A stretch of DNA of 64,000 nt from the NCBI RefSeq assembly GCF_044704955.1, contig NC_091995.1, positions 47,182,001 to 47,246,000 on the forward strand. Direction: 5' to 3'. The notes below the pieces were generated by a model. That model was not told the DNA's origin, did not search any database, and saw only the letters and a program-made list of their open reading frames with translations. Shown piece after piece: positions 1 to 64,000 of this stretch (its first letter is position 1; the number at the start of each line of letters is the position of its first letter). Position numbers and translations under genes: made by a program. This DNA is from Pristiophorus japonicus. Its lineage: Eukaryota.

Positions 1-307
1 GCTGTGAAGTGAATGGAAAGGACAATCCGGCAGCATGTATAAAGGGCGGCCTCGCTGCTACTGTCTATTTACACCCAACCCACATTGAATTTCAACTCCA
101 GTATTACCAATATCATTCATTGGGGTTAATGTCTCCTTCCAGAGATGGTGTAAAATGGTCGATTTCCTATTATTTTCCCATGATACACTTCGCCTGATGT
201 TCCTTTCTATTGAAGGTATAATAGACCGATATCCCTGATTTTACACTCTTCCCCCAAGTTTAAATGAACCAATCGTTTGCTGCATTCATTAAAATGAATC
301 CACTCAC

Positions 308-568
308 TTGATGTTTGGTTGTTCTGCCGCAGCCATCCATCAACCTGCCCCTTGATGAGACCATGGAAACCCGCTTGAGTGATTGTGTATTTGTCCCAAT
401 AACTCTTGTCAAATGCTTCCGCCATCCATCGCTGTCTTGGAACAGTTGTTTTCATATTTTTGTCGTAATAAGTTGTCTCACAGCCATCTAGAAGCTCCAT
501 AAAAATATACTCCGGGAGATCAGCACTCCCATGGTTCAGGGTGTAGTAATATAGCAGAGAGTGAGACT
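308..568 (-). CDS. MHC class I-like heavy chain, exon 2 (alpha-1 domain), probably non-classical
   Basis: Minus strand reads acceptor ...tatatcctag|AG TCT CAC TCT CTG and donor ACA TCA A|gtgagt. The exon is 261 bp, phase 1-1, with no stops: (E)SHSLLYYYTLNHGSADLPEYIFMELLDGCETTYYDKNMKTTVPRQRWMAEAFDKSYWDKYTITQAGFHGLIKGQVDGWLRQNNQTS. It has class I alpha-1 hallmarks: SHSLxY start, PE, D29, YD, PRxxWM, YWD and the terminal NQT glycosylation site. Confidence 0.93.
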
Positions 569-810
569 CTAGGATATAATTTAAAAATCACCATCTTTGG
601 CATATCAAATATTAGAAATGTCAGTTTGCTGAAAACTTGGCAAATAATAAGTTATTGGCAAAAATGCAAGACCACTGGCTACATTGCCATAATGCCCATG
701 TTAAACCATTGAAGAGAAGGCAAAATTAGCCTCATTAGCAAATCATACCCATTTACAAGAATACTCCCATTTTCAAAAAAAAGAGAAAAAAGTGATGGTT
801 CGAATAAATT

Positions 811-3745
811 ACATAGAAACAAAGAAACATAGAAAATAGGTGCAGGAGTCGGCCATTCTGCCCTTCGAGCCTGCACCACCATTCAATAAGATTATGGCTG
901 ATCATGCACCTCAGTACCTCTTTCCTGCTGTCTCTCCATACCCCTTGATCCCATATCTAACTCCCTCTTGAATATATCTAACGAACTGGACTCAACAACT
1001 TTCTGCGGTCGAGAATTCCACAGGTTAACAACTCTGAGTGAAGCAATTTCTCCTCATCTCTGTCCTAAATGGTCTACCCCTTATCCTTAGATTGTGACCC
1101 CTGGTTCTTGACTTCCCCAGTACCGGGAACATTCTTCCTGCCTCTAACCTGTCCAATCCTGTCAGAATTTTATGTTTTTATGAGATCCCCTCTCATTCTT
1201 CAAAACTCCAATGATTATAGGCCCAGTCGCTCCAGTCTCTTCTCACATGTCAGGCCTGCCACCATGGAAATCAGTCTGGTGAACCTTCGCTGCACTCCCT
1301 CAATAGCAAGAACGTCCTTCCTCAGATTAGGAGACCAAAACTGAACACAATATTTCAGGTGAGGCCTCACCAAGGCCTTGTACAACTGCAGCAAGACCTC
1401 CCTGCTCCTATACTCAAATCCCCTAGCTATGAAGGCCAACATGCCATTTGTCTTCTTCACTGCCTGCTGTACCTGTATGCCAACTTTCAATGACTGATGT
1501 ACCATGACACCCAGATCTCATTGCAGCTCCCCTTTTCCTAATCTGTCGCCATTCAGATAATATTCTGTCTTCCTGTTTTTGCCACCAAAGTGGATAACCT
1601 CCCATTTATCCACATTAAACTGCATCTGCCATGCATTTGCCCACTCATCTAATCTGTCCAAGTCACCCTGCAGCCTCTTAGTATCCTCCTCACAGCTCAC
1701 ACCGTCACCCAGCTTGGTATCATCTGCAAACTTGGAGATATTACATTCAATTCTTTAATCTAAATCATTGGCGTATATTGTAAATAGCTGGAGTCCCAGC
1801 ACTGAAACCTGTGACACCCCACTAGTCATTGCCTGCCATTCTGAAAAGGAGCCATTTATCCCGACTCTCTGCCTACTGTCTGCCAACCAATTCTCTATCC
1901 ATGTCATAACATTACCTCCAATACTATGTACTTTAATTTTGCACACTAATCTCTTGTGTGGGACTTTGTCAAAAGCCTTTTGAAAGTCCAAATACACCAC
2001 ATCCACTGGTTCTCCCTTGTCCACTCTATTAGTTGCATCCTCAAAAAATTCTAGAAGATTTGTCAAGCATGATTTCCCTTTCATAAATCAATGCTGACTT
2101 GGACCGATCCTGTCACTGCTTTCCAAATGCGCTGCTATTTCATCTTTAATAATTGATTCCAACATTTTCCCCACTACCGATGTCAGGCTAACTGGTCTAT
2201 AATTCCCCGTTTACTTTCTCCCTCCTTTTTAAAAAAGTGGTGTTATATTAGCTACCCTCCGGTCCATAGGAACTAATGCAGAGTTGATAGACTGTTGGAA
2301 AATGATTACCAATGCATCCACTATTTCCAGGGCCACTTCCTTAAGTACTCTGTGATGCAGACTATCAGGCCCTGGCGATTTATCAGCCTTCAATCCCATC
2401 ACGTTCCCCTACGCAATTTCCTGACTAATAAGGATTTCTTTCAATTCCACATTCTCGCTCGACCCTTGGTCCCCTAGTATTTCCAGAAAGGTTATTTGTG
2501 TCTTCCTTCGTGAAGACAGTACCAAAGTATCTATTCAATTGGTCTGTCATTTCTTTGTTCCCCATTATAAATTCACCTGATTCTGACTGCAAGGGTCCCA
2601 CGTTTGTCTTCACTAATCATTTTTTCTTCACATTTCGATAGAAGCTTTTGCAGTCAGTTTTTATGTTCCCAGCTAGCTTCCTCTCCTTCTCTATTTCCCC
2701 CCTCCTAATAAAACCCTTTGTCCTCCTTTGCTGAGTTATAAAATTCTCCAAGTCCTCAGGTTTGCTGCTTTTTCTGGCCAATTTATATGTCTCTTCCTTG
2801 GATTTAAGACTATCCCTAATTTCCCTTGTTAGCCACGGTTGAACCACATTCCCCGTTTTATTTTTACTCCAGACAGGGATTTACAATTGTTGAAGTTCAT
2901 CCATGTGATCTTTAAATGTCTGCCATTGCCTATCCACCATCAACCCTTTAAGTATCATTCACCAATCTATTCTCGCTAATTCACATTTCATACCATCGAA
3001 GTTACCTTTCCTTAAGTTCAGGATCCTAGTCTCTGAATTAACTGTGTCACTTTCCAGCTTAATAAAGAATGCTACCATATTATGGTCACTCTTCCCCAAG
3101 GGGCCTCGCACAACAAGTTTGCTAATTAGTCCTTTCTCATTACACATCACCCAGTCTAGGTTGGCCAGACCTCTAGTTGGTTCCTCGACATATTGGTCTC
3201 GAAAACAATCCCTAATACACTCCAGGAAATCCTCCTCCACCGTATTACTACCAGTTTGGTTAGCCCAATTTATATATAGATTAAAGTCATCCATGATGAC
3301 TGCTGTACCTTTATTGCACGCATCCCTAATTTCTTGTTTGATGCTGTCCCCAACTTCACTACTACTGTTTGGTGGTCTGTACATATCACCCACTAGCATT
3401 TTCTGCCCTTTGCTATTCCACAGCTCTACCCATATAGATTCCACATCATCCAAGCTAATATCCTTCCTTACTATTGCGTTAACTTCCTTTTTAACCAGCA
3501 ACACTACCCCACCTCCTTTTCTTTTCTGTCTATCCTTCTTGAATGTTGAATACCCATGGATGTTGAGTTCCTAGCCTTGATCACCGTGGAGCCATGTCTC
3601 CGTAATCCCAATTATATCACATTCGTTAATAGGTGCCTGCGCAGTTCATTTGTCCACCTTATTGCGAATATTCCTTGCATTGAGGCACAGAGCCTTCAGG
3701 CTTGTCTTTTTAACACACTTTGTCCCTTTAGAATTTTGCTGAATT
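811..3745 (-). mobile_element. CR1-clade LINE (HER1-like), 5'-truncated, decayed ORF2 (APE endonuclease + RT)
   Basis: ORF fragments include YRPPNS, SDHNMV, KSCLTNLLEFFE, YLDFQKAFDKVPH and LVRPHLKYCVQFWSP; (TTTCTATG)n-type tail near 811-840; frameshifts and stops. Confidence 0.95.
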
Positions 3746-4224
3746 CTAGAATTACATCAGCTCATCTGATTTGTAAATTACAACCTTTAAGTAATTAGTC
3801 CTATGTCTGCCCTGTGGCTTCTGTGGTGATTTAGTGAGGACGTGCACCCAGAATTATGGTGCTAAGCCATGCAGAATCCATCCCTTGTGTGTGCCAAGTG
3901 ATCTACTCCCAGTCCGCTGGTATTAGCAGCATTACAGTTGGCCTCAGATTTCCTGAGCCATGCTTCCTATTTCTTGGCTGCTCTACAGTCTCCCCTTCAG
4001 AGAATTGTGCATGTGTGTGGTGAAGACAATCATGGGAAAAGTTGTAGGGAAAATGCGATTACTCGAAGCCCCTACAGAACTTGGAACCCTATCCCGGTGT
4101 TAATAGACACCATCAGGAAGGACAGGTAAAAGTGAGAAAGATGTGCTGTCTATTTTCTACCTGACACAATTAATCAATGAGCATGTTTACATTCCAACTC
4201 GAATATAACCTCAATAACTGAATA

Positions 4225-4535
4225 TCTTGCAACAGTGGCCATTCCTCATCTAGGGTAGTTGTGGTTTGCGCATTATTGGTCTTTAGGGGGAAAAGTCCAG
4301 GAAAACTGTCCACATGCATTCTCCACACACAGGCACTTTCCAGCGAGGGAAATTCTACAATGATCAGCAGTGGATATCCTTGGCTGGTTTTGCTGCAGTG
4401 CCGGAGGCCAGATACGGTGGGGCGAATGGTGACACAAACACAACCGCCCAACTGAACTCATCTCAATCAGCATTGTGCAGGGATGAAACATGGAACCATC
4501 CCCACCTCTGTGGTTCAGCACCACACGCACAATTG
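4225..4535 (-). mobile_element. Degenerate SINE-like interspersed repeat (possible related partial copy ~3810-3960 on +)
   Basis: Resembles, from recall, a common elasmobranch SINE (GTGTGGTGCTGAACCACA...GCTGGAAAGTGC...ATGAGGAATGGCCACT). Not verified. Confidence 0.3.
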
Positions 4536-4967
4536 TGAATGTTTGATGAGCATTTGTTGTTTTCCTTGAAGCTATGATGAGGTAGATTTTCAACTTTCCT
4601 CCCAGGCGTCAAACTGGCAGCCTGTATTAGTCACCAATTCCAGAGACTGTTCCACTTCAAAATACATCACGGCCTGTTTCTACAATGTTGCGCTAATCTG
4701 AAAATCTACACCGTCAGAGATTTTTTGGGGATAAATTCTACTGTCACCGCTGAGCGGAAAGCTCTTAATAGAGGTCCAGCCGCCAATTTTACACCCCATC
4801 CAAGTTCCTTTTCACCAAACTGGGTGGCCGACCTACTACCCCAGCTTTTTCCCTGACGGTAACACTGTAAATTGGTCCATTTTGTCTGATCTGTGAACAC
4901 AGAGATTCGACGTTGGAATTGAGCTGAAGCCGGAGTTTGAAATGAGCGGTAAATGCTTTGTGTGATT

Positions 4968-6327
4968 ATGTTGGCATCCATTATTAAAGAAGTAGTAGCA
5001 GGACATTGGAAAAGCATAATTCAGTCAGGTAGAGTCAGCATGGATTTGTGAAGGGGAAGTCATGTTTGACAAATTTGCTTGAATCCTTTGAGAATGTAAC
5101 CTTCAGGGTGGATAAAGGGGGACCAGTGGATGTGGTGTATTTGGACTTCCAGAAGGCATTTGACAAGGAGCCACATAAAAGATTACTGCAGAAGATAATA
5201 GTTCACGGGATAGGGGGTAATATATTAGCATGGATAGAGGATTGGCTAACAGAAAACAGAGAGTCGGGATATTTGGTTCATTCTTGGGTTGGCAATCAGT
5301 AACTAGTGGGGTGCTGCGTGGATCAGTGCTGGGACCCCAACTATTTACAATCTATATTAACGATGTGGATGAAGGGACCAAGTGTAACGTAGCCAAGTTT
5401 GCTGATGATACAAAGATGGGAGGAAAAGCAATGTGTGAGGAGGACACAAAAAACCTGCAAAAGCACATAGACAGGCTAAGTGAGTGGGAACAAATTTGGC
5501 AAATGGTGTATAATGTTGGAAAGTGTGAGGTTATGCACTTTGGCAGAAAAAAATCGTAGAGCAACTGTAGAAAAATTGCAAAATGCTGCAGTACAGCGGG
5601 ACCTGGGTGTCCTGGTGCATGAAACACAAAAGGTTAGTATGCAGTTACTGCCAGTGATCAGGAAGGCCAATGGTATTTTGGCCTTTATTGCAAAGGGGAT
5701 GGAGTATAAAAGCAGGGACGTCTTGCTACAGTTATACGGGGTATTGGTGAGGCCACACCTAGACTACTGTGTACAGTTTTGGTTTCCATATTTATGAAAG
5801 GATATACTTGCTTTGAAGACAGTTTGGAGAAGGTTCACTTAGCTGATTCTGGAGATGAGGTGTTCGTATTATGAGGAAAGGTTGAGTAGTTTGGGCATCT
5901 ACTCATTGGAGTTCAGAAGAATGAAAGATGATCTTATCGAAACGTACAAGATTATGAGGGGGCTTGACAAGGTTGATGCAGAGAGGATGTTTCCACTGAT
6001 AGGGGAGAATAGAACTAGGGGCATAGACTTAGAATAAGGGGCGCCCATTTAAAACTGAGATAAGGAGGAAATTCTTCCCTCAGAGGGTTGTAAATCTGTG
6101 GAATTCGCTGCCTCAGAGAGCTGTGGAAGCTAGGTCATTGAATAAATTTAAGACAGAGATAGACAGTTTCTTAAACGATAAGGGAATAAGGGCTTTTGGA
6201 GAGCGGGCAGGGAAGTGGACCTGAGTCCATGATCGAATCAGCCATAATCGTATTAAATGGCGGAGCAGGCTTGAGCAGCCGTATGGCCTATGCCTGCTCC
6301 TGTTTCTTATGTTCTTATGTTCTTATT
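4968..6327 (+). mobile_element. CR1 LINE 3' portion (RT), (TTCTTATG)n-tailed subfamily
   Basis: RT fragments 5048-6037 including FADD; tail ttcttatgttcttatgttcttat. Confidence 0.95.
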
Positions 6328-6731
6328 ATCCTTTCCACTGAAGTCAAAGAAGAGTAAAATCAGACTTGTTGTTCAATGAGCGACCAGTCCACTTGCATTC
6401 GCTTCACAGCCCCACCAAAGTTCATTTGTCCGCATAGACTATTTTTACCATCAAAGATTGCTGCAGCATGGAATACCCTATTCAGATATGGGGTGGATGT
6501 AGTCCAGAAAATAGGTTTGAATAGGGAGGCGGAAATATATAGGGAAAAAAGGGAGTGGTCTGGGACTCACTGCCGGACTCCTGTCCCTACAGCTAGGAGA
6601 GAACTCAGAGTGGCAGCTGGTAACTCATATGTCATTTCAATGTCTTTGTTTTCAGTGTGTGGAACCAGGAGAACGAGCAGCTGAGATGCAATTCTAGTTC
6701 TGTTTGGATTACAAGATATAACGACACGCTT

Positions 6732-9700
6732 TCAGTTGCTACGGGTGATGGGTTCTGCTTTGTGGTCAACCGCTGGGTCGGTTGCCACTGGTGTGTGTGT
6801 TGGACGGTCACAAAAGGTGAAGTCTATTGTGGGTTGCTCTGGATAGTCTGTGAATCTGAGTTTAGTTTGGTCCAAGTGTATTCTATAGGTGAGTCCATTT
6901 GAAAGTTTGACTAGAAACACCCTACTCCCCTCTTTGGCCATGACAGTGCCGGGAAGCCACTTGGGACCTTGTCCATAGTTCAGCACAAATACAGGATCAT
7001 TAATCTCGATTTCGCGTGACACATTTGTGCGATCATGATATGTATTCTGTTGAAACCGCCTGCTCTCTACCTGTTCATGTAGATCAGGGTGGACTAACGA
7101 GAGCCTTGTCTTAAGTGACCTTTTCATGAGCAGTTCAGCGGTGGGGGGGGGAACCCCAGTGAGCGAGTGAGGTCTTGTGCCGTAACTAAGCAGGACTCAG
7201 GATAGGCGAGTCTGCAGTGAGCCTTCAGTTACCCTCTTCAAGCTCTGCTTGATTGTTTGCCCTGCTCCCTCTGCCTGACCATTGGACGCTGGTTTAAACG
7301 GGACAGATGAGACATGTTTGATCCCGTTGCGGGTCATGAACTCTTTGAATTCGGCACTGGTGAAGCACGGCCGATTGTCACTTAGAAGGACGTCAGGCAG
7401 GCCGTGCATGACAAACATGGCCCGCAGGCGTTCAATAGTGGCAGCGGACGTGCTTGTCGACATTATCTCACATTCAATCCATTTCGAGTATGCATCTACA
7501 ACCATTAGGAACATTTTTCCCAAGAACGGGCCTGCATAGTCGAAATGGACCAAGACCACGATTTGGAGGGCCAAGACCATAAAATTAATGGCGCCTCCCT
7601 GGGTACATTGCTTAACTGAGAACATGTGTTACAGTTGTGCATGCAGGACTCTATGTCGGCATCAATACTGGGCCACCACACATGGGATCTGGCTATTGCT
7701 TTCATCATTACAATGCCTGGGTGGGTACTGTGAAGATCACTAATGAAAGTCTCCCTGCCCTTTCTTGATACCATTACTCAATTACCCCACAGAAGGCAGA
7801 CTGCCTGTATACACATTTCATCTTTGCACTGCTGGTATGGCTTTATTTCTTCCTGCATTTCTAACGGGACACTGGACCAACTCCCGTGGAGCACAGAGTT
7901 TTTTTACTAAAGACAGTAAGGGGTCCTGGCTCATCCAGGTTCTAATCTGTTGGGCGGTAACAGGTGATTGCTCACTCTCGAATGCTTCCATTACCATAAC
8001 TAAATCTGTGGGCTGTGCCATCTCCACCCCTATGGTGGGCAATGGCAGCCTACTGAGAGCATCGGCACAGTTTTCTGTGCCTAGTCTGTGGCGGATGGCA
8101 TAGTTGTATGTGGACAACGTGAGCGCCCATCTCTGGATGTGGGCCGCTGCATTCGTATTTATCCCCTTAGCCTTCTTTTCTGAAAGTATCAATGGCTTAT
8201 GGTCGGTTTCCAATTCAAATTTGAGCCCAAACAGATATTGATGCATTTTCTTTACCCCATAAACACACACTAACACTTATTTTTCGATCATGCTGCAGGC
8301 CCTCTCAGCCTTGGACAGACTTCTGGATGCATAAACAACCGGTTGCAATTTCCCAGATTCATTAGCTTGTGGCAATACACACCCGACACCATATGACAAC
8401 GCATCACATGCTAGTACCAAGTGCTTACATGGATCATACAACACAAGCAATTTGTTTGAGCATAACGGTTTTCTAGCTTTTACAAAGGCGTTTTCTTGGC
8501 TTTTGCACCATAGCCATTCATCTCCTTTGTGCAGTAAAGAGTGCAGTGGTTCTAACAGTGTGCTAAGACCCGGTAAGAAGTTATCAAAGCAGTTCAGGAG
8601 TCCTAGAAACGACCGCAGCTCCATCACGTTCTGTGGTCTCGGTGTTTTCTCGATTGCCTCCATCTTCGAATCGGTTGGCCTGATGCCGTCCGCCGCGATT
8701 CTTCACCCCAGGAACTCCATTTCAGGCACCAGGAAAACGCACTTCAAGCATTTTAACCTGAGCCCTACGTGATTAAGCCAACTAAGAACTTGCTCCAGAT
8801 TCTGCAGATGCTCGACGGTGTCCCGACCTGTAACCAAGATATCGTCCTGGTGCGTGGGACCAACTTCAGTAAGCTTTCCATATTTCTCTGATCAAATCCC
8901 AAACGGGCATCTGTTGTAGATGAAGAGACCTTTGTGCATATTGATGCAGGTGAGGCTCGTCGATGATTCCTCCAGCTCCTGCGTCATGTAGGCCAAGGTC
9001 AATTCCAGCTTCATGAACGTTTTTCCTCCCGCCAGCGTCAAAAATAGGCCGTCTGCCTTTGGTATTGGGTATTGATCCTTGAGGGAGAAACAATTGATAG
9101 TTATTTTGTAATTACCACAGAGTCTGATGGTGCCATCTCCCTTGAGGACTGGAACAATTGGACTGGCCCACTCGTTGAATTCGATCGGTGAAATGCTGCC
9201 CTCTCGCTGCAGCTGGTCCAGCTCAATCTCTACCCTCGCTCTCATCATGTATAGTACTGCTCTTGCCTTGTGATGGATGGGTCGCACCCCCGGAATCTGC
9301 ACTTTTGCTCCTTGGAACTTCCCGATGTCTGGTTCGAATAGTGAAGGGAACTTGTTTAAGACCTGGACACACGAAGTATCGTCAGTGGACGAGAGCGCTT
9401 GGACATCGTCCCAGTTCCAGCTTATCTTGCCCGGCCAGCTCCTGCCGAGCAGCATGGGACCATCGCCCGGTACCACCCAGAGAGGTAACTTGTGCACCGC
9501 TCCATCGTAGGAGACCTTTACAGGAGCACTGCTGATTACGGGAATCATTTCCTTTGTGTACGTTCTCAGTTTAGTACGAATGGGAGTCAGGACTAGCCTT
9601 GAGGCCTTGCTGCACCACGATTTATCAAAAGTCTTTTCACTCATAATGGACAGGCTCACACCCATGTCCAGCTCCATTGAGTCTGGGAGTCAATTTAATT

Positions 9701-10881
9701 CAACCTTCAGCATTATTGGGGGACACTTTGTGGTAAATGTGTGCACCCCATATAGCTCTGTCTCCTCGGTCTGAGGCTCTGGTTCATCGTGATCCACCAT
9801 GGATCTGTCCTCCTCTGCAACATGGTGGTTTGTAGGATTGGCAGAGTTTGCAGCTCACCTGCACATATATTGGAGATGTCCCATTGTTCCACAGTCCTTG
9901 CAACTGTATCCTTTGAAGCGGCATGAATGCAAATGATGATCACCCCCGCAGCGCCAACAAGGTATTAATGGCGTTGCATTCACCACCCTTGATGATGGTC
10001 ACAGACATCTGTGGATGTGCAGCTGCAGGCACATGAGGCCTGCCCTGTACATTACGATTTAAAAACAAAATTACTTTGTTCACAGTACTTGTAGTAGCAC
10101 TCGTGTGCTGAGAGATTTGTTTGATATTGTCACTGGTGGCGATGAATGCCTGGGCTATTGCTATGGCTTTGTTCAAAGTTGGGGTCTCTACAGTCAAAAG
10201 TTTGAGAAGTATTACTTCATGGCCAATGCCAAGTACACATAAGTCCGTGAGCATGTGCTCCAAATGTCCTACAAATTCACAATGTCCTGCAATGCGTCTT
10301 AGCTCCGGTGATGTAGCTCACCACTTCCTGGCCTTCAGACCTCTTGTACGTGTAGAACCGGTACCTCGCCATCAGAACGCTTTCCTTTGGGTTTAGATTC
10401 TCCCGGACCAGTGCGCACAAATCATCATATGACTTCTCTGTGGGTTTCGCTGGAGCAAGCAGATTTTTTATAAGGCTCCGCAAACGGTGAGAAGGATCAC
10501 CCTTCGTTTGGCAGCGTTCACTTCTCCTTCCAGCTCGTTGGCCACGAAGTATTGGTCGAGTCGCTCCACAAAGGTTTCCCAATCATCTCCCTCCGAAAAT
10601 TTCTCCAGAATGGCCACTGTTCTCTGCATCATTGCGGTGGGGTTCGTCATCTTTATCTCATCGCCAGTTGATCAGTATTGAATAAAGAGTCTGACCAGAT
10701 ACTGTGAGCTCAAAGTACGGTGTGACCGTAGTCCTTTATCACAGGTCTCCAGACTGCCTCTCCAGCCTGTGAGGACTCCTTATGTACAGGTGCTCCCAAG
10801 GGATTGTGGGATACCTTGGAACTCCCGGGGCTGAGCCCTCTGGTGGTTAAACAAGGCATTTACAGGTTTACATATATAACA
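6732..10881 (-). mobile_element. Ty3/Gypsy LTR retrotransposon, decayed, 5' LTR present, 3' end truncated
   Basis: Order gag (WETFVERL, zinc knuckles), protease (MELDMG), RT (WASPIVPV), RNase H (CDA, ETDHKPL, ADALSRL), integrase (HPG, WWP, DYAGPF, SNGQAE). No 3' LTR seen. Confidence 0.93.
10669..10881 (-). repeat. 5' LTR (TG...CA, ~213 bp) followed by PBS TGGCGATGAG (10666-10657)
   Basis: Minus strand TGTTATAT...GATCA, then after 2 nt TGGCGATGAG, a degenerate match to the tRNA-Ser(GCU)-type PBS TGGCGACGAG, just upstream of gag. Confidence 0.8.
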
Positions 10882-11381
10882 TAAAGAACATCTGGAAATA
10901 AATGTAACCTTCAATGAATGTAGTCTTAAATTTCCACGTGTGAAACCATGCTCCAAACAAGCGTGTTCATTCCAGGAAGACCAAAAGTCGGTGCACTTCC
11001 AGGCCAAGAGTGTGTCCCTGCATCTTAGATTCTCACTCACAACAGAGCATCACTCCCAGCGAATGAGGCTCCTTGCCCCGAATACAGTCAGGGAATGTTT
11101 CTCTTCTGCTGCCCAGTTATGACGTCCCTCTCTCTAAACCCAATACAAATCCTTGCTAGATGCTGCTGCCGTGTTGGTGACCAACAATGGAGCAGTAACA
11201 AGGACACCGAACTACTGACCACTGGGTCATTTTCCACACATTCTGATTTTCAGACAGTCCATCATTTAGGTGGCCAGAGCTGCTGCCAGAAACAGGCAGG
11301 GTCCTAATGAATATCGGCAAAGTGTGAGTCACACTACATTATCAAGATCCCACCAACTTTATTGATCGGACGGGCAGAGTT

Positions 11382-11597
11382 TAGGTTTTCCAACGCTCCA
11401 GAACTATCCTGGAATCTCCAGGAATTAAAGATTAATCTTCTGCATTCACTGCAAGAAACTCGGGAGAAATACAACAATAACATTTGAAAAAGTCGCAATT
11501 ATAAAAGTATTAGAGATGGGGAATAAAGGCAGTGTGACTGGGCTAGAGGTCATGTGATGAAAGCTCCAGGAATGAGGCCAGTCAAGTTGGCAATGCA
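11382..11597. mobile_element. Degenerate MITE-like DNA element with AGGGTTGCCAAC-type termini (hAT-like)
   Basis: Left taggttttccaac and right gttggcaatgca are imperfect inverted termini; no coding capacity. Confidence 0.35.
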
Positions 11598-11775
11598 TCG
11601 GCCTGATTCCAGCGCAAATCCCCATCTACAATTGATGGACATCACTCCATTCCTGCAATCACTATGCCAGTAACTTCCTTCAGAGTCCCGCACCACACAA
11701 ACCCATATCATCCCCTCAGAGGTTCAACCAGCACAGGAGCTCCCCTCGGGCATCCACTCGGTCCGAGGCATTTGC

Positions 11776-12780
11776 TGTAACCCGGACTAAACATGGGGCA
11801 GTCGGTGTATCCTGGACTAAACAAGGGGCAGTCGGTGTATCCCAGACTAAACAAGGGGCAGTCGGTGTATCCCAGACTAAACATGGGGCAGTCGGTGTAT
11901 CCCATACTAAACACGAGGCAGTCGGTGTATCCCATACTAAACACGAGGCAGTCGGTGTATCCTGGACTAAACATGGGGCAGTCGGTGTATCCTGGACTAA
12001 ACAAGGGGCAGTCGGTGTATCCCAGACTAAACAAGGGGCAGTCGGTGTATCCCATACTAAACACGAGGCAGTCGGTGTATCCTGGACTAAACATGGGGCA
12101 GTCGGTGTATCCTGGACTAAACAAGGGGCAGTCGGTGTATCCCAGACTAAACATGGGGCAGTCGGTGTATCCCATACTAAACACGAGGCAGTCGGTGTAT
12201 CCTGGACTAAACATGGGGCAGTCGGTGTATCCTGGACTAAACAAGGGGCAGTCGGTGTATCCCAGACTAAACAAGGGGCAGTCGGTGTATCCCAGACTAA
12301 ACATGGGGCAGTCGGTGTATCCCATACTAAACACGAGGCAGTCGGTGAATCCCGGACTAAACATGGGGCAGTCGGTGTATCCTGGACTAAACAAGGGGCA
12401 GTCGGTGTATCCCGGACTAAACACGGGGCAGTCGGTGAATCCCGGACTAAACAAGGGGCAGTCGGAGTATCCCAGACTAAACATGGGGCAGTCGGTGTAT
12501 CCCAGACTAAACACGAGGCAGTCGGTGTATCCTGGACTAAACACGGGGCAGTCGGTGTATCCTGGACTAAACACGGGGCAATGGTGCATCCGGGATGAAA
12601 CACAGGGCAGTCGATGTAAGCCGGACTAAACAAGGGGCAGTTGGACTATCCCGGACGAAACATGGGACAGTCGCTGTAACCCGGACTAAACACGGGGCAG
12701 TCGGAGTAAGTAACACAGACTAAACACGGGATAGTCAGTACATCCCGCACTAAACACGGGACAGTCAGTGTAAACCTGAG
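11776..12780. repeat. 30-bp tandem repeat (CCCGGACTAAACATGGGGCAGTCGGTGTAT), head of satellite 1
   Basis: Exact 30-bp periodicity 11781-12590 (~27 units), then degenerate units grading into the 34-mer. Confidence 0.97.
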
Positions 12781-15700
12781 TAAACAGAGGGGCAGTCAGT
12801 GTTACTAACTCAGACCAAACACAGGGCAGTCAGTGTTACTAACTCAGACTAAACACGGGGCAGTCAGTGTAACTAACTCAGACTAAAGAGAGGACAGTCA
12901 GTGTAACTAACTTAGACTAAGCACGGGACTGTCCGTCTAACAGACTCATACTAAACATGGGACAGTCAGTGTAACTAACTCAGATTAAACAAGGGATAGT
13001 CAGTGTAACTAACTCAGACTAAACAGGGGACAGTCAGTGTAACTAACTCAGATTAAACAGGGGGCAGTCAGTGCAATTAACTCAGATTAAACACAGGGCA
13101 GTCAGTATAACTGACTCAGACTAAACACGGGACAGTCAGTGTAACTGACTCAGACCAAACAGGGGACAGTCAGTATAACAGACACAGACCAATCAGGGGA
13201 CAATCAGTGTAACTGACTCAGACTAAACACAGGGCAATCAGTATAACTAACTCAGATTAAACACGGGACAGTCAGTGTTACTAATCAGACTAAACATGGG
13301 ATAGTCAGTGTAACTAACTCAGACTAAACACAGGGCAGTCATTGTTACTACTCAGACTAAACACGGGACAGCCAGTGTAACTGACTCAGACTAAACACAG
13401 GGCAGTCAGTGTAACTGACTCAGATTAAACACGGTACAGTCAGTGTAACAAACTCAGACTAAACACGGGGCAATCAGTGTAACTAACTCAGATGAAACAC
13501 GGACAGTCAGTGTAACTAACTCAGACTAAATAGGGAACAGTCAGTGTAACTAATTCAGACTAAACAGGGAAAATCAGTGCAACTAACTCAGACTAAACAC
13601 GGGACAGTCAGTGTAACTAACTCAGACTAAATACGGGACAGACAGGGTAACAAAATCAGACTAAACACGGCACATTCAGTTTAACTAACTTACACAAAAC
13701 AGGGGACAGTCAGTGTAACTAACTCAGGCTAAACACGGGGCAGTCAGTGTTACTGACTCAGATTAAACAGGGGGCAGTCAGTGTAACTAACTCAAATTAA
13801 ACAAGGGATAGTCAATGCAACTAACTCAGACTAAACAGGGGACAGTCAGTGTAACTAACTCAGATTAAACAGGGGGCAGTCAGTGCAATTAACTCAGATT
13901 AAACACGGGGCAGTCAGTGTAACTAACACCGATTAAACACGGGGCAGTCAGTGTAACTGACTCAGAATATACAAGGACAGTCAGTGTAACTAACTGAGAC
14001 GAAACACGGAAAGTCAGTATCACTAACTCAGAGTAAACACGGGACAGTCAGTGTAACTAACTTAGACTAAACACGGGACAGTCAGGGTAACTAAATCAGA
14101 CTAAACACGGGATATTCAGTTTAACTAACTTATACAAAACAGGGGAGAGTCAGTGTAACTAACTCAGACTAAACACGGGGCAGTCAGTGTTACTGACTCA
14201 GATTAAACAGGGGCCAGTCAGTGTAACTGACTCAGACTAAACATGGAACAATCAGTATAACTAACTCAGACTAAATGCGGACAGTCAGTGTAAGTAACTC
14301 AGACTGAACATGGGACAGTCATTGTAACAAACTCAGATGAAACAGGGGCCAGTCAGTGTAACTGACTCAGACTAAACATGGAACAATCAGTATAACTAAC
14401 TCAGACTAAATGCGGACAGTCACTGTAAGTAACTCAGACTGAACATGGGACAGTCATTGTAACAAACTCAGATGAAACACGGGACAGTCAGTGTAACTGA
14501 CTCAGACTAAACACGGGATTGTCCGTGTAACAGACCCAGACTAAACATGGGACAGTCAGTGTAACTAACTCAGATTAAACAAGGGATAGTCAGTGCAACG
14601 AACTCAGACTAAACAGGGGACAGTCAGTGTCACGAACTCAGATTAAACAGGGGGCAGTCAGTGCAATTAACTCAGATTAAACACGGGGCAGTCAGTGCAA
14701 CTAACTCAGATTAAACACGGGGCACTCAGTGCAACGAACTCAGACTAAACACGGGACAGTCAGTGTAACTGACTCAGACTAAACAGGGGGCAGTCAGTGT
14801 AACTGACAGAGACCAATCAGGGGACAATCAGTGTAACTGACTCAGACTAAACACACGGCAGTCAGTGTTACAAATCAGACTAAACACGGGACAGTCAGTG
14901 TTACTAATCAGACTAAACACGGGATGGTCAGTGTAACTAACTCAGACTAAACACAGGGCAGTCATTGTTACTACTCAGACGAAACACGGGACAGTCAGTA
15001 ACTGACTCAGACTAAACACAGGGCAGTCAGTGTAACTGACTCAGATTAAACAGAGGGCAGTCAGTGTAACTGACTCTGACTAAAGACAGGGCAGTCAGTG
15101 TAACTGACTCAGATTAAACAGAGGGCAGTCAGTGTAACTAACTCAGATGAAACACGGACAGTCAGTGTAACTAACTCAGACTAAACAGGGGACAGTCAGT
15201 GTAACTAACTCAGACTAAACACGGAAAATCAGTGTAACTAACTCAGACTAAACACGGGACAGTCAGTGTAACTAACTCAGACTAAACACAGGGCAATCAG
15301 TATAACTAACTCAGATTAAACACGGGACAGTCAGTGTTACTAATCAGACTAAACATGGGATAGTCAGTGTAACTAACTCAGACTAAACACAGGGCAGTCA
15401 TTGTTACTACTCAGACTAAACACGGGACAGCCAGTGTAACTGACTCAGACTAAACACAGGGCAGTCAGTGTAACTGACTCAGATTAAACACGGTACAGTC
15501 AGTGTAACAAACTCAGACTAAACACGGGGCAATCAGTGTAACTAACTCAGATGAAACACGGGCAGTCAGTGTAACTAACTCAGACTAAATAGGGAACAGT
15601 CAGTGTAACTAATTCAGACTAAACAGGGAAAATCAGTGCAACTAACTCAGACTAAACACGGGACAGTCAGTGTAACTAACTCAGACTAAATACGGGACAG

Positions 15701-18700
15701 ACAGGGTAACAAAATCAGACTAAACACGGCACATTCAGTTTAACTAACTTACACAAAACAGGGGACAGTCAGTGTAACTAACTCAGGCTAAACACGGGGC
15801 AGTCAGTGTTACTGACTCAGATTAAACAGGGGGCAGTCAGTGTAACTAACTCAAATTAAACAAGGGATAGTCAATGCAACTAACTCAGACTAAACAGGGG
15901 ACAGTCAGTGTAACTAACTCAGATTAAACAGGGGGCAGTCAGTGCAATTAACTCAGATTAAACACGGGGCAGTCAGTGTAACTAACACCGATTAAACACG
16001 GGGCAGTCAGTGTAACTGACTCAGAATATACAAGGACAGTCAGTGTAACTAACTGAGACGAAACACGGAAAGTCAGTATCACTAACTCAGAGTAAACACG
16101 GGACAGTCAGTGTAACTAACTTAGACTAAACACGGGACAGTCAGGGTAACTAAATCAGACTAAACACGGGATATTCAGTTTAACTAACTTATACAAAACA
16201 GGGGAGAGTCAGTGTAACTAACTCAGACTAAACACGGGGCAGTCAGTGTTACTGACTCAGATTAAACAGGGGCCAGTCAGTGTAACTGACTCAGACTAAA
16301 CATGGAACAATCAGTATAACTAACTCAGACTAAATGCGGACAGTCAGTGTAAGTAACTCAGACTGAACATGGGACAGTCATTGTAACAAACTCAGATGAA
16401 ACAGGGGCCAGTCAGTGTAACTGACTCAGACTAAACATGGAACAATCAGTATAACTAACTCAGACTAAATGCGGACAGTCACTGTAAGTAACTCAGACTG
16501 AACATGGGACAGCCATTGTAACAAACTCAGATGAAACACGGGACAGTCAGTGTAACTGACTCAGACTAAACACGGGATTGTCCGTGTAACAGACTCAGAC
16601 TAAACATGGGACAGTCAGTGTAACTAACTCAGATTAAACAAGGGATAGTCAGTGCAACGAACTCAGACTAAACAGGGGACAGTCAGTGTCACGAACTCAG
16701 ATTAAACAGGGGGCAGTCAGTGCAATTAACTCAGATTAAACACGGGGCAGTCAGTGCAACCAACTCAGATTAAACACGGGGCACTCAGTGCAACGAACTC
16801 AGACTAAACACGGGACAGTCAGTGTAACTGACTCAGACTAAACAGGGGGCAGTCAGTGTAACTGACAGAGACCAATCAGGGGACAATCAGTGTAACTGAC
16901 TCAGACTAAACACACGGCAGTCAGTGTTACAAATCAGACTAAACACGGGACAGTCAGTGTTACTAATCAGACTAAACACGGGATGGTCAGTGTAACTAAC
17001 TCAGACTAAACACAGGGCAGTCATTGTTACTACTCAGACGAAACACGGGACAGTCAGTAACTGACTCAGACTAAACACAGGGCAGTCAGTGTAACTGACT
17101 CAGATTAAACAGAGGGCAGTCAGTGTAACTGACTCTGACTAAAGACAGGGCAGTCAGTGTAACTGACTCAGATTAAACAGAGGGCAATCAGTGTAACTAA
17201 CTCAGATGAAACACGGACAGTCAGTGTAACTAACTCAGACTAAACAGGGGACAGTCAGTGTAACTAACTCAGACTAAACACGGAAAATCAGTGTAACTAA
17301 CTCAGACTAAACACGGGACAGTCAGTGTAACTAACTCAGACTAAACACGGGACAGACAGGGTAACTAAATCAGACTAAACACGGGACATTCAGTTGAAGT
17401 AACTTACGCAAAACAGGGGACAGTCAGTGTAACTAACTCAGACTAAACACGGGGCAGTCAGTGTAACTGACTCAGACTAAACACGGACAGTCAGTGTAAG
17501 TAACTCAGACTAAACAGGGGACAGTCAGTGTAACTAACTCAGCCTAAACACGGAAAATCAGTGTAACTAACTCAGACTAAACACGGGGCAGTCAGTGTAA
17601 CTGACTCAGACTAAACACGGGACAGTCAGTGTAACTGACACAGACTAAACACGGGACAGTCAGTGTAACTGACTCAGACTAAACAGGGGGCAGTCAGTGT
17701 AACTGACAGAGACCAATCAGGGGACAATCAGTGTAACTGACTCAGACTAAACACACGGCAGTCAGTGTTACGAATCAGACTAAACACGGGACAGTCAGTG
17801 TTACTAATCAGACTAAACACGGGATGGTCAGTGTAACTAACTCAGACTAAACGCAGGGCAGTCATTGTTGCTACTCAGACGAAACATGGGACAGTCAGTA
17901 ACTGACTCAGACTAGACACAGGGCAGTCAGTGTAACTGACTCAGATTAAACAGAGGGCAGTCAGTGTAATTAACTCAGACTAAACAAGGAGCAATCAGTG
18001 TAACTAACTCAGACTAAACACGGACAGTCAGTGTAACTAACTCAGACTAAACACGGGACAGACAGGGTAACTAAATCAGACTAAACACGGGACATTCAGT
18101 TGAAGTAACCTACGCAAAACAGGGGACAGTCAGTGTAACTAACTCAGACTAAACACGGGGCAGTCAGTGAAACTGACTCAGACTAAACACGGACAGTCAG
18201 TGTAAGTAACTCAGACTAAACAGGGGACAGTCAGTGTAACTAACTCAGACTAAACACGGAAAATCAGTGTAACTAACTCAGACTAAACACGGGGCAGTCA
18301 GTGTAACTGACTCAGACTAAACACGCGACAGTCAGTGTAACTGACACAGACTAAACACGGGGCAGTCATTGTTACTGACTCAGATTAAACACTGGACAGT
18401 CAGTGTAACTGACTCAGACTAAACATGGAACAATCAGTGTAACTAACTCAGACTAAACACGGACAGTCAGTGTAAGTAACTCAGACTAAACACGGGACAG
18501 ACAGGGTAACTAAATCAGACTAAACACGGGACATTCAGTTGAAGTAACCTACGCAAAACAGGGGACAGTCAGTGTAACTAACTCAGACTAAACACGGAAA
18601 ATCAGTGTAACTAACTCAGACTAAACACGGGGCAGTCAGTGTAACTGACTCAGACTAAACACGGGACAGTCAGTGTAACTGACACAGACTAAACACGGGG

Positions 18701-21700
18701 CAGTCATTGTTACTGACTCAGATTAAACACGGGACAGTCAGTGTAACTGACTCAGACTAAACATGGAACAATCAGTGTAACTAACTCAGACTAAACACGG
18801 ACAGTCAGTGTAAGTAACTCAGACTAAACACGGGACAGTCAGTGTAACTGACTCAGACTAAACACGGGATTGTCCGTGTAACAGACTCAGACTAAACATG
18901 GGACAGTCAGTGTAACTAACTCAGATTAAACAGGGGATAGTCAGTGCAACGAACTCAGACTAAACAGGGGAGAGTCAGTGTCACGAACTCAGATTAAACA
19001 GGGGGCAGTCAGTGCAATTAACTCAGATTAAACACGGGGCAGTCAGTGCAACTAACTCAGATTAAACACGGGGCACTCAGTGCAACTGACTCAGACTAAA
19101 CACGGGACAGTCAGTGTAACTGACTCAGACTAAACAGGGGGCAGTCAGTGTAACTGACAGAGACCAATCAGGGGACAATCAGTGTAACTGACTCATACTA
19201 AACACACGGCAGTCAGTGTTACAAATCAGACTAAACACGGGACAGTCAGTGTTACTAATCAGACTAAATACGGGATGGTCAGTGTAACTAACTCAGACTA
19301 AACACGGGACAGTCATTGTTACTACTCAGACTAAACACGGGACAGTCAGTAACTGACTCAGACTAAACACAGGGCAGTCAGTGTAACTGACTCAGATTAA
19401 ACAGAGGGCAGTCAGTGTAACTAACTCAGATTAAACAGGGGGCAGTTAGTGCAATTAACTCAGATTAAACACGGGGCAGTCAGTGTAACTAACACCGATT
19501 AAACACGGGGCAGTCAGTGTAACTGACTCAGAGTAAACACGGGACAGTCAGTGCAACTAACTTAGACTAAACACGGGACAGTCAGGGTAACTAAATCAGA
19601 ATAAACACGGGACATTCAGTTTAACTAACGTACACAAAACAGGGGAGAGTCAGTGTAACTAACTCAGACTAAACACGGGGCAGTCAGTGTTACTGACTCA
19701 GATTAAACAGGGGCCAGTCAGTGTAACTGACTCAGAATAAACATGGAACAATCAGTGTAACTAACTCAGACTAAGCAAGGGATAGTCAGTGCAACGAACT
19801 CAGACTAAACAGGGGACAGTCAGTGTCACAAACTCAGATTAAACAGGGGGCAGTCAGTGCAATTAACTCAGATTAAACACGGGGCAGTCAGTGCAACCAA
19901 CTCAGATTAAACACGGGGCACTCAGTGCAACTAACTCAGACTAAACACGGGACAGTCAGTGTAACTGACTCAGACTAAACAGGGGGCAGTCAGTGTAACT
20001 GACAGAGACCAATCAGGGGACAATCAGTGTAACTGACTCAGACTAAACACACGGCAGTCAGTGTTACAAATCAGACTAAACACGGGACAGTCAGTGTTAC
20101 TAATCAGACTAAACACGGGATGGTCAGTGTAACTAACTCAGACTAAACGCAGGGCAGTCATTGTTGCTACTCAGACGAAACATGGGACAGTCAGTAACTG
20201 ACTCAGACTAAACACAGGGCAGTCAGTGTAACTGACTCAGATTAAACAGAGGGCAGTCAGTGTAATTAACTCAGACTAAACAAGGAGCAATCAGTGTAAC
20301 TAACTCAGACTAAACAAGGAGCAATCAGTGTAACTAACTCAGACTAAACACGGACAGTCAGTGTAACTAACTCAGACTAAACAGGGGACAGTCAGTGTAA
20401 CTAACTCAGACTAAACACGGAAAATCAGTGTAACTAACTCAGACTAAACACGGGACAGTCAGTGTAACTAACTCAGACTAAACACGGGACAGACAGGGTA
20501 ACTAAATCAGACTAAACACGGGACATTCAGTTGAAGTAACCTACGCAAAACAGGGGACAGTCAGTGTAACTAACTCAGACTAAACACAGGACAGTCAGTG
20601 TAACTAACTCAGACTAAACAGGGGACAGACAATGTAACTAACTCAGACTAAACATGGGACAGTCAGTGGAATTAACTCAGACTAAACACGGGACAGTCAC
20701 TGTAACTAACTCAGACTAAACACGGACAGTCAGTGTAATTGACACAGACATGACACGGGACTGTCAGTGTAACTGACTCAGACTAAACACGGGACAGACT
20801 AAACAGGGGACAGTCAGTGTCACTGACTCAGACTAAACAAGTGACAGTCAGATTAACTGACTCAGATTAAACACGGGACAGTCAGTGTAACTGACTCAGA
20901 CTAAACAGTGGACAGACAGTTTAACTAACTCAGACTAAACACGGGATAGTCAGTGTAACTAACTCAGACTAAACAGGGGGCAGTCAGTGCAACTGACTCA
21001 GATTAAACAGGGGGCAGTCAGTGTAACTGACTCAGACTAAACACGGGACAGTCAGTGTAACTGACTCAGACTAAACAAGGGACAGTCAGTGTAACTGACT
21101 CAGACTAAACACAGGGCAGTCAGTGCAACTGACTCAGACTAAACAGGGGACAGTCAGTGTAACTGACTCAGACTAAACACGGGAGAGTCAGTGTAACTAA
21201 TTCAGACTAAACATGGGACAGTCAGTTTAACTAACACAGACTAAACACGGGATAGTCAGTGTAACTAACTCAGACTAAACACGGGACAGTCAGTGTAACC
21301 AACTCAGACTAAACACGGGACATTCAGTGCAACTGACTCAGACTAAACAGCGGACAGTCAGTGTAACTGACTCAGACTAAACAAAGGACAGTCAGTGTAA
21401 CTGACTCAGACTAAATACATGGCAGTCAGTGTAACGAACTCAGACTAAATAGGGGACAGTCAGTGTAACTAACTCAGACTAAACACGGGACAGTCAGTGT
21501 AACTGACTCAGACTGAACACGGGACAGTCAGTGTAACTGACTCAGACTAAACATGGGGCAGTCATTGTAACTAACTCAGACTAAACACGGGGCAGTCAGT
21601 GTAACTGACTCAGACTAAACACGGCACAGTCCGTGTAACTGACTCAGACTAAACACGGAGCAGTCAGTGTTACTGAATCAGACTAAACACGGGACAGTCA

Positions 21701-24700
21701 GTGTAACTGACTCAGACTAAACAAGGGCCAATCAGTGTAAGTGACTCAGACTAAACATGGGGCAGTCAGTGTAACTGACTCAGACTAAACACGGGACAGT
21801 CAGTGTAACTAACTCAGACTAAACACGGGACAGTCAGTGTAACTAACTCAGACTATACACGGACAGTCAGTGTAATTGACACAGACATAACATGGGACAG
21901 TCAGTGTAACTGACTCAGACTAAAAACAGGACAGTCAGTATAACTGACTCAGACTAAACAGGGGACAGTCAGTGTAACTGACTCAGACTAAACAGGGGGC
22001 AGTCAGTGTAACTAACTCAGACGAAACAAGGGGCAGTCCGATTAACTGACTCAGACTAAACACGGGAAAGTCAGTGTAACTAACTCAGACTAAACACAGG
22101 ACATTCAGTGTAACTAACTCAGACTAAACAAGGGACAGTCAGTGTAACTGACTCAGACTAAACACAGGGCAGTCAGTGCAACTGACTCAGACTAAACAGG
22201 GGACAGTCAGTGTAACTGACTCAGACTAAACACGGGAGAGTCAGTGTAACTAATTCAGACTAACCACGGGACAGTCAGTTTAACTAACACAGACTAAACA
22301 CGGGATAGTCAGTGTAACTAACTCAGACTAAACACGGGACAGTCAGTGTAACTGACTCAGACTAAATACATGGCAGTCAGTGCAACGAACTCAGACTAAA
22401 TAGGGGACAGTCAGTGTAACTAACTCAGACTAAACACGGGACAGTCAGTGTAACTAACTCAGACTAAACACGGGACAGTCAGTGTAACTGACTCAGACTA
22501 AACACCGGGCAGTCAGTGTAACTGACTCAGACTAAACAAGGGACAGTCAGTGCAACTGACTCAGACTAAACACCGGGCAGTCAGTGTAACGAACTCAGAC
22601 TAAATAGGGGACAGTCAGTGTAACTAACTCAGACTAAACACGGGACAGTCAGTGTAACTGACTCAGACTAAACACGGGACAGTCAGTGTAACTGACTCAG
22701 ACTAAACACCGGGCAGTCAGTGTAACTGACTCAGACTAAACACGGAGAGTCATTGTAACTAACTCAGACTAAACAAGGGGCAGTCATTGTAACTAACTCA
22801 GACTAAACACGGTATAGTCCGTGTAACGGACTCAGACCAAACACGGGGCAGTCAGTGTAACTAACTCAGACGAAACACGGACAGTTAGTTTAACTGACAC
22901 AGACTAAACACGGGACAGTCAGTTTAACTAACACAGACTAAACACGGGATAGTCAGTGTAACTAACTCAGACTAAACACGGGACAGTCAGTGTAGCCAAC
23001 TCAGACTAAACACGGGACATTCAGTGCAACTGACTCAGACTAAACAAAGGACAGTCAGTGTAACTGACTCAGACTAAATACATGGCAGTCAGTGTAACGA
23101 ACTCAGACTAAATAGGGGACAGTCAGTGTAACTAACTCAGACTAAACACGGGACAGTCAGTGTAACTGACTCAGACTAAACACGGGACAGTCAGTGTAAC
23201 TGACTCAGACTAAACACCGGGCAGTCAGTGTAACTGACTCAGACTAAACACGGGACAGTCAGTGTAACTAACTCAGACTAAACAAGGGACAGTCAGTGTA
23301 ACTGACTCAGACTAAACACAGGGCAGTCAGTGCAACTGACGCAGACTAAACAGGGGACAGTCAGTGTAACTGACTCAGACTAAACACGGGAGAGTCAGTG
23401 TAACTAATTCAGACTAACCACGGGACAGTCAGTTTAACTAACACAGACTAAACACGGGATAGTCAGTGTAACTAACTCAGACTAAACACGGGACAGTCAG
23501 TGTAACTGACTCAGACTAAATACATGGCAGTCAGTGCAACGAACTCAGACTAAATAGGGGACAGTCAGTGTAACTAACTCAGACTAAACACGGGACAGTC
23601 AGTGTAACTAACTCAGACTAAACACGGGACAGTCAGTGTAACTGACTCAGACTAAACACCGGGCAGTCAGTGTAACTGACTCAGACTAAACAAGGGACAG
23701 TCAGTGCAACTGACTCAGACTAAACACCGGGCAGTCAGTGTAACTAACTCAGACTAAACACAGGACATTCAGTGTAACTAACTCAGACTAAACAAGGGAC
23801 AGTCAGTGTAACTGACTCAGACTAAACACAGGGCAGTCAGTGCAACTGACACAGACTAAACACGGGACAGTCAGTTTAACTAACACAGACTAAACACGGG
23901 ATAGTCAGTGTAACTAACTCAGACTAAACACGGGACAGTCAGTGTAGCCAACTCAGACTAAACACGGGACATTCAGTGCAACTGACTCAGACTAAACAAA
24001 GGACAGTCAGTGTAACTGACTCAGACTAAATACATGGCAGTCAGTGTAACAAACTCAGACTAAATAGGGGACAGTCAGTGTAACTAACTCAGACTAAACA
24101 CGGGACAGTCAGTGTAACTGACTCAGACTAAACACGGGACAGTCAGTGTAACTGACTCAGACTAAACACCGGGCAGTCAGTGTAACTGACTCAGACTAAA
24201 CACGGGACAGTCAGTGTAACTAACTCAGACTAAACAAGGGACAGTCAGTGTAACTGACTCAGACTAAACACAGGGCAGTCAGTGCAACTGACTCAGACTA
24301 AACAGGGAACAGTCAGTGTAACTGACTCAGACTAAACACGGGAGAGTCAGTGTAACTAATTCAGACTAACCACGGGACAGTCAGTTTAACTAACACAGAC
24401 TAAACACGGGATAGTCAGTGTAACTAACTCAGACTAAACACGGGACAGTCAGTGTAACTGACTCAGACGAAATACATGGCAGTCAGTGCAACGAACTCAG
24501 ACTAAATAGGGGACAGTCAGTGTAACTAACTCAGACTAAACACGGGACAGTCAGTGTAACTAACTCAGACTAAACACGGGACAGTCAGTGTAACTGACTC
24601 AGACTAAACACCGGGCAGTCAGTGTAACTGACTCAGACTAAACAAGGGACAGTCAGTGCAACTGACTCAGACTAAACACCGGGCAGTCAGTGTAACGAAC

Positions 24701-26392
24701 TCAGACTAAATAGGGGACAGTCAGTGTAACTAACTCAGACTAAACACGGGACAGTCAGTGTAACTGACTCAGACTAAACACGGGACAGTCAGTGTAACTG
24801 ACTCAGACTAAACACCGGGCAGTCAGTGTAACTGACTCAGACTAAACACGGAGAGTCATTGTAACTAACTCAGACTAAACAAGGGGCAGTCATTGTAACT
24901 AACTCAGACTAAACACGGGATAGTCCGTGTAACGGACTCAGACCAAACACGGGGCAGTCAGTGTAACTAACTCAGACGAAACACGGACAGTTAGTTTAAC
25001 TGACACAGACTAAACACGGGACAGTCAGTGTGACTAACTCAGACTAAACATGGGGCAGTCAGTGTAACTAAATCAGACTAAACACGGGGCAGTCACTGTA
25101 ACTAACTCAGACTAAACACGGACAGTCAGTGTAACTGACTCAGACTAAACACGGGACAGTCAGTGTAACTGACTCAGACTAAACACGGGACAGTCAGTGT
25201 AACTGACTCAGACTAAACATGGGACAGTCAGTGTAACTGACTCAGACTAAACACGGGACAGTCAGTGTAACTGACTCAGACTAAACACCGGGCAGTCAGT
25301 GTAACTGACTCAGACTAAACAAGGGACAGTCAGTGCAACTGACTCAGACTAAACACCGGGCAGTCAGTGTAACGAACTCAGACTAAATAGGGGACAGTCA
25401 GTGTAACTAACTCAGACTAAACACGGGACAGTCAGTGTAACTGACTCAGACTAAACACGGGACAGTCAGTGTAACTGACTCAGACTAAACACCGGGCAGT
25501 CAGTGTAACTGACTCAGACTAAACACGGAGAGTCATTGTAACTAACTCAGACTAAACAAGGGGCAGTCATTGTAACTAACTCAGACTAAACACGGGATAG
25601 TCCGTGTAACGGACTCAGACCAAACACGGGGCAGTCAGTGTAACTAACTCAGACGAAACACGGACAGTTAGTTTAACTGACACAGACTAAACACGGGACA
25701 GTCAGTGTGACTAACTCAGACTAAACACGGGGCAGTCAGTGTAACTAACTCAGACTAAACACGGGGCAGTCAGTGCAACTAACTCAGACTAAACTCGGAC
25801 AGTCAGTGTAACTGACACATACGAAACATGGGGCAGTCAGTGTAACTAAATCAGACTAAACACGGGGCAGTCACTGTAACTAACTCAGGCTAAACACGGA
25901 CAGTCAGTGTAACTGACTCAGACTAAACACGGGACAGTCAGTGTAACTGACTCAGACTAAACACGGGACAGTCAGTGTAACTGACTCAGACTAAACACGG
26001 GGCAGTCAGTGTAACTGACTCAGACTAAACACAGGACAGTCAATGTAACTGACTCAGACTAAACACGGGCCAGTCCGTGTAACTGATTCCGACTTAAGAA
26101 TGGGCAGTCCGTGTAACTGACTCAGACTAAACAGGGGGCAGTCAATGTAACTAATTCAGACTAAACACGGACAGTCCATGTAACTGACTCAGATTAAACA
26201 CGGGAAAATCGGTGTAACCCAGACTAAACACTGAGCAGTCTGTGTAAACTGGACTAAACACAGAGTAACTCAGTGTAACTAACTCAGATTAAACACGGGA
26301 AAATTGGTGTAACCCAGACTCAACACTGGGCAGTCTCTGTAAACTGTACTAAACACGGAGTAACTCAGTGTAACTAACTCAGATTATACATG
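12781..26392. repeat. 34-bp satellite 1 (AACT[A/G]ACTCAGACTAAACACGGGACAGTCAGTGT), ~400 units, with higher-order repeats
   Basis: Uninterrupted tandem array; diagnostic variants recur at 2059, 2106, 952 and 677 bp spacing; some 30-bp units reappear at ~26200-26390. Confidence 0.97.
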
Positions 26393-26471
26393 GGTCCAAT
26401 ATGTCATTCACGCTGGCGGTCATGTCATGCAATAAAGACTATAGCCGCACAAGTCACGTGGTTTGACTTAC

Positions 26472-26523
26472 CAGGAACCGCCCTTTGAAAATAGCAAAGG
26501 CTCAGGAAAACAAAGCGGAACAT
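26472..26523 (-). CDS. MHC class I-like gene exon 1 (signal peptide MFRFVFLSLCYFQRAVP)
   Basis: Minus strand gaaacATG (A at -3), 17 hydrophobic codons plus 1 nt, then a consensus donor G|GTAAGT. The phase-1 G joins the AG of exon 2 to give GAG (E) before SHSL. Linkage to exon 2 is inferred from phase and strand; no better leader was seen in the intervening unique DNA. Confidence 0.78.
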
Positions 26524-26800
26524 GTTTCAGAGAGTCGCTCAGTTAAAACTCTGCGCAGTGAGACGGGAAGCGTTTGTAGATTTCTGATCCCCTCCTACGT
26601 TATTCTGCTTATCTCGTTCCATGAAACTCAGTCAATCCATTGGAGAACAAATCACCTCCCGGCACTCGGGAAGGGAAACTCTGGCTCTATTCCCAGCTTT
26701 AGGAACTGCAGGCAGAACTGGATTAGAAAAGAACACACTGGTGAATGGCAAAAGAACACACTGGTGAATGGAGTAAACCTGTGAAACAAATTGAAAACAC
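26524..26800 (-). promoter_or_regulatory. Putative proximal promoter/5'UTR of the class I-like gene
   Basis: Unique DNA upstream of the ATG with a GATA site (CTTATC 26608-26613), an RFX/X-box-like GTTCCATGAAAC (26616-26627), CCAAT on minus (~26639-26643), a kB-like GGGAAACTCT (26673-26682) and a duplicated ~22-bp motif (~26727-26771). Motif matches only. Confidence 0.4.
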
Positions 26801-27161
26801 CAGCGAGAATATTTCCTGCTGAACCTTATCAGTAGCGGTTATAGAGCTGGCTGTTAAAATCAGCAACAATCTCCTATCCCGTGTTTGCACCTTATCAGAA
26901 CAGACGCAAACCTCACTGCCAAATGCAGCCTCGCCTTGTTAAGGTCAAGGAAAGGCTGAGCACAGGCTGTTTAACATTCAATGTTTTTGCTGGGTGATAT
27001 AAAGTTTACAAGCTGTAGAATCTGAAAATTCAACCATCCTCTCTTTAAGTGGAGATGTAAATCTACCTGCTTTGAACAGGTTGAGGCACTGCTAAAATAG
27101 TGAAAAGTGGAATTTCAGACCAAACTACATACACACTACCGAGAAGGTTCATTGCCTCTTA

Positions 27162-27665
27162 TTCATCATCACAGGCGGTCCCTCCAACGAGGATGACTTG
27201 CTTCCACAAGAGTTCACAGATATTTCAATGAAGAACCCAATGTTCCAGTCCTGACCTCCAATTGAGGGGGTGGAAGATGCCTTTTAACCTGTGGTGACCA
27301 TTGCACATCAGCCACCATATGGGCTCGACAAAGCTAGGCCTTTATCCAGTAGTAAGGGATGAACCAGGATGACTGGAGACCTGCTCTGACGCAAGGACAT
27401 GGTGCGCACACATATTGCAGTGTGGCCAGGCCTATGCTACCCTTGGACCCTCGGTTCTTCTGGGCCCCGTACCCTCATTCACCGCACCTTCGCCCACGAT
27501 GCTCCAGGGCCCAGCGCTCCAGCTCTATTTATAGCCCCAACCTGTGGTGCTGTTCTAACAAAGGTCGGGGTGGCTCACGATATTACAGGGACTGGTGCTC
27601 CAGCTCTATTTATAACCCTGACCTGCGGTGATGTTCTCACACAGGTCGGGGTGGCTCACGATGCC
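27162..27665 (-). mobile_element. Non-autonomous SINE-like element with an RTE-type 3' tail
   Basis: Minus 3' end GTGGAAGCAAGTCATCCTCG...GAGGGACCGCCT plus a short TGA repeat matches the RTE 3' end at 50529-50578; internal ~66-bp duplication (~27516-27582 / ~27597-27662); 5' boundary uncertain. Confidence 0.6.
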
Positions 27666-28345
27666 TCTTGAGACATCGTGCCTCTTATTACTTGCTGTAC
27701 CGCTGTATATTTTCTGCCTGAAATTAATGTTGGTAATATTAGTGTGACATGAATGCCTCCAACACAAAATATTTTTGCGTAAATAACTGATGGTCCGTGA
27801 GGTGCCTTCCATTCCGGTCGGAGGCTTTCTTTCGATGTGCATCATACGGGAAGCTGGAGTCATGTGGCCCTGGATCACTTATCACTCTGCAATATTCTCA
27901 TTGATAACACTGAGATCTCCGTTTTTATGAGTTCCCATTATTTACAATGAAAATAAACCCCCCTAAGACAAGAAACAGAACATAACAAATAAATAAAACA
28001 CCTCACATATTTAAAATTAATTAAAGTTAATTAAAGGTTTTCGAGAAAAAAAGCATTTTTTGAACTTTTTTTTAACATGTTTTAATATGTTTAAAATAAA
28101 CTTACCTTAATGGACAGGGTTTTTAACCAAAAAAATGTGTTTTTAAATTTAATGTTTATATGTTTTAAAACTCTTATGCTGTTAGAAGTCGGCTATGTAT
28201 CAGCTTTTACCAAGAGTTTGAAAAATATTCGCTGTGCAAGAGATGGTCAAATAGTCTGATCTCTCCCGCGTGAATGTTCTTCACCCAGGGATGTGGAGCA
28301 TCTGTCAAGAGAAGTCTTTACAGATTAGAAAAGCCAGTTCTCACA

Positions 28346-31300
28346 GGGAGTTTTGCTAATGCTGCTGGGGCGAGTTTAAAGTAGCTTGGCAGGGTGATGG
28401 GAACCTGAGAATAAATTTAAGAGTGAAGGAAGTAAAGCAGGAATTGGATAGCAAGAATCTCGAAAGCGAATCTGTTAGACAGAGGAAACAAGGCTTCGTA
28501 AGTAGTAAGCAAGGAAGTCTCCCTGTGCTAAATGGTATATACTTTAATGCAAGGAGTATAGCAAATAAGGCAGATGAACTGAGAACACGGGTAGACACTT
28601 GGGAGTATGAGATAATAGCCATAACAGAAACATGGCTGAAAGAGGGGCAGGTTTGGCAGATCAATATTCCTGGTTATAGGATTATTAGACAAGATAGAGA
28701 GGGGGGCAAAAAGGGGGGGGGGTGGTTGTTGCAGTACTGATGTAAAAAGCTATTACAGTGTGATGAGGGTTGATATGCCAGAGCGATCATCAAATGAGGC
28801 CATATGGGTCGAATTGAAAAATAAAAAAGGGGCGCTCACACTGCTGGGTGTGTATTATAGACCCCCAAACAGTGGGAGGGAGATAGAGGAGCAAATATAG
28901 AGGCAAATTGCTCTAAAGTCTAAAAACCAGAGGGTAGTAATAGTAGGGGATTTTAACTAATCAAATATTGATTGGGACAAATATAGTGTGAAGGGGATAG
29001 AGGGTGCAGAATTCTGGAAATGCATTCAAGCGAACTTTTTTTAGTCAGTATGTAGCTAGCCCAGCACGAGAGGGGGCGGTCTTGTATTTAGTTTTGGTGA
29101 ATGAAGCTGGGCAGGTTGAAGAAGTATTATTGGGAGAGCACTTGCGTGCCAGCGACCATAATTCAGTCAGATTCAAGTTGATTATTGATAAGGACAGGAT
29201 AGGCCTGGAATAAAAGTCCTGAATTGGGGAAAAGCTAATTTTGGTAAGTTAAGGAGATATTTGGCCATAGTGGACTGGAAACAGCTACTTGTGGGTAAAT
29301 CAATGTCAGAACAGTGTGAGGCATTCAAGGAGACGATTTTGTAAGCTCAGGCCAAACATGTGCCCCAAAAGAAAAAGATTGGGAATAATAATTCTAGAGC
29401 CCCCTGGATGTCTAGGTACTTGCAGGGGAGGATAAAGAAAAAATGGGAAGCTTATGTCATATACCAATGGCTAAATACTATAGAATCTTTAGAGGAATAT
29501 AGAAAGGTAAGAGGAAAAATTGAAAAGGATATTAGGAATGCTAAGAGAAAGCATGAGAAATTCTTGGCCTGTAAAATTAAGGAAAACCGAAGATGTTCTA
29601 TAAATATATTAAGAGTAAGAGGGTAACTAAAGAAAGGGAAGGGCCTATTAGAGACCATGAGGGTAATCTTTGTGTGGAGGCAGAAGATGTTGGTAAGGTT
29701 CTTAACGAATACATTGCATCTGTTTTCACAAAGGAAAGGGGCATTGCAGATACTGCTATCGAGAAGAAGTGTGATATTCTGGATGAAATTAATATAGTGA
29801 GAAAGGAAATACTAAGGGGTTTAGCAGCTTTGAAAGTAGATAAGTACCCAAGCACAGATGAAATGCATCCCAGGCTGTTGAACGAAGTAAAAGAGGAAAT
29901 AGCAGAGGCCTTGACCATCATTTTTCAGTTCTCTTCGGATATAGGCATGGTGCTGGAGGATTGAAAGACTGCTAATGTAGTACCCTTGTTTAAGAAGGGA
30001 AAAATGGATAGGCCGAGTAAATACAGGCCTGTCAGCCTAACCTCAATGGTGGGAAAATTATTGAAAAAGATGCTGAAAGACAAGATAAATCTACATTTGG
30101 AAAGGCAAGGATTAATTAGGGACAGTCAGCACGGATTTGCTAAGGGAAGATTGAGTTTGCCTAATCTGATGGAATTTTTGGAGGAGGTAACCAAGAAGGT
30201 CTATGAAGGTCGTGCGTACGATGTAGTATATGTGGACTTTATCAAAGCTTTTGATAAGGTCCCACATGGTAGACTGGTCATGAAGGTTAAAGTCCATGGG
30301 ATCCAGGGCAAAGTGGGAAGTAGGATCCAAAATTGGCTTGGAAGCAGGAAGCAAAGAGGAATGATTGATGGATGTTTTTGTTACGGGAAGGATGTTTCCA
30401 GTGGGGTTCCGCAGGGCTCAGTCCCATGCTTTTTGTGGTATATATCAACGATTTAGATTTGAATATAGTGAGTATGATTAAGAAGTTTGCAGATGACACT
30501 AAAATTGGCTGTGTGGTTAATAATGAAGAGGAAAGTCATAGAAACATAGAAACATAGAAAATGGGTGCAGGAGTAGGCCATTCGGCCCTTCGAGCCTGCA
30601 CCGCCATTCAATGAGTTCATGGCTGAACATGCAACTTCAGTACCCCATTCCTGCTTTCTTGCCATATCCCTTGATCCCCCTAATAGTAAGGACTACATCT
30701 AACTCCTTTTTGAATATATTTAGTGAATTGGCCTCAACAACTTTCTGTGGTAGAGAATTCTACAGGTTCACCACTCTCTTGGTGAAGAAGTTTCTCCTCA
30801 TCTCGGTCCTAAATGGCTTACCCTTATCCTAAGACTGTGACCCCTGGTTCTGGACTTCCCCAACATTGGGAACATTCTTCCTGCATCGAACCTGTCTAAA
30901 GCCGTCAGAATTTTAAACGTTTCTATGCGATCCCCTCTCATTCTTCTGAACTCCAGTGAATACAAGCCCAGTTGATCCAGTCTTTCTTGATATGTCAGTC
31001 CCACCATCCCGGGAATCAGTCTGGTGAACCTTCGCTGCACTCCCTCAATAGCAAGAATGTCCTTGCTCAAGTTAGGAGACCAAAACTGTACACAATACTC
31101 CAGGTGTGGCTTCACCAAGGGCCTGTACAACTGTAGTAATACCTCCCTGCCCCTGTACTCAAATCCCCTCGCTATGAAGGCCAACGTGCCATTTGCTTTC
31201 TTAACCGCCTGCTGTACCTGCATGCCAACCTTCAGTGACTGATGTACCATGACACCCAGGTCTCATTGCACCTCCCCTTTTCCTAATCTGTCACCATTCA

Positions 31301-32115
31301 GATAATAGTCTGTCTCTCTGTTTTTACCACCAAAGTGGATAACCTCACATTTATCCACATTATACTTCATCTGCCATGCATTTGCCCACGCACCTAACCT
31401 ATCCAAGTCACTCTGCAGCCTCATAGGATCCTCCTCGCAGCTCACACTGCCACCCAACTTAGTGTGATCTGCAAATTTGGAGATACTACATTTAATCCCC
31501 TCATCTAAATTATTAATGTACAATGTAAACAGCTGGGGCCCCAGCATAGAACCTTGTGGTACCCCACTAGTCACTGCCTGCCATTTTGAAAAGTACCCAT
31601 TTACTCCTACTCTTTGCTTCCTGTCTGACAACCAGTCCTCAAACCACGTCAGCACACTAACCCCAATCCCACGTGCTTTAACTTTGCACATTAATCTCTT
31701 GTGTGGGAACTTGTCGAAAGCCTTCTGAAAGTCCAAATACACCACATCAACTGGTTCTCCCTTGTCCACTCTACTGGAAACATCCTCAAAAAATTCCAGA
31801 AGATTTGTCAAGCATGATTTCCCTTTCACAAATCCATGCTGACTTGGACCTATCATGTCACCTCTTTCGAAATGCGCTGCTATGACATCTTTAATAATTG
31901 ATTCCATCATTTTACCCACTACCGATGTCAGGCTGCAGGAGGATATCAAACTACTGGTCAGGTGGGCAGAGCAGTGGCAAATGGAATTTAATTCAGAGAA
32001 GTGTGAGGTGATGCACTTTGGGAGGGCTAATAAGGAAAAGGTATACACATTAACTGGTAGGCCACTTAATAGTGTAGACGAAAAAAGAGACCTTGGAGTG
32101 CTTGTCCACAGAACT
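28346..32115 (+). mobile_element. Older CR1 LINE (ORF1 end, EN, RT), split by a nested CR1 at 30537-31935 and truncated at the Tx1 element
   Basis: YFNARSI, AITETWL, YRPVSLTS and FADD fragments; host sequence resumes at 31930 (RLQEDI...DLGVLVHR). Confidence 0.9.
30537..31935 (-). mobile_element. Young 5'-truncated CR1 nested in an older CR1
   Basis: RT ORFs 31263-31935 and 30798-31250; tail (CATAGAAA)n on + at 30537. Confidence 0.95.
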
Positions 32116-32735
32116 CTTTTGGGAGGAACTAAAACATTAATTCTTCAATCGTGTCCCCCCGATCTGGGGGGGGGGCACACAAAACATTTACAAGGCCTTT
32201 TTTTTGTGTTTTTTTTGTGATTTTTTTTTTGTGTTTTTGGTTTTTTTAAAAGTTTTTTTGGGCACTAAAATCATATATATATTTTTTTTCTTCCAAGTGC
32301 CCCCTATAAAAGGGGAGGGGGACTCTAAAAACACAGGCAATTAAAACAAATTAAACTTTAAAACATAAAATCAAATTAAAATTTGGTTGCCGGGCGTGAT
32401 GATGCACTCCAGTCCCTCCGGTGCCCGCCTCTCACGGAAGGCCGCGAGCGTACCGGTGGACACCGCGTGCTCCATCTCCAAGGACACCCTGGCGCGGATG
32501 TACGTGCGGAAGAGAGGTAGGCAGTCAGGTTGAACGACCCCCTCAACCGCCCACTGCCTGGACCGGCTGATGGCACCCTTGGCCGTGCCCAGGAGCAGTC
32601 CTACGAGGAGGCCCTCGGAATTATCCGCTCCCCTCCGCACAGGGTGCCCAACGATCAGGAGTGTGGGACTGAAGTGCAGCCAGAATTTCAGGAGCATCCC
32701 CTTTAAATAATAAAACAGGGGCTGCAACCTCGTGC

Positions 32736-34032
32736 ATTTGTGAAAGGGAAATCATGCTTGACAAATCTTCTGGAATTTTTTGAGGATGTTTCCAGTAGAG
32801 TGGATAAGGGAGAACCAGTTGATGTGGTATATTTGGACTTTCAGAAGGCGTTCGACAAGGTCCCACACAAGAGATTGATGTGCAAAGTTAGAGCACATGG
32901 GATTGGGGGTAGTGTACTGACATGGATTGAGAACTGGTTGTCAGACAGGAAGCAAAGAGTAGGAGTAAATGGGTACTTTTCAGAATGGCAGGCAGTGACT
33001 AGTGGGGTACCGCAAGGTTCTGTGCTGGGGCCCCAGCTGTTTACACTGTACATTAATGATTTAGATGAGGGGATTAAATGTAGTATCTCCAAATTTGCGG
33101 ATGACACTAAGTCGGGTGGCAGTATGAGCTGCGAGGAGGATGCTGTGAGGCTGCAGAGCGACTTGGATAGGTTAGGTGAGTGGGCAAACGCATGGCAGAT
33201 GAAGTATAATGTGGATAAATGTGAGATTATCCACTTTGGTGGTAAAAACAGAGAGACAGACTATTATCTGAATGGTGACAGATTAGGAAAAGGGGAGGTG
33301 CAAAGAGACCTGGGTGTCATGGTACATCAGTCATTGAAGGTTGGCATGCAGGTGCAGCAGGCGGTTAAGAAAGCAAATGGCATGTTGGCCTTCTGAGCAA
33401 GGGGATTTGAGTACAGGGGCAGGGAGGTGTTGCTACAGTTGTACAGGGCATTGGTGAGGCCACACCTGGAGTATTGTGTACAGTTTTGGTCTCCTAACCT
33501 GAGGAAGGACATTCTTGCTATTGAGGGAGTGCAGCGAACGTTCACCAGACTGATTCACGGGATGGCGGGACTGACCTATCAAGAAAGACTGGATCAACTG
33601 GGCTTGTATTCACTGGAGTTCAGAAGAATGAGAGGGGACCTCATAGAAACATATAAAATTCTGACGGGGTTAGACAGGTTAGATGCAGGAAGAATGTTCC
33701 CAATGTTGGGGAAGTCCAGAACCAGGGGTCACAGTCTAAGGATAAGGGGTAAGCCATTTAGGACCGAGATGCGGAGGAACTTCTTCACCCAGAGAGTGGT
33801 GAACCTGTGGAATTCTCTACCACAGAAAGTTGTTGAGGCCAATTCACTAAATATATTCAAAAAGGAGTTAGATGAGGTCCTTACTGCTAGGGGGATCAAG
33901 GGGTATGGCGAGAAAGCAGGAATGGGGTACTGAAGTTGAATGTTCAGCCATGAACTCATTGAATGGCGGTGCAGGCTAGAAGGGCCGAATGGCCTACTCC
34001 TGCACCTATTTTCTATGTTTCTATGTTTCTAT
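32736..34032 (+). mobile_element. Young 5'-truncated CR1 inserted in the Tx1 ORF2 zinc-finger region
   Basis: RT ORFs 32740-33933 with one internal stop; tail ttctatgtttctatgtttctat; ATT present at both junctions. Confidence 0.95.
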
Positions 34033-37000
34033 TCAATAAAAACATGGGACACGGACTCTTCCAGACCGCAGAAATTGCAGGCGGCCTGGGAGCCCGTGAA
34101 CCGGCTTAAAAATTTATTGCACAGTACTGCTCCGTGCAACACCCTCCAGGCCAAGTCCCCGATAAATAGTGGGAGGACTCCCGCGTAGAGTGCCTTCCAT
34201 CGGGGACCCCCGCCTCCTCCGGACGGCAAGATGGTACGCCATGGCGTGTCCGGATGGCAGGCGAGGATGGCAAAGTTGAGAGTGTGCAGGAGCAGCCCGT
34301 ACAGGAAACCCAACGCACGGAACAGAAAGGCACGGAGGGGATTTCCTCGAGGCGGCTCAAGTTGTGTGGCGCCGGCTCCCGAGGGAGGTTCCGGGGTTGG
34401 GCGCCGATGAGGAATCCCGTCCGGACGGGGGTCAGTTTGGACGGGATCTCCCCACGTGCTTGAGCCTCCTCGATGCATCTAACGGAGTCAGGGCCCAGAG
34501 CTTTTTTATTAGCGACTCGATGGCATCGGCCGCGCGGCGGACGTTGGCAGAATTTAGGCGCCGCGCCAGCGTGTCTGGTGCCATCCAGCCCGCTCTTCCA
34601 CCATCGAGCAGGTCCCTGACCCTGGTCACCTCACCAGCCACAGCCCTCTCGTCCGACCGCCACCTAAAACCTCGGTCGTGGAGGTACGGATTCCCGAGCA
34701 GCGGCTCCTGCAGGACAGCCGCCACTCCAGCCGGTGGAGAGCTGCGCTTGGTGGAGACTTTGTTCCAGACCCTGGTGAGTTCCTTGTAAAAGACAGGCAG
34801 CTCCTGGAAGGCGGTCCTGACGCCCCCCAAGCTCACAAAGAGGAGCTGCGTGTCGTAGTTGAGGCCGTGCTGCTGGCGGAAGAAATACGTCACCAGAGCA
34901 CGCCACCTGGGAGGGGGCTCGACATAAAGGTATCTCTGCAGGGTCTGAAGACGGAAAGTCGCGAGCTGGGTGCTGACGCACACCAATGACTGACCGCCCT
35001 CCCCAAGCGGGAGCCTCAAGACCGCGGCAGAGACCCAGTGCTTCCTGTTGTTCCAGAAGAAGTCCACCAGCTTCTTCTGTATCTTGGTGACAAACGCAGG
35101 GGGAGGGGTCAAAGTGACCAGCCGGTACCACAACATGGCGGCCACCAGCTGATTTATGACTAGCGCTCGACCCCTGTAGGACAGCACTCGGAGCAGTCCT
35201 GTCCAGCGCCCTAGGCGAGCGGCGACCTTGGCCTCCAGCTCTTGCCAGTTTGCCGGCCAGGCTTCCTCGTCGGGGCTAAGGTAGACTCCCAGATAGAGGA
35301 GATGGGTCATACTCCAGGCAAAAGGCCTGAGCTCCTCCGGCAGGGAGTCCACCCGCCACTGACCCACCAGAAGTCCGGAACATTTCTCCCAGTTGATCCT
35401 GGCGGAGGATGCAGCCGAGTAAATCTCCTGGCACTCACGCATCCTCCGCAGGTCAGCGGGATCCTCTACCACGAGGAGCACGTCATCGGCGTAAGCCGAG
35501 AGGATGACCTCCACGCCCGGCCCTTGCAGAGCCAGTCCCGTCAACCTCGTCCGCAGGAGGCGCAGGAAAAGCTCCACGCAAACGGCGTATAACTGGCTGG
35601 ATATGGGGCATCCCTGGCGCACCCCTCTCCCAAAGCGAAGGGGCGCCATCAAGGACCCGTTAACGTTTATCAGACATTCCGCGGCGGCATACAAAAGTCG
35701 GATCTAGGTGACGAAATGCGTCCCGAACCCGAAAGCGTGCAGAGTTCCGAACAGATAGTCGTGACCCACCCTGTCGAACGCCTTCTCTTGGTCGAGAGAT
35801 AGGAAGGAGACCGACAGACCAGCCTCCTGGGAATGATGGATGAGGTCCCGGACCAGATGGATGTTATCGTGGATTGTCCGGCCCGGGACCGTGTAAGACT
35901 GGTCGGGGTGGATCATGTGGTCCAGCACGGCGCCAAGGCGAGCAGACATCGCCCTGGCGAAGATTTTGTAGTCCGTGCTGAGGAGGGAGACCGGGCGCCA
36001 GTTCTTAAGGAAGCGGAGATCGCCCTTCTTCGGCAGCAGGACGATGACTGCCCTGCGCCAAGAGAGGGGCATCTCCCCGGTCGCCAGACTTTCCCCCAGG
36101 ACCCGGGCGTAGTCGCCCCCCAGGACATCCCAGAACGCCCTGTGGAACTCCATGGTCAGCACGTCCAGCTCCGGGGCTTTTCCCCTTGAGAGCCGGTCGA
36201 GGGCGCCGGTCAGCTCCGCCAGGCTTAGCGGAGCTTCCAGATTTTCGGCGCCCTCCGGGCTGACCTTCGGCAGGTCCTCCCACAAAACTCTACGCGCTTC
36301 CTCGCTGGACGGCTCCGGAGAGAACAGAGCCCCGTAATATTCACGGGCCCTGTTGTTGACGCACTCCGTTTCCAAGACGAGAGAGCCGTCGTCGGCCAGC
36401 AGCGTCAAGAGCTGCTTACGGACAGCGAGTAGAAGAAGGTGGAGCCGCGGTCCAGATCCCGCAGGAACCGGATCCGCGACCTCACGAACGCGCCTTGGGA
36501 CCCGACGAGCTGCAGGTCCTACAGCGCGGCCTTCTTCGCTTCGTACACCGTCCGCAGGGCCGGGTCCTGGACGGCTTGACCGAGACGGGCTTCCAGGTCG
36601 AGCACCTCTTTTTCTAGGCCGCCCGCCTCTTGGTCGACCACCTCGCGTACTCTTGACAGAAGACGCGGACGTGAGCCTTGCCCACGTCCCACCATAGCCT
36701 CAAGGAGGGGATGCCCTCCTGCTTCCTTCTCCAGTCGGCCCAGAAGTGATGGAACGATTCCTGGAACCGCACGTCCTCCAGCAGCTGGTTGTTACAATGC
36801 CAGTACGCGGACCCCGTCCTCGCGCGGAGCGAAGCGAGCTCCGCCCACACCAGGTGGTGGTCCGAACACGGCACCGGTCACATGGAGGCCGCCGGGACGC
36901 AGGAAACGTACGCCCGAGACACATAAAGGCGGTCGACTCTGGACCATCCTACTCCAGGCCTCACCCAAGTAAAGGCGCTGGAGTCGGGATGGAGATTTCG

Positions 37001-40000
37001 CCAGACGTCCACCAAGTCGAAGGACCCGACCAGGTCCCTCAACTTCTCCATCGCCGTCTTGCTCTGCGGGGCACCGGAGTGGTCCCTTGCCTCGAGGGTG
37101 CAGTTAAAATCCCCCCCGAGGACAATGCAGTCGCCGACGTCGACGGAGCCAAGAAGAGCGGACACTTCTTCGAAGAAGCGTGTTTGCTGCGGGCCGGGCT
37201 GAGGGGCGTACACGTTCACGAGATGGAGTGGCACGTCCCCCAGGCGAACCGTGACGTGCAGCCTGGCACGGGCTCCTCGACCCCCAAGATCTCCGGCTGA
37301 AAATGCGGGGCCAACAAGATGGCCACCCCACAAGAAGTGTTAGTGAGGTGGCTCATGCGGACCTCCCCTTGCCATTCTAGGAGCCACGTGGCTTCGTCTC
37401 CCGGAACGGTGTGGGTTTCTTGCAGGAAGCACACCGCATATTTCCCCTCCCGCAGGAGCGAAAAATTGTTAAATCTACGGTGTGCCTCTCTGCCGCCGTT
37501 GATGTTGAGGCTGGCTATGGTTATCTTCATGGCAAAAGCATAGTGCAACCTCTACCTAAGCTATTGTGGCGGGGGGAGTGGAGTCGTTTGTTGACCTCAA
37601 CTCCTTCAGCAGCCCAGCGAGGAACTTTTTGAGCCGGCGCAGCTCAAGGCCTTGCGCCTTTGATAAGGGCCCGCCCGCGGCCATGGTTTTAGCGGCGGCG
37701 CGGACGGATGCGATGAGCAGCCCCGGCTCGGAACCTCTTTCCAGGGCCAGATGAGTTCGGTTGTGGCGACCCTGGCTCTGGACCAAAAAGTCCCAGAGTT
37801 CCTTTGCAGGAATGAGGGGGCACTCAGCGGCGGGCACGAGGAGATCCACCGCCTCACTGGCGATGGACTCGAGATCTTCTCCCGAGTCCCCCACCGAGTC
37901 CCCGTCCCCCTCCGGGAGGTCGCCGCCAGCAGCCGGCCCGTCGACCGCACGAGGTACGGCAAATGGCCCGCCCGCTCCATCCGACCCTGGCTCTGCCCCG
38001 ATCCCACCCCCAGGATCGTCGGCAGAGGAGTCCCCATTGGGCTCTTTTAACAGCGGTGCTGGGTGATGAAGCGACAGCGGAAGGGGTTCCTCCTCCGCCC
38101 CAGGAGCTGGGGAACGCGGAGAGGCCTGGTCAAAGAAATGTTCCAGGTCCTCCAAGTACCCCAGCCCCAAAGTTGGGGGCGAGGGTTGTTGTTCTTCCCC
38201 CTCCCCGCCGCCACCCCCCGGCCCAACGTGTACAGATTCATTAAAATTGTTAACATATTTTGTTACTTCCGGGCCGAGCGACTCCCGGGGGAAGTTGGTT
38301 AATAGCTGGGCGGGCTCAGGTTCGGCCTTTTCGGCCCCGCCCGCCTCAGTCCCCGGGATGCTCGACCCGGCGGCAATGCATTCCTCCGCTGGCCCCACGC
38401 CCCCCACGACAGGCAGATCTTCCACGCCATCCGCGGGAGGCAGAGGCTGGGCAGCCTCAACTGTCTCACCCTCCCTGGGGACAGACTCCTCTCGCCTATG
38501 GCACAGTTTGAGGGCGCTGGTTGGGGACGCGGGACACGCGGTGGGCACCGACTCCTCCGCGGAGGGATGTTGTTCCCCCTCCGCCTCATTGGAGCGGCGC
38601 CTCCTTTTGTTCCTGGGGGGGCGCGGAGGCAGGGGGACCACCAAGTCTGCCGAGGCCTCCCGCTCCACTCCCCCCTTCTTCTTATCTTGCCCGCGCCCAA
38701 GCCCCTATATGATATTGTTCAAGGGCTCGGGCATGTGCTCAGGGAACCCCGTGCTCGCCGGTGACAGGGTTGGGCTGAGCGCGGTGATCAAATTTTCTGG
38801 CGTACTGAGGGGACCCGCCTCGAGATGTTTCGCCTTCCTCCGCGCCTTCCTTCTGATCGGACGCTCTCCCTCCCCCCGCCAGAGGCTGTGAAAACAAAGG
38901 CCCCCGACGATGCCCGCGCACCCACAGCTCCCGGCACGCGGACGCTACTAGAGGGAGGGGTGGCGGCGGCGCCAGCCTTGGCCGCCTTTGGTGGTTTGGC
39001 TGCCTTGGAGGCGGGGCAGTTCTTGCGAACGTGCTCCACCTCCCTACAGGCATGGCACCGCACACCATCCGACATCCAGAAGACGCGGTACGCAGTCCCC
39101 TCGTGCACCACATTAAATGATCCCTCCGTCGTCTCCTCCCACGCCAGCCGGACAAAAAGCTGGCGACGGAAGGAGAACACGTGGTGCAGGCTGCTCTCCC
39201 TGAGGCCGAGCGGTATGGGGTTGATCCTGACCTTACCTCCCCCAGTTGGTGTCGGTGAGGGAGGAGGAGCTCAGCGGGATCAAAGGGCGGGACGTTTGAA
39301 AGGATGACCCTCTGCGTGGTGGCCTCGAGAGGGTCCACCGGCAGGAACGTCCCGCCCACGGTGAGCCCCTTTTCAAGGGCCAGGGACACCACCCGCTCCG
39401 ACCCCAGGAAGAATACAGCCTTCCCAGACATCTTGGAGGCTGCGACAATGGCCGAGGGGCCGACTACCCCAGCCATCGCCTGCACGCACTCCTCAATGCT
39501 CATTGTGGGGTGAGTGTAGCTCTTGACCCCGTGTTTCTTTGTTATTAGTCTGAAAGGTGGCAGGGCAGCAGGAGGCGCAGGAGGCGCCGTGGATGTGGAC
39601 GCCGCCTGCGCATATGTCCTAGCTGGCCCTGCCACCGGCGTGGATGGGGTCGCCATCACGGGGTCCCTTTAAGGGCTACACCCACCCCAAAGTCACAGGC
39701 CTTAATGGTCTTAAATGGCCTCGTTGGTGTTTGAACAGAGGGAGCTCTAAAAGAGGCACACCTCTCCCCGAGTTGACAATTGGGGAGGGGCCTTGCTCCC
39801 TCTGCTCAGTTGTCTTGTAATTGATTTCCAATTTGGAGAAAGGGGCTCTCAGAGAGAGAGGGGAGAGACAGAGAGAGAGAGAAAGTTAGGGGGGGTGGGG
39901 AAGAGGGAAACTGTGAGGGCAGATCTCCCCTCACAGCGATGGGTGGGTGTTTTTCTTGGGGTGCACTCCTACCAGATGATGGCAAAACAAACACAGTCTT

Positions 40001-40278
40001 TGTAGATGGTCTTCGGGTGGGGGAGAAGATGTCTTCACCTGGGACAGCTGGAGCCACCCAGGCACACACTCCCAACGATGTTAAATAGGTGATTAATAGT
40101 TCTTCAGCCAGGTAGCTCCAGCTATCCCAGGCTAGGCAATGGGGGAGGGGTGCTTCAGTGGTGTGTGGGGCCTAGCTGTAAGCAAGACCCCCACACACAC
40201 TTCCACACACACACACACCCCGCGATGTTCCGGCCCTCTAGCAAGTCTTCTTTCCTCCCCCCACCGATACAACAAAGT

Positions 40279-40878
40279 CTTTTGTAGGCCTCTCCGACAT
40301 CTCGCTCCGCCTCCAGACTCACCACGCCACTCCCTCCGACTGATGAGCCTTTTGTAGGCATCTCCGACATCCCACTCCGCCTCCAGACTCACCGCGCCAC
40401 CTCCTCGAGTGATGAGCCTTTTGTAGGCCTCTCCGACATCCCACTCCGCCTCCAGACTCACTGCACCACCTCCTCGAGTGATGAACCTTTTGTAGGCCTC
40501 TCCGACATCCAACTCTGCCTCCAGACTCACCGCGCCACCTCCTCGAGTGATGAGCCTTTTGTAGGCCTCTCCGACATCCCACTCCGCCTCCAGACTCACC
40601 GAGCCACCTCCTCGAGTGATGAGCCTTTTGTAGGCCTCTCCGACATCCCGCTCCGCCTCCAGACTCACCGAGCCACCTCCTCGAGTGATGAGCCTTTTGT
40701 AGGCCTCTCTGACATCCCGCTCCGCCTCCAGACTCACCGCGCCACTCCCTCCAACTGATGAGCCTTTTGTCGGCCTCTCTGACATCCCACTCCGCCTCCC
40801 GACTCACAACGCTGCTCCCTCCGACTGATGGGCCTTTTGTAAGCCTCTCCGACGTCCCGCTTCGCCTCGCAACTCACC
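40279..40878 (-). repeat. 69-bp tandem monomer array at the Tx1 5' end (~8.5 copies)
   Basis: Unit CTCCAGACTCACCGCGCCACCTCCTCGAGTGATGAGCCTTTTGTAGGCCTCTCCGACATCCCACTCCGC; period 69 (40381 to 40450). Confidence 0.9.
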
Positions 40879-40880
40879 AG

Positions 40881-43330
40881 CAATGGTACGATTTATTTAA
40901 TATTGCCTCTCCTCATTCTTCCCACCAAAATGTATCGCTTCTGTGCATCACATTTTATCTGCCATGTGTCTTCCCATTACACCAGTCTGTGTGTGCTCCA
41001 GAAGCCTGATACTATCCTTCTCATTGTTCACTACATTTCCCAGTTTCGTATCATCTGCAGACTTTAAAATTATGCCCCATAAACCCATGTCTATATCAGT
41101 AATACAGATCAGAAAGAGCAGTGGGCCTAATACAGTCCCCTGGGGGACGTCACTGTATACTTCCGTCCAGTCTGAAAAGCATCATAACTCTCTGATTTCT
41201 CTCCCTTTGATTATTTTGTATCCATGTTGACACTGTGCCTATAATCTCACGGACATTAATTTCACTAACAAGTTTTTTCGAGGGTAAATATAGCCACATC
41301 AACTGCACACACCTAATCAACCCTCTCCAATAATTTCTCAAAGAAATTGATCAAGTAAGTCCAACACGATGTGCCTTTAATAAATCCGTGCTGCCTTTCA
41401 TTTATTAGCCCAGACGTTTGCAAACACAATTTAATGTTGTCACAGATTGTTGTCTCTAAAAGTTTACCCATCAGCAACCTTAGGCTGACCGGCCTGTAGT
41501 TGCTAGGCTTATCCTTCTTCTAAACAGGAGTGTAGCATTTGCAATCTTCCACTACTCTGGCACATATCTAAAGACTGTGGTCAGAGCCTCCGCAATTTCC
41601 ACCCTTACTTCCTCAGTAACATAGGATCATCCCACCTGGACCAGGTGAGTTTTCTAATTTGAGGACAGGCAATATTTTAATTATCTCATCTTTATCCATT
41701 TTCATCCTTTCAAATAGCACTACTGCCTCCTCCTTTGTTGCTACATTGGAGGCATCATCTTCTCCAGTGAAGACAGGTGCAAAGTATTCATTTATTTGCT
41801 CAAGTATACATTTCGCCAAAAGAACATCTCATTTTTGGTCTGTTCCTGTGACAACCCTTTTCATCGTTATATGTTTAGAAAATGCTTTTATATTCTCTTT
41901 TATGTTAGTTGTTAATCTATTCTCATGCTCTCCCCTTGCCCTTCTTATTCCTTATTTACATTTTCTCTGTACTATCTGTATCCAGCTTCATAAGCTCCTT
42001 TTTCTGTCTGATTTTAATCTCCCTATATATATTCACCCAGGGAGCTCTAGCTTTGGATGCCCTTTCTTTCCCCCTCGAGAGAATGTGTATAATCTGTACC
42101 CGAACCCATTCCCTCTTTTAAGGCCTACCAATGTTCAATTAGTGTTTTGCCAGCAAATGTTTGATTCCAATCCACTTGGGCGAGATCCCTTTTCAACTCA
42201 CTGAGGTTAGCCCTCCTCCAGTTAATTATTTTTATGCTTGATTGTTCTTTGTCCTTTTCCATAACTATTCAAAACCATGATATTATGTCACTGATCCCCC
42301 ACTGAAACATGCTCCACTTGTCCCACTTCACTCCACAGAACTAGATCCAGAACTGCTTTCTTCCTCGTTGGGCTGGAAACACACTGATCAAAAAAGTTAT
42401 ATTCTTCATATTTCATGAATTCCCACCACCATCTCGCCGTTTACTCTGTTGCTATCCCAGTCTTTTCTAGAGAAATTGAATCCCCCATTACCCGCTCTGT
42501 AGTTCTTTCACCTTTCTGTAGGATGTCTGCAAATGTTCTCTTCAATCACTTTACCACGCCTACAGTATAAGCCCAATAGCATAATAGGTCATGTATTGTT
42601 TCTTAACGCTAACCCAATAGATTCAGTCTTTGACCCCTTAACTAAATCACCCCGCCCAATACTACAATAATTACGTTGATGAGGACTGCTACCCCTCCTT
42701 TTTTTCCTTCTCTACCTTTCTTGAATCCCATGTGGTGACTTGTGCCTGAAGTTCACCAACCTTGTGTAAGAATCTACGTTCATTGACACACATATACTGC
42801 AAACCCACCTTAGACTGCCTGGCATTTGCCCGATCTGATCCTTCCTATTTCTGAACTACTCTTTACTCTCATGCTACTTGTCTCTCCCAATCCTCTGTGC
42901 ACCTTGTTTTTCTCCTCTAATGTTTCATCCAGGTGCCCATCCTCCTGCCAACTTAGTTTAAACCCTGTGCCACAGAACTAGTTATACTTCCCACGACGAT
43001 ATTGGTCCCAGCATTGTTGAGGTGCAATCCATCCACCTTTACCATGTCCCTCCTGCCCCAGAACTGGTTCCATTGCCTCCCAGAATCTGAAGTCCTCCCT
43101 CCAGCACCATTCCTGTTGCAATGTGTTAACCTATGTTATACTACGCTTCCTATAGTCACTAGTACTGTGGTACTGGAGGAATCCAGAGACCATTACCTTT
43201 TGGGTGCTGCTTTTTCTTTCCTCCTAAGCTTCTGAAACTCTGACTGCAGGACCTCAACTCTTTTCTTTCCTGTGTCGTTGATTCCCTCATGGACCACTAC
43301 ATCTGGCTGCTCCCCTTCCCCACACAAAAT
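40881..43330 (-). mobile_element. Old, heavily decayed CR1 lacking its 3' end
   Basis: Residual NEYFAPVFT and SPGPGG motifs plus RT and EN remnants; many indels. Confidence 0.75.
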
Positions 43331-43339
43331 GTGCTGCAT

Positions 43340-43860
43340 TCTCTCAGTGATGTACCCGCCTTGGTTCCACAACCGTTAATAACCTTGCGTGACAAAAATC
43401 TATCCATCTCGGTTTTGTCATTTTCAATTGACCCCCAGCCTCAACAGTTTTTTGGGGAAGAGATTCCAGATTTTCATAAACCTTCATCTGAAGAAATGCT
43501 TTCTGATTATCGGCCCTGAATGGCCTGGCTCTAATTTTAAATTGATGCCACTTTGTTCTCGACTCCCCACCAGGTGCAACTGTTTATCTCTAGCTACCCT
43601 GTCAAACCTTCAACACCTCCGTGAGATCAGCCCTTAATATTTTATAGTCAAGGGAACAAAGACCTAGTCTACATAACCTGTCCTCAGAATGTAACCCATT
43701 TTTCTTCGGTATTATTCCGGAGAGTCTGCATTGCACCCCCACCAAGGCCAAGATATCCTTTCTGAGGTGCTGTGCCCAGAGGTGAACGCAATACACCAGA
43801 TGGTGTCTAACCAGAGCTCTGTACGGCTGTAACATAATTTCCACCCCTTTTTGTTCCATC
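43340..43860 (-). mobile_element. Old CR1 3' fragment
   Basis: ORF 43602-43859 (YRALVRHHLVYCVHLW...KDILAL). Confidence 0.75.
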
Positions 43861-43890
43861 CCTGTTGACAGAAAGGATTCGGAAGCACAG

Positions 43891-46800
43891 TTCCACTAGC
43901 TAGTGAGTACAGAAATAAGAAGATAGAGCAGATGAATACATGGCTGGAGAGTTGGTGCAGGAGGGAGGGCTTTAGTTTCCTGAGGCATTGGAACAGCTTC
44001 TGGGGGAGGTGGGACCTGTACAAGCCGGACGAGTTGTACCTCAACTGAGCCGGGACTAATATCCTCATGGGGAGCCGGGGGGGGTGGGTGCGGGGTTGCT
44101 AGTGCTGTTGAAGAGGGATTAAGCTAACTTGGCAGGGGGATGGGAACCTGAAAATAGATTCAGTAGGGAGGAGAGTAAAGCTAGAATTAGAAAGCAAAAA
44201 TAAAGAAAGTGAGTTTGAAGGAGAGAGGAAACAAGCAGCAAAAAAGGATAAAAAAAATAAATTTAAAGGCACTTTGTCTAAATGCACGTAGCATTTGTAA
44301 AAAAAATAGATGAGTTGACGACACAAATTGAGACAAATGGGTATGATCTGATAGTCATTACAGAGACGTGGTTGCAAGGTGACCAGGGCTGAGAATTAAA
44401 TATTTAGGGGTACTTGACAATCCGGAAGGACAGACAGAAAAGAAAAGGAGGTGGGATAGCTCTATTGATAAAGGATGGAATCACTGCAATAGTAAGAAAT
44501 GATATTGGCTCAAATGATCTGGATGTTGAAACAGTTTGGGTAGAGATAAGGAACAATAAGGGGAAAAAGTCACTAGTGGGGGTAGTCTATAGGCCCGTAA
44601 CAGTAGCAACTCTGTTGGTCAGAGCTTAAACCAGGAAATAGTGGGGGCTTGTAAAAAGGGAACAGCAATAATCATGAGTGATTTTAACTTCCATATTGAT
44701 TGGATAAATCAAATTAGTCAGGGTAACCTTGAGGAAGAGTTCATAGAATGCATAATGGATGGGTTCCTTGAGCTGTATGTAATGGAACCAACCAGGGGCA
44801 GGCTATCTTAGATCTGGTCATGTGTAACGAGACAGGATTAATGAACAATCTTCTAGTAAAGGATCTGCTTGGAATGAGTGATCATAGCATGATTGAATTT
44901 CAAATTCAGATGGAGGGTGAGAAAGTTGGATCTCAAACCAGCGTACTAAGCTTAAATAAAGGAGGCTATGAAGGTATGAGGGCAGAATTGGGCAAGGTGG
45001 ACTGGGAAAAGAGCTGAAAATGTAGGACAGTTGATGGTGTACATTTAAAGAGATATTTCACAACTCTCAAGAAAAGTATATTCCAGTGAGGAGGAAAGGG
45101 TGCAAGAGAAAAGATAACTAAAGAAATAAAGGACGGTATCCAATTAAAAACAAGGGCATACAAATTGGCCAAAACTAGTGGGAGATCAGAAGACTGGGAA
45201 GCTTTTAAAAGCCAGCAAAGAACGACTAAATAAATGATTAAGAAAGGGAAGCTAGACTATGAAAGTAAACTAGCACAAAATATAAAAACAGATAGCAAGA
45301 GTTTCTATAGGTATATATAAAGGGAAAGAGTAGCTAAAGTAAATGTTGGTCCCTTAGAGGACAAGACCGTGGAATTAGTAATGGGGAACATGGGGAAAGC
45401 AGAAACTCTGAAGAAATATTTTGTATCAGTCTTTACGGTAGAGGACACTAACAATATTCTGACAGTCAAGGGGTTATAGCGGGGAGGAACTTAACACAAT
45501 CACAATCACTAAGGCGGTGGTACTCAGTAGGATAATGGGACTAAAGGCAGGTAAATCCCCTGTACCTGATAGCTTGCATCCTAGGGCCTTAAGCGAAGTA
45601 GCAGCAGGGATGGTGGATGCATTGGTTGTAATTTACCAACATTTCCTGGATTCTGGGGAGATTCCAGCAGATTGGAAAACTGCAAATGTAATGCACCTAT
45701 TTAAAAAAGGAGGCAGGAAAAAGCAGGAAACTATAGACCAGTTAGCCTAACATCTGTTGTTGGGAAAATGTTGGAGTCCACCATTAAAGAAGCAGTAGCA
45801 GGACATTTGGGAAAGCAAAATTCAGTCAGGCAGAGTCAGCATGGATTTATGAAGGGGAAGGCATAGAAACATAGAAACATAGAAAATAGGTGCAGGAGTA
45901 GGCCATTTGGCCCTTGGAGCCTGCACCACCATTCTATAAGATCATGGTTGATCATTCGCCTCAGTACCCCTTTCCTGCTTTCTCTCCATACCCCTTGATC
46001 CCTTTAGCTGTAAGGGCCATATCTAACTCCCTCTTGAATATATCTAACAAACTGGCATCAACAACTCTCTGCGGTAGAGAATTCTACAGGTTAAAATCTC
46101 TCTGAGTGAAGAAGTTTCTCCTCATCTTGGTCCTAAATGGCTTAAACCTTATCCTTCGACAGTGACCCCCTGGTTCTGGACTCCCCCAACATCGGGAACA
46201 TTCTTCCTGCATCTAACCTGTCCAATCCCGTGAGAATTTTATATGTTTCTATGAGATCCCCTCTCATTCTTCTAAACTCAGTGAATACAGGCCCAGTTGA
46301 TCCAGTCTCTCTTCACATGTCAGTCCTGGTCATCCCGGGAATCAGCCTGGTGAACTTTCGCTGCACTCCCTCAATAGCAAGAATGCTCTTCCTCAGATTA
46401 GGAGACAAAAACTGAACACAATATTCCAGGTGAGGCCTCACCAAGGCCCTGTACAGCTGCAATAAGACCTCCCTGCCCCTATACTCAAATCCCCTAACTA
46501 TGAAGGCCAACCAACGTACCATTTGCCTTCTTCACCGCCTGCTGCACCTGCATGCCAACCTTCAATGACTGATGTACCATGACACCCAGTTCTCACTGCA
46601 CCTCCTCATTTTCCTAATCTTCCGCCATTCAGATAATATTCTGCCTTCATGTTTTTACCACCAACATAGAAAACCTCACATTTATCCAAATTATATTGCA
46701 TCTGCCATGCATTTGCCCACTCACCTAACCTGGCCAAGTCACCCTGCAGCCTCTTAGCATCCTCCTCACAGCTCACACCGCCACCCAGCTTAGTGTCATC

Positions 46801-48400
46801 TGCAAACTTGGAGATATTACTCTCAATTCCTTCATCTAAATCATTGATGTATATTGTAAATAGCTGAGGTCCCAGCACTGAGCCCTGCAGCACCCCACTA
46901 GTCACTGCCTGCTATTCTGAAAAGGACCCATTTATCCCGACTCTCAGCTTCCTGTCTGACAACCAGTTCTCTACCACGTTAGTACATTACCCCCAATACC
47001 ATGTGCTTTAATTTTGCACATCAATCTCTTGTGTGGGACTTGTCAAAAGCATTTTGAAAGTCTAAATACACCACATCCACTGGTTCTCCCTTGTCCACTC
47101 TACGAGTTACATCCTCAAAAAATTCTCGTTTGATAAATTTGCTGGAATTTCTTGAGGATGTAACAAACAGGGTGGATAAAGGGGAACCAGTGGATGTGGT
47201 GTATTTGGACTTACAGGACGCATTTGACAAGGTGCCACATAAAAGGTTACTGCACAAGATACAATTTCACGAGGTTGGGGGTAATATATTAGCATGGATA
47301 TAGGATTGGCTAACTAACAGAGAACAGAGAGTCGGGATAAATGGTTCATTCTCTGGTTGGCAACCAGTAACTAGTGGGGTGCCGCAGGGATCAGTGCTGG
47401 GACCCCAACTATTTACAATCTATATTAACGAATTGGAAGAAGGGACTGAGTGTAACATAGCCAAGTTTGCTGATGATATAAAGATGGGAGGAAAAGCAAT
47501 GTGTGAGAAGGACACAAAAAATCTGCAAAAGGACATAGACAGGCTCAATGAGTGGGCAAAAATTTGGCAGATGTAGTATAATGTCGGAAAGTAGGTCATG
47601 CATTTTGGCAGAAAAAAAATCAAAGAGCAAGTTACTATTTAAGTGGAGAAAGATTGCAAAATGCCGCAGTACAGTGGGACCTGGGGATACTTGTGCATGA
47701 AACACAAAAGGATAATATGCAGCTACAGAAAGTGATCAGGAAGGCCAATGAAATCTTGGCTTTTATTGCAAAGGGGATGGAGGTTTAAAGCAGGGAAGTC
47801 TTGCTACAGCTATATAAGGTATTGGTGAGGCCACACCTGGAATACTGGGTGTAGTTTTGGTTTCCATATTAACGAAAGGATATACTTGCATTGGAGGCAG
47901 TTCAGAGAAGGTTCACTCGGTTGATTCCGGGGATGAGTGGGTTGACTTATGAGGAAAGATTGAGTAGGTTGGGCCTCTACTCATTGTAATTCAGAAGAAT
48001 GAGAGGTGATCTTAGAAAGATTATGAGGGGGCTTGACAAGGTGGATGCAGAAAGGATGTTCCACTGATAGGGGAGACTAGAACTAGAGGGCATAATCTTA
48101 GAATAATGGGCCGTCCATTTAAAACAGAGATGAGGAGAAATTTCTTTTCTCAGAGGGTTGTAAATCTGTGGAATTCGCTGCCTCAGAGGGCTCTGGAAGC
48201 TGTGACATTGAATAAATTTAAAACATAAATGGACAGTTTCTTAAACGATAAGGGGATAAGCGGTTATGTGGATTGGGTGGGGAATTGGAGCTGAGTTCAT
48301 GATCAGATCAGCCATGATCTGATTGAATGGCGGAGCAGGCTCGAGGGGCTGTATGACAGACTCCTGCTCCTATTTCTTATGTTCTTGTGTTCTTATGTTT
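43891..48400 (+). mobile_element. CR1 LINE (ORF1 C-terminus, EN, RT, (TTCTTATG)n tail), split by nested CR1 45862-47127
   Basis: WLESWCRREGF ORF1 remnant, EN and RT fragments; host resumes at 47128; tail 48371-48400. Confidence 0.92.
45862..47127 (-). mobile_element. 5'-truncated CR1 nested antisense in a CR1
   Basis: Tail (CATAGAAA)n at 45862; RT fragments 46313-47126. Confidence 0.93.
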
Positions 48401-48989
48401 ATTCTGAAACCTGCTCAGGTCGTGCAGTTTTGCAGAATGGTGTTTAACAAGGCCTTAACAGGGCGAACATAATTTAATCACAAATTGTGAATCCTGCAGT
48501 CAACAGCAAAGATACTGTCATCCCATTAAATTGGACTGAATATCAACTGAGAACTTTGGGATGAAATAAACAATTGTAACACTCACTTCCTGCATAAATA
48601 GATTTGTATTTCATAACGTAACTTATGGCCATTTTCTGCATAAGATTCTACAGGGAGGATCTGAAAACCACAAAACAACACAATACAATCAACTTGGACT
48701 CAGTACTTTGAACAGTCACAACCCAGATAAACGTTTTTATGATACAGTGCTATCAGTCAATGTATTGGTTTTGTTGATCAGGGCCCACCTAATGGCACTG
48801 ATTAACCAATCTGGCTGTTAGATGTTGTACCTGGAAACCTTTACCCCACTGTGATATTTGCTTGACAGAAACGTGGAATTGTTTGCATTTTCTTACCCAA
48901 ATAAAGTAACTTCTAACATTAAATTTACATGCTGAATCTTAAAAGTTTAGAATTTAAATAAAAACCAGTTCCATTTGAATCCAGGAACA

Positions 48990-50850
48990 ACTTTTTCACA
49001 TAAAGTATTGTGCGAATGTGGAACACTGTGCCCAGAACTAACCCTATCAGCAAAGCCTTCTTTTCCATCATCCCTCATGGATTTATTTAGCTTCCCCTTT
49101 AAGGCTCCAATGCTATTCACCGCATCTACTTCATGTGGCAGCAAGTTCCACATTCTAACCACCTTTTGGGTAAAAATGTTTTCCTGAATGCTTTACTGGA
49201 TTTACAACTGCCTATCCTATTTTTATGGGCCCTCGGTTTGGAATTCTCCACAAGTGGAAACATCTATACCTCATCTACCCCAAAAAAACCTCTTTGTAAT
49301 TTTAAAGACCTCTATCAGGTCACCCCTCAGCTTTCTCTTTTCTAGAGAAAAGAGCCCCAGCCTGTTCAGTCTTTGCTGATAGTAATAACCTCTCAGTTTT
49401 GGAATCAATCTTCTAAATCATTTTTGCAGCTTCTCCAGTGCCTCTATATCCGATTTGTAATATGGAGGCCAGAAGTGTACGTAGTATTCTCTGTGTGATC
49501 GAACCAAGGTTCTGTACAAGTTTAACATAACTTCCCTGTTTTTTGATTCTATTCCTCTCGAAATGAACCCCAGTGCTTTGTTCGCATTTTGTGGCCTTAT
49601 AAACTTGTGTTGCTACTTTTAATGATTCGGAGAACACCTTTGTCGAAGCATACAAGAGTATGGGCCTTACAGTAAACATCCGTAAGACAAAGTTTCTCTA
49701 CCAACCTGCCCCCGTCAAAAAGTACTGTCCATGATTATCAAGATTCATGACGAGGCCTTGGACAACGTGGACCATTTTCCGTACCTCGGGAGCTTACTGT
49801 CAAAAAGGGCAGGCGTCGATGACGAAGGCCAACACTGCCTTCAGTGTGTCAGGTCAGCCTTCGGTCGCCTGAGGAAGAGAGTGTTTGAAGATCAGGAACA
49901 CAAACCCAGCATCAAGCTCATGGTCTACAGAGCAGTAGTGATATCCACCATCCTATATGTTTTAGAGACATGCACTTTGTACAGCAGGCACCTCAAAGCA
50001 CTGGAGAAGTACCACCAACGATGCCTCAGCAAGATCTTGCAAATCCATTGGCAGGATAGACGCACCAACGTCAGTGTTCTCTCTCAGGCCAACATCCCCA
50101 GCATTGAAACATTGACAACGCTCGATTATCTCCCATGGTCGGGCCACATTGCCTACATGTCCGATACGAGACTCCCAAAAGAAGTGCTGTACTCAGAGCT
50201 CCGACAAGGCAAGCGAGTCCCAGGTGGGCAGAGGAGACGCTTCAAGGACACCCTCAACGCCTCCTTGAAAAAGTGCACCATCCCCACCAACACCTGGGAA
50301 ACCCTGGCCCAAGACCACTCAAAGTGGAGGAGAAGCATCCGGGATATCGCCGAACACCTCGAGTCTCTTCACTGGGTACACACGGAAACCAAGCGCAAAC
50401 AGCGGAAGGAAAGCACAACAACCCAAGCACCCCACCCACCCATCCCTTCAACCACCATCTACCCGACCTGTGACAGGAACTGTAGGTCCCGCATTGAACT
50501 CATCAGTCACCTGAGAGCTCATATTAGTGTGGAAGCAAGTCATCCTCGACTCCGAGGGACTGCCTAAGAAGAAGAATAAAGTTTGCCCCTATTTCCTCGA
50601 CCAAGTTACACTCTTACTTATTCCTCCTACCAGAATGCACCACCTCACATCTATATCGAAATTCAGATGCCATTTACATTCACATTCTGCAAGTTTATTA
50701 ACAGCTTCCTGTATTGCAGTCTTCCTCAGTAATAACTATACTCCCCAATTTGATGTCAGCCACAAATTTAGAAATTGTACAAATCGTTTATGTATATTGT
50801 GAACAACAGTGGTCCCAGAGCGATCCCAGTGGAACATCACTTCACACCTT
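48990..50850 (-). mobile_element. Old CR1 3' region interrupted by an RTE LINE
   Basis: VRMWNLLP remnant (~49140-49162) and RT remnants on both sides of the RTE. Confidence 0.65.
49628..50578 (+). mobile_element. RTE-clade LINE, 5'-truncated
   Basis: ORF 49731-50567 (VDHFPYLGS, AFGRLRKRVF, RLPKEVLYSEL, GGQRRRFKDTL, degenerate C2H2 finger); (AAG)n tail. Confidence 0.92.
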
Positions 50851-50964
50851 CCGCCAGAGAGAGTGGATGGGGAGGGAGGGGACAGAGTGGAGGGAGGGAT
50901 GCCGATTCACCATCATTGGTTTTATACCTTCGCTCGGAGGCAAAATGACCTGGGGAGTGTAAAT

Positions 50965-51720
50965 CAGGAGCGAAGGCCTGATCTGTACAAACGTGGCGTC
51001 CTATTTGACCCTGAGATGAGCTTCCCACCACATATCTACATCATCAATAAGACTGCCTGCTGCCACCTTCACAACATTGCCCAACTCCTCCTATGCCTCA
51101 GCCCATCTGCTGCTGAACACAATCTCCACGTTTGTTAACTGTAGTTTTGACTATTCAAATGCTCTCCTTGCCGGCCTTCCATTCTCCACCCAACATAAAA
51201 TGAGCTTGTGCAATATGCTGCTGTTCGTATTGCAACTCGCACCTAGTCACGTTTACCCATCACCCTGTGCTTGCTGATCTACATTGCCTTCCGGTCTGGC
51301 AACACCTCAATTTTAAAATGATCATCCTTGCTTTCAAATTCAGCCCTACAACCGCGTCCCCTCACCCATCCCTCCCACCCCTCCCCCACCCGCCACCTAC
51401 TGCCCACCTCCAGAGATCTCTGTGCTCCTCCAATTCTGGCCTCTCGAGAATCTCTGATTTTAATCTCTCCACCATTGATGGCTATGCTTTCAGCTGCTTA
51501 GGCCCGAAACTCTGGAATTCCCTCCATAAACCTTTCAGCCTCTCTACCTCTCACTCCTCCTTTAAGGCACTCCATAAAACCTACCACTTTGACCAAGCTT
51601 TTAGTCACCTGTCCTAATATCTGCTCCCGTGGCTTGGTGTTAAAGTTTGGTTGATGATATTCCTGTGAAGTGCCTTGGGACGTTTTACTACATTGAAGGC
51701 GCTACATAAATGCAAGTTGT
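50965..51720 (+). mobile_element. L2-clade LINE 3' fragment
   Basis: GVLFD..SF..HI, DYSNALLAGLP, LHCLPV and AFS..GPKLWNSL motifs; ends AAATGCAAGTTGT. Confidence 0.85.
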
Positions 51721-52129
51721 GGAAGTTTTTGTTGAAAGGCGAGCAAAGTGGAGATTGCTTGTTTCAATGTCTGGTCAGGCTTGACCATAGATTCCAGCTT
51801 TTTTTTCACTCTTTGCTGCATTGCAGATTTTGTGTGAAAATACGTGGGAGTGTGGTTCTGCCAGTCCTGAATGTAATTATATTCACTGATGTTACGCCCT
51901 CACCAACACCACCTGCAGAGTAAGTGAGTGTAAGACAGGCTTGCTGTGGGTTCGAGTTATTAAAAAACACTGAACTACAGGCTCTGGAACACATTCCAGG
52001 TACTGTTTCTTTTCCCTTTTCTCTCAATTCTCCCCCAGTCCATTAAGAAAGGCATTGTGCTGTACTGGAGCAGGTTTGCCTTATTCTCACAGCGCTCAGT
52101 GGTTTCACCCATGTTGGCCACTCTTTAAC

Positions 52130-52876
52130 CCTGGGCTTTAGATAGTCGGCATTCTGGGGCTATTCCACCTTGATGGGCAATATTACAGGCCGCCTTTGTC
52201 CTAACTATGGGCTTTAAATAGGGGGCATTGTGAGGTTATTCCACCACGGGAGGCATTATTACAGGGCGTATTTGTCCTAACTGTGGACTTTCGATAGTGG
52301 GCATTCTGGGGTTATTCCACCGCGGGAGGCATTATTACAGGGCACCTTTGTCCTAATTGTGGGCTTTAGATAGCGGGCATTCTGAGGCTATTCCACCACG
52401 GGGGGCAATATTACAGGGCGTCTTTGTCCTAACTGTGGGCTTTAGATAGTGGGCAATGTGAGGCTATTCCACCATGGAAGGGCATTATTACAGGGCGCCT
52501 TTGTCCTAACTGTGGGCTTTAGATAATGGGCATTCTGGGGCTATTCTACCGCGGGGGTCATTACTACAGGGTGTCTTTGTCCTAGCTGTGGGCTTTAGAT
52601 TGTGGGCATTGTGAGGCTATTCCACCGTGGGAGGCATTATTACAAGCCACTTTTGTCCTAACCGTGGGCTTTAGAGAGTGGGCATTCTGGGGCTATTCCA
52701 CTGTGGGGGGGGGGGGCATTATTACAGGATGTCTTCGTCCTAACTGTGGGCTTTAGATAGTGGGCATTCTGCAGCTATTCCACCGCGGTGGTCATTACTA
52801 CAGGGTGTCTTTGTCCTAACTGTGGGCTTTAGATAGTGGGCATTCTGAGGCTATTCCAGCATATTATTACAGGGCA
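52130..52876. repeat. 76-bp minisatellite (~10 copies)
   Basis: Unit GGGCTTTAGATAGTGGGCATTCTGGGGCTATTCCACCGCGGGAGGCATTATTACAGGGCGCCTTTGTCCTAACTGT; period 76 (52279, 52355, 52431). Confidence 0.92.
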
Positions 52877-54303
52877 TAAGAACATAAGAACATAAGAAAT
52901 AGGAGTAGGCCATTTGGTCCCACGAGCCTGCTACGCCATTTAAGAAGATCATGGCTGATCTGATCTTGGGCTCAGCTTCACTTCCCCGCACGCTCCCCAT
53001 AATCCTTCAGTCCCTTATTGTTCAAAACTCTGTCTATCGCCACCTTAAATTTATTCAATGACCCAGCCTTCACAGCTCTCTGGTGGAAAGAATTTCACAG
53101 ATTTACAACCCTCTGAGAGAAGAAATGTCTCTTCGTCTCAGTTTTAAAATCGGGGTGGCTCCTTAGTCTAAGATTATGCCCTCTAGTTTTAGTCTCCTCC
53201 ATCAGTGGAAACATCCGCTCTGAATTCACCTTGTCAAGTCCCCAATAATATTATACGTTTCAATAAGATCACCTCTCATTCATCTGAATTCCAATGTGTA
53301 GAGGCCCTTCCTACTCAACCTTTCCTCATAAGACAACCCCCTCATCTCGGAATCAACCTGGTGAACCTTCTCTGAACTGCCTCCAAAGCAAGTATATCCT
53401 TCCTTAAATATGGAAACCAAAACTGCACGCAATATTCCAGGTGTGGCCTCACCAATACCCCGCAAAACTGCAGCAAGACTTCCTTGCTTTTATACTCCAT
53501 CCCTTTTGCAATAAAGGCCAAGATTCCATTGAACTTCCTGATCACTTGCTGTACCTGCAGACTCACCTTTTGTGTTTCATGTACAAGTACCTCCAGGTCC
53601 CGCTGTCGTGCAGCATTTTGCAATTTTTCTCCATTTATATAATAACTTACTCTTTGATTTTTTTCTGCAGAAGTGCATAACCTCACACTTTCCAACATTA
53701 TACTTCATCTGCCAAATGTTTACCACTCAATTAGCCTGTCTATGTCATTTTGCAATTTTTGTGTGCCCTCCTCACACATTGCCTTTCCTCCCATCTTTGT
53801 ATCATCAGCAAACTTCACTACTTTACACTCGGTCCCTTCTTCCAAGTCATTAATATAGATTGTAAATAGTTGGGGTCCCAGCACTGATCCCTGTGGCATC
53901 CCACTAGTTACTGATTGCCAACCTCAGAATGAACCATTTATCCCGACTCTCTGTTCTCTGTTAGTTAGCCAATCCTCTATCCATGCTAATCTATTACCCC
54001 CAACCCCGTGAACTTTTATCTTGTGCAGTAACCTTTTATGTGGCAGCTTGTCAAATGCCTTCTGGAAGTCCAAATACACCACATCCACTGGTTCCCCTTT
54101 TTCCACCCTGTTCGTTACATCCTCAAAGAATTCCAGAAAATTTGTTGAACATGATTTCCCTTTCATAAATCCATGCTGACTCTGCCTGATCGAATTATGT
54201 TTTTCCAAATGTCCTGCTACTGTTTCTTAAATAATGGACTCCAACATTTTCCCAACCACAGATATTAGGTTAACTGGTCTATAGTTTCCTGCTTTTTGTC
54301 TGC
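52876..54303 (-). mobile_element. CR1 LINE 3' part; its upstream continuation is the + fragment at 57365-57512
   Basis: RT fragments 53280-54208; tail (CATAAGAA)n at 52876. Confidence 0.93.
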
Positions 54304-56452
54304 AGGATTTATCACTGTGAATCTCCTGGTCCACAATGTGTAATATCACTGGGAATCTCTGGGTCCATAATGCATAGTATCACTGGGAATTTCCGGGTCC
54401 ATAATGCATAGTATCATGGGGAATCTCCGGGTCCATAATGCATAGTATGACTGAGAATGTCCTGGTCCATAATGTGCAGTATCACTGGGAATGTCCGGGT
54501 CCATAATGCACAGTATCACTGGGAATGTCCTGGTCCATAATGTGCAGTATCACTGGGAATATCCTGGTCCATAATGTGCAGTATCACTGGGAATATCCTG
54601 GTTCATAATGCACAGTATCACTGGGAATCTCCGGGTCCATAATGTGCAGTATCACTGGGAATATCCTGGTCTATAATGCACAGTATCACTGGGAATCTCC
54701 GAGTCCATAATGCACAGTATCACTGGGAATGTCCTGGTCCATAATGCACAGTATCACTGGGAATCGCCGAGTCCATAATGTGCAGTATCACTGGGAATAT
54801 CCTGATCCATAATACACAGAATCACTGGGAATCTCGGAGTGCATAATGTGCAGTATCACTGGGAATGTCCGGGTCCATAATGCACAGTATCGCTTGGGAA
54901 TCTCCGAGTCCATAATGCACAGTATCACTGGGAATCTCCGGGTCCATAATACACAGTATCACTGGGAATCTCCTGGTCCATAATGTGCAGGATCACTGGG
55001 AATGTCCGGGTCCATAATGTGCAGGATCATGGGAATGTCCTGGTCCATAATGCACAGTATCACTGGGAATATCCTGATCCATAATGCACAGTATCACTGG
55101 GAATATCCTGATCCATAATGCACAGTATCACTAAGAGTATCCTGATCCATAATGCACAGTATCACTGGGAATGTCCTGGTCCATAATGTGCAGTATCACT
55201 GGGAATGTCCTGGTCCATAATGTGCAGTATCACTGGGAATGTCCGGGTCCATAATGCACAGTATCACTGGGAATATCCTGATCCATAATGCACAGTATCA
55301 CTGAGAGTATCCTGATCCATAATGCACAGTATCACTGGGAATGTCCTGGTCCATAATGTGCAGTATCACTGGGAATGTCCTGGTCCATAATGTGCAGTAT
55401 CACTGGGAATGTCCGGGTCCATAATGCACAGTATCACTGGGAATGTCCTGGTCCATAATGTGCAGTATCACTGGGAATATCCTGGTCCATAATGTGCAGT
55501 ATCACTGGGAATATCCTGGTTCATAATGCACAGTATCACTGGGAATCTCCGGGTCCATAATGTGCAGTATCACTGGGAATCTCCGAGTCCATAATGCACA
55601 GTATCACTGGGAATGTCCTGGTCCATAATGCACAGTATCACTGGGAATCGCCGAGTCCATAATGTGCAGTATCACTGGGAATATCCTGATCCATAATACA
55701 CAGAATCACTGGGAATCTCGGAGTGCATAATGTGCAGTATCACTGGGAATGTCCGGGTCCATAATGCACAGTATCGCTTGGGAATCTCCGAGTCCATAAT
55801 GCACAGTATCACTGGGAATCTCCGGGTCCATAATGCACAGTATCACTGGGAATCTCCTGGTCCATAATGTGCAGGATCACTGGGAATGTCCGGGTCCATA
55901 ATGTGCAGGATCACTGGGAATGTCCTGGTCCATAATGCACAGTATCACTGGGAATATCCTGATCCATAATGCACAGTATCACTGGGAATATCCTGATCCA
56001 TAATGCACAGTATCACTGAGAGTATCCTGATCCATAATGCACAGTATCACTGGGAATCTCTGGGTCCATAATGTGCAGTATCACTGGGAATGTCCTGGTC
56101 CATAATGTGCAGTATCACTGGGAATGTCCTGGTCCATAATGCACAGTATCATTGGGAATCTCTGGGTCCATAATGCACAGTATCACTGGGAATCTCCGGG
56201 TCCATAATGCACAGTATTACTGGGAATCTCCGGGTCCATAATGTGCAGTATCACTGGGAATCTCCGGGTCCATAATGCACAGTATCACTGGGAATGTCCG
56301 GGTCCATAATGCACAGTATCACTGGGAATCTCCGGGTCCATAATGCACAGTATCACTGGGAATGTCCTGGTCCATAATGTGCAGTATCACTGGGAATCTG
56401 CGGGTCCATAATTTGCAGTATCACTGGGAATCTCCGAGTCCATACTGCACAG
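54304..56452 (+). repeat. 34-bp satellite 2 (CAGTATCACTGGGAATCTCCGGGTCCATAATGCA), ~63 units
   Basis: Tandem array; an 884-bp (26-unit) higher-order duplication is marked by GAATCGCCGA at 54761 and 55645. Confidence 0.96.
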
Positions 56453-56956
56453 TTTCCCTCCACTGGGATGTGCATCAGAAAGTAAAGGAAGAAATATGAG
56501 TGCAGGGAGAAGGAATATGAGTGAAGACCAATATGGGGCTTATTTATGTGATAAAGCAGAGCATCTCTGCTGAATTTGTGAATGTCGAGATCAGGGTTAG
56601 AAACTCTATTCAGTTGTAGCGCTAAATGGGTGCCCTGTAATATGCCCCAGTTGATTTTCCCTTCAATCAAAGTGAATGGAAATGAATATTGGGCGGTGTG
56701 TATAACAGGCGCGCGGTACATTACCACCTGTTTAGTGCTAATGCCCAATAACAATTTCTATCCCAGTGTATAAGAAAAAGTTATCTCAAGAGAAATATGG
56801 GTGAATGTGCAGAATGTTACAATGCAGGTTGGCGATGAGGCCAGAGGAGATTGTGAAAATCTGCACTGAGCCCTGACATTTCTGCCTGGTCACAGAAACA
56901 AAGGTTGGCACATTCAGCTCAGTAAATGGCCCCAAGAGAAGTAAGAATGGGGAATG

Positions 56957-57275
56957 AACAACAGTAACAACAACTTGCATTTAAATAGCACCTTTAACAT
57001 AGGAAAACATCTGAGGAGCTTCACAGGAGAGATTATAAAGCAACATTTGACACCAAGACACATAAGGAGATATTAGGACAGTTGACCAAAAGCTTGGTTA
57101 AAGTTAGATTTTAATTATTATCATAAAGGAGGAGAGAGATGTGGAGGGGCAGAGAGATTTATGGAGGGAAATCCAGATGTAGGGCCTCGGCAGCTGAACT
57201 CACGTCCACAATTGATGGAGTGATTAAAATCCAGGATCTGCGACAGGCCAGAATTGGAGGAGCGCAGAGCGGAGG
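56957..57275 (-). mobile_element. L2 3' fragment (same family as 50965-51720)
   Basis: Reverse complement of the L2 3' end (ACAACTTGCATTTA...GACCAAAAGCTTGGT...GGCCAGAATTGGAGGAGC). Confidence 0.8.
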
Positions 57276-57364
57276 TTACATAGATAGGGGAAGGGCGAAC
57301 CTATCAATGGATTTCAACACGAGGATGCAATTTTTAAAACCATGCCATTGCCAGATTGGGATTG

Positions 57365-57512
57365 AATGATGGCCTACATCCTAGTGTCTTAAAAGCAGTG
57401 GTTTCAGAGATAGTGGATGCACTGGTTGCAATCTACCAAAATTCCCGGGAGTCTGGAGAGATGCCACGGATTGAAAAACTGCAAATCTAACGCACCTATT
57501 TAAAAAAGGAGG
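57365..57512 (+). mobile_element. CR1 internal fragment (displaced 5' part of the 52876-54303 copy)
   Basis: Aligns to the in-window CR1 at ~45568-45713 and ends at TTTAAAAAAGGAGG. Confidence 0.85.
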
Positions 57513-57515
57513 GAG

Positions 57516-57711
57516 GTGGAAGCTGGGTCATTGAATAAATTTAAGATAGAGATAGACAGTTTCTTAACCGATAAGGGAATGAGGGGTTATGGGGAGCGGG
57601 CAGGGAAGTGGACCTGAGTCCATGATCGGATCAGCCATGATTGTATTAAATGGCGGAGCAGGCTCGAGAGGCCATAAGGCCAACTCCTGCTCCTATTTCT
57701 TATGTTCTTAT
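57516..57711 (+). mobile_element. Short CR1 3' end (~195 bp)
   Basis: Matches 6124-6327; tail TTCTTATGTTCTTATG runs directly into the satellite. Confidence 0.9.
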
Positions 57712-58070
57712 GGACCAGGATATTCCCAGTGATACTGTGCATTACGGACCAGGATATTCCCAGTGATATTGTGCATTACGGACCAGGATATTCCCAGTGA
57801 TACTGCGCATTATGGACCCGGAGATTCCCAGTGATACTGTGCATTATGGACTCACAGATTCCCAGAGATACTACACATTACGGACCAGGACATTCCCAGT
57901 GATACTGTGCATTATGGACCCAGAGATTCCCAGAGATACTACACATTATGGACCAGGATATTCCCAGTGATACTGTGCATTATGGACCCGGAGATTCCCA
58001 GAGATACGACACATTATGGACCAGGATATTCCCAGTGATACTGTGCATTATGGACCAGACGATTCACAGC
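57708..58070 (-). repeat. 34-bp satellite 2, reverse orientation (~10 units)
   Basis: TGCATTATGGACC.GGA.ATTCCCAGTGATACTG is the reverse complement of the 54304-56452 unit. Confidence 0.95.
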
Positions 58071-58752
58071 TTGTATCTGCAGTTGAGTTTGACGGACAGA
58101 TGGGAGATAATCCTTTTTGTAAAATCCACAATGCTATTCGCATTTTTATGGCTTTATTTACCGGCACTTGTACTTTCAGGGATTGCTGTGATTGAACCGT
58201 TAGATCTCTGTCATCGTCCACACCTTCTGCATCTTTCCATCGTGTGACTGTTTCCTTTCTCCCGCATTATATTATCTCTCGTTGTGAGCCGCATTCTGTG
58301 CACATCTATACCATATAACTTTTACAAGATCACAGACTGGATTAGTTCTTTTGAGCAGAGGCGAAGGAAAGATCGGGGACTAGAATATCCAGAATTATCA
58401 CAGGACCTGATTTGGAGATCACTGCCAACCTAGATACACACAAGTGTGTGTTTTCCAAGTTTAAAGTGAACTTCTTAAGGCAGGAGCTTTGAAGATCAGT
58501 TGTGCCTGTATCGGATGGTCATTACCAACGATTCCAAACAGCTTGGAATCCTATCACTGTGGTGAGAGGTGGGAGAGAGTTTCTCTTATTGCCACTGCCT
58601 GTTGAAAACACTGTTTACAGCAGGAATATTTCACCTCATTGCTACTTACAGCAAACATATAAATGCTCAGTCTACGAAATTAGCAACCAGTGGGTATCTC
58701 TTGCAGCTCTTGTTGGGATTTATTGTTGACAGGAATCTCCTCACCTGCATAT

Positions 58753-59020
58753 TATTGTGTATGTAGGCACCTTGTTAATGACTCCACGAGGCAGGGTATG
58801 GTACTTAAACTGTGTAGACTGTAGTCCTTTATTGCAGCTCCTAGAGTGAGGACACTAAGAGGTTAGCTCCCTTTTATACTAGGTTACCTGCAGTGTACAG
58901 GTGACCCTTAGGTCTCCAGCAGCAGCACCCCCTGCTAGGTGTCTAGGTAAGGTGTGTACAGGGTGAAGGTACATTCAGTGTTACAGTACATCATAACATT
59001 GTTGGCATGCACACATAACA
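58753..59020 (-). mobile_element. Solo LTR (Gypsy-type, 268 bp) with 5-bp TSD CATAT
   Basis: CATAT at 58748-58752 and 59021-59025; termini TATTGTGT...ACATAACA; shares GTAGTCCTTTAT with the LTR at 10669; AATAAA and TATAAAA on minus. Confidence 0.8.
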
Positions 59021-60116
59021 CATATGATGTTAATGCAAAGCCCAATTTGTTCTGAACAAGAATCTACTATAATTGTGGTTTTGTGTGTACACACCAGAGA
59101 GGCTTTGTACACTTGGGCCAGTTTCAGCTGAGGGAAAAGGCATGCACTTTAAATTGTGCATGATTGAAATGTGGTGCTTAGGTATTTGTGTGTCGATATT
59201 GCAAAATACGCACTTTTAGCAATATTGTATGTTTTTAATGTTCTGGGCATTTCTCTGAGTGTGGGTCTGTGTGTGACCCGTGTTTATGTCTGACTGTGTG
59301 TGCACACCTGTATATTTGAAGCAAGTGTGTTTATCTGTGAGAGTTTGTCCAGACTTATCGAGTCAAGGTCCTTGGTGATTTGGAAGTATTTGGGGAGTTT
59401 CTGTCAAGGTCCCTAGTTGTTATTCGGACATAAACGCGTAAAGTTTGTAACGTGGGACTGGAGTTCCATATGGCACAGTCCCTCTAGTGGTAGGTTTCCT
59501 TTCCTCAAGGACATTATGAAGCAGTTGAGTTTTTGTACTTCAATCCTTACCATAGTGAATTTCTGGCATTGGCCACAAATTGACAGATATTATTAAATTC
59601 AGTTGTAGCGTTTTTCCCTGATGGGATTCAATTCCACAAACTCTGGGTTGCTAGCACGATACCATAGGCACTTCTTCCCACACCCTTCTGTCAAGCAAAG
59701 TGAGACAGACTCTGCTCCTTGCATTCCGGAGATGTCTCTTGTCCAGCAACATTTGTCACTTATCCAGCAACATTTCCCCCATTTGTGATGATAGACTGAA
59801 TACATGATAATGATGATCCCCACATTATTGATAGAGATGGTCCTATTGTCAGACAGATTGTATAAAATAAGGATTACAATGATCAATGATAGGTTATGAG
59901 CTTCACTATGTAATTACAAACATTGGTCTAGAAATTCATCAGGGCGGTGGTAAAAAGCGGCCAGTATCAGATTGACCGCCCGTTATACGCTGCACCTGAT
60001 ATTCAATCCCATTGACTGCATTGTAACTGAATATCAGGCGCTGCCTATAACAGGTGGCCGATTTACGACTGCCCGGTTTGCACCATCGCCCGAGAGGAAT
60101 TTTGTGGGCCACAATC

Positions 60117-63100
60117 TGTAAAGTCCTGTCCCTACAGTACAGATTCACATGAGGCACATACTGAAGTCAAGGTCACTCAGGACCTGCACCTTCATTACAC
60201 AGCTCTCGAATGCCACACTTGCCTGAGACCTGTCCTTATATACCTGTCTGGGACAGGTATCCAGTGTCTCCTGCAAGTGCACCCCTGGTGGTAAGGTAAG
60301 CTAGTGGTTACAGGTCATATCTAGTTATAGTCATGTACAGCACGGTAAGATACAGTTATGTACAATAGTGTGAGATACATGACATCACCCTCCCCCAAAG
60401 TCTTATTGTCTTTATAGGTTCATTCTCTCAGGTGGTCTACACTCTCGCGTGGAGCGTCTTAGTTGTGGTTTAGTTGTTTGCCTTGGTGCCTGTTGTTCTT
60501 TCGATGTGATTGCTGGTATCTCGCCTGGGCTGTCTGTTTCGTTCAGTATGATTGCTGGTGTCTCGCCTGAGCTGTCTGTTGGGGTTGCCCTTTCCTCAGG
60601 TTGTTCCCTCTGTCTGTCCACCAGGTGTGGTGTGAGTTCCACATTGTAGTCTGCTTCTGGTTCAGCAGTGTTGTTGGTAAATCTACTGTTTACTTGGTCT
60701 ACATGCCTCCGGCAGGTTTGGCCATTGTCCATTTGTACCACCAGTAGCCTGTTTCCTTCCTTGCCTGTTACTGTCCCTGCAAGCCATTTGGTTCCCCTAC
60801 CATAGTTTAGCACAAACACTTTGTCCCCTATCTCATTCCACCTCCCCCTCGAATTTCGGTCATGGTACTCGGTTAGCTTACGGCGCTTTGCCTCAATGAT
60901 TTCATGCATATCTGGGAGGATTAATGAGAGCCTTATCTTTAAGGTCCGTTTCATCAATAGTTGCGCGCGGGGAACTCCAGTCAATGAATGAGGATGAGAT
61001 CTGTATGCCAGCAGCAGTCACGACAGGTGGTCCTGCAGCGTGGGACCTTGGATTTTGAGCATGCCTTGTTTAATGATCTGCACTGCTCGCTCCACCTGGC
61101 TGGTGAAGACTGGCTTGAACGGTGCCGTCCTCATGTGATTTATGCCGTGGGCACTCATAAAATCTTGGAATTCTGCGCTGGTGAAGCACGGACCATTATC
61201 ACTGACCAATATGTCAGGAATGCCGTGCGTTGCGAACATGGTTCCAAGGCTCTCCACAGTGGTGGAGGTGGTGCTCGAGTTTAAAATGGTGCATTCGATC
61301 CACTTTGAAAATGCATCTACAACTACGAGGAACATTTTGCCCATGAATTGACCCACATAGTCTACGTGCACCCACGACCACGGTTTGGTGGGCCAGAGCC
61401 AGGAGCTCAGGGGGGCCTCCCTGGGGGCATTACTGAGTTGGGCACAAATGGTGCACCATTGGACACAGAGCTCCAAGTCTGCGTCAATACCAGGCTACCA
61501 GACGTGGGATCTGGCTATGGCCTTCATGAGAACGATCCCTGGGTGCTCGCGGTGGAGCTCCCGGACAAATGCCTCTCTGCCTCGCAGAGGCATAACTACT
61601 CAGCTGCCACAGGCAATCTGCTTGTAGTGACAGCTCATGCATGCGCCTATGGAAAGGTTTGATCTCCTCGGGGCAGGCATCGCGAGCCTCTGCCCGGTCA
61701 CCAGTTAAGACACATCTTTTTAGTAGGGATCACGTGGGGTCGCTGGTCGTCCAGGCTCTGATTTGACGAGCCGTCATGGGCGAACATCTGGACTCAAAGG
61801 CATTGATTGCCATGACTATCTCACAGTTCAGTTCATCAGACCCTTCCGTGGTCGCCAGGAGTAGCCTGCTAAGCGCGTTGGCATAGTTGTCTGTGCCTGG
61901 TCTGTGCCTTATGGTGTATTGGTAAGAGGCCAGCATGAGTGCCCACCGTTGAATGCGTGCCGAGCCATTGGCATTTATTGCCTTGCTCTCGGATAGTAGG
62001 GACGTGAGGGGCTTGTGGTCAGTTTCTAAAGTGAACTTGGCGCCGAACAGATATTGGTGCATCTTTTTGACACCGTACATGAACGCGAGCGCCTCATTCT
62101 CCACCATTCCGTACCTGCGCTCCGCCCGGGAAAGTGACCTTGAGGCATAAGCTATGGGTTGTAATTTACCCACACTATTGACATGTTGTAAAACGCATCT
62201 GACCCCGTATGCTGACGCATCACATGTAAGAACTAGCTTTTTATCTAGATCAAAGAAAGCCAAAACACTGTTGGAACACAGAAGGTTGCGTGCCTTATTG
62301 AAGGCGCGTTCTTGGGCGTCCCCCCAAAACCAATCGCACCCCTTTCTGAGTAGAACGTGGAGAGGCTCCAGCAGCATGCTTAAGTTCTGCGTAAAGTTCC
62401 CAAAGTAATTGAGTAGCCCGACAAAGGCGCACAGTTCTGAGACATTCCGGGGCCTGGGTGCCAGACAAATTGCTTCGGTTTTGGACTCTGTTGGGCAGAT
62501 TCCATCAGCGGAAATCCTTCTGCCCAAAAATTCAACCTCGGGCGCGAGAAACAGGCACTTGGATTTCTTAACTCTTAGGCCTATCTGATCCAACTGCTTT
62601 AGTATTTCCTCTAAATTGCGGAGATGGGAGTCGGTGTCCCTGCCCATGCTAAGTATGTCGTCTTGAAATACAACCGTCCCCGGGATGGACTTGAGCAGAC
62701 TCTCCATTTTGCACTGGAATATAGCAGCTACCGACCTGATGCCGAATGGGCATCGATTGTACATGAAAAGGCCTCGACGTGTGTTGATGGTGGTGAGTAG
62801 CTTAGACTCATCGGTAAATTCTTGCATCATATACGCAGTTGGTGAGATCTAGTTTTGAGAAAAGTTTTTCTCCAGCCAATGTGGCAAATAAATCCTTCGC
62901 TCTGGGCAGCGGGTATTGGTCCTGTAGGGAGACTCTGTTTATGGTAGATTTGTAGTCCCCACAGATTCGTACGGATCCATCAGGCTTCATGACGGGGACG
63001 ATGGGACTTGCCCAGTCACTAAATTCCATGGGTGAGATAATGTCTTCCCGCAGAAGCCTGTACAGTTCATGTTCAATCTTTTCCCTCATCACATAGGGCA

Positions 63101-64000
63101 CAGCTCTAGCCTTGTGATGGACTGGTCTAGCATCCTGTGGGATGTAGATTTTGACTTTAGCCCCTTTGAAGGTGCCCACACCTGGCTGAAAGAGATGGGC
63201 TAATCAACTTCGAACTGTTGAGCAGGAGGTCCGTTCCTCTGACGACATGGCGTGAACATCATCCCATTTCCAGTTTAGCTTTGCCAGCCAGCTTCTCCCC
63301 AGCAGTGCTGGGAGATCTCCGGGGACAATCCACAGGGGAAGTTGTCCCTTTGTGTGTGACTGAGAGCATGGCGCTGCCAAGGACTGGGACGATTTCTTTG
63401 GTATAGGTTCTTAGTTTGGTGTTGACCCTTGTGAGCTTTGGTCTGTCTCTTTTGTGCGACCACAGCTGTTCAAATTGTTGAGCGGTCATGAGAGATTGAA
63501 TCGCTCCCGTATCCAGCTCCATGTTGATGGGTATCCCGTTGAGTAGGACCCTCATCATTATTGAGGCATCTTGTTGTAAGAACAGTGTCCATTGATCGTG
63601 TTGACCTGCTGTACCTTGGTGTCCCGGGTACTTCCCCATCGCCTGGTCCGCTTTCCGACCCCTCCGATTCGTATACCAGCCAAGCTGCCGTTTTTCTGCC
63701 CATGTGGGCCAGATGCCCTGTATAGTCGCAGTTTCTGCAAACAGCATGCTGAAATCGACACCCCCTTGATGTGTGCCTTCCCCCACATCTCCAGCCCAGA
63801 CCGCTTCAATTGTTTCCAAAGGATGAGCTGCATCTGGCTGATCTCCCTTGAGCTTCTCTCAGTTTGTAGTTGATTGCTCGCATTGTGGGTTGATGAGGTG
63901 TGAATGGCCGTTCATGTGGCCCTTGATGGCTTCTGGCGCCACTGCCTGCTGTTGAAGGCCTTCTCTCCTGCCTTTGTCTGTGTGTGGGTGTAGCGGCTTG
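60117..64000 (-). mobile_element. Second Gypsy LTR retrotransposon (3' LTR 60117-60384, PPT, IN, RNase H, RT, PR, gag knuckle), runs off the window
   Basis: TG...CA LTR with PPT TGGGGGAGGGTGA (60397-60385); MELDTGA, FQDD, TDHKPL and HVDY motifs; frameshifted. Confidence 0.93.

What the first reader, a model, noticed from the sequence alone, without database searches (positions are those of the whole stretch)
308..568. Divergent, probably non-classical MHC class I alpha-1 with altered groove residues and an unpaired cysteine
Seen: an intact, spliceable alpha-1 exon. By hand alignment to HLA numbering, Y7, Y59 and the N86 glycan site are kept. Position 84 (Arg in non-mammalian classical class I, binds the peptide C-terminus) is Gln, E63 is Tyr, position 81 is a bulky Trp, conserved G26 is Glu, and a lone Cys sits at about position 31 near the beta2m-facing strand. 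Inference: a non-classical molecule with a remodelled F pocket that may bind a non-peptide or restricted ligand and may form an interchain disulfide. I cannot assign it to the named chondrichthyan lineages (UAA, UBA, UCA, UDA, UEA, UFA), so it could be a new one.
Basis: partly seen in the sequence, partly recalled or inferred. Interest (0 to 1): 0.8.

Follow-up and report, generated by a model that had tools for sequence, protein, structure and literature searches.

The report
Sawshark UGA nonclassical class I exon
This is the first groove-forming exon of a Japanese sawshark gene from the shark and ray nonclassical MHC class I lineage called UGA, which probably displays lipids rather than peptides, so it is a further copy of a known kind and not a new lineage.

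Summary
Minus-strand 568..308 is an open 261-nt alpha-1 exon with an AG acceptor, a GT donor and phase 1 at both ends, and every residue call was reproduced.

The "new lineage" reading does not hold.
- The exon is 100% identical to a public Pristiophorus japonicus protein model.
- The AlphaFold model of that protein matches PDB 9CH4, "shark nonclassical MHC class I, UGA", at 71% identity (Z 29.7).
- It matches UFA (8GM8) at 29% and shark classical class I at 35%.
- In a 40-row tree it lies in a 100/100 shark-plus-ray clade, next to two other sawshark copies.

Trp81, a non-Arg residue at 84, Phe143, Leu159 and the lone Cys31 belong to the whole lineage. Only Gly26-to-Glu is private to this copy.

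The public model's first 170 residues are read from a LINE retrotransposon. A proper leader exon lies at 26523..26472, which leaves a 25.9-kb first intron filled with satellite.

Lipid presentation is inferred from a review's personal communication, a conserved greasy groove and a YxxØ tail motif in orthologues. This copy's modelled tail lacks that tyrosine.

Expression could not be tested. The scan has already found another UGA gene 6.9 Mb away in this genome.

The parts
308..568 (-). Alpha-1 exon of a UGA-lineage nonclassical MHC class I gene. It is 261 nt, phase 1 at both ends, with 86 whole codons read from 566.
   Evidence: sequence and open frame. (9ch4_A, E 1.5e-39). (P0001 residues 172-257, 100% identical).
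569..570 (-). Splice acceptor AG of intron 1
   Evidence: Read directly.
306..307 (-). Splice donor GT of intron 2 (context gtgagt)
   Evidence: Read directly.
1..305 (-). Start of intron 2. The alpha-2, alpha-3, transmembrane and tail exons lie beyond the left edge of the window.
   Evidence: tblastn found no class I match here beyond read-through from the exon. Sequence read. The later exons are known only from the public model P0001.
26472..26523 (-). Proposed true leader exon (coding part). It runs from ATG through MFRFVFLSLCYFQRAVP plus one G, followed by gtaagt. The G joins the AG at 568-567 to make Glu, the residue seen at this spot in 5 orthologue rows and at the start of the 9CH4 chain.
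   Evidence: Best hit of a six-frame scan of the whole window with three orthologue leaders: score 30, against 28 for the runner-up, which has no Met. Sequence read. Glu at this column. The 9ch4 chain starts E-S-H-S. Splicing itself is not shown.
569..26471 (-). Inferred intron 1, 25,903 nt
   Evidence: Follows from the leader and alpha-1 exon coordinates. Not confirmed by RNA.
12677..26394 (.). 34-bp satellite of about 406 copies inside intron 1. It ends 78 nt from the leader exon.
   Evidence: Tandem Repeats Finder.
11776..12871 (.). 30-bp satellite of about 36 copies, abutting the 34-bp array inside intron 1
40393..40785 (-). First exon of the public model P0001 (residues 1-131). It is read from a 69-bp tandem repeat at the 5' end of a LINE, has no signal peptide, and is not part of the class I gene in my reading.
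   Evidence: tblastn 99% identity. 69-bp repeat at 40279-40878. Donor read.
36294..36411 (-). Second exon of the public model P0001 (residues 132-170 plus one base). It is the start of a LINE reverse-transcriptase ORF.
   Evidence: ORF 35704-36408 (minus strand) carries RVT_1 at E 5.2e-19.

Best explanation
The exon encodes the alpha-1 half of the ligand groove of a UGA-lineage nonclassical MHC class I heavy chain of the Japanese sawshark. It is one of three species-specific copies.

Shown here:
- The exon is intact and spliceable.
- It belongs to the shark-plus-ray lineage whose orectolobiform member is the solved structure 9CH4, named UGA.
- The odd groove residues and the lone Cys are traits of the whole lineage.
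- A proper leader exon lies 25.9 kb upstream.

Inferred:
- The heavy chain pairs with beta-2-microglobulin.
- It holds a conserved hydrophobic ligand, probably a lipid, in a groove that has lost three of the eight contacts that clamp peptide ends.
- In most species it cycles through endosomes by a tail YxxØ motif, much as CD1 does, to show that ligand to T cells.

This copy differs by Gly26-to-Glu within four neighbouring changes in strand 2, and by Phe in place of the tail tyrosine in the public model. It may therefore traffic or assemble differently.

Odds:
- UGA membership: about 0.95.
- Lipid-type ligand for the lineage: about 0.6.
- This copy makes a working protein: about 0.5.
For: Identity.
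- P0001 is 100% identical over the exon and is named as a Pristiophorus japonicus protein.

Lineage.
- The AlphaFold model has pLDDT above 90 over most of residues 171-440.
- It matches 9ch4 'shark nonclassical MHC class I, UGA' at Z 29.7, rmsd 1.3, 267 aligned and 71% identity. The next entry, chicken BF2, has Z 26.9 and 34% identity.
- Zebra shark P0169 matches 9ch4 ungapped over 268 residues at E 6.7e-170, so 9ch4 sits inside the clade.
- In the tree of 40 rows, the window protein joins P0002 and P0164 (99/97) within an 18-row shark-plus-ray clade (100/100). The classical rows lie elsewhere.

Groove.
- Peptide-end residues: 8 of 8 in 5 of 5 classical rows, 5 of 8 here.
- Of 35 groove columns, aliphatic/Phe/Met/Cys residues average 16.3 in the 18 UGA rows and 11.8 in the 5 classical rows.
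- 20 of 35 groove columns are conserved in at least 16 of 18 rows, against 61 of 145 other alpha-1/alpha-2 columns.

Tail.
- YxxØ sits at one aligned spot in 11 of 18 UGA rows, 0 of 3 sister rows and 0 of 5 classical rows.

Literature.
- UFA and UGA are called CD1-like, single- or low-copy and MHC-linked, with crystal and mass-spectrometry data suggesting lipids (PMC12562908, passages, given there as a personal communication).

Intactness.
- P0001 has 4 private changes at lineage-conserved sites. The range over the 18 rows is 1-14 and the median is 5.

Leader exon.
Against: - No RNA run was listed. Expression, and the leader-to-alpha-1 splice, are therefore untested.
- The public model joins the exon to LINE-derived exons instead. 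That could reflect real chimeric transcripts without a signal peptide.
- Lipid binding rests on a personal communication in a review. I found no primary paper.
- By the wider hydrophobic count that includes Tyr and Trp, UGA and classical grooves differ little: 25.1 against 23.2 of 35.
- The model is no closer to CD1 than to other class I-like folds. Chicken CD1-1 has Z 24.9 and CD1d 22.6, against ZAG 25.2, HFE 24.7 and H-2Kd 24.4.
- Gly26 is otherwise kept in 17 of 18 UGA rows and in all 6 rows outside UGA and its sister clade (5 classical, 1 nurse-shark nonclassical). Glu there may harm folding.
- None of the three sawshark models has the tail YxxØ.
- The alpha-2 to tail exons were seen only through the public model, not as DNA.
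Confidence: 0.85

Rival explanations
1. Decaying duplicate. This copy is an unexpressed or non-productive UGA paralogue on its way to becoming a pseudogene. Its exons are still open only because the duplication is recent.
For: - The first intron is 25.9 kb and holds about 14.6 kb of satellite.
- The public gene model skips the leader and starts in a LINE, which gives a protein without a signal peptide.
- Gly26-to-Glu falls at a site kept in 17 of 18 lineage rows.
- The tail tyrosine is Phe in the model.
- No RNA run was listed.
Against: - The exon is open with good splice signals.
- The leader exon has an ATG, a hydrophobic core, the right phase and a gtaagt donor.
- The public model is open through to the tail.
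- Its 4 private changes at conserved sites are below the lineage median of 5.
- An earlier scan note describes another sawshark UGA gene whose leader and alpha-1 exon lie across 34 kb (s1-874737, not checked by me). If so, a long first intron is not peculiar to this copy.
Confidence: 0.22
2. New lineage. This is the first reader's reading: a class I lineage outside UAA to UFA that has not been named.
For: - It is indeed outside UAA.
- It is only 29% identical to UFA, 8GM8.
- Pfam's MHC_I model does not detect the exon on its own.
Against: - The model is 71% identical to the structure titled UGA.
- It lies in the same 100/100 clade as the zebra shark protein that matches that structure at E 6.7e-170.
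- UGA is named in print (PMC12562908).
Confidence: 0.02
3. Peptide presenter. The molecule binds peptides like a classical or near-classical class I molecule, with a restricted repertoire.
For: - Tyr7, Tyr59, Lys146, Trp147 and Tyr171 are kept.
- After 9CH4, the nearest solved structures in the PDB-wide lists are peptide-binding bird class I molecules (Z 26-27). In the representative set, ZAG and a marsupial class I follow instead.
Against: - Arg84, Thr143 and Tyr159 are lost across the lineage. Thr143 and Tyr159 are present in 0 of 18 rows and Arg84 in 3 of 18.
- The groove is conserved rather than variable.
- The review reports lipid-like ligands.
Confidence: 0.08

Closest known systems
Shark UGA nonclassical MHC class I (PDB 9CH4, released 2026-03-18)
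   Same: - 71% identity over 267-268 aligned residues, Z 29.7, rmsd 1.3.
- Ungapped alpha-1 alignment, with the same Cys31, Trp81 and N-Q-T sequon.
- Same clade, through the zebra shark orthologue.
   Different: In the alpha-1 alignment:
- Position 26 is Glu here and Gly in 9CH4.
- Position 63 is Tyr here and Cys in 9CH4.
- Position 84 is Gln here and Lys in 9CH4.

Other differences:
- This is one of three sawshark copies, whereas the review calls the gene single- or low-copy.
- The modelled tail has Phe where orthologues have the YxxØ tyrosine.
Sawshark paralogues P0002 and P0164 (public models, same species)
   Same: - Same species-specific clade, 99/97.
- Alpha-3 is 96% and 94% identical to the window protein.
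   Different: - Alpha-1 is only 78% and 74% identical. That is as far as from the Heterodontus (74%) and Heptranchias (75%) orthologues.
- Four neighbouring strand-2 residues differ from both paralogues.
- P0164 has Ser in place of Cys31.
Unnamed sister clade (P0180 sawshark, P0179 Heptranchias, P0007 Leucoraja)
   Same: - Sister to UGA at 98/94 support.
- Non-Arg 84, a hydrophobic residue at 143 and Leu159 are shared.
- The best solved match of P0180 is also 9CH4.
   Different: - 39-42% identity to the window protein.
- No Cys31; the column holds Tyr or Leu.
- No tail YxxØ.
- An even greasier groove: 21.3 of 35 columns.
Shark UFA (PDB 8GM8)
   Same: It is also titled a shark nonclassical class I molecule, and the review calls it CD1-like too.
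   Different: Only 29% identity and Z 21.1 to the model.
CD1 (chicken CD1-1 3JVG, human CD1d 6V7Y)
   Same: - Proposed way of working: a nonpolymorphic, beta-2-microglobulin-associated lipid presenter.
- Orthologue tails carry YxxØ. That CD1b, CD1c and CD1d have such a motif is recalled, not from a call.
   Different: - 26% and 20% identity, Z 24.9 and 22.6. This is no better than ZAG, HFE or H-2Kd.
- No CD1 among the 56 PDB sequence hits of the exon.
- So it is an analogue, not a member.
Classical shark class I (UAA; PDB 6LUP, Triakis P0186 and P0191)
   Same: - Same fold and same exon phases.
- Tyr7, Tyr59, Lys146, Trp147, Tyr171 and the Asn86 sequon are shared.
   Different: - 33-35% identity.
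- A separate clade.
- Arg84, Thr143 and Tyr159 are replaced.

Membership tests
MHC class I heavy chain (fold and gene structure) | An alpha-1 exon of about 260-270 nt in phase 1/1, followed by alpha-2 with its disulfide pair and a C1-set alpha-3 domain | tested here: met
   - The exon is 261 nt in phase 1/1.
- The public model P0001 carries PF00129 and PF07654 (precomputed).
- The alpha-2 and alpha-3 Cys pairs sit at invariant columns.
- The model shows a class I fold.
- The exon alone misses Pfam's MHC_I model.
Classical class I (UAA) | All eight residues that bind the peptide ends: Tyr7, Tyr59, Arg84, Thr143, Lys146, Trp147, Tyr159, Tyr171 | tested here: not met
   The window protein keeps 5 of 8, with Gln84, Phe143 and Leu159. 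All 5 classical rows keep 8 of 8 at the same columns. The residue list is recalled knowledge.
Classical class I (UAA) | Falls in the classical shark and ray clade | tested here: not met
   The classical rows form their own 100/100 clade away from the window protein.
UGA lineage | Close sequence and structure match to the molecule named UGA | tested here: met
   - 71% identity, Z 29.7, rmsd 1.3, 267 of 267 target residues aligned.
- Foldseek E 3.2e-40.
- The exon alone gives E 1.5e-39.
UGA lineage | Same clade as the UGA reference, apart from other lineages | tested here: met
   The 18-row clade has 100/100 support. The 9CH4 sequence could not be placed in the tree, but its near-identical zebra shark relative P0169 is inside the clade.
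UGA lineage | MHC linkage, in the class Ib cluster | not testable with these tools
   - The window holds only retrotransposons and satellites beside the gene.
- Earlier scan notes place another UGA gene and a sister-lineage gene on the same piece, 6.9 and 2.2 Mb away. I did not check them.
UFA lineage | Close match to the molecule named UFA (8GM8) | tested here: not met
   29% identity, Z 21.1. For the exon alone, 8gm8_A has E 2.2e-08 against 1.5e-39 for 9ch4_A.
Shark UBA, UCA, UDA, UEA lineages | Clustering with named reference sequences | not tested
   No sequence carrying these names came back from any search. The defining papers (Almeida 2020, 2021) were not held. The nurse shark 'nonclassical MHC class I antigen' P0182 sits in a different 100/100 clade.
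CD1 | Sequence or structural kinship closer than to other class I-like molecules | tested here: not met
   - No CD1 among the 56 PDB hits of the exon.
- CD1 rows have Z 22.6-24.9 at 20-26% identity, tied with ZAG, HFE and H-2Kd.
CD1 | Binds lipid in a deep hydrophobic groove | not testable with these tools
   There is only indirect support: a greasier and conserved groove and the review's statement.

The most novel reading that the evidence does not exclude
The window copy is a neofunctionalised UGA paralogue. Its groove-lining residues stay close to its sisters: 3 and 5 of 35 groove columns differ, against 29 and 30 of 145 elsewhere in alpha-1 and alpha-2. What changed is the platform strand next to the conserved Cys31, where four neighbouring strand-2 residues differ, including Gly26-to-Glu. 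The endosomal-sorting tyrosine is also lost. The copy would then assemble with a different partner or stay at the cell surface, and sample a different lipid pool than the ancestral endosome-cycling UGA. That would be a shark parallel to the division of labour among mammalian CD1 isoforms. Alpha-1 is 74-78% identical among the paralogues and alpha-3 94-96%. That fits long-lived duplicates whose alpha-3 is kept alike by gene conversion.
Probability: 0.12. Interest if true: 0.55.

Novelty: new member of a known kind. Interest (0 to 1): 0.3.

Why it matters
UGA and UFA are put forward as the oldest CD1-like lipid presenters. That would move lipid antigen presentation back to the first jawed vertebrates.

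This report adds three things:
- The sawshark carries three UGA copies, whose ligand-domain exon has diverged far more than the alpha-3 domain.
- The public model of this copy has a false N-terminus read from a retrotransposon, and the true leader exon is 25.9 kb away behind a satellite.
- The features that looked exotic in isolation belong to the whole lineage.

This is useful for annotation and for anyone choosing UGA copies to express. It opens no new question by itself.

Tried and rejected
- **Sister clade as UFA.** I first took the sister clade (P0179, P0180, P0007) for UFA. This was rejected. 8GM8, titled UFA, is only 29% identical to the model and is not among the top 60 PDB hits of P0180, whose best hit is 9CH4.
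- **Nurse shark P0182 as UFA.** Rejected. Its best PDB hit is chicken BF2.
- **Cys31-Cys63 disulfide as the reason Cys31 is kept.** Rejected. Cys63 occurs in 4 of 18 rows and Cys31 in 16 of 18.
- **Excess decay in this copy.** Not found. It has 4 private changes at conserved sites against a median of 5.
- **Single-domain trees to date the duplication.** These came out unresolved. The three sawshark rows sit in a polytomy for alpha-1 and alpha-3.
- **Other class I exons or MHC neighbour genes in the window.** None were found. tblastn with 9 class I proteins hit only the exon and the LINE-derived parts of P0001. Ten long ORFs gave reverse transcriptase, RNase H or nothing. Rfam gave 0 matches.
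- **Literature.** Searches for 9CH4, for UFA/UGA/CD1-like terms, for orthologue accession numbers and for shark/CD1/lipid terms found no primary UGA paper in the held library. They found only the review PMC12562908 and Veríssimo 2023 (PMC10751288). I read passages of both through the find mode. Their supplements were closed and may list UFA and UGA gene ids.
- **Expression.** No RNA run was listed.
Full report
**1. The observation.**
- On the minus strand, bases 568..308 form a 261-nt exon. AG precedes it at 570-569 and gtgagt follows from 307.
- Read with two leading bases, 86 codons from 566 and one trailing base, it is open. The other two frames have stops.
- Phase 1 at both ends and this length are what class I alpha-1 exons have. 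That is established knowledge, not taken from a call.
- The 307 bases to the left hold no further exon, so alpha-2 onwards lies outside the window.

**2. It is far more than chance.**
- phmmer against PDB sequences returned 56 distinct sequences at E<=1. All but one (an acetate kinase at E 0.18) are class I or class I-like chains.
- 9ch4_A stands alone at 1.5e-39, ungapped, with 59 of 86 identical by my count. Shark classical 6lup_A follows at 1.1e-12.
- Pfam's own MHC_I model missed the lone exon.
- The full HMMER scan of 1.84 billion representatives gave 270 hits at E<=0.001. P0001, of 487 aa, was 100% identical at its residues 172-257.
- The cluster look-up names P0001 and P0002 as Pristiophorus japonicus proteins, "class I histocompatibility antigen, F10 alpha chain-like". 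The genome is therefore the Japanese sawshark, and the gene is already modelled in public.

**3. Which lineage.**
- I aligned 65 relatives with P0001 first and predicted its structure. Mean pLDDT was 76.9; residues 171-440 are mostly above 90, and the first 170 are poor.
- The second-look aligner and Foldseek both put 9CH4 first: Z 29.7, rmsd 1.3, 267 aligned, 71% identity, Foldseek E 3.2e-40. They give its title as "Crystal structure of shark nonclassical MHC CLASS I, UGA", released 2026-03-18.
- Next come chicken BF2 molecules (Z 26.9, 34% identity), MR1 (about 25.8) and shark classical 6LUP (25.5, 35% identity).
- The search over 48,161 representatives adds 8GM8, "shark nonclassical MHC CLASS I, UFA", at Z 21.1 and 29% identity.
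- It also shows that CD1 is no closer than other class I-like folds. Chicken CD1-1 has Z 24.9 and CD1d 22.6, against ZAG 25.2, HFE 24.7 and H-2Kd 24.4.
- Zebra shark P0169 matches 9CH4 without a gap over 268 residues at E 6.7e-170. So 9CH4 is an orectolobiform orthologue of the family described next.

**4. The family.**
- A word-indexed search with residues 172-487 of P0001 found 46 proteins at E<=1e-10 among 775 candidates.
- Eighteen further models of sharks and rays score 58-83% identity. They come from Pristiophorus (2 more), Heterodontus, Heptranchias, Chiloscyllium, Scyliorhinus, Stegostoma, Cetorhinus, Mustelus, Rhinoraja, Pristis (3), Leucoraja (2, one a fused model covering 56% of the query), Mobula and Hemitrygon. 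Identity then drops to 44% and below.
- I built a maximum-likelihood tree of 40 rows that I picked.
- I left out the fused or partial Leucoraja models P0003, P0178 and P0157; the unnamed Logan fragments P0158 to P0163, P0194 and P0197; and the distant rows P0189 and P0202 to P0205.
- The window protein groups with P0002 and P0164 of the same species (99/97), inside an 18-row shark-plus-ray clade (100/100).
- That clade is sister (98/94) to a three-row clade (P0179, P0180, P0007). Both are apart from the classical rows (100/100 for their own clade) and from a clade holding a nurse shark "nonclassical MHC class I antigen".
- So this is UGA, an old lineage that predates the split of sharks and rays.

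These counts use alignment A2 of 27 rows.
- *Mapping.* I mapped HLA positions to columns from memory. As a check, all eight peptide-end residues appear at the mapped columns in 5 of 5 classical rows.
- *Peptide-end residues.* The window protein keeps Tyr7, Tyr59, Lys146, Trp147 and Tyr171, and has Gln84, Phe143 and Leu159.
- *Across the 18 UGA rows.* Trp81 is in 17 and Leu159 in 18. Thr143 is in none; that column is mostly Phe, otherwise Leu, Met or Ser. Arg84 is in 3, and Cys31 is in 16, with Ser in P0164 and Tyr in P0173.
- *Tyr63.* It is shared with three other rows (P0002, Heterodontus, Heptranchias). Four galeomorph rows, and 9CH4, have Cys there instead.
- *Gly26-to-Glu.* It is the only call that is private to this copy. 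Gly is in 17 of 18 UGA rows and in all six rows outside UGA and its sister clade, and the sister clade has Ala.
- *Strand 2.* Gly26-to-Glu sits within four neighbouring strand-2 changes that set this copy apart from both paralogues.

**6. The cysteine.**
- The ectodomain of P0001 has five Cys. Two pairs sit at the invariant alpha-2 and alpha-3 columns, and the fifth is this one. So it is unpaired within the chain.
- The predicted secondary structure puts it at the first residue of strand 3.
- The same column holds Leu, Met, Val or Glu in other class I rows, and Tyr or Leu in the sister clade. The mostly hydrophobic residues suggest an at least partly buried position.
- I therefore favour a buried free thiol over an interchain bond. 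I had no coordinates, so this is inference.

**7. How it probably works.**
- The review PMC12562908 (passages) states that UFA and UGA are CD1-like, MHC-linked and single- or low-copy. It also states that crystal structure and mass spectrometry suggest lipids like those of human CD1d. It gives this as a personal communication.
- Veríssimo 2023 (PMC10751288, passages) says the same of UFA as unpublished data.
- Groove composition: of 35 groove columns, aliphatic/Phe/Met/Cys residues average 16.3 in UGA rows against 11.8 in classical rows.
- With Tyr and Trp counted as well, the gap shrinks to 25.1 against 23.2.
- Groove conservation: 20 of 35 groove columns are conserved in at least 16 of 18 rows, against 61 of 145 other alpha-1/alpha-2 columns. 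That is the reverse of a polymorphic peptide groove.
- Eleven of 18 UGA rows end in a YxxØ motif at one aligned tail position (for example YNAV, YNTV, YQNI, YENI). None of the 3 sister rows or 5 classical rows does.
- That such motifs send proteins, CD1 among them, through endosomes is recalled knowledge.

**8. This copy's peculiarities.**
- The modelled tail has Phe at the motif's tyrosine, and none of the three sawshark models has the motif. The tails lie outside my window and rest on public models only.
- Alpha-1 is 78% and 74% identical to the two paralogues. That is no closer than to Heterodontus (74%) or Heptranchias (75%). Alpha-3 is 96% and 94% identical to the paralogues, against 82% to those species.
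- Groove columns differ less than the rest: 3 and 5 of 35, against 29 and 30 of 145.
- Single-domain trees could not resolve whether the copies are old with a homogenised alpha-3, or young with a fast-changing alpha-1.
- Private changes at lineage-conserved sites number 4, under the median of 5. There is thus no sign of excess decay.

**9. The gene model.**
- Residues 1-131 of P0001 map to 40785..40393, inside a 69-bp tandem repeat.
- Residues 132-170 map to 36411..36294, the start of an ORF with a reverse-transcriptase domain. Both have usable splice sites.
- This N-terminus is LINE sequence and has no signal peptide.
- A six-frame scan of the whole window with three orthologue leaders gave one stand-out hit on the correct strand, upstream of the exon. 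It is at 26523..26472 and reads ATG, MFRFVFLSLCYFQRAVP, then one G before gtaagt.
- That G plus the AG at 568-567 gives Glu. Five orthologue rows have Glu there, and the 9CH4 chain starts with it.
- A CCAAT sits at 26643..26639, about 120 nt upstream of the ATG (read, function untested).
- The inferred first intron is 25,903 nt. It holds a 34-bp satellite of about 406 copies and a 30-bp satellite of about 36 copies.

**10. What could not be done.**
- No RNA run was listed for the exon, so read laying was not used and expression is open.
- The window itself holds no MHC neighbour genes.

**11. Earlier notes of this scan.** I did not check these unless stated.
- The rest of this gene lies just left of the window (s1-900254).
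- The satellite lies next to the leader exon (s1-877881). My searches agree with this.
- Another UGA gene lies 6.9 Mb away on the same piece (s1-874737).
- A gene of the neighbouring lipid-type lineage lies 2.2 Mb away (s1-874480).

**12. Verdict.**
- The exon is real, intact and nonclassical, but it is not a new lineage. It is one of three sawshark copies of UGA.
- The useful additions are the corrected 5' end, the copy number, and the short list of changes that are truly private to this copy.

Noticed in passing
window 11776-26394: Two abutting satellites fill more than half of the inferred first intron: a 30-bp unit of about 36 copies and a 34-bp unit of about 406 copies, 84-86% matches. 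They end 78 nt from the leader exon.
   Followed up: partly
window 34432-40878, minus strand: A G+C-rich LINE (60-63% GC) with reverse-transcriptase ORFs at 34432-36408 and a 69-bp tandem repeat of 8.7 copies at its 5' end, 40279-40878. The public class I model reads two coding exons out of it.
   Followed up: partly
window 31263-33396 and 61730-62830: Further retroelement remains. There are RVT_1 ORFs on both strands at 31263-32048 (minus) and 32740-33396 (plus). An ORF at 61730-62830 (minus) carries reverse transcriptase plus RNase H, which looks like an LTR-type pol.
   Followed up: no
window 54310-56453 and 57708-58069: Two arrays of a 34-bp unit. Their consensus units look like reverse complements of each other, so the same satellite appears in inverted orientation about 1.25 kb apart.
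   Followed up: no
window 52132-52862: A 76-bp (or 229-bp) tandem repeat of about 9.5 copies.
   Followed up: no
proteins P0179, P0180, P0007 (not in the window): An old shark-plus-ray class I clade sister to UGA (98/94). It has an even greasier groove (21.3 of 35 columns), no Cys31 and no tail YxxØ. It is not UFA, and no tool gave it a name.
   Followed up: partly
UGA orthologue tails (proteins, not in the window): A YxxØ motif sits at one aligned tail position in 11 of 18 UGA rows, in both sharks and rays. All three sawshark models lack it, and the window gene's model has Phe at the tyrosine.
   Followed up: partly
Pristis pectinata P0173, P0176, P0177 (not in the window): The sawfish also has three UGA copies on one contig. 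P0177 has 14 private changes at conserved sites, including the loss of Tyr59 and Trp60, so it may be decaying.
   Followed up: no

Follow-up and report, generated by a model that had tools for sequence, protein, structure and literature searches.

Described tandem repeats with factor sites

Among the closest described systems is the VNTR of the human LTR10A/F elements (PMC466953), which has a unit of 28-30 bp with an AP-1 motif as standard and reaches at most 33 copies in the reference genome. AP-1 binding and enhancer activity have been demonstrated for this VNTR. It resembles the array described here in having a tandem unit of about 30 bp with an AP-1 motif, so that the number of sites could rise and fall with copy number. 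The LTR10A/F VNTR is however part of a dispersed LTR family, whereas the present array occupies one intronic locus and carries the site in one third of its 34-bp units.

The tandem repeats repressed by MORC3 (PMC13373173) include an intronic repeat which controls IFNB1. The likeness here is that tens of identical factor sites are repeated in tandem within an intron close to an immune gene. The IFNB1 repeat relies on PU.1 sites in a cluster conserved in mammals, whereas the present array has AP-1 sites and is missing in the sister genes; the maximum reported by that source is 61 motifs, as against 133 here. The 68-bp promoter VNTR of PDYN (PMC8201134) has a repeat variant with an AP-1-like site near the transcription start. 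It is found in 1-5 copies upstream of the start, whereas the array described here is intronic, spans 14.6 kb and has 133 sites; according to that review its trait associations were mostly not replicated.

The host gene

We analysed a window of 64,000 nt from Pristiophorus japonicus (GCF_044704955.1, NC_091995.1, 47,182,001-47,246,000, forward strand); all positions are window-based and the features are collected in Table 1.

Table 1. Features of the host gene and of its first intron
Feature	Position	Strand	Remarks
Exon 2 (alpha-1 domain)	308..568	-	Best solved relative PDB 9CH4, shark UGA
LINE insertions, intron 1	621..6344 (~621-4830, 4956-6344)		Not present in the 45.83 Mb paralog; CR1-like by eye
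Degenerate LTR retrotransposon, intron 1	6733..10883	-	Gap in the alignment with the 45.83 Mb paralog; Gypsy-type by eye
30-bp minisatellite	11776..12777		Ancestral unit type common to paralogs; without AP-1 site
34-bp minisatellite	12778..26191		397 units by our own unit split, 133 with TGACTCA
Older mixed domain of the 34-bp array	12778-20677		TGACTCA in 55/234 units
More uniform domain of the 34-bp array	20678-26191		TGACTCA in 78/163 units
61-unit (2059-bp) block in tandem duplicate	13221..17338		99.7% identical; largest among the 16 blocks listed
Exon-proximal array tail	26192..26394		Two 35-bp A-form units together with 30-bp ones; without AP-1 site
Leader (signal peptide) exon	26472..26523	-	MFRFVFLSLCYFQRAVP plus phase-1 G; GT donor at 26471
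Promoter region	26524..27163	-	Common to four paralogs, 86-87%

The gene has six exons, all open and with canonical junctions. The leader exon, common to four paralogs, is in frame with exon 2, to which it is presumably spliced, and the alpha-2, alpha-3, transmembrane and tail exons are located past the window start and are all intact, the set expected of a UGA host gene. The cytoplasmic tail is of the tyrosine type (YNVV). For both alpha-1 (E 1.5e-39, next structure 1.1e-12) and alpha-2 (E 7.1e-44, next structure 1.3e-16) the solved structure 9CH4, whose record title is UGA, lies far ahead of the others; the predicted structure model was poor (pLDDT 58) and was used solely for retrieving that title. 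Because it is closer to solved UGA than to classical class I, the host is assigned to the UGA lineage, and judged by its exons it is a nonclassical class I gene of the shark with all six exons intact. Pfam recognised the full gene model and the other exons; alpha-1 alone was not recognised. The automated database gene model P0002 omits the leader exon.

In the promoter region we see what we take to be an RFX-like palindrome, an ISRE-like motif and a sense CCAAT. The putative ISRE-like and CCAAT motifs are found at their promoter position in the host copy only, and the former counts against a neutral origin of the array.

A review (PMC12562908) describes shark UGA as single- or low-copy and gives its lipid binding as a personal communication; our literature search found no primary paper on UGA. 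The present genome has six copies at at least 74% alpha-1 identity. Three are frameshifted, and among the five close paralogs three have the frameshift in alpha-3. The paralog P0003 is 70-71% identical.

Intron 1 of the host gene is 25,903 bp long, as against about 2,430 bp in one paralog. It has likewise gained retroelement insertions, as neutral growth of the intron would allow. The LTR-retrotransposon insertion contains an RT_RNaseH match (7821-8276), and the Exo_endo_phos_2 match in the LINE insertion (2962-3570) is weak and under the Pfam cut-off.

The array and its AP-1 sites

TRF reports a period-34 array at 12677-26394 (405.6 copies, 84% matches) fused to an array of period 30 (11776-12871, 36.1 copies). 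Both have head-to-tail units within the 10-60 bp of a locus-specific minisatellite. At column 29 of the 34-bp unit, 228 of the 397 units have A, 161 have G and 8 have a gap; G in place of A, a change of one letter, gives the AP-1 site TGACTCA. The site is complete in 133 units (33.5%) over a span of 13.1 kb. In the whole window 134 are observed against 14.8 expected from shuffles, although the shuffle null erases repeat structure and the excess is thus no proof of 133 independent events. The sites are unevenly placed: 48 of the 198 units of the distal half carry one, compared with 85 of the 199 units in the half nearer the promoter, and the frequency of G at column 29 (G29) is 0.20-0.28 in distal parts versus 0.42-0.55 in promoter-proximal parts, which speaks against neutral expansion.

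An earlier note on this DNA had seen the G variant as an AP-1 site in a third to a half of about 400 units, with runs of consecutive sites toward the promoter, in an array ending about 80 bp from the donor of a class I leader exon. The variant, the position behind the leader exon and the runs are real, the longest run being 7 units (25136-25346). The share is one third and not half, and while the array edge is 77 bp from the donor, the closest AP-1 site (26185-26191) is 280 bp off. Five sites lie within 500 bp of the donor and nine within 1 kb.

Inside the 34-bp array there is no stop-free frame of at least 150 codons, and a coding role is ruled out on that ground; the sense strand of the array has 0 poly(A) signals.

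Growth by duplication

The 34-bp array contains 173 distinct unit types. We list 16 duplicated blocks of 6-61 units, which are nested and 98.0-99.8% identical, and 303 of the 397 units lie inside duplicated blocks of at least 6 units; therefore the AP-1 sites are not independent. The 133 sites likely trace back to very few mutations multiplied by block duplication. Such block-wise growth of variant units is that of a locus-specific minisatellite, and it bears out the suggestion of the earlier note that a one-base variant spread through growth of the array.

Four paralogs with the same promoter and leader have arrays of 23-30 units of 30 bp behind the leader exon. All four arrays end in a single 35-bp A-form unit, and the tail of the host array matches this terminal part. 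TGASTCA has 0 sites in the arrays of these four paralogs, so among them the motif cluster is not conserved at the locus as the IFNB1 element is; the roughly 400 units of 34 bp are found in the host copy only. Sequence comparison suggests that the terminal long A-form unit likely seeded the 34-mer expansion, and with an A-form seed G would therefore be the derived state. The AP-1 array is lacking in the intact UGA paralogs at 45.83 Mb and at 40.24 Mb, the latter having 1 site in the 30 kb examined of an intron of about 34 kb.

The expansion is confined to one locus. All 120 exact genome-wide matches to a 26-nt pattern of the 34-mer and all 99 to a 16-mer of the G form fall inside the window, counts that refer to exact patterns, which overlook diverged arrays. 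The 34-mer as a genome-wide satellite is ruled out, and the link to a class I gene postulated earlier holds. The 30-bp ancestral repeat occurs elsewhere in the four paralogs, in short arrays on C20 and C7 and as a weak match on C2287. The flanks of the array are unique gene sequence colinear with the four paralogs and not those of a dispersed LTR family of the LTR10A/F type. Introns of neighbouring class I genes contain unrelated minisatellites, an observation compatible with neutral growth. A literature search for a minisatellite in intron 1 of shark MHC class I found no earlier description, and one for tandem repeats in genomes of the genus found mitochondrial work only.

Effects of the A-to-G change

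The flank pattern VTGACTCAB, compatible with bound AP-1 sites (PMC9662815), is fitted by 133 of 133 sites, which counts against neutral expansion; an AP-1 core with permissive flanks in the repeat unit is shared with LTR10A/F. The AP-1-making change is moreover the commonest single variant in the array, although a column-14 variant is nearly as common (126 units against 161), which favours neutrality. Damage to the remaining six AP-1 bases is seen in 18 of the 67 distinct G types and in 44 of the 102 A types (Fisher p=0.035; 0 of 22 control windows reached 0.05), a difference confounded because G is younger and the units share descent. An AP-1 site is also not far from such a unit by chance: 8.2% of 4000 shuffled 34-bp units are one substitution or less from it, and 44.6% (n=4000) contain at least one exact core among 22 factor cores.

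For composite sites we assumed a BATF-IRF (AICE) pattern in which an IRF half-site is spaced 0 or 4 bp away from the AP-1 core and, for the antioxidant response element (ARE), the pattern TGACTCAGC. Each gave 0 matches in the array, and both readings of the AP-1 sites are ruled out.

The idea of a one-base switch is right in that A to G makes the AP-1 site, but the derived G gives rise to a MYB-type site and to a hairpin as well. The MYB-type site YAACKG has 153 matches, a point for neutral expansion. The 7-bp hairpin completed by G29 changes the folding energy of the unit DNA from -1.8 to -5.0 kcal/mol, the second strongest effect (rank 2) among 102 possible single substitutions. This recalls quasi-palindrome correction by template switching (PMC3820800), in that the G allele lengthens the arm identity of an imperfect inverted repeat; the difference is that column 29 lacks a signature of recurrent mutation, with 1 of the 43 recent differences between duplicated blocks. 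On the same count, column 29 does not behave as a hotspot of recurrent mutation. The count also argues against the hairpin as a helper of the G allele, as do the overall Spearman correlation of -0.01 between folding energy and variant frequency and the left arm of the hairpin, for which no clear protection was found in G units. The case for the hairpin as a helper is weak.

Models for the origin and role of the array

The model which we prefer is that the array is a locus-specific intron-1 minisatellite of one UGA gene which probably grew without selection. The AP-1 sites would likely be a by-product of repeat growth, not an evolved enhancer. It hypothesizes that the long 35-bp terminal unit of a short 30-bp array seeds the 34-mer, which slippage and unequal crossover multiply. 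An early A-to-G change would then drift upward, carried along in duplicated blocks of units and perhaps aided by the hairpin. Any AP-1 binding would be incidental and of small consequence with the cluster mostly closed, and the array would be removed by splicing with the 25.9-kb intron 1. The model is supported by the short, site-free arrays of all four same-promoter paralogs and by the two intact UGA paralogs without the AP-1 array. It should be noted that the dN/dS of about 0.30 between the host gene and two intact paralogs, a pairwise value unable to date a recent loss of function, counts against it.

An active or a repressed AP-1 cluster, the two taken together, is possible but the less favoured kind of model. 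The first form, close to the enhancer or factor sink of the earlier note, postulates an active intronic enhancer of AP-1, or AP-1 and MYB, tunable by copy number and making this UGA copy inducible as the LTR10 VNTRs might suggest. AP-1 VNTR enhancers give it a precedent, since LTR10 motif number tracks FOSL1 and H3K27ac and reporters need the AP-1 motifs (PMC466953); the MORC3-restricted repeats are a further one (PMC13373173). The 133 permissively flanked sites, their enrichment toward the promoter, the weak protection that the site shows in G units and the intact host gene are what it would predict. It is at variance with the absence of the AP-1 array from four sisters with the same promoter and leader, one of them intact, as well as from the other two intact UGA copies that were checked. 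The site is missing in two out of three units, composite contexts are missing, and general gene-regulatory activity was not seen for most of the tandem repeats with large clusters of motifs in human monocytes (PMC13373173). We regard this form as rather unlikely. Its boldest version, in which repeat turnover alone would set the inducibility or silencing of a CD1-like, lipid-presenting UGA paralog through a newborn super-cluster enhancer of 133 AP-1 and overlapping MYB-type sites, derived from one point mutation multiplied by block duplication, is equally doubtful.

The repressed form proposes that AP-1 recruits a silencer of the MORC3/DAXX type which holds the cluster closed and dampens the gene, leaving a latent enhancer upon loss of the silencer. 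MORC3 restricts tandem repeats whose homotypic motifs number up to 61; a model predicts that these include AP-1 clusters, and IFNB1 is controlled by an intronic repeat of this class (PMC13373173). The 133 sites adjoining an immune gene likewise number in the tens and more. The IFNB1 element is kept as a motif cluster across mammals, however, whereas the UGA cluster is missing in paralogs, and just 2 MORC3-restricted repeats behaved as repressed enhancers in that source. This form is improbable.

A still less probable model holds that the array is a burden on a copy losing its function, the long intron and its branch-point and AG-like motifs impairing splicing of the leader. It draws on the tenfold longer intron, on the 242 motifs of CTRAY...TYAG-like form which the array has on its sense strand, together with 3 GTRAGT donors, on the alpha-3 frameshifts already present in close paralogs and on model P0002 without this leader. 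The six open exons with canonical junctions oppose it, as does the dN/dS value within its limit; intron 1 of the 40.24 Mb paralog is apparently about 34 kb, and P0002 is an automated model. That the length of the array is partly an assembly artefact, for example two alleles falsely duplicated, is suggested by the 2059-bp block repeated at 99.7% identity but is highly improbable given 173 unit types, nested blocks of 98.0-99.8% identity and colinear unique flanks, and it would affect one block at most.

Significance

The locus offers a within-genome record of the birth of a minisatellite, with a 30-bp ancestor, a probable seed unit, about 20-fold growth in length in a single paralog and the spread of a derived factor site. 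UGA itself, a lineage described as single- or low-copy, has here reached six copies, of which three are broken. If the array is active, or actively silenced, AP-1 repeat enhancers would be known in cartilaginous fish as well as in mammals, the site number being higher than in the reference-genome arrays of the cited mammalian systems, and the locus would offer a natural experiment on the rewiring of an immune paralog through repeat turnover. The sister genes, with the same promoter and zero sites, provide a built-in control series.

The array and its AP-1 sites

Tandem Repeats Finder delimits a 34-bp array of 405.6 copies with 84% matches in intron 1 of the class I gene, and a 30-bp array which runs on into it. 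The earlier note held that a G variant of the 34-mer forms the AP-1 site TGACTCA in a third to a half of the units. When the array is aligned to its unit, column 29 is A in 228 of the 397 units, G in 161 (G29) and deleted in 8; counted unit by unit, the site is indeed there, in one third of them (133/397) and not in half. The sites are commoner towards the promoter, where the earlier note saw runs of them, with 85/199 units in the proximal half against 48/198 in the distal half and a longest run of seven consecutive sites. The whole window holds 134 matches where shuffles give 14.8, a null which destroys the repeat and overstates the surprise. The array does end close to the leader-exon donor (77 bp from position 26471), but none of the 30- and 35-bp units that make up its final 200 bp has the site, and the nearest TGACTCA lies 280 bp from the donor; 9 of the 133 sites are within 1 kb.

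Table. Features of the class I gene, its arrays and their surroundings (window positions)
Feature	Position	Strand	Remark
Leader exon	26523-26472	minus	in frame with alpha-1 exon
Alpha-1 exon	568-308	minus	in frame with leader exon
Alpha-2, alpha-3, transmembrane and short tail exon ending YNVV	beyond window start	minus	all open
34-bp array	12677-26394
30-bp array	11776-12871
Aligned units	12778-26191		397 units
Longest run of sites	25136-25346		seven
Promoter motifs	~26600-26700	minus	ISRE-like, CCAAT
Non-LTR retrotransposon	~34050-39700	minus	GC-rich
69-bp array	40279-40878
76-bp array	52132-52858
Second 34-bp minisatellite	54310-56453		63 copies
Second 34-bp minisatellite, inverted block	57708-58058		10 copies

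The host gene

The gene has Pfam matches to MHC_I and C1-set, and a UniRef entry labelled sawshark is identical to it over alpha-1. Against PDB 9CH4, entitled shark nonclassical MHC class I, UGA (70-71% identity to the paralog protein P0003), its exons score E 1.5e-39 and 7.1e-44; the next-best solved chains give 1.1e-12 and 1.3e-16. The automated database model omits the leader, which the gene probably uses, judging from its frame, its conservation in four paralogs and its likeness to another shark's leader. By eye, that model (P0002) seems to include false upstream exons taken from the 69-bp repeat and from a fairly complete retrotransposon with endonuclease and reverse transcriptase matches, Tx1-like by eye. 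The last exon (L054; also L061, L082-L084) is short, and its last residues before the stop are YNVV, a sorting motif of the tyrosine type such as CD1 tails use. The promoter has what we take to be an ISRE-like motif and a sense CCAAT, absent from four paralogs at that position, and a presumed RFX-like palindrome common to three of the four.

Minisatellites unrelated to the 34-mer occur in intron 2 of this gene and in three further parts of the window, among them a second, unrelated 34-bp repeat in two inverted blocks. On contig C19, the class I genes L063 and L064 each have an unrelated one of their own (22-bp and 17-bp) shortly before the alpha-1 exon.

The paralogs

Among 36 alpha-1 matches genome-wide six reach at least 74% identity, the window gene included, and all lie on C19 (40.24, 45.83, 46.29, 47.18, 47.46 and 51.51 Mb, the window gene being at 47.18 Mb), with other class I-like alpha-1 exons of 30-60% identity nearby. 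One review presents UGA as single- or low-copy and CD1-like, with lipid binding given as a personal communication (PMC12562908), whereas we count six UGA-like genes. A cluster of at least nine near-identical class I alpha-1 exons lies on C3 at 316.6-319.3 Mb, away from the C19 class I region; in the elasmobranchs that it covered, one survey recorded class I genes nowhere outside the MHC (PMC10751288).

The earlier note asked whether paralogous genes carry the array. Of the other five, those at 45.83, 46.29, 47.46 and 51.51 Mb share promoter and leader at 88-90% and have a short 30-bp array in the corresponding position, of 23, 30, 23 and 30 units by our split, but TGASTCA is absent from all four arrays. 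Three of these four are frameshifted in alpha-3, one of them also without a GT donor at the leader (AT at 46.29 Mb, L068). The genes at 45.83 and 40.24 Mb are open from alpha-1 to alpha-3, with dN/dS of about 0.30 against the window gene. At 40.24 Mb the gene has a single, different leader, which lies about 34 kb upstream; the other four paralogs carry this leader too, and around the window gene only the proximal leader turned up. Those four (L071-L074, L066-L069) have two candidate leaders each, about 16-24 kb apart, with the distal one upstream. Over 30 kb of its intron 1 the 40.24 Mb gene contains a single AP-1 site and nothing akin to the array. Intron 1 measures 25,903 bp in the window gene and some 2,430 bp in the 45.83 Mb gene, the excess being the array and retroelement insertions.

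Genomic distribution

A 26-nt pattern across the 34-mer junction has 120 exact matches in 5.9 Gb, all 120 in the window, and the G-form 16-mer 99, again all in the window; the scatter through the genome which would have spoken against a tie to the class I locus was thus not found with these patterns, which miss diverged arrays (a similarity search scored 9 of 10 candidates). A core common to the 34-mer and the 30-mer has 66 matches, of which 57 fall in the window and 4 in the paralogs; the other 5 belong to short arrays on C7 and C20. These very uniform 30-bp arrays (L001:1430-1625 on C20, L002:1505-1606 on C7) have no class I gene beside them. The one on C20 begins, by eye, directly at an apparent LTR end, and this LTR is a possible origin or carrier of the 30-bp repeat.

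How the array grew

Sixteen duplicated blocks of 6-61 units, 98.0-99.8% identical, comprise 303 of the 397 units, the largest being a tandem 2059-bp pair. The proximal domain is more uniform than the distal, with 2.1 differences per unit compared with 3.2, and has the site in more of its units (78/163 against 55/234); with the block duplication, this makes it likely that very few mutations gave rise to the 133 sites. One 35-bp unit ending in the A form terminates the array in all four paralogs, and the window tail has two such units; on this comparison the A form is ancestral, and the long terminal unit would be the likely seed of the 34-mer.

Neutral expansion or selection

Neutral expansion of the array is the reading we favour, with somewhat better than even confidence. 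For selection on the site it speaks that G29 is the most frequent variant and that all 133 sites match the bound-site k-mer VTGACTCAB (PMC9662815). Among distinct unit types, the remaining bases of the site are disrupted in 18 of the 67 with G and in 44 of the 102 with A (p=0.035; all 22 control windows stayed at 0.05 or above), a test which takes related units as independent and in which a younger allele has less linked variation regardless. Against selection, the column 14 variant is present in 126 units, 8.2% of shuffled units are within a single substitution of an AP-1 site and 44.6% contain at least one of 22 factor cores as an exact match. G29 also creates what we take to be a MYB-type hexamer (153 matches). 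It makes a 7-bp inverted repeat perfect as well, which lowers the folding energy from -1.8 to -5.0 kcal/mol, with a z of -1.9 relative to shuffles and second rank among the 102 substitutions. Template switching is the usual explanation for mutations that perfect repeats of this type (PMC3820800); a hairpin driving the spread of G29 is thinly supported. Folding energy did not predict variant frequency overall, and the best-folding substitution is carried by only 12 units. One of 43 differences between duplicated blocks falls at column 29.

The copy-number-tunable enhancer or factor sink proposed in the earlier note is of a known kind. PMC466953 describes a 28-30 bp VNTR with an AP-1 motif in LTR10A/F, motif number correlating with FOSL1 and H3K27ac signal; a change of expression with copy number is not demonstrated there. 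According to PMC13373173, MORC3 closes tandem repeats in which as many as 61 homotypic motifs occur, and AP-1 repeats are predicted to be included; one such repeat, conserved across mammals, is a latent enhancer of IFNB1, but most showed no general regulatory activity. Our array has the sequence features of this mechanism, its AP-1 sites being putative, but fails in conservation within this genome, and it has no BATF-IRF or ARE context around its sites. An active enhancer is improbable, a repressed motif cluster rather more so, and a burden on splicing slightly less probable again; that the length is partly an assembly artefact is very improbable.

The literature searched gave no earlier description of the array, although the primary shark UDA/UEA papers or their supplements may mention it. 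As far as the sequence goes, it is a real, locus-specific and recently expanded minisatellite in an intron of an intact UGA gene, with a derived, putative AP-1 site in one third of its units.
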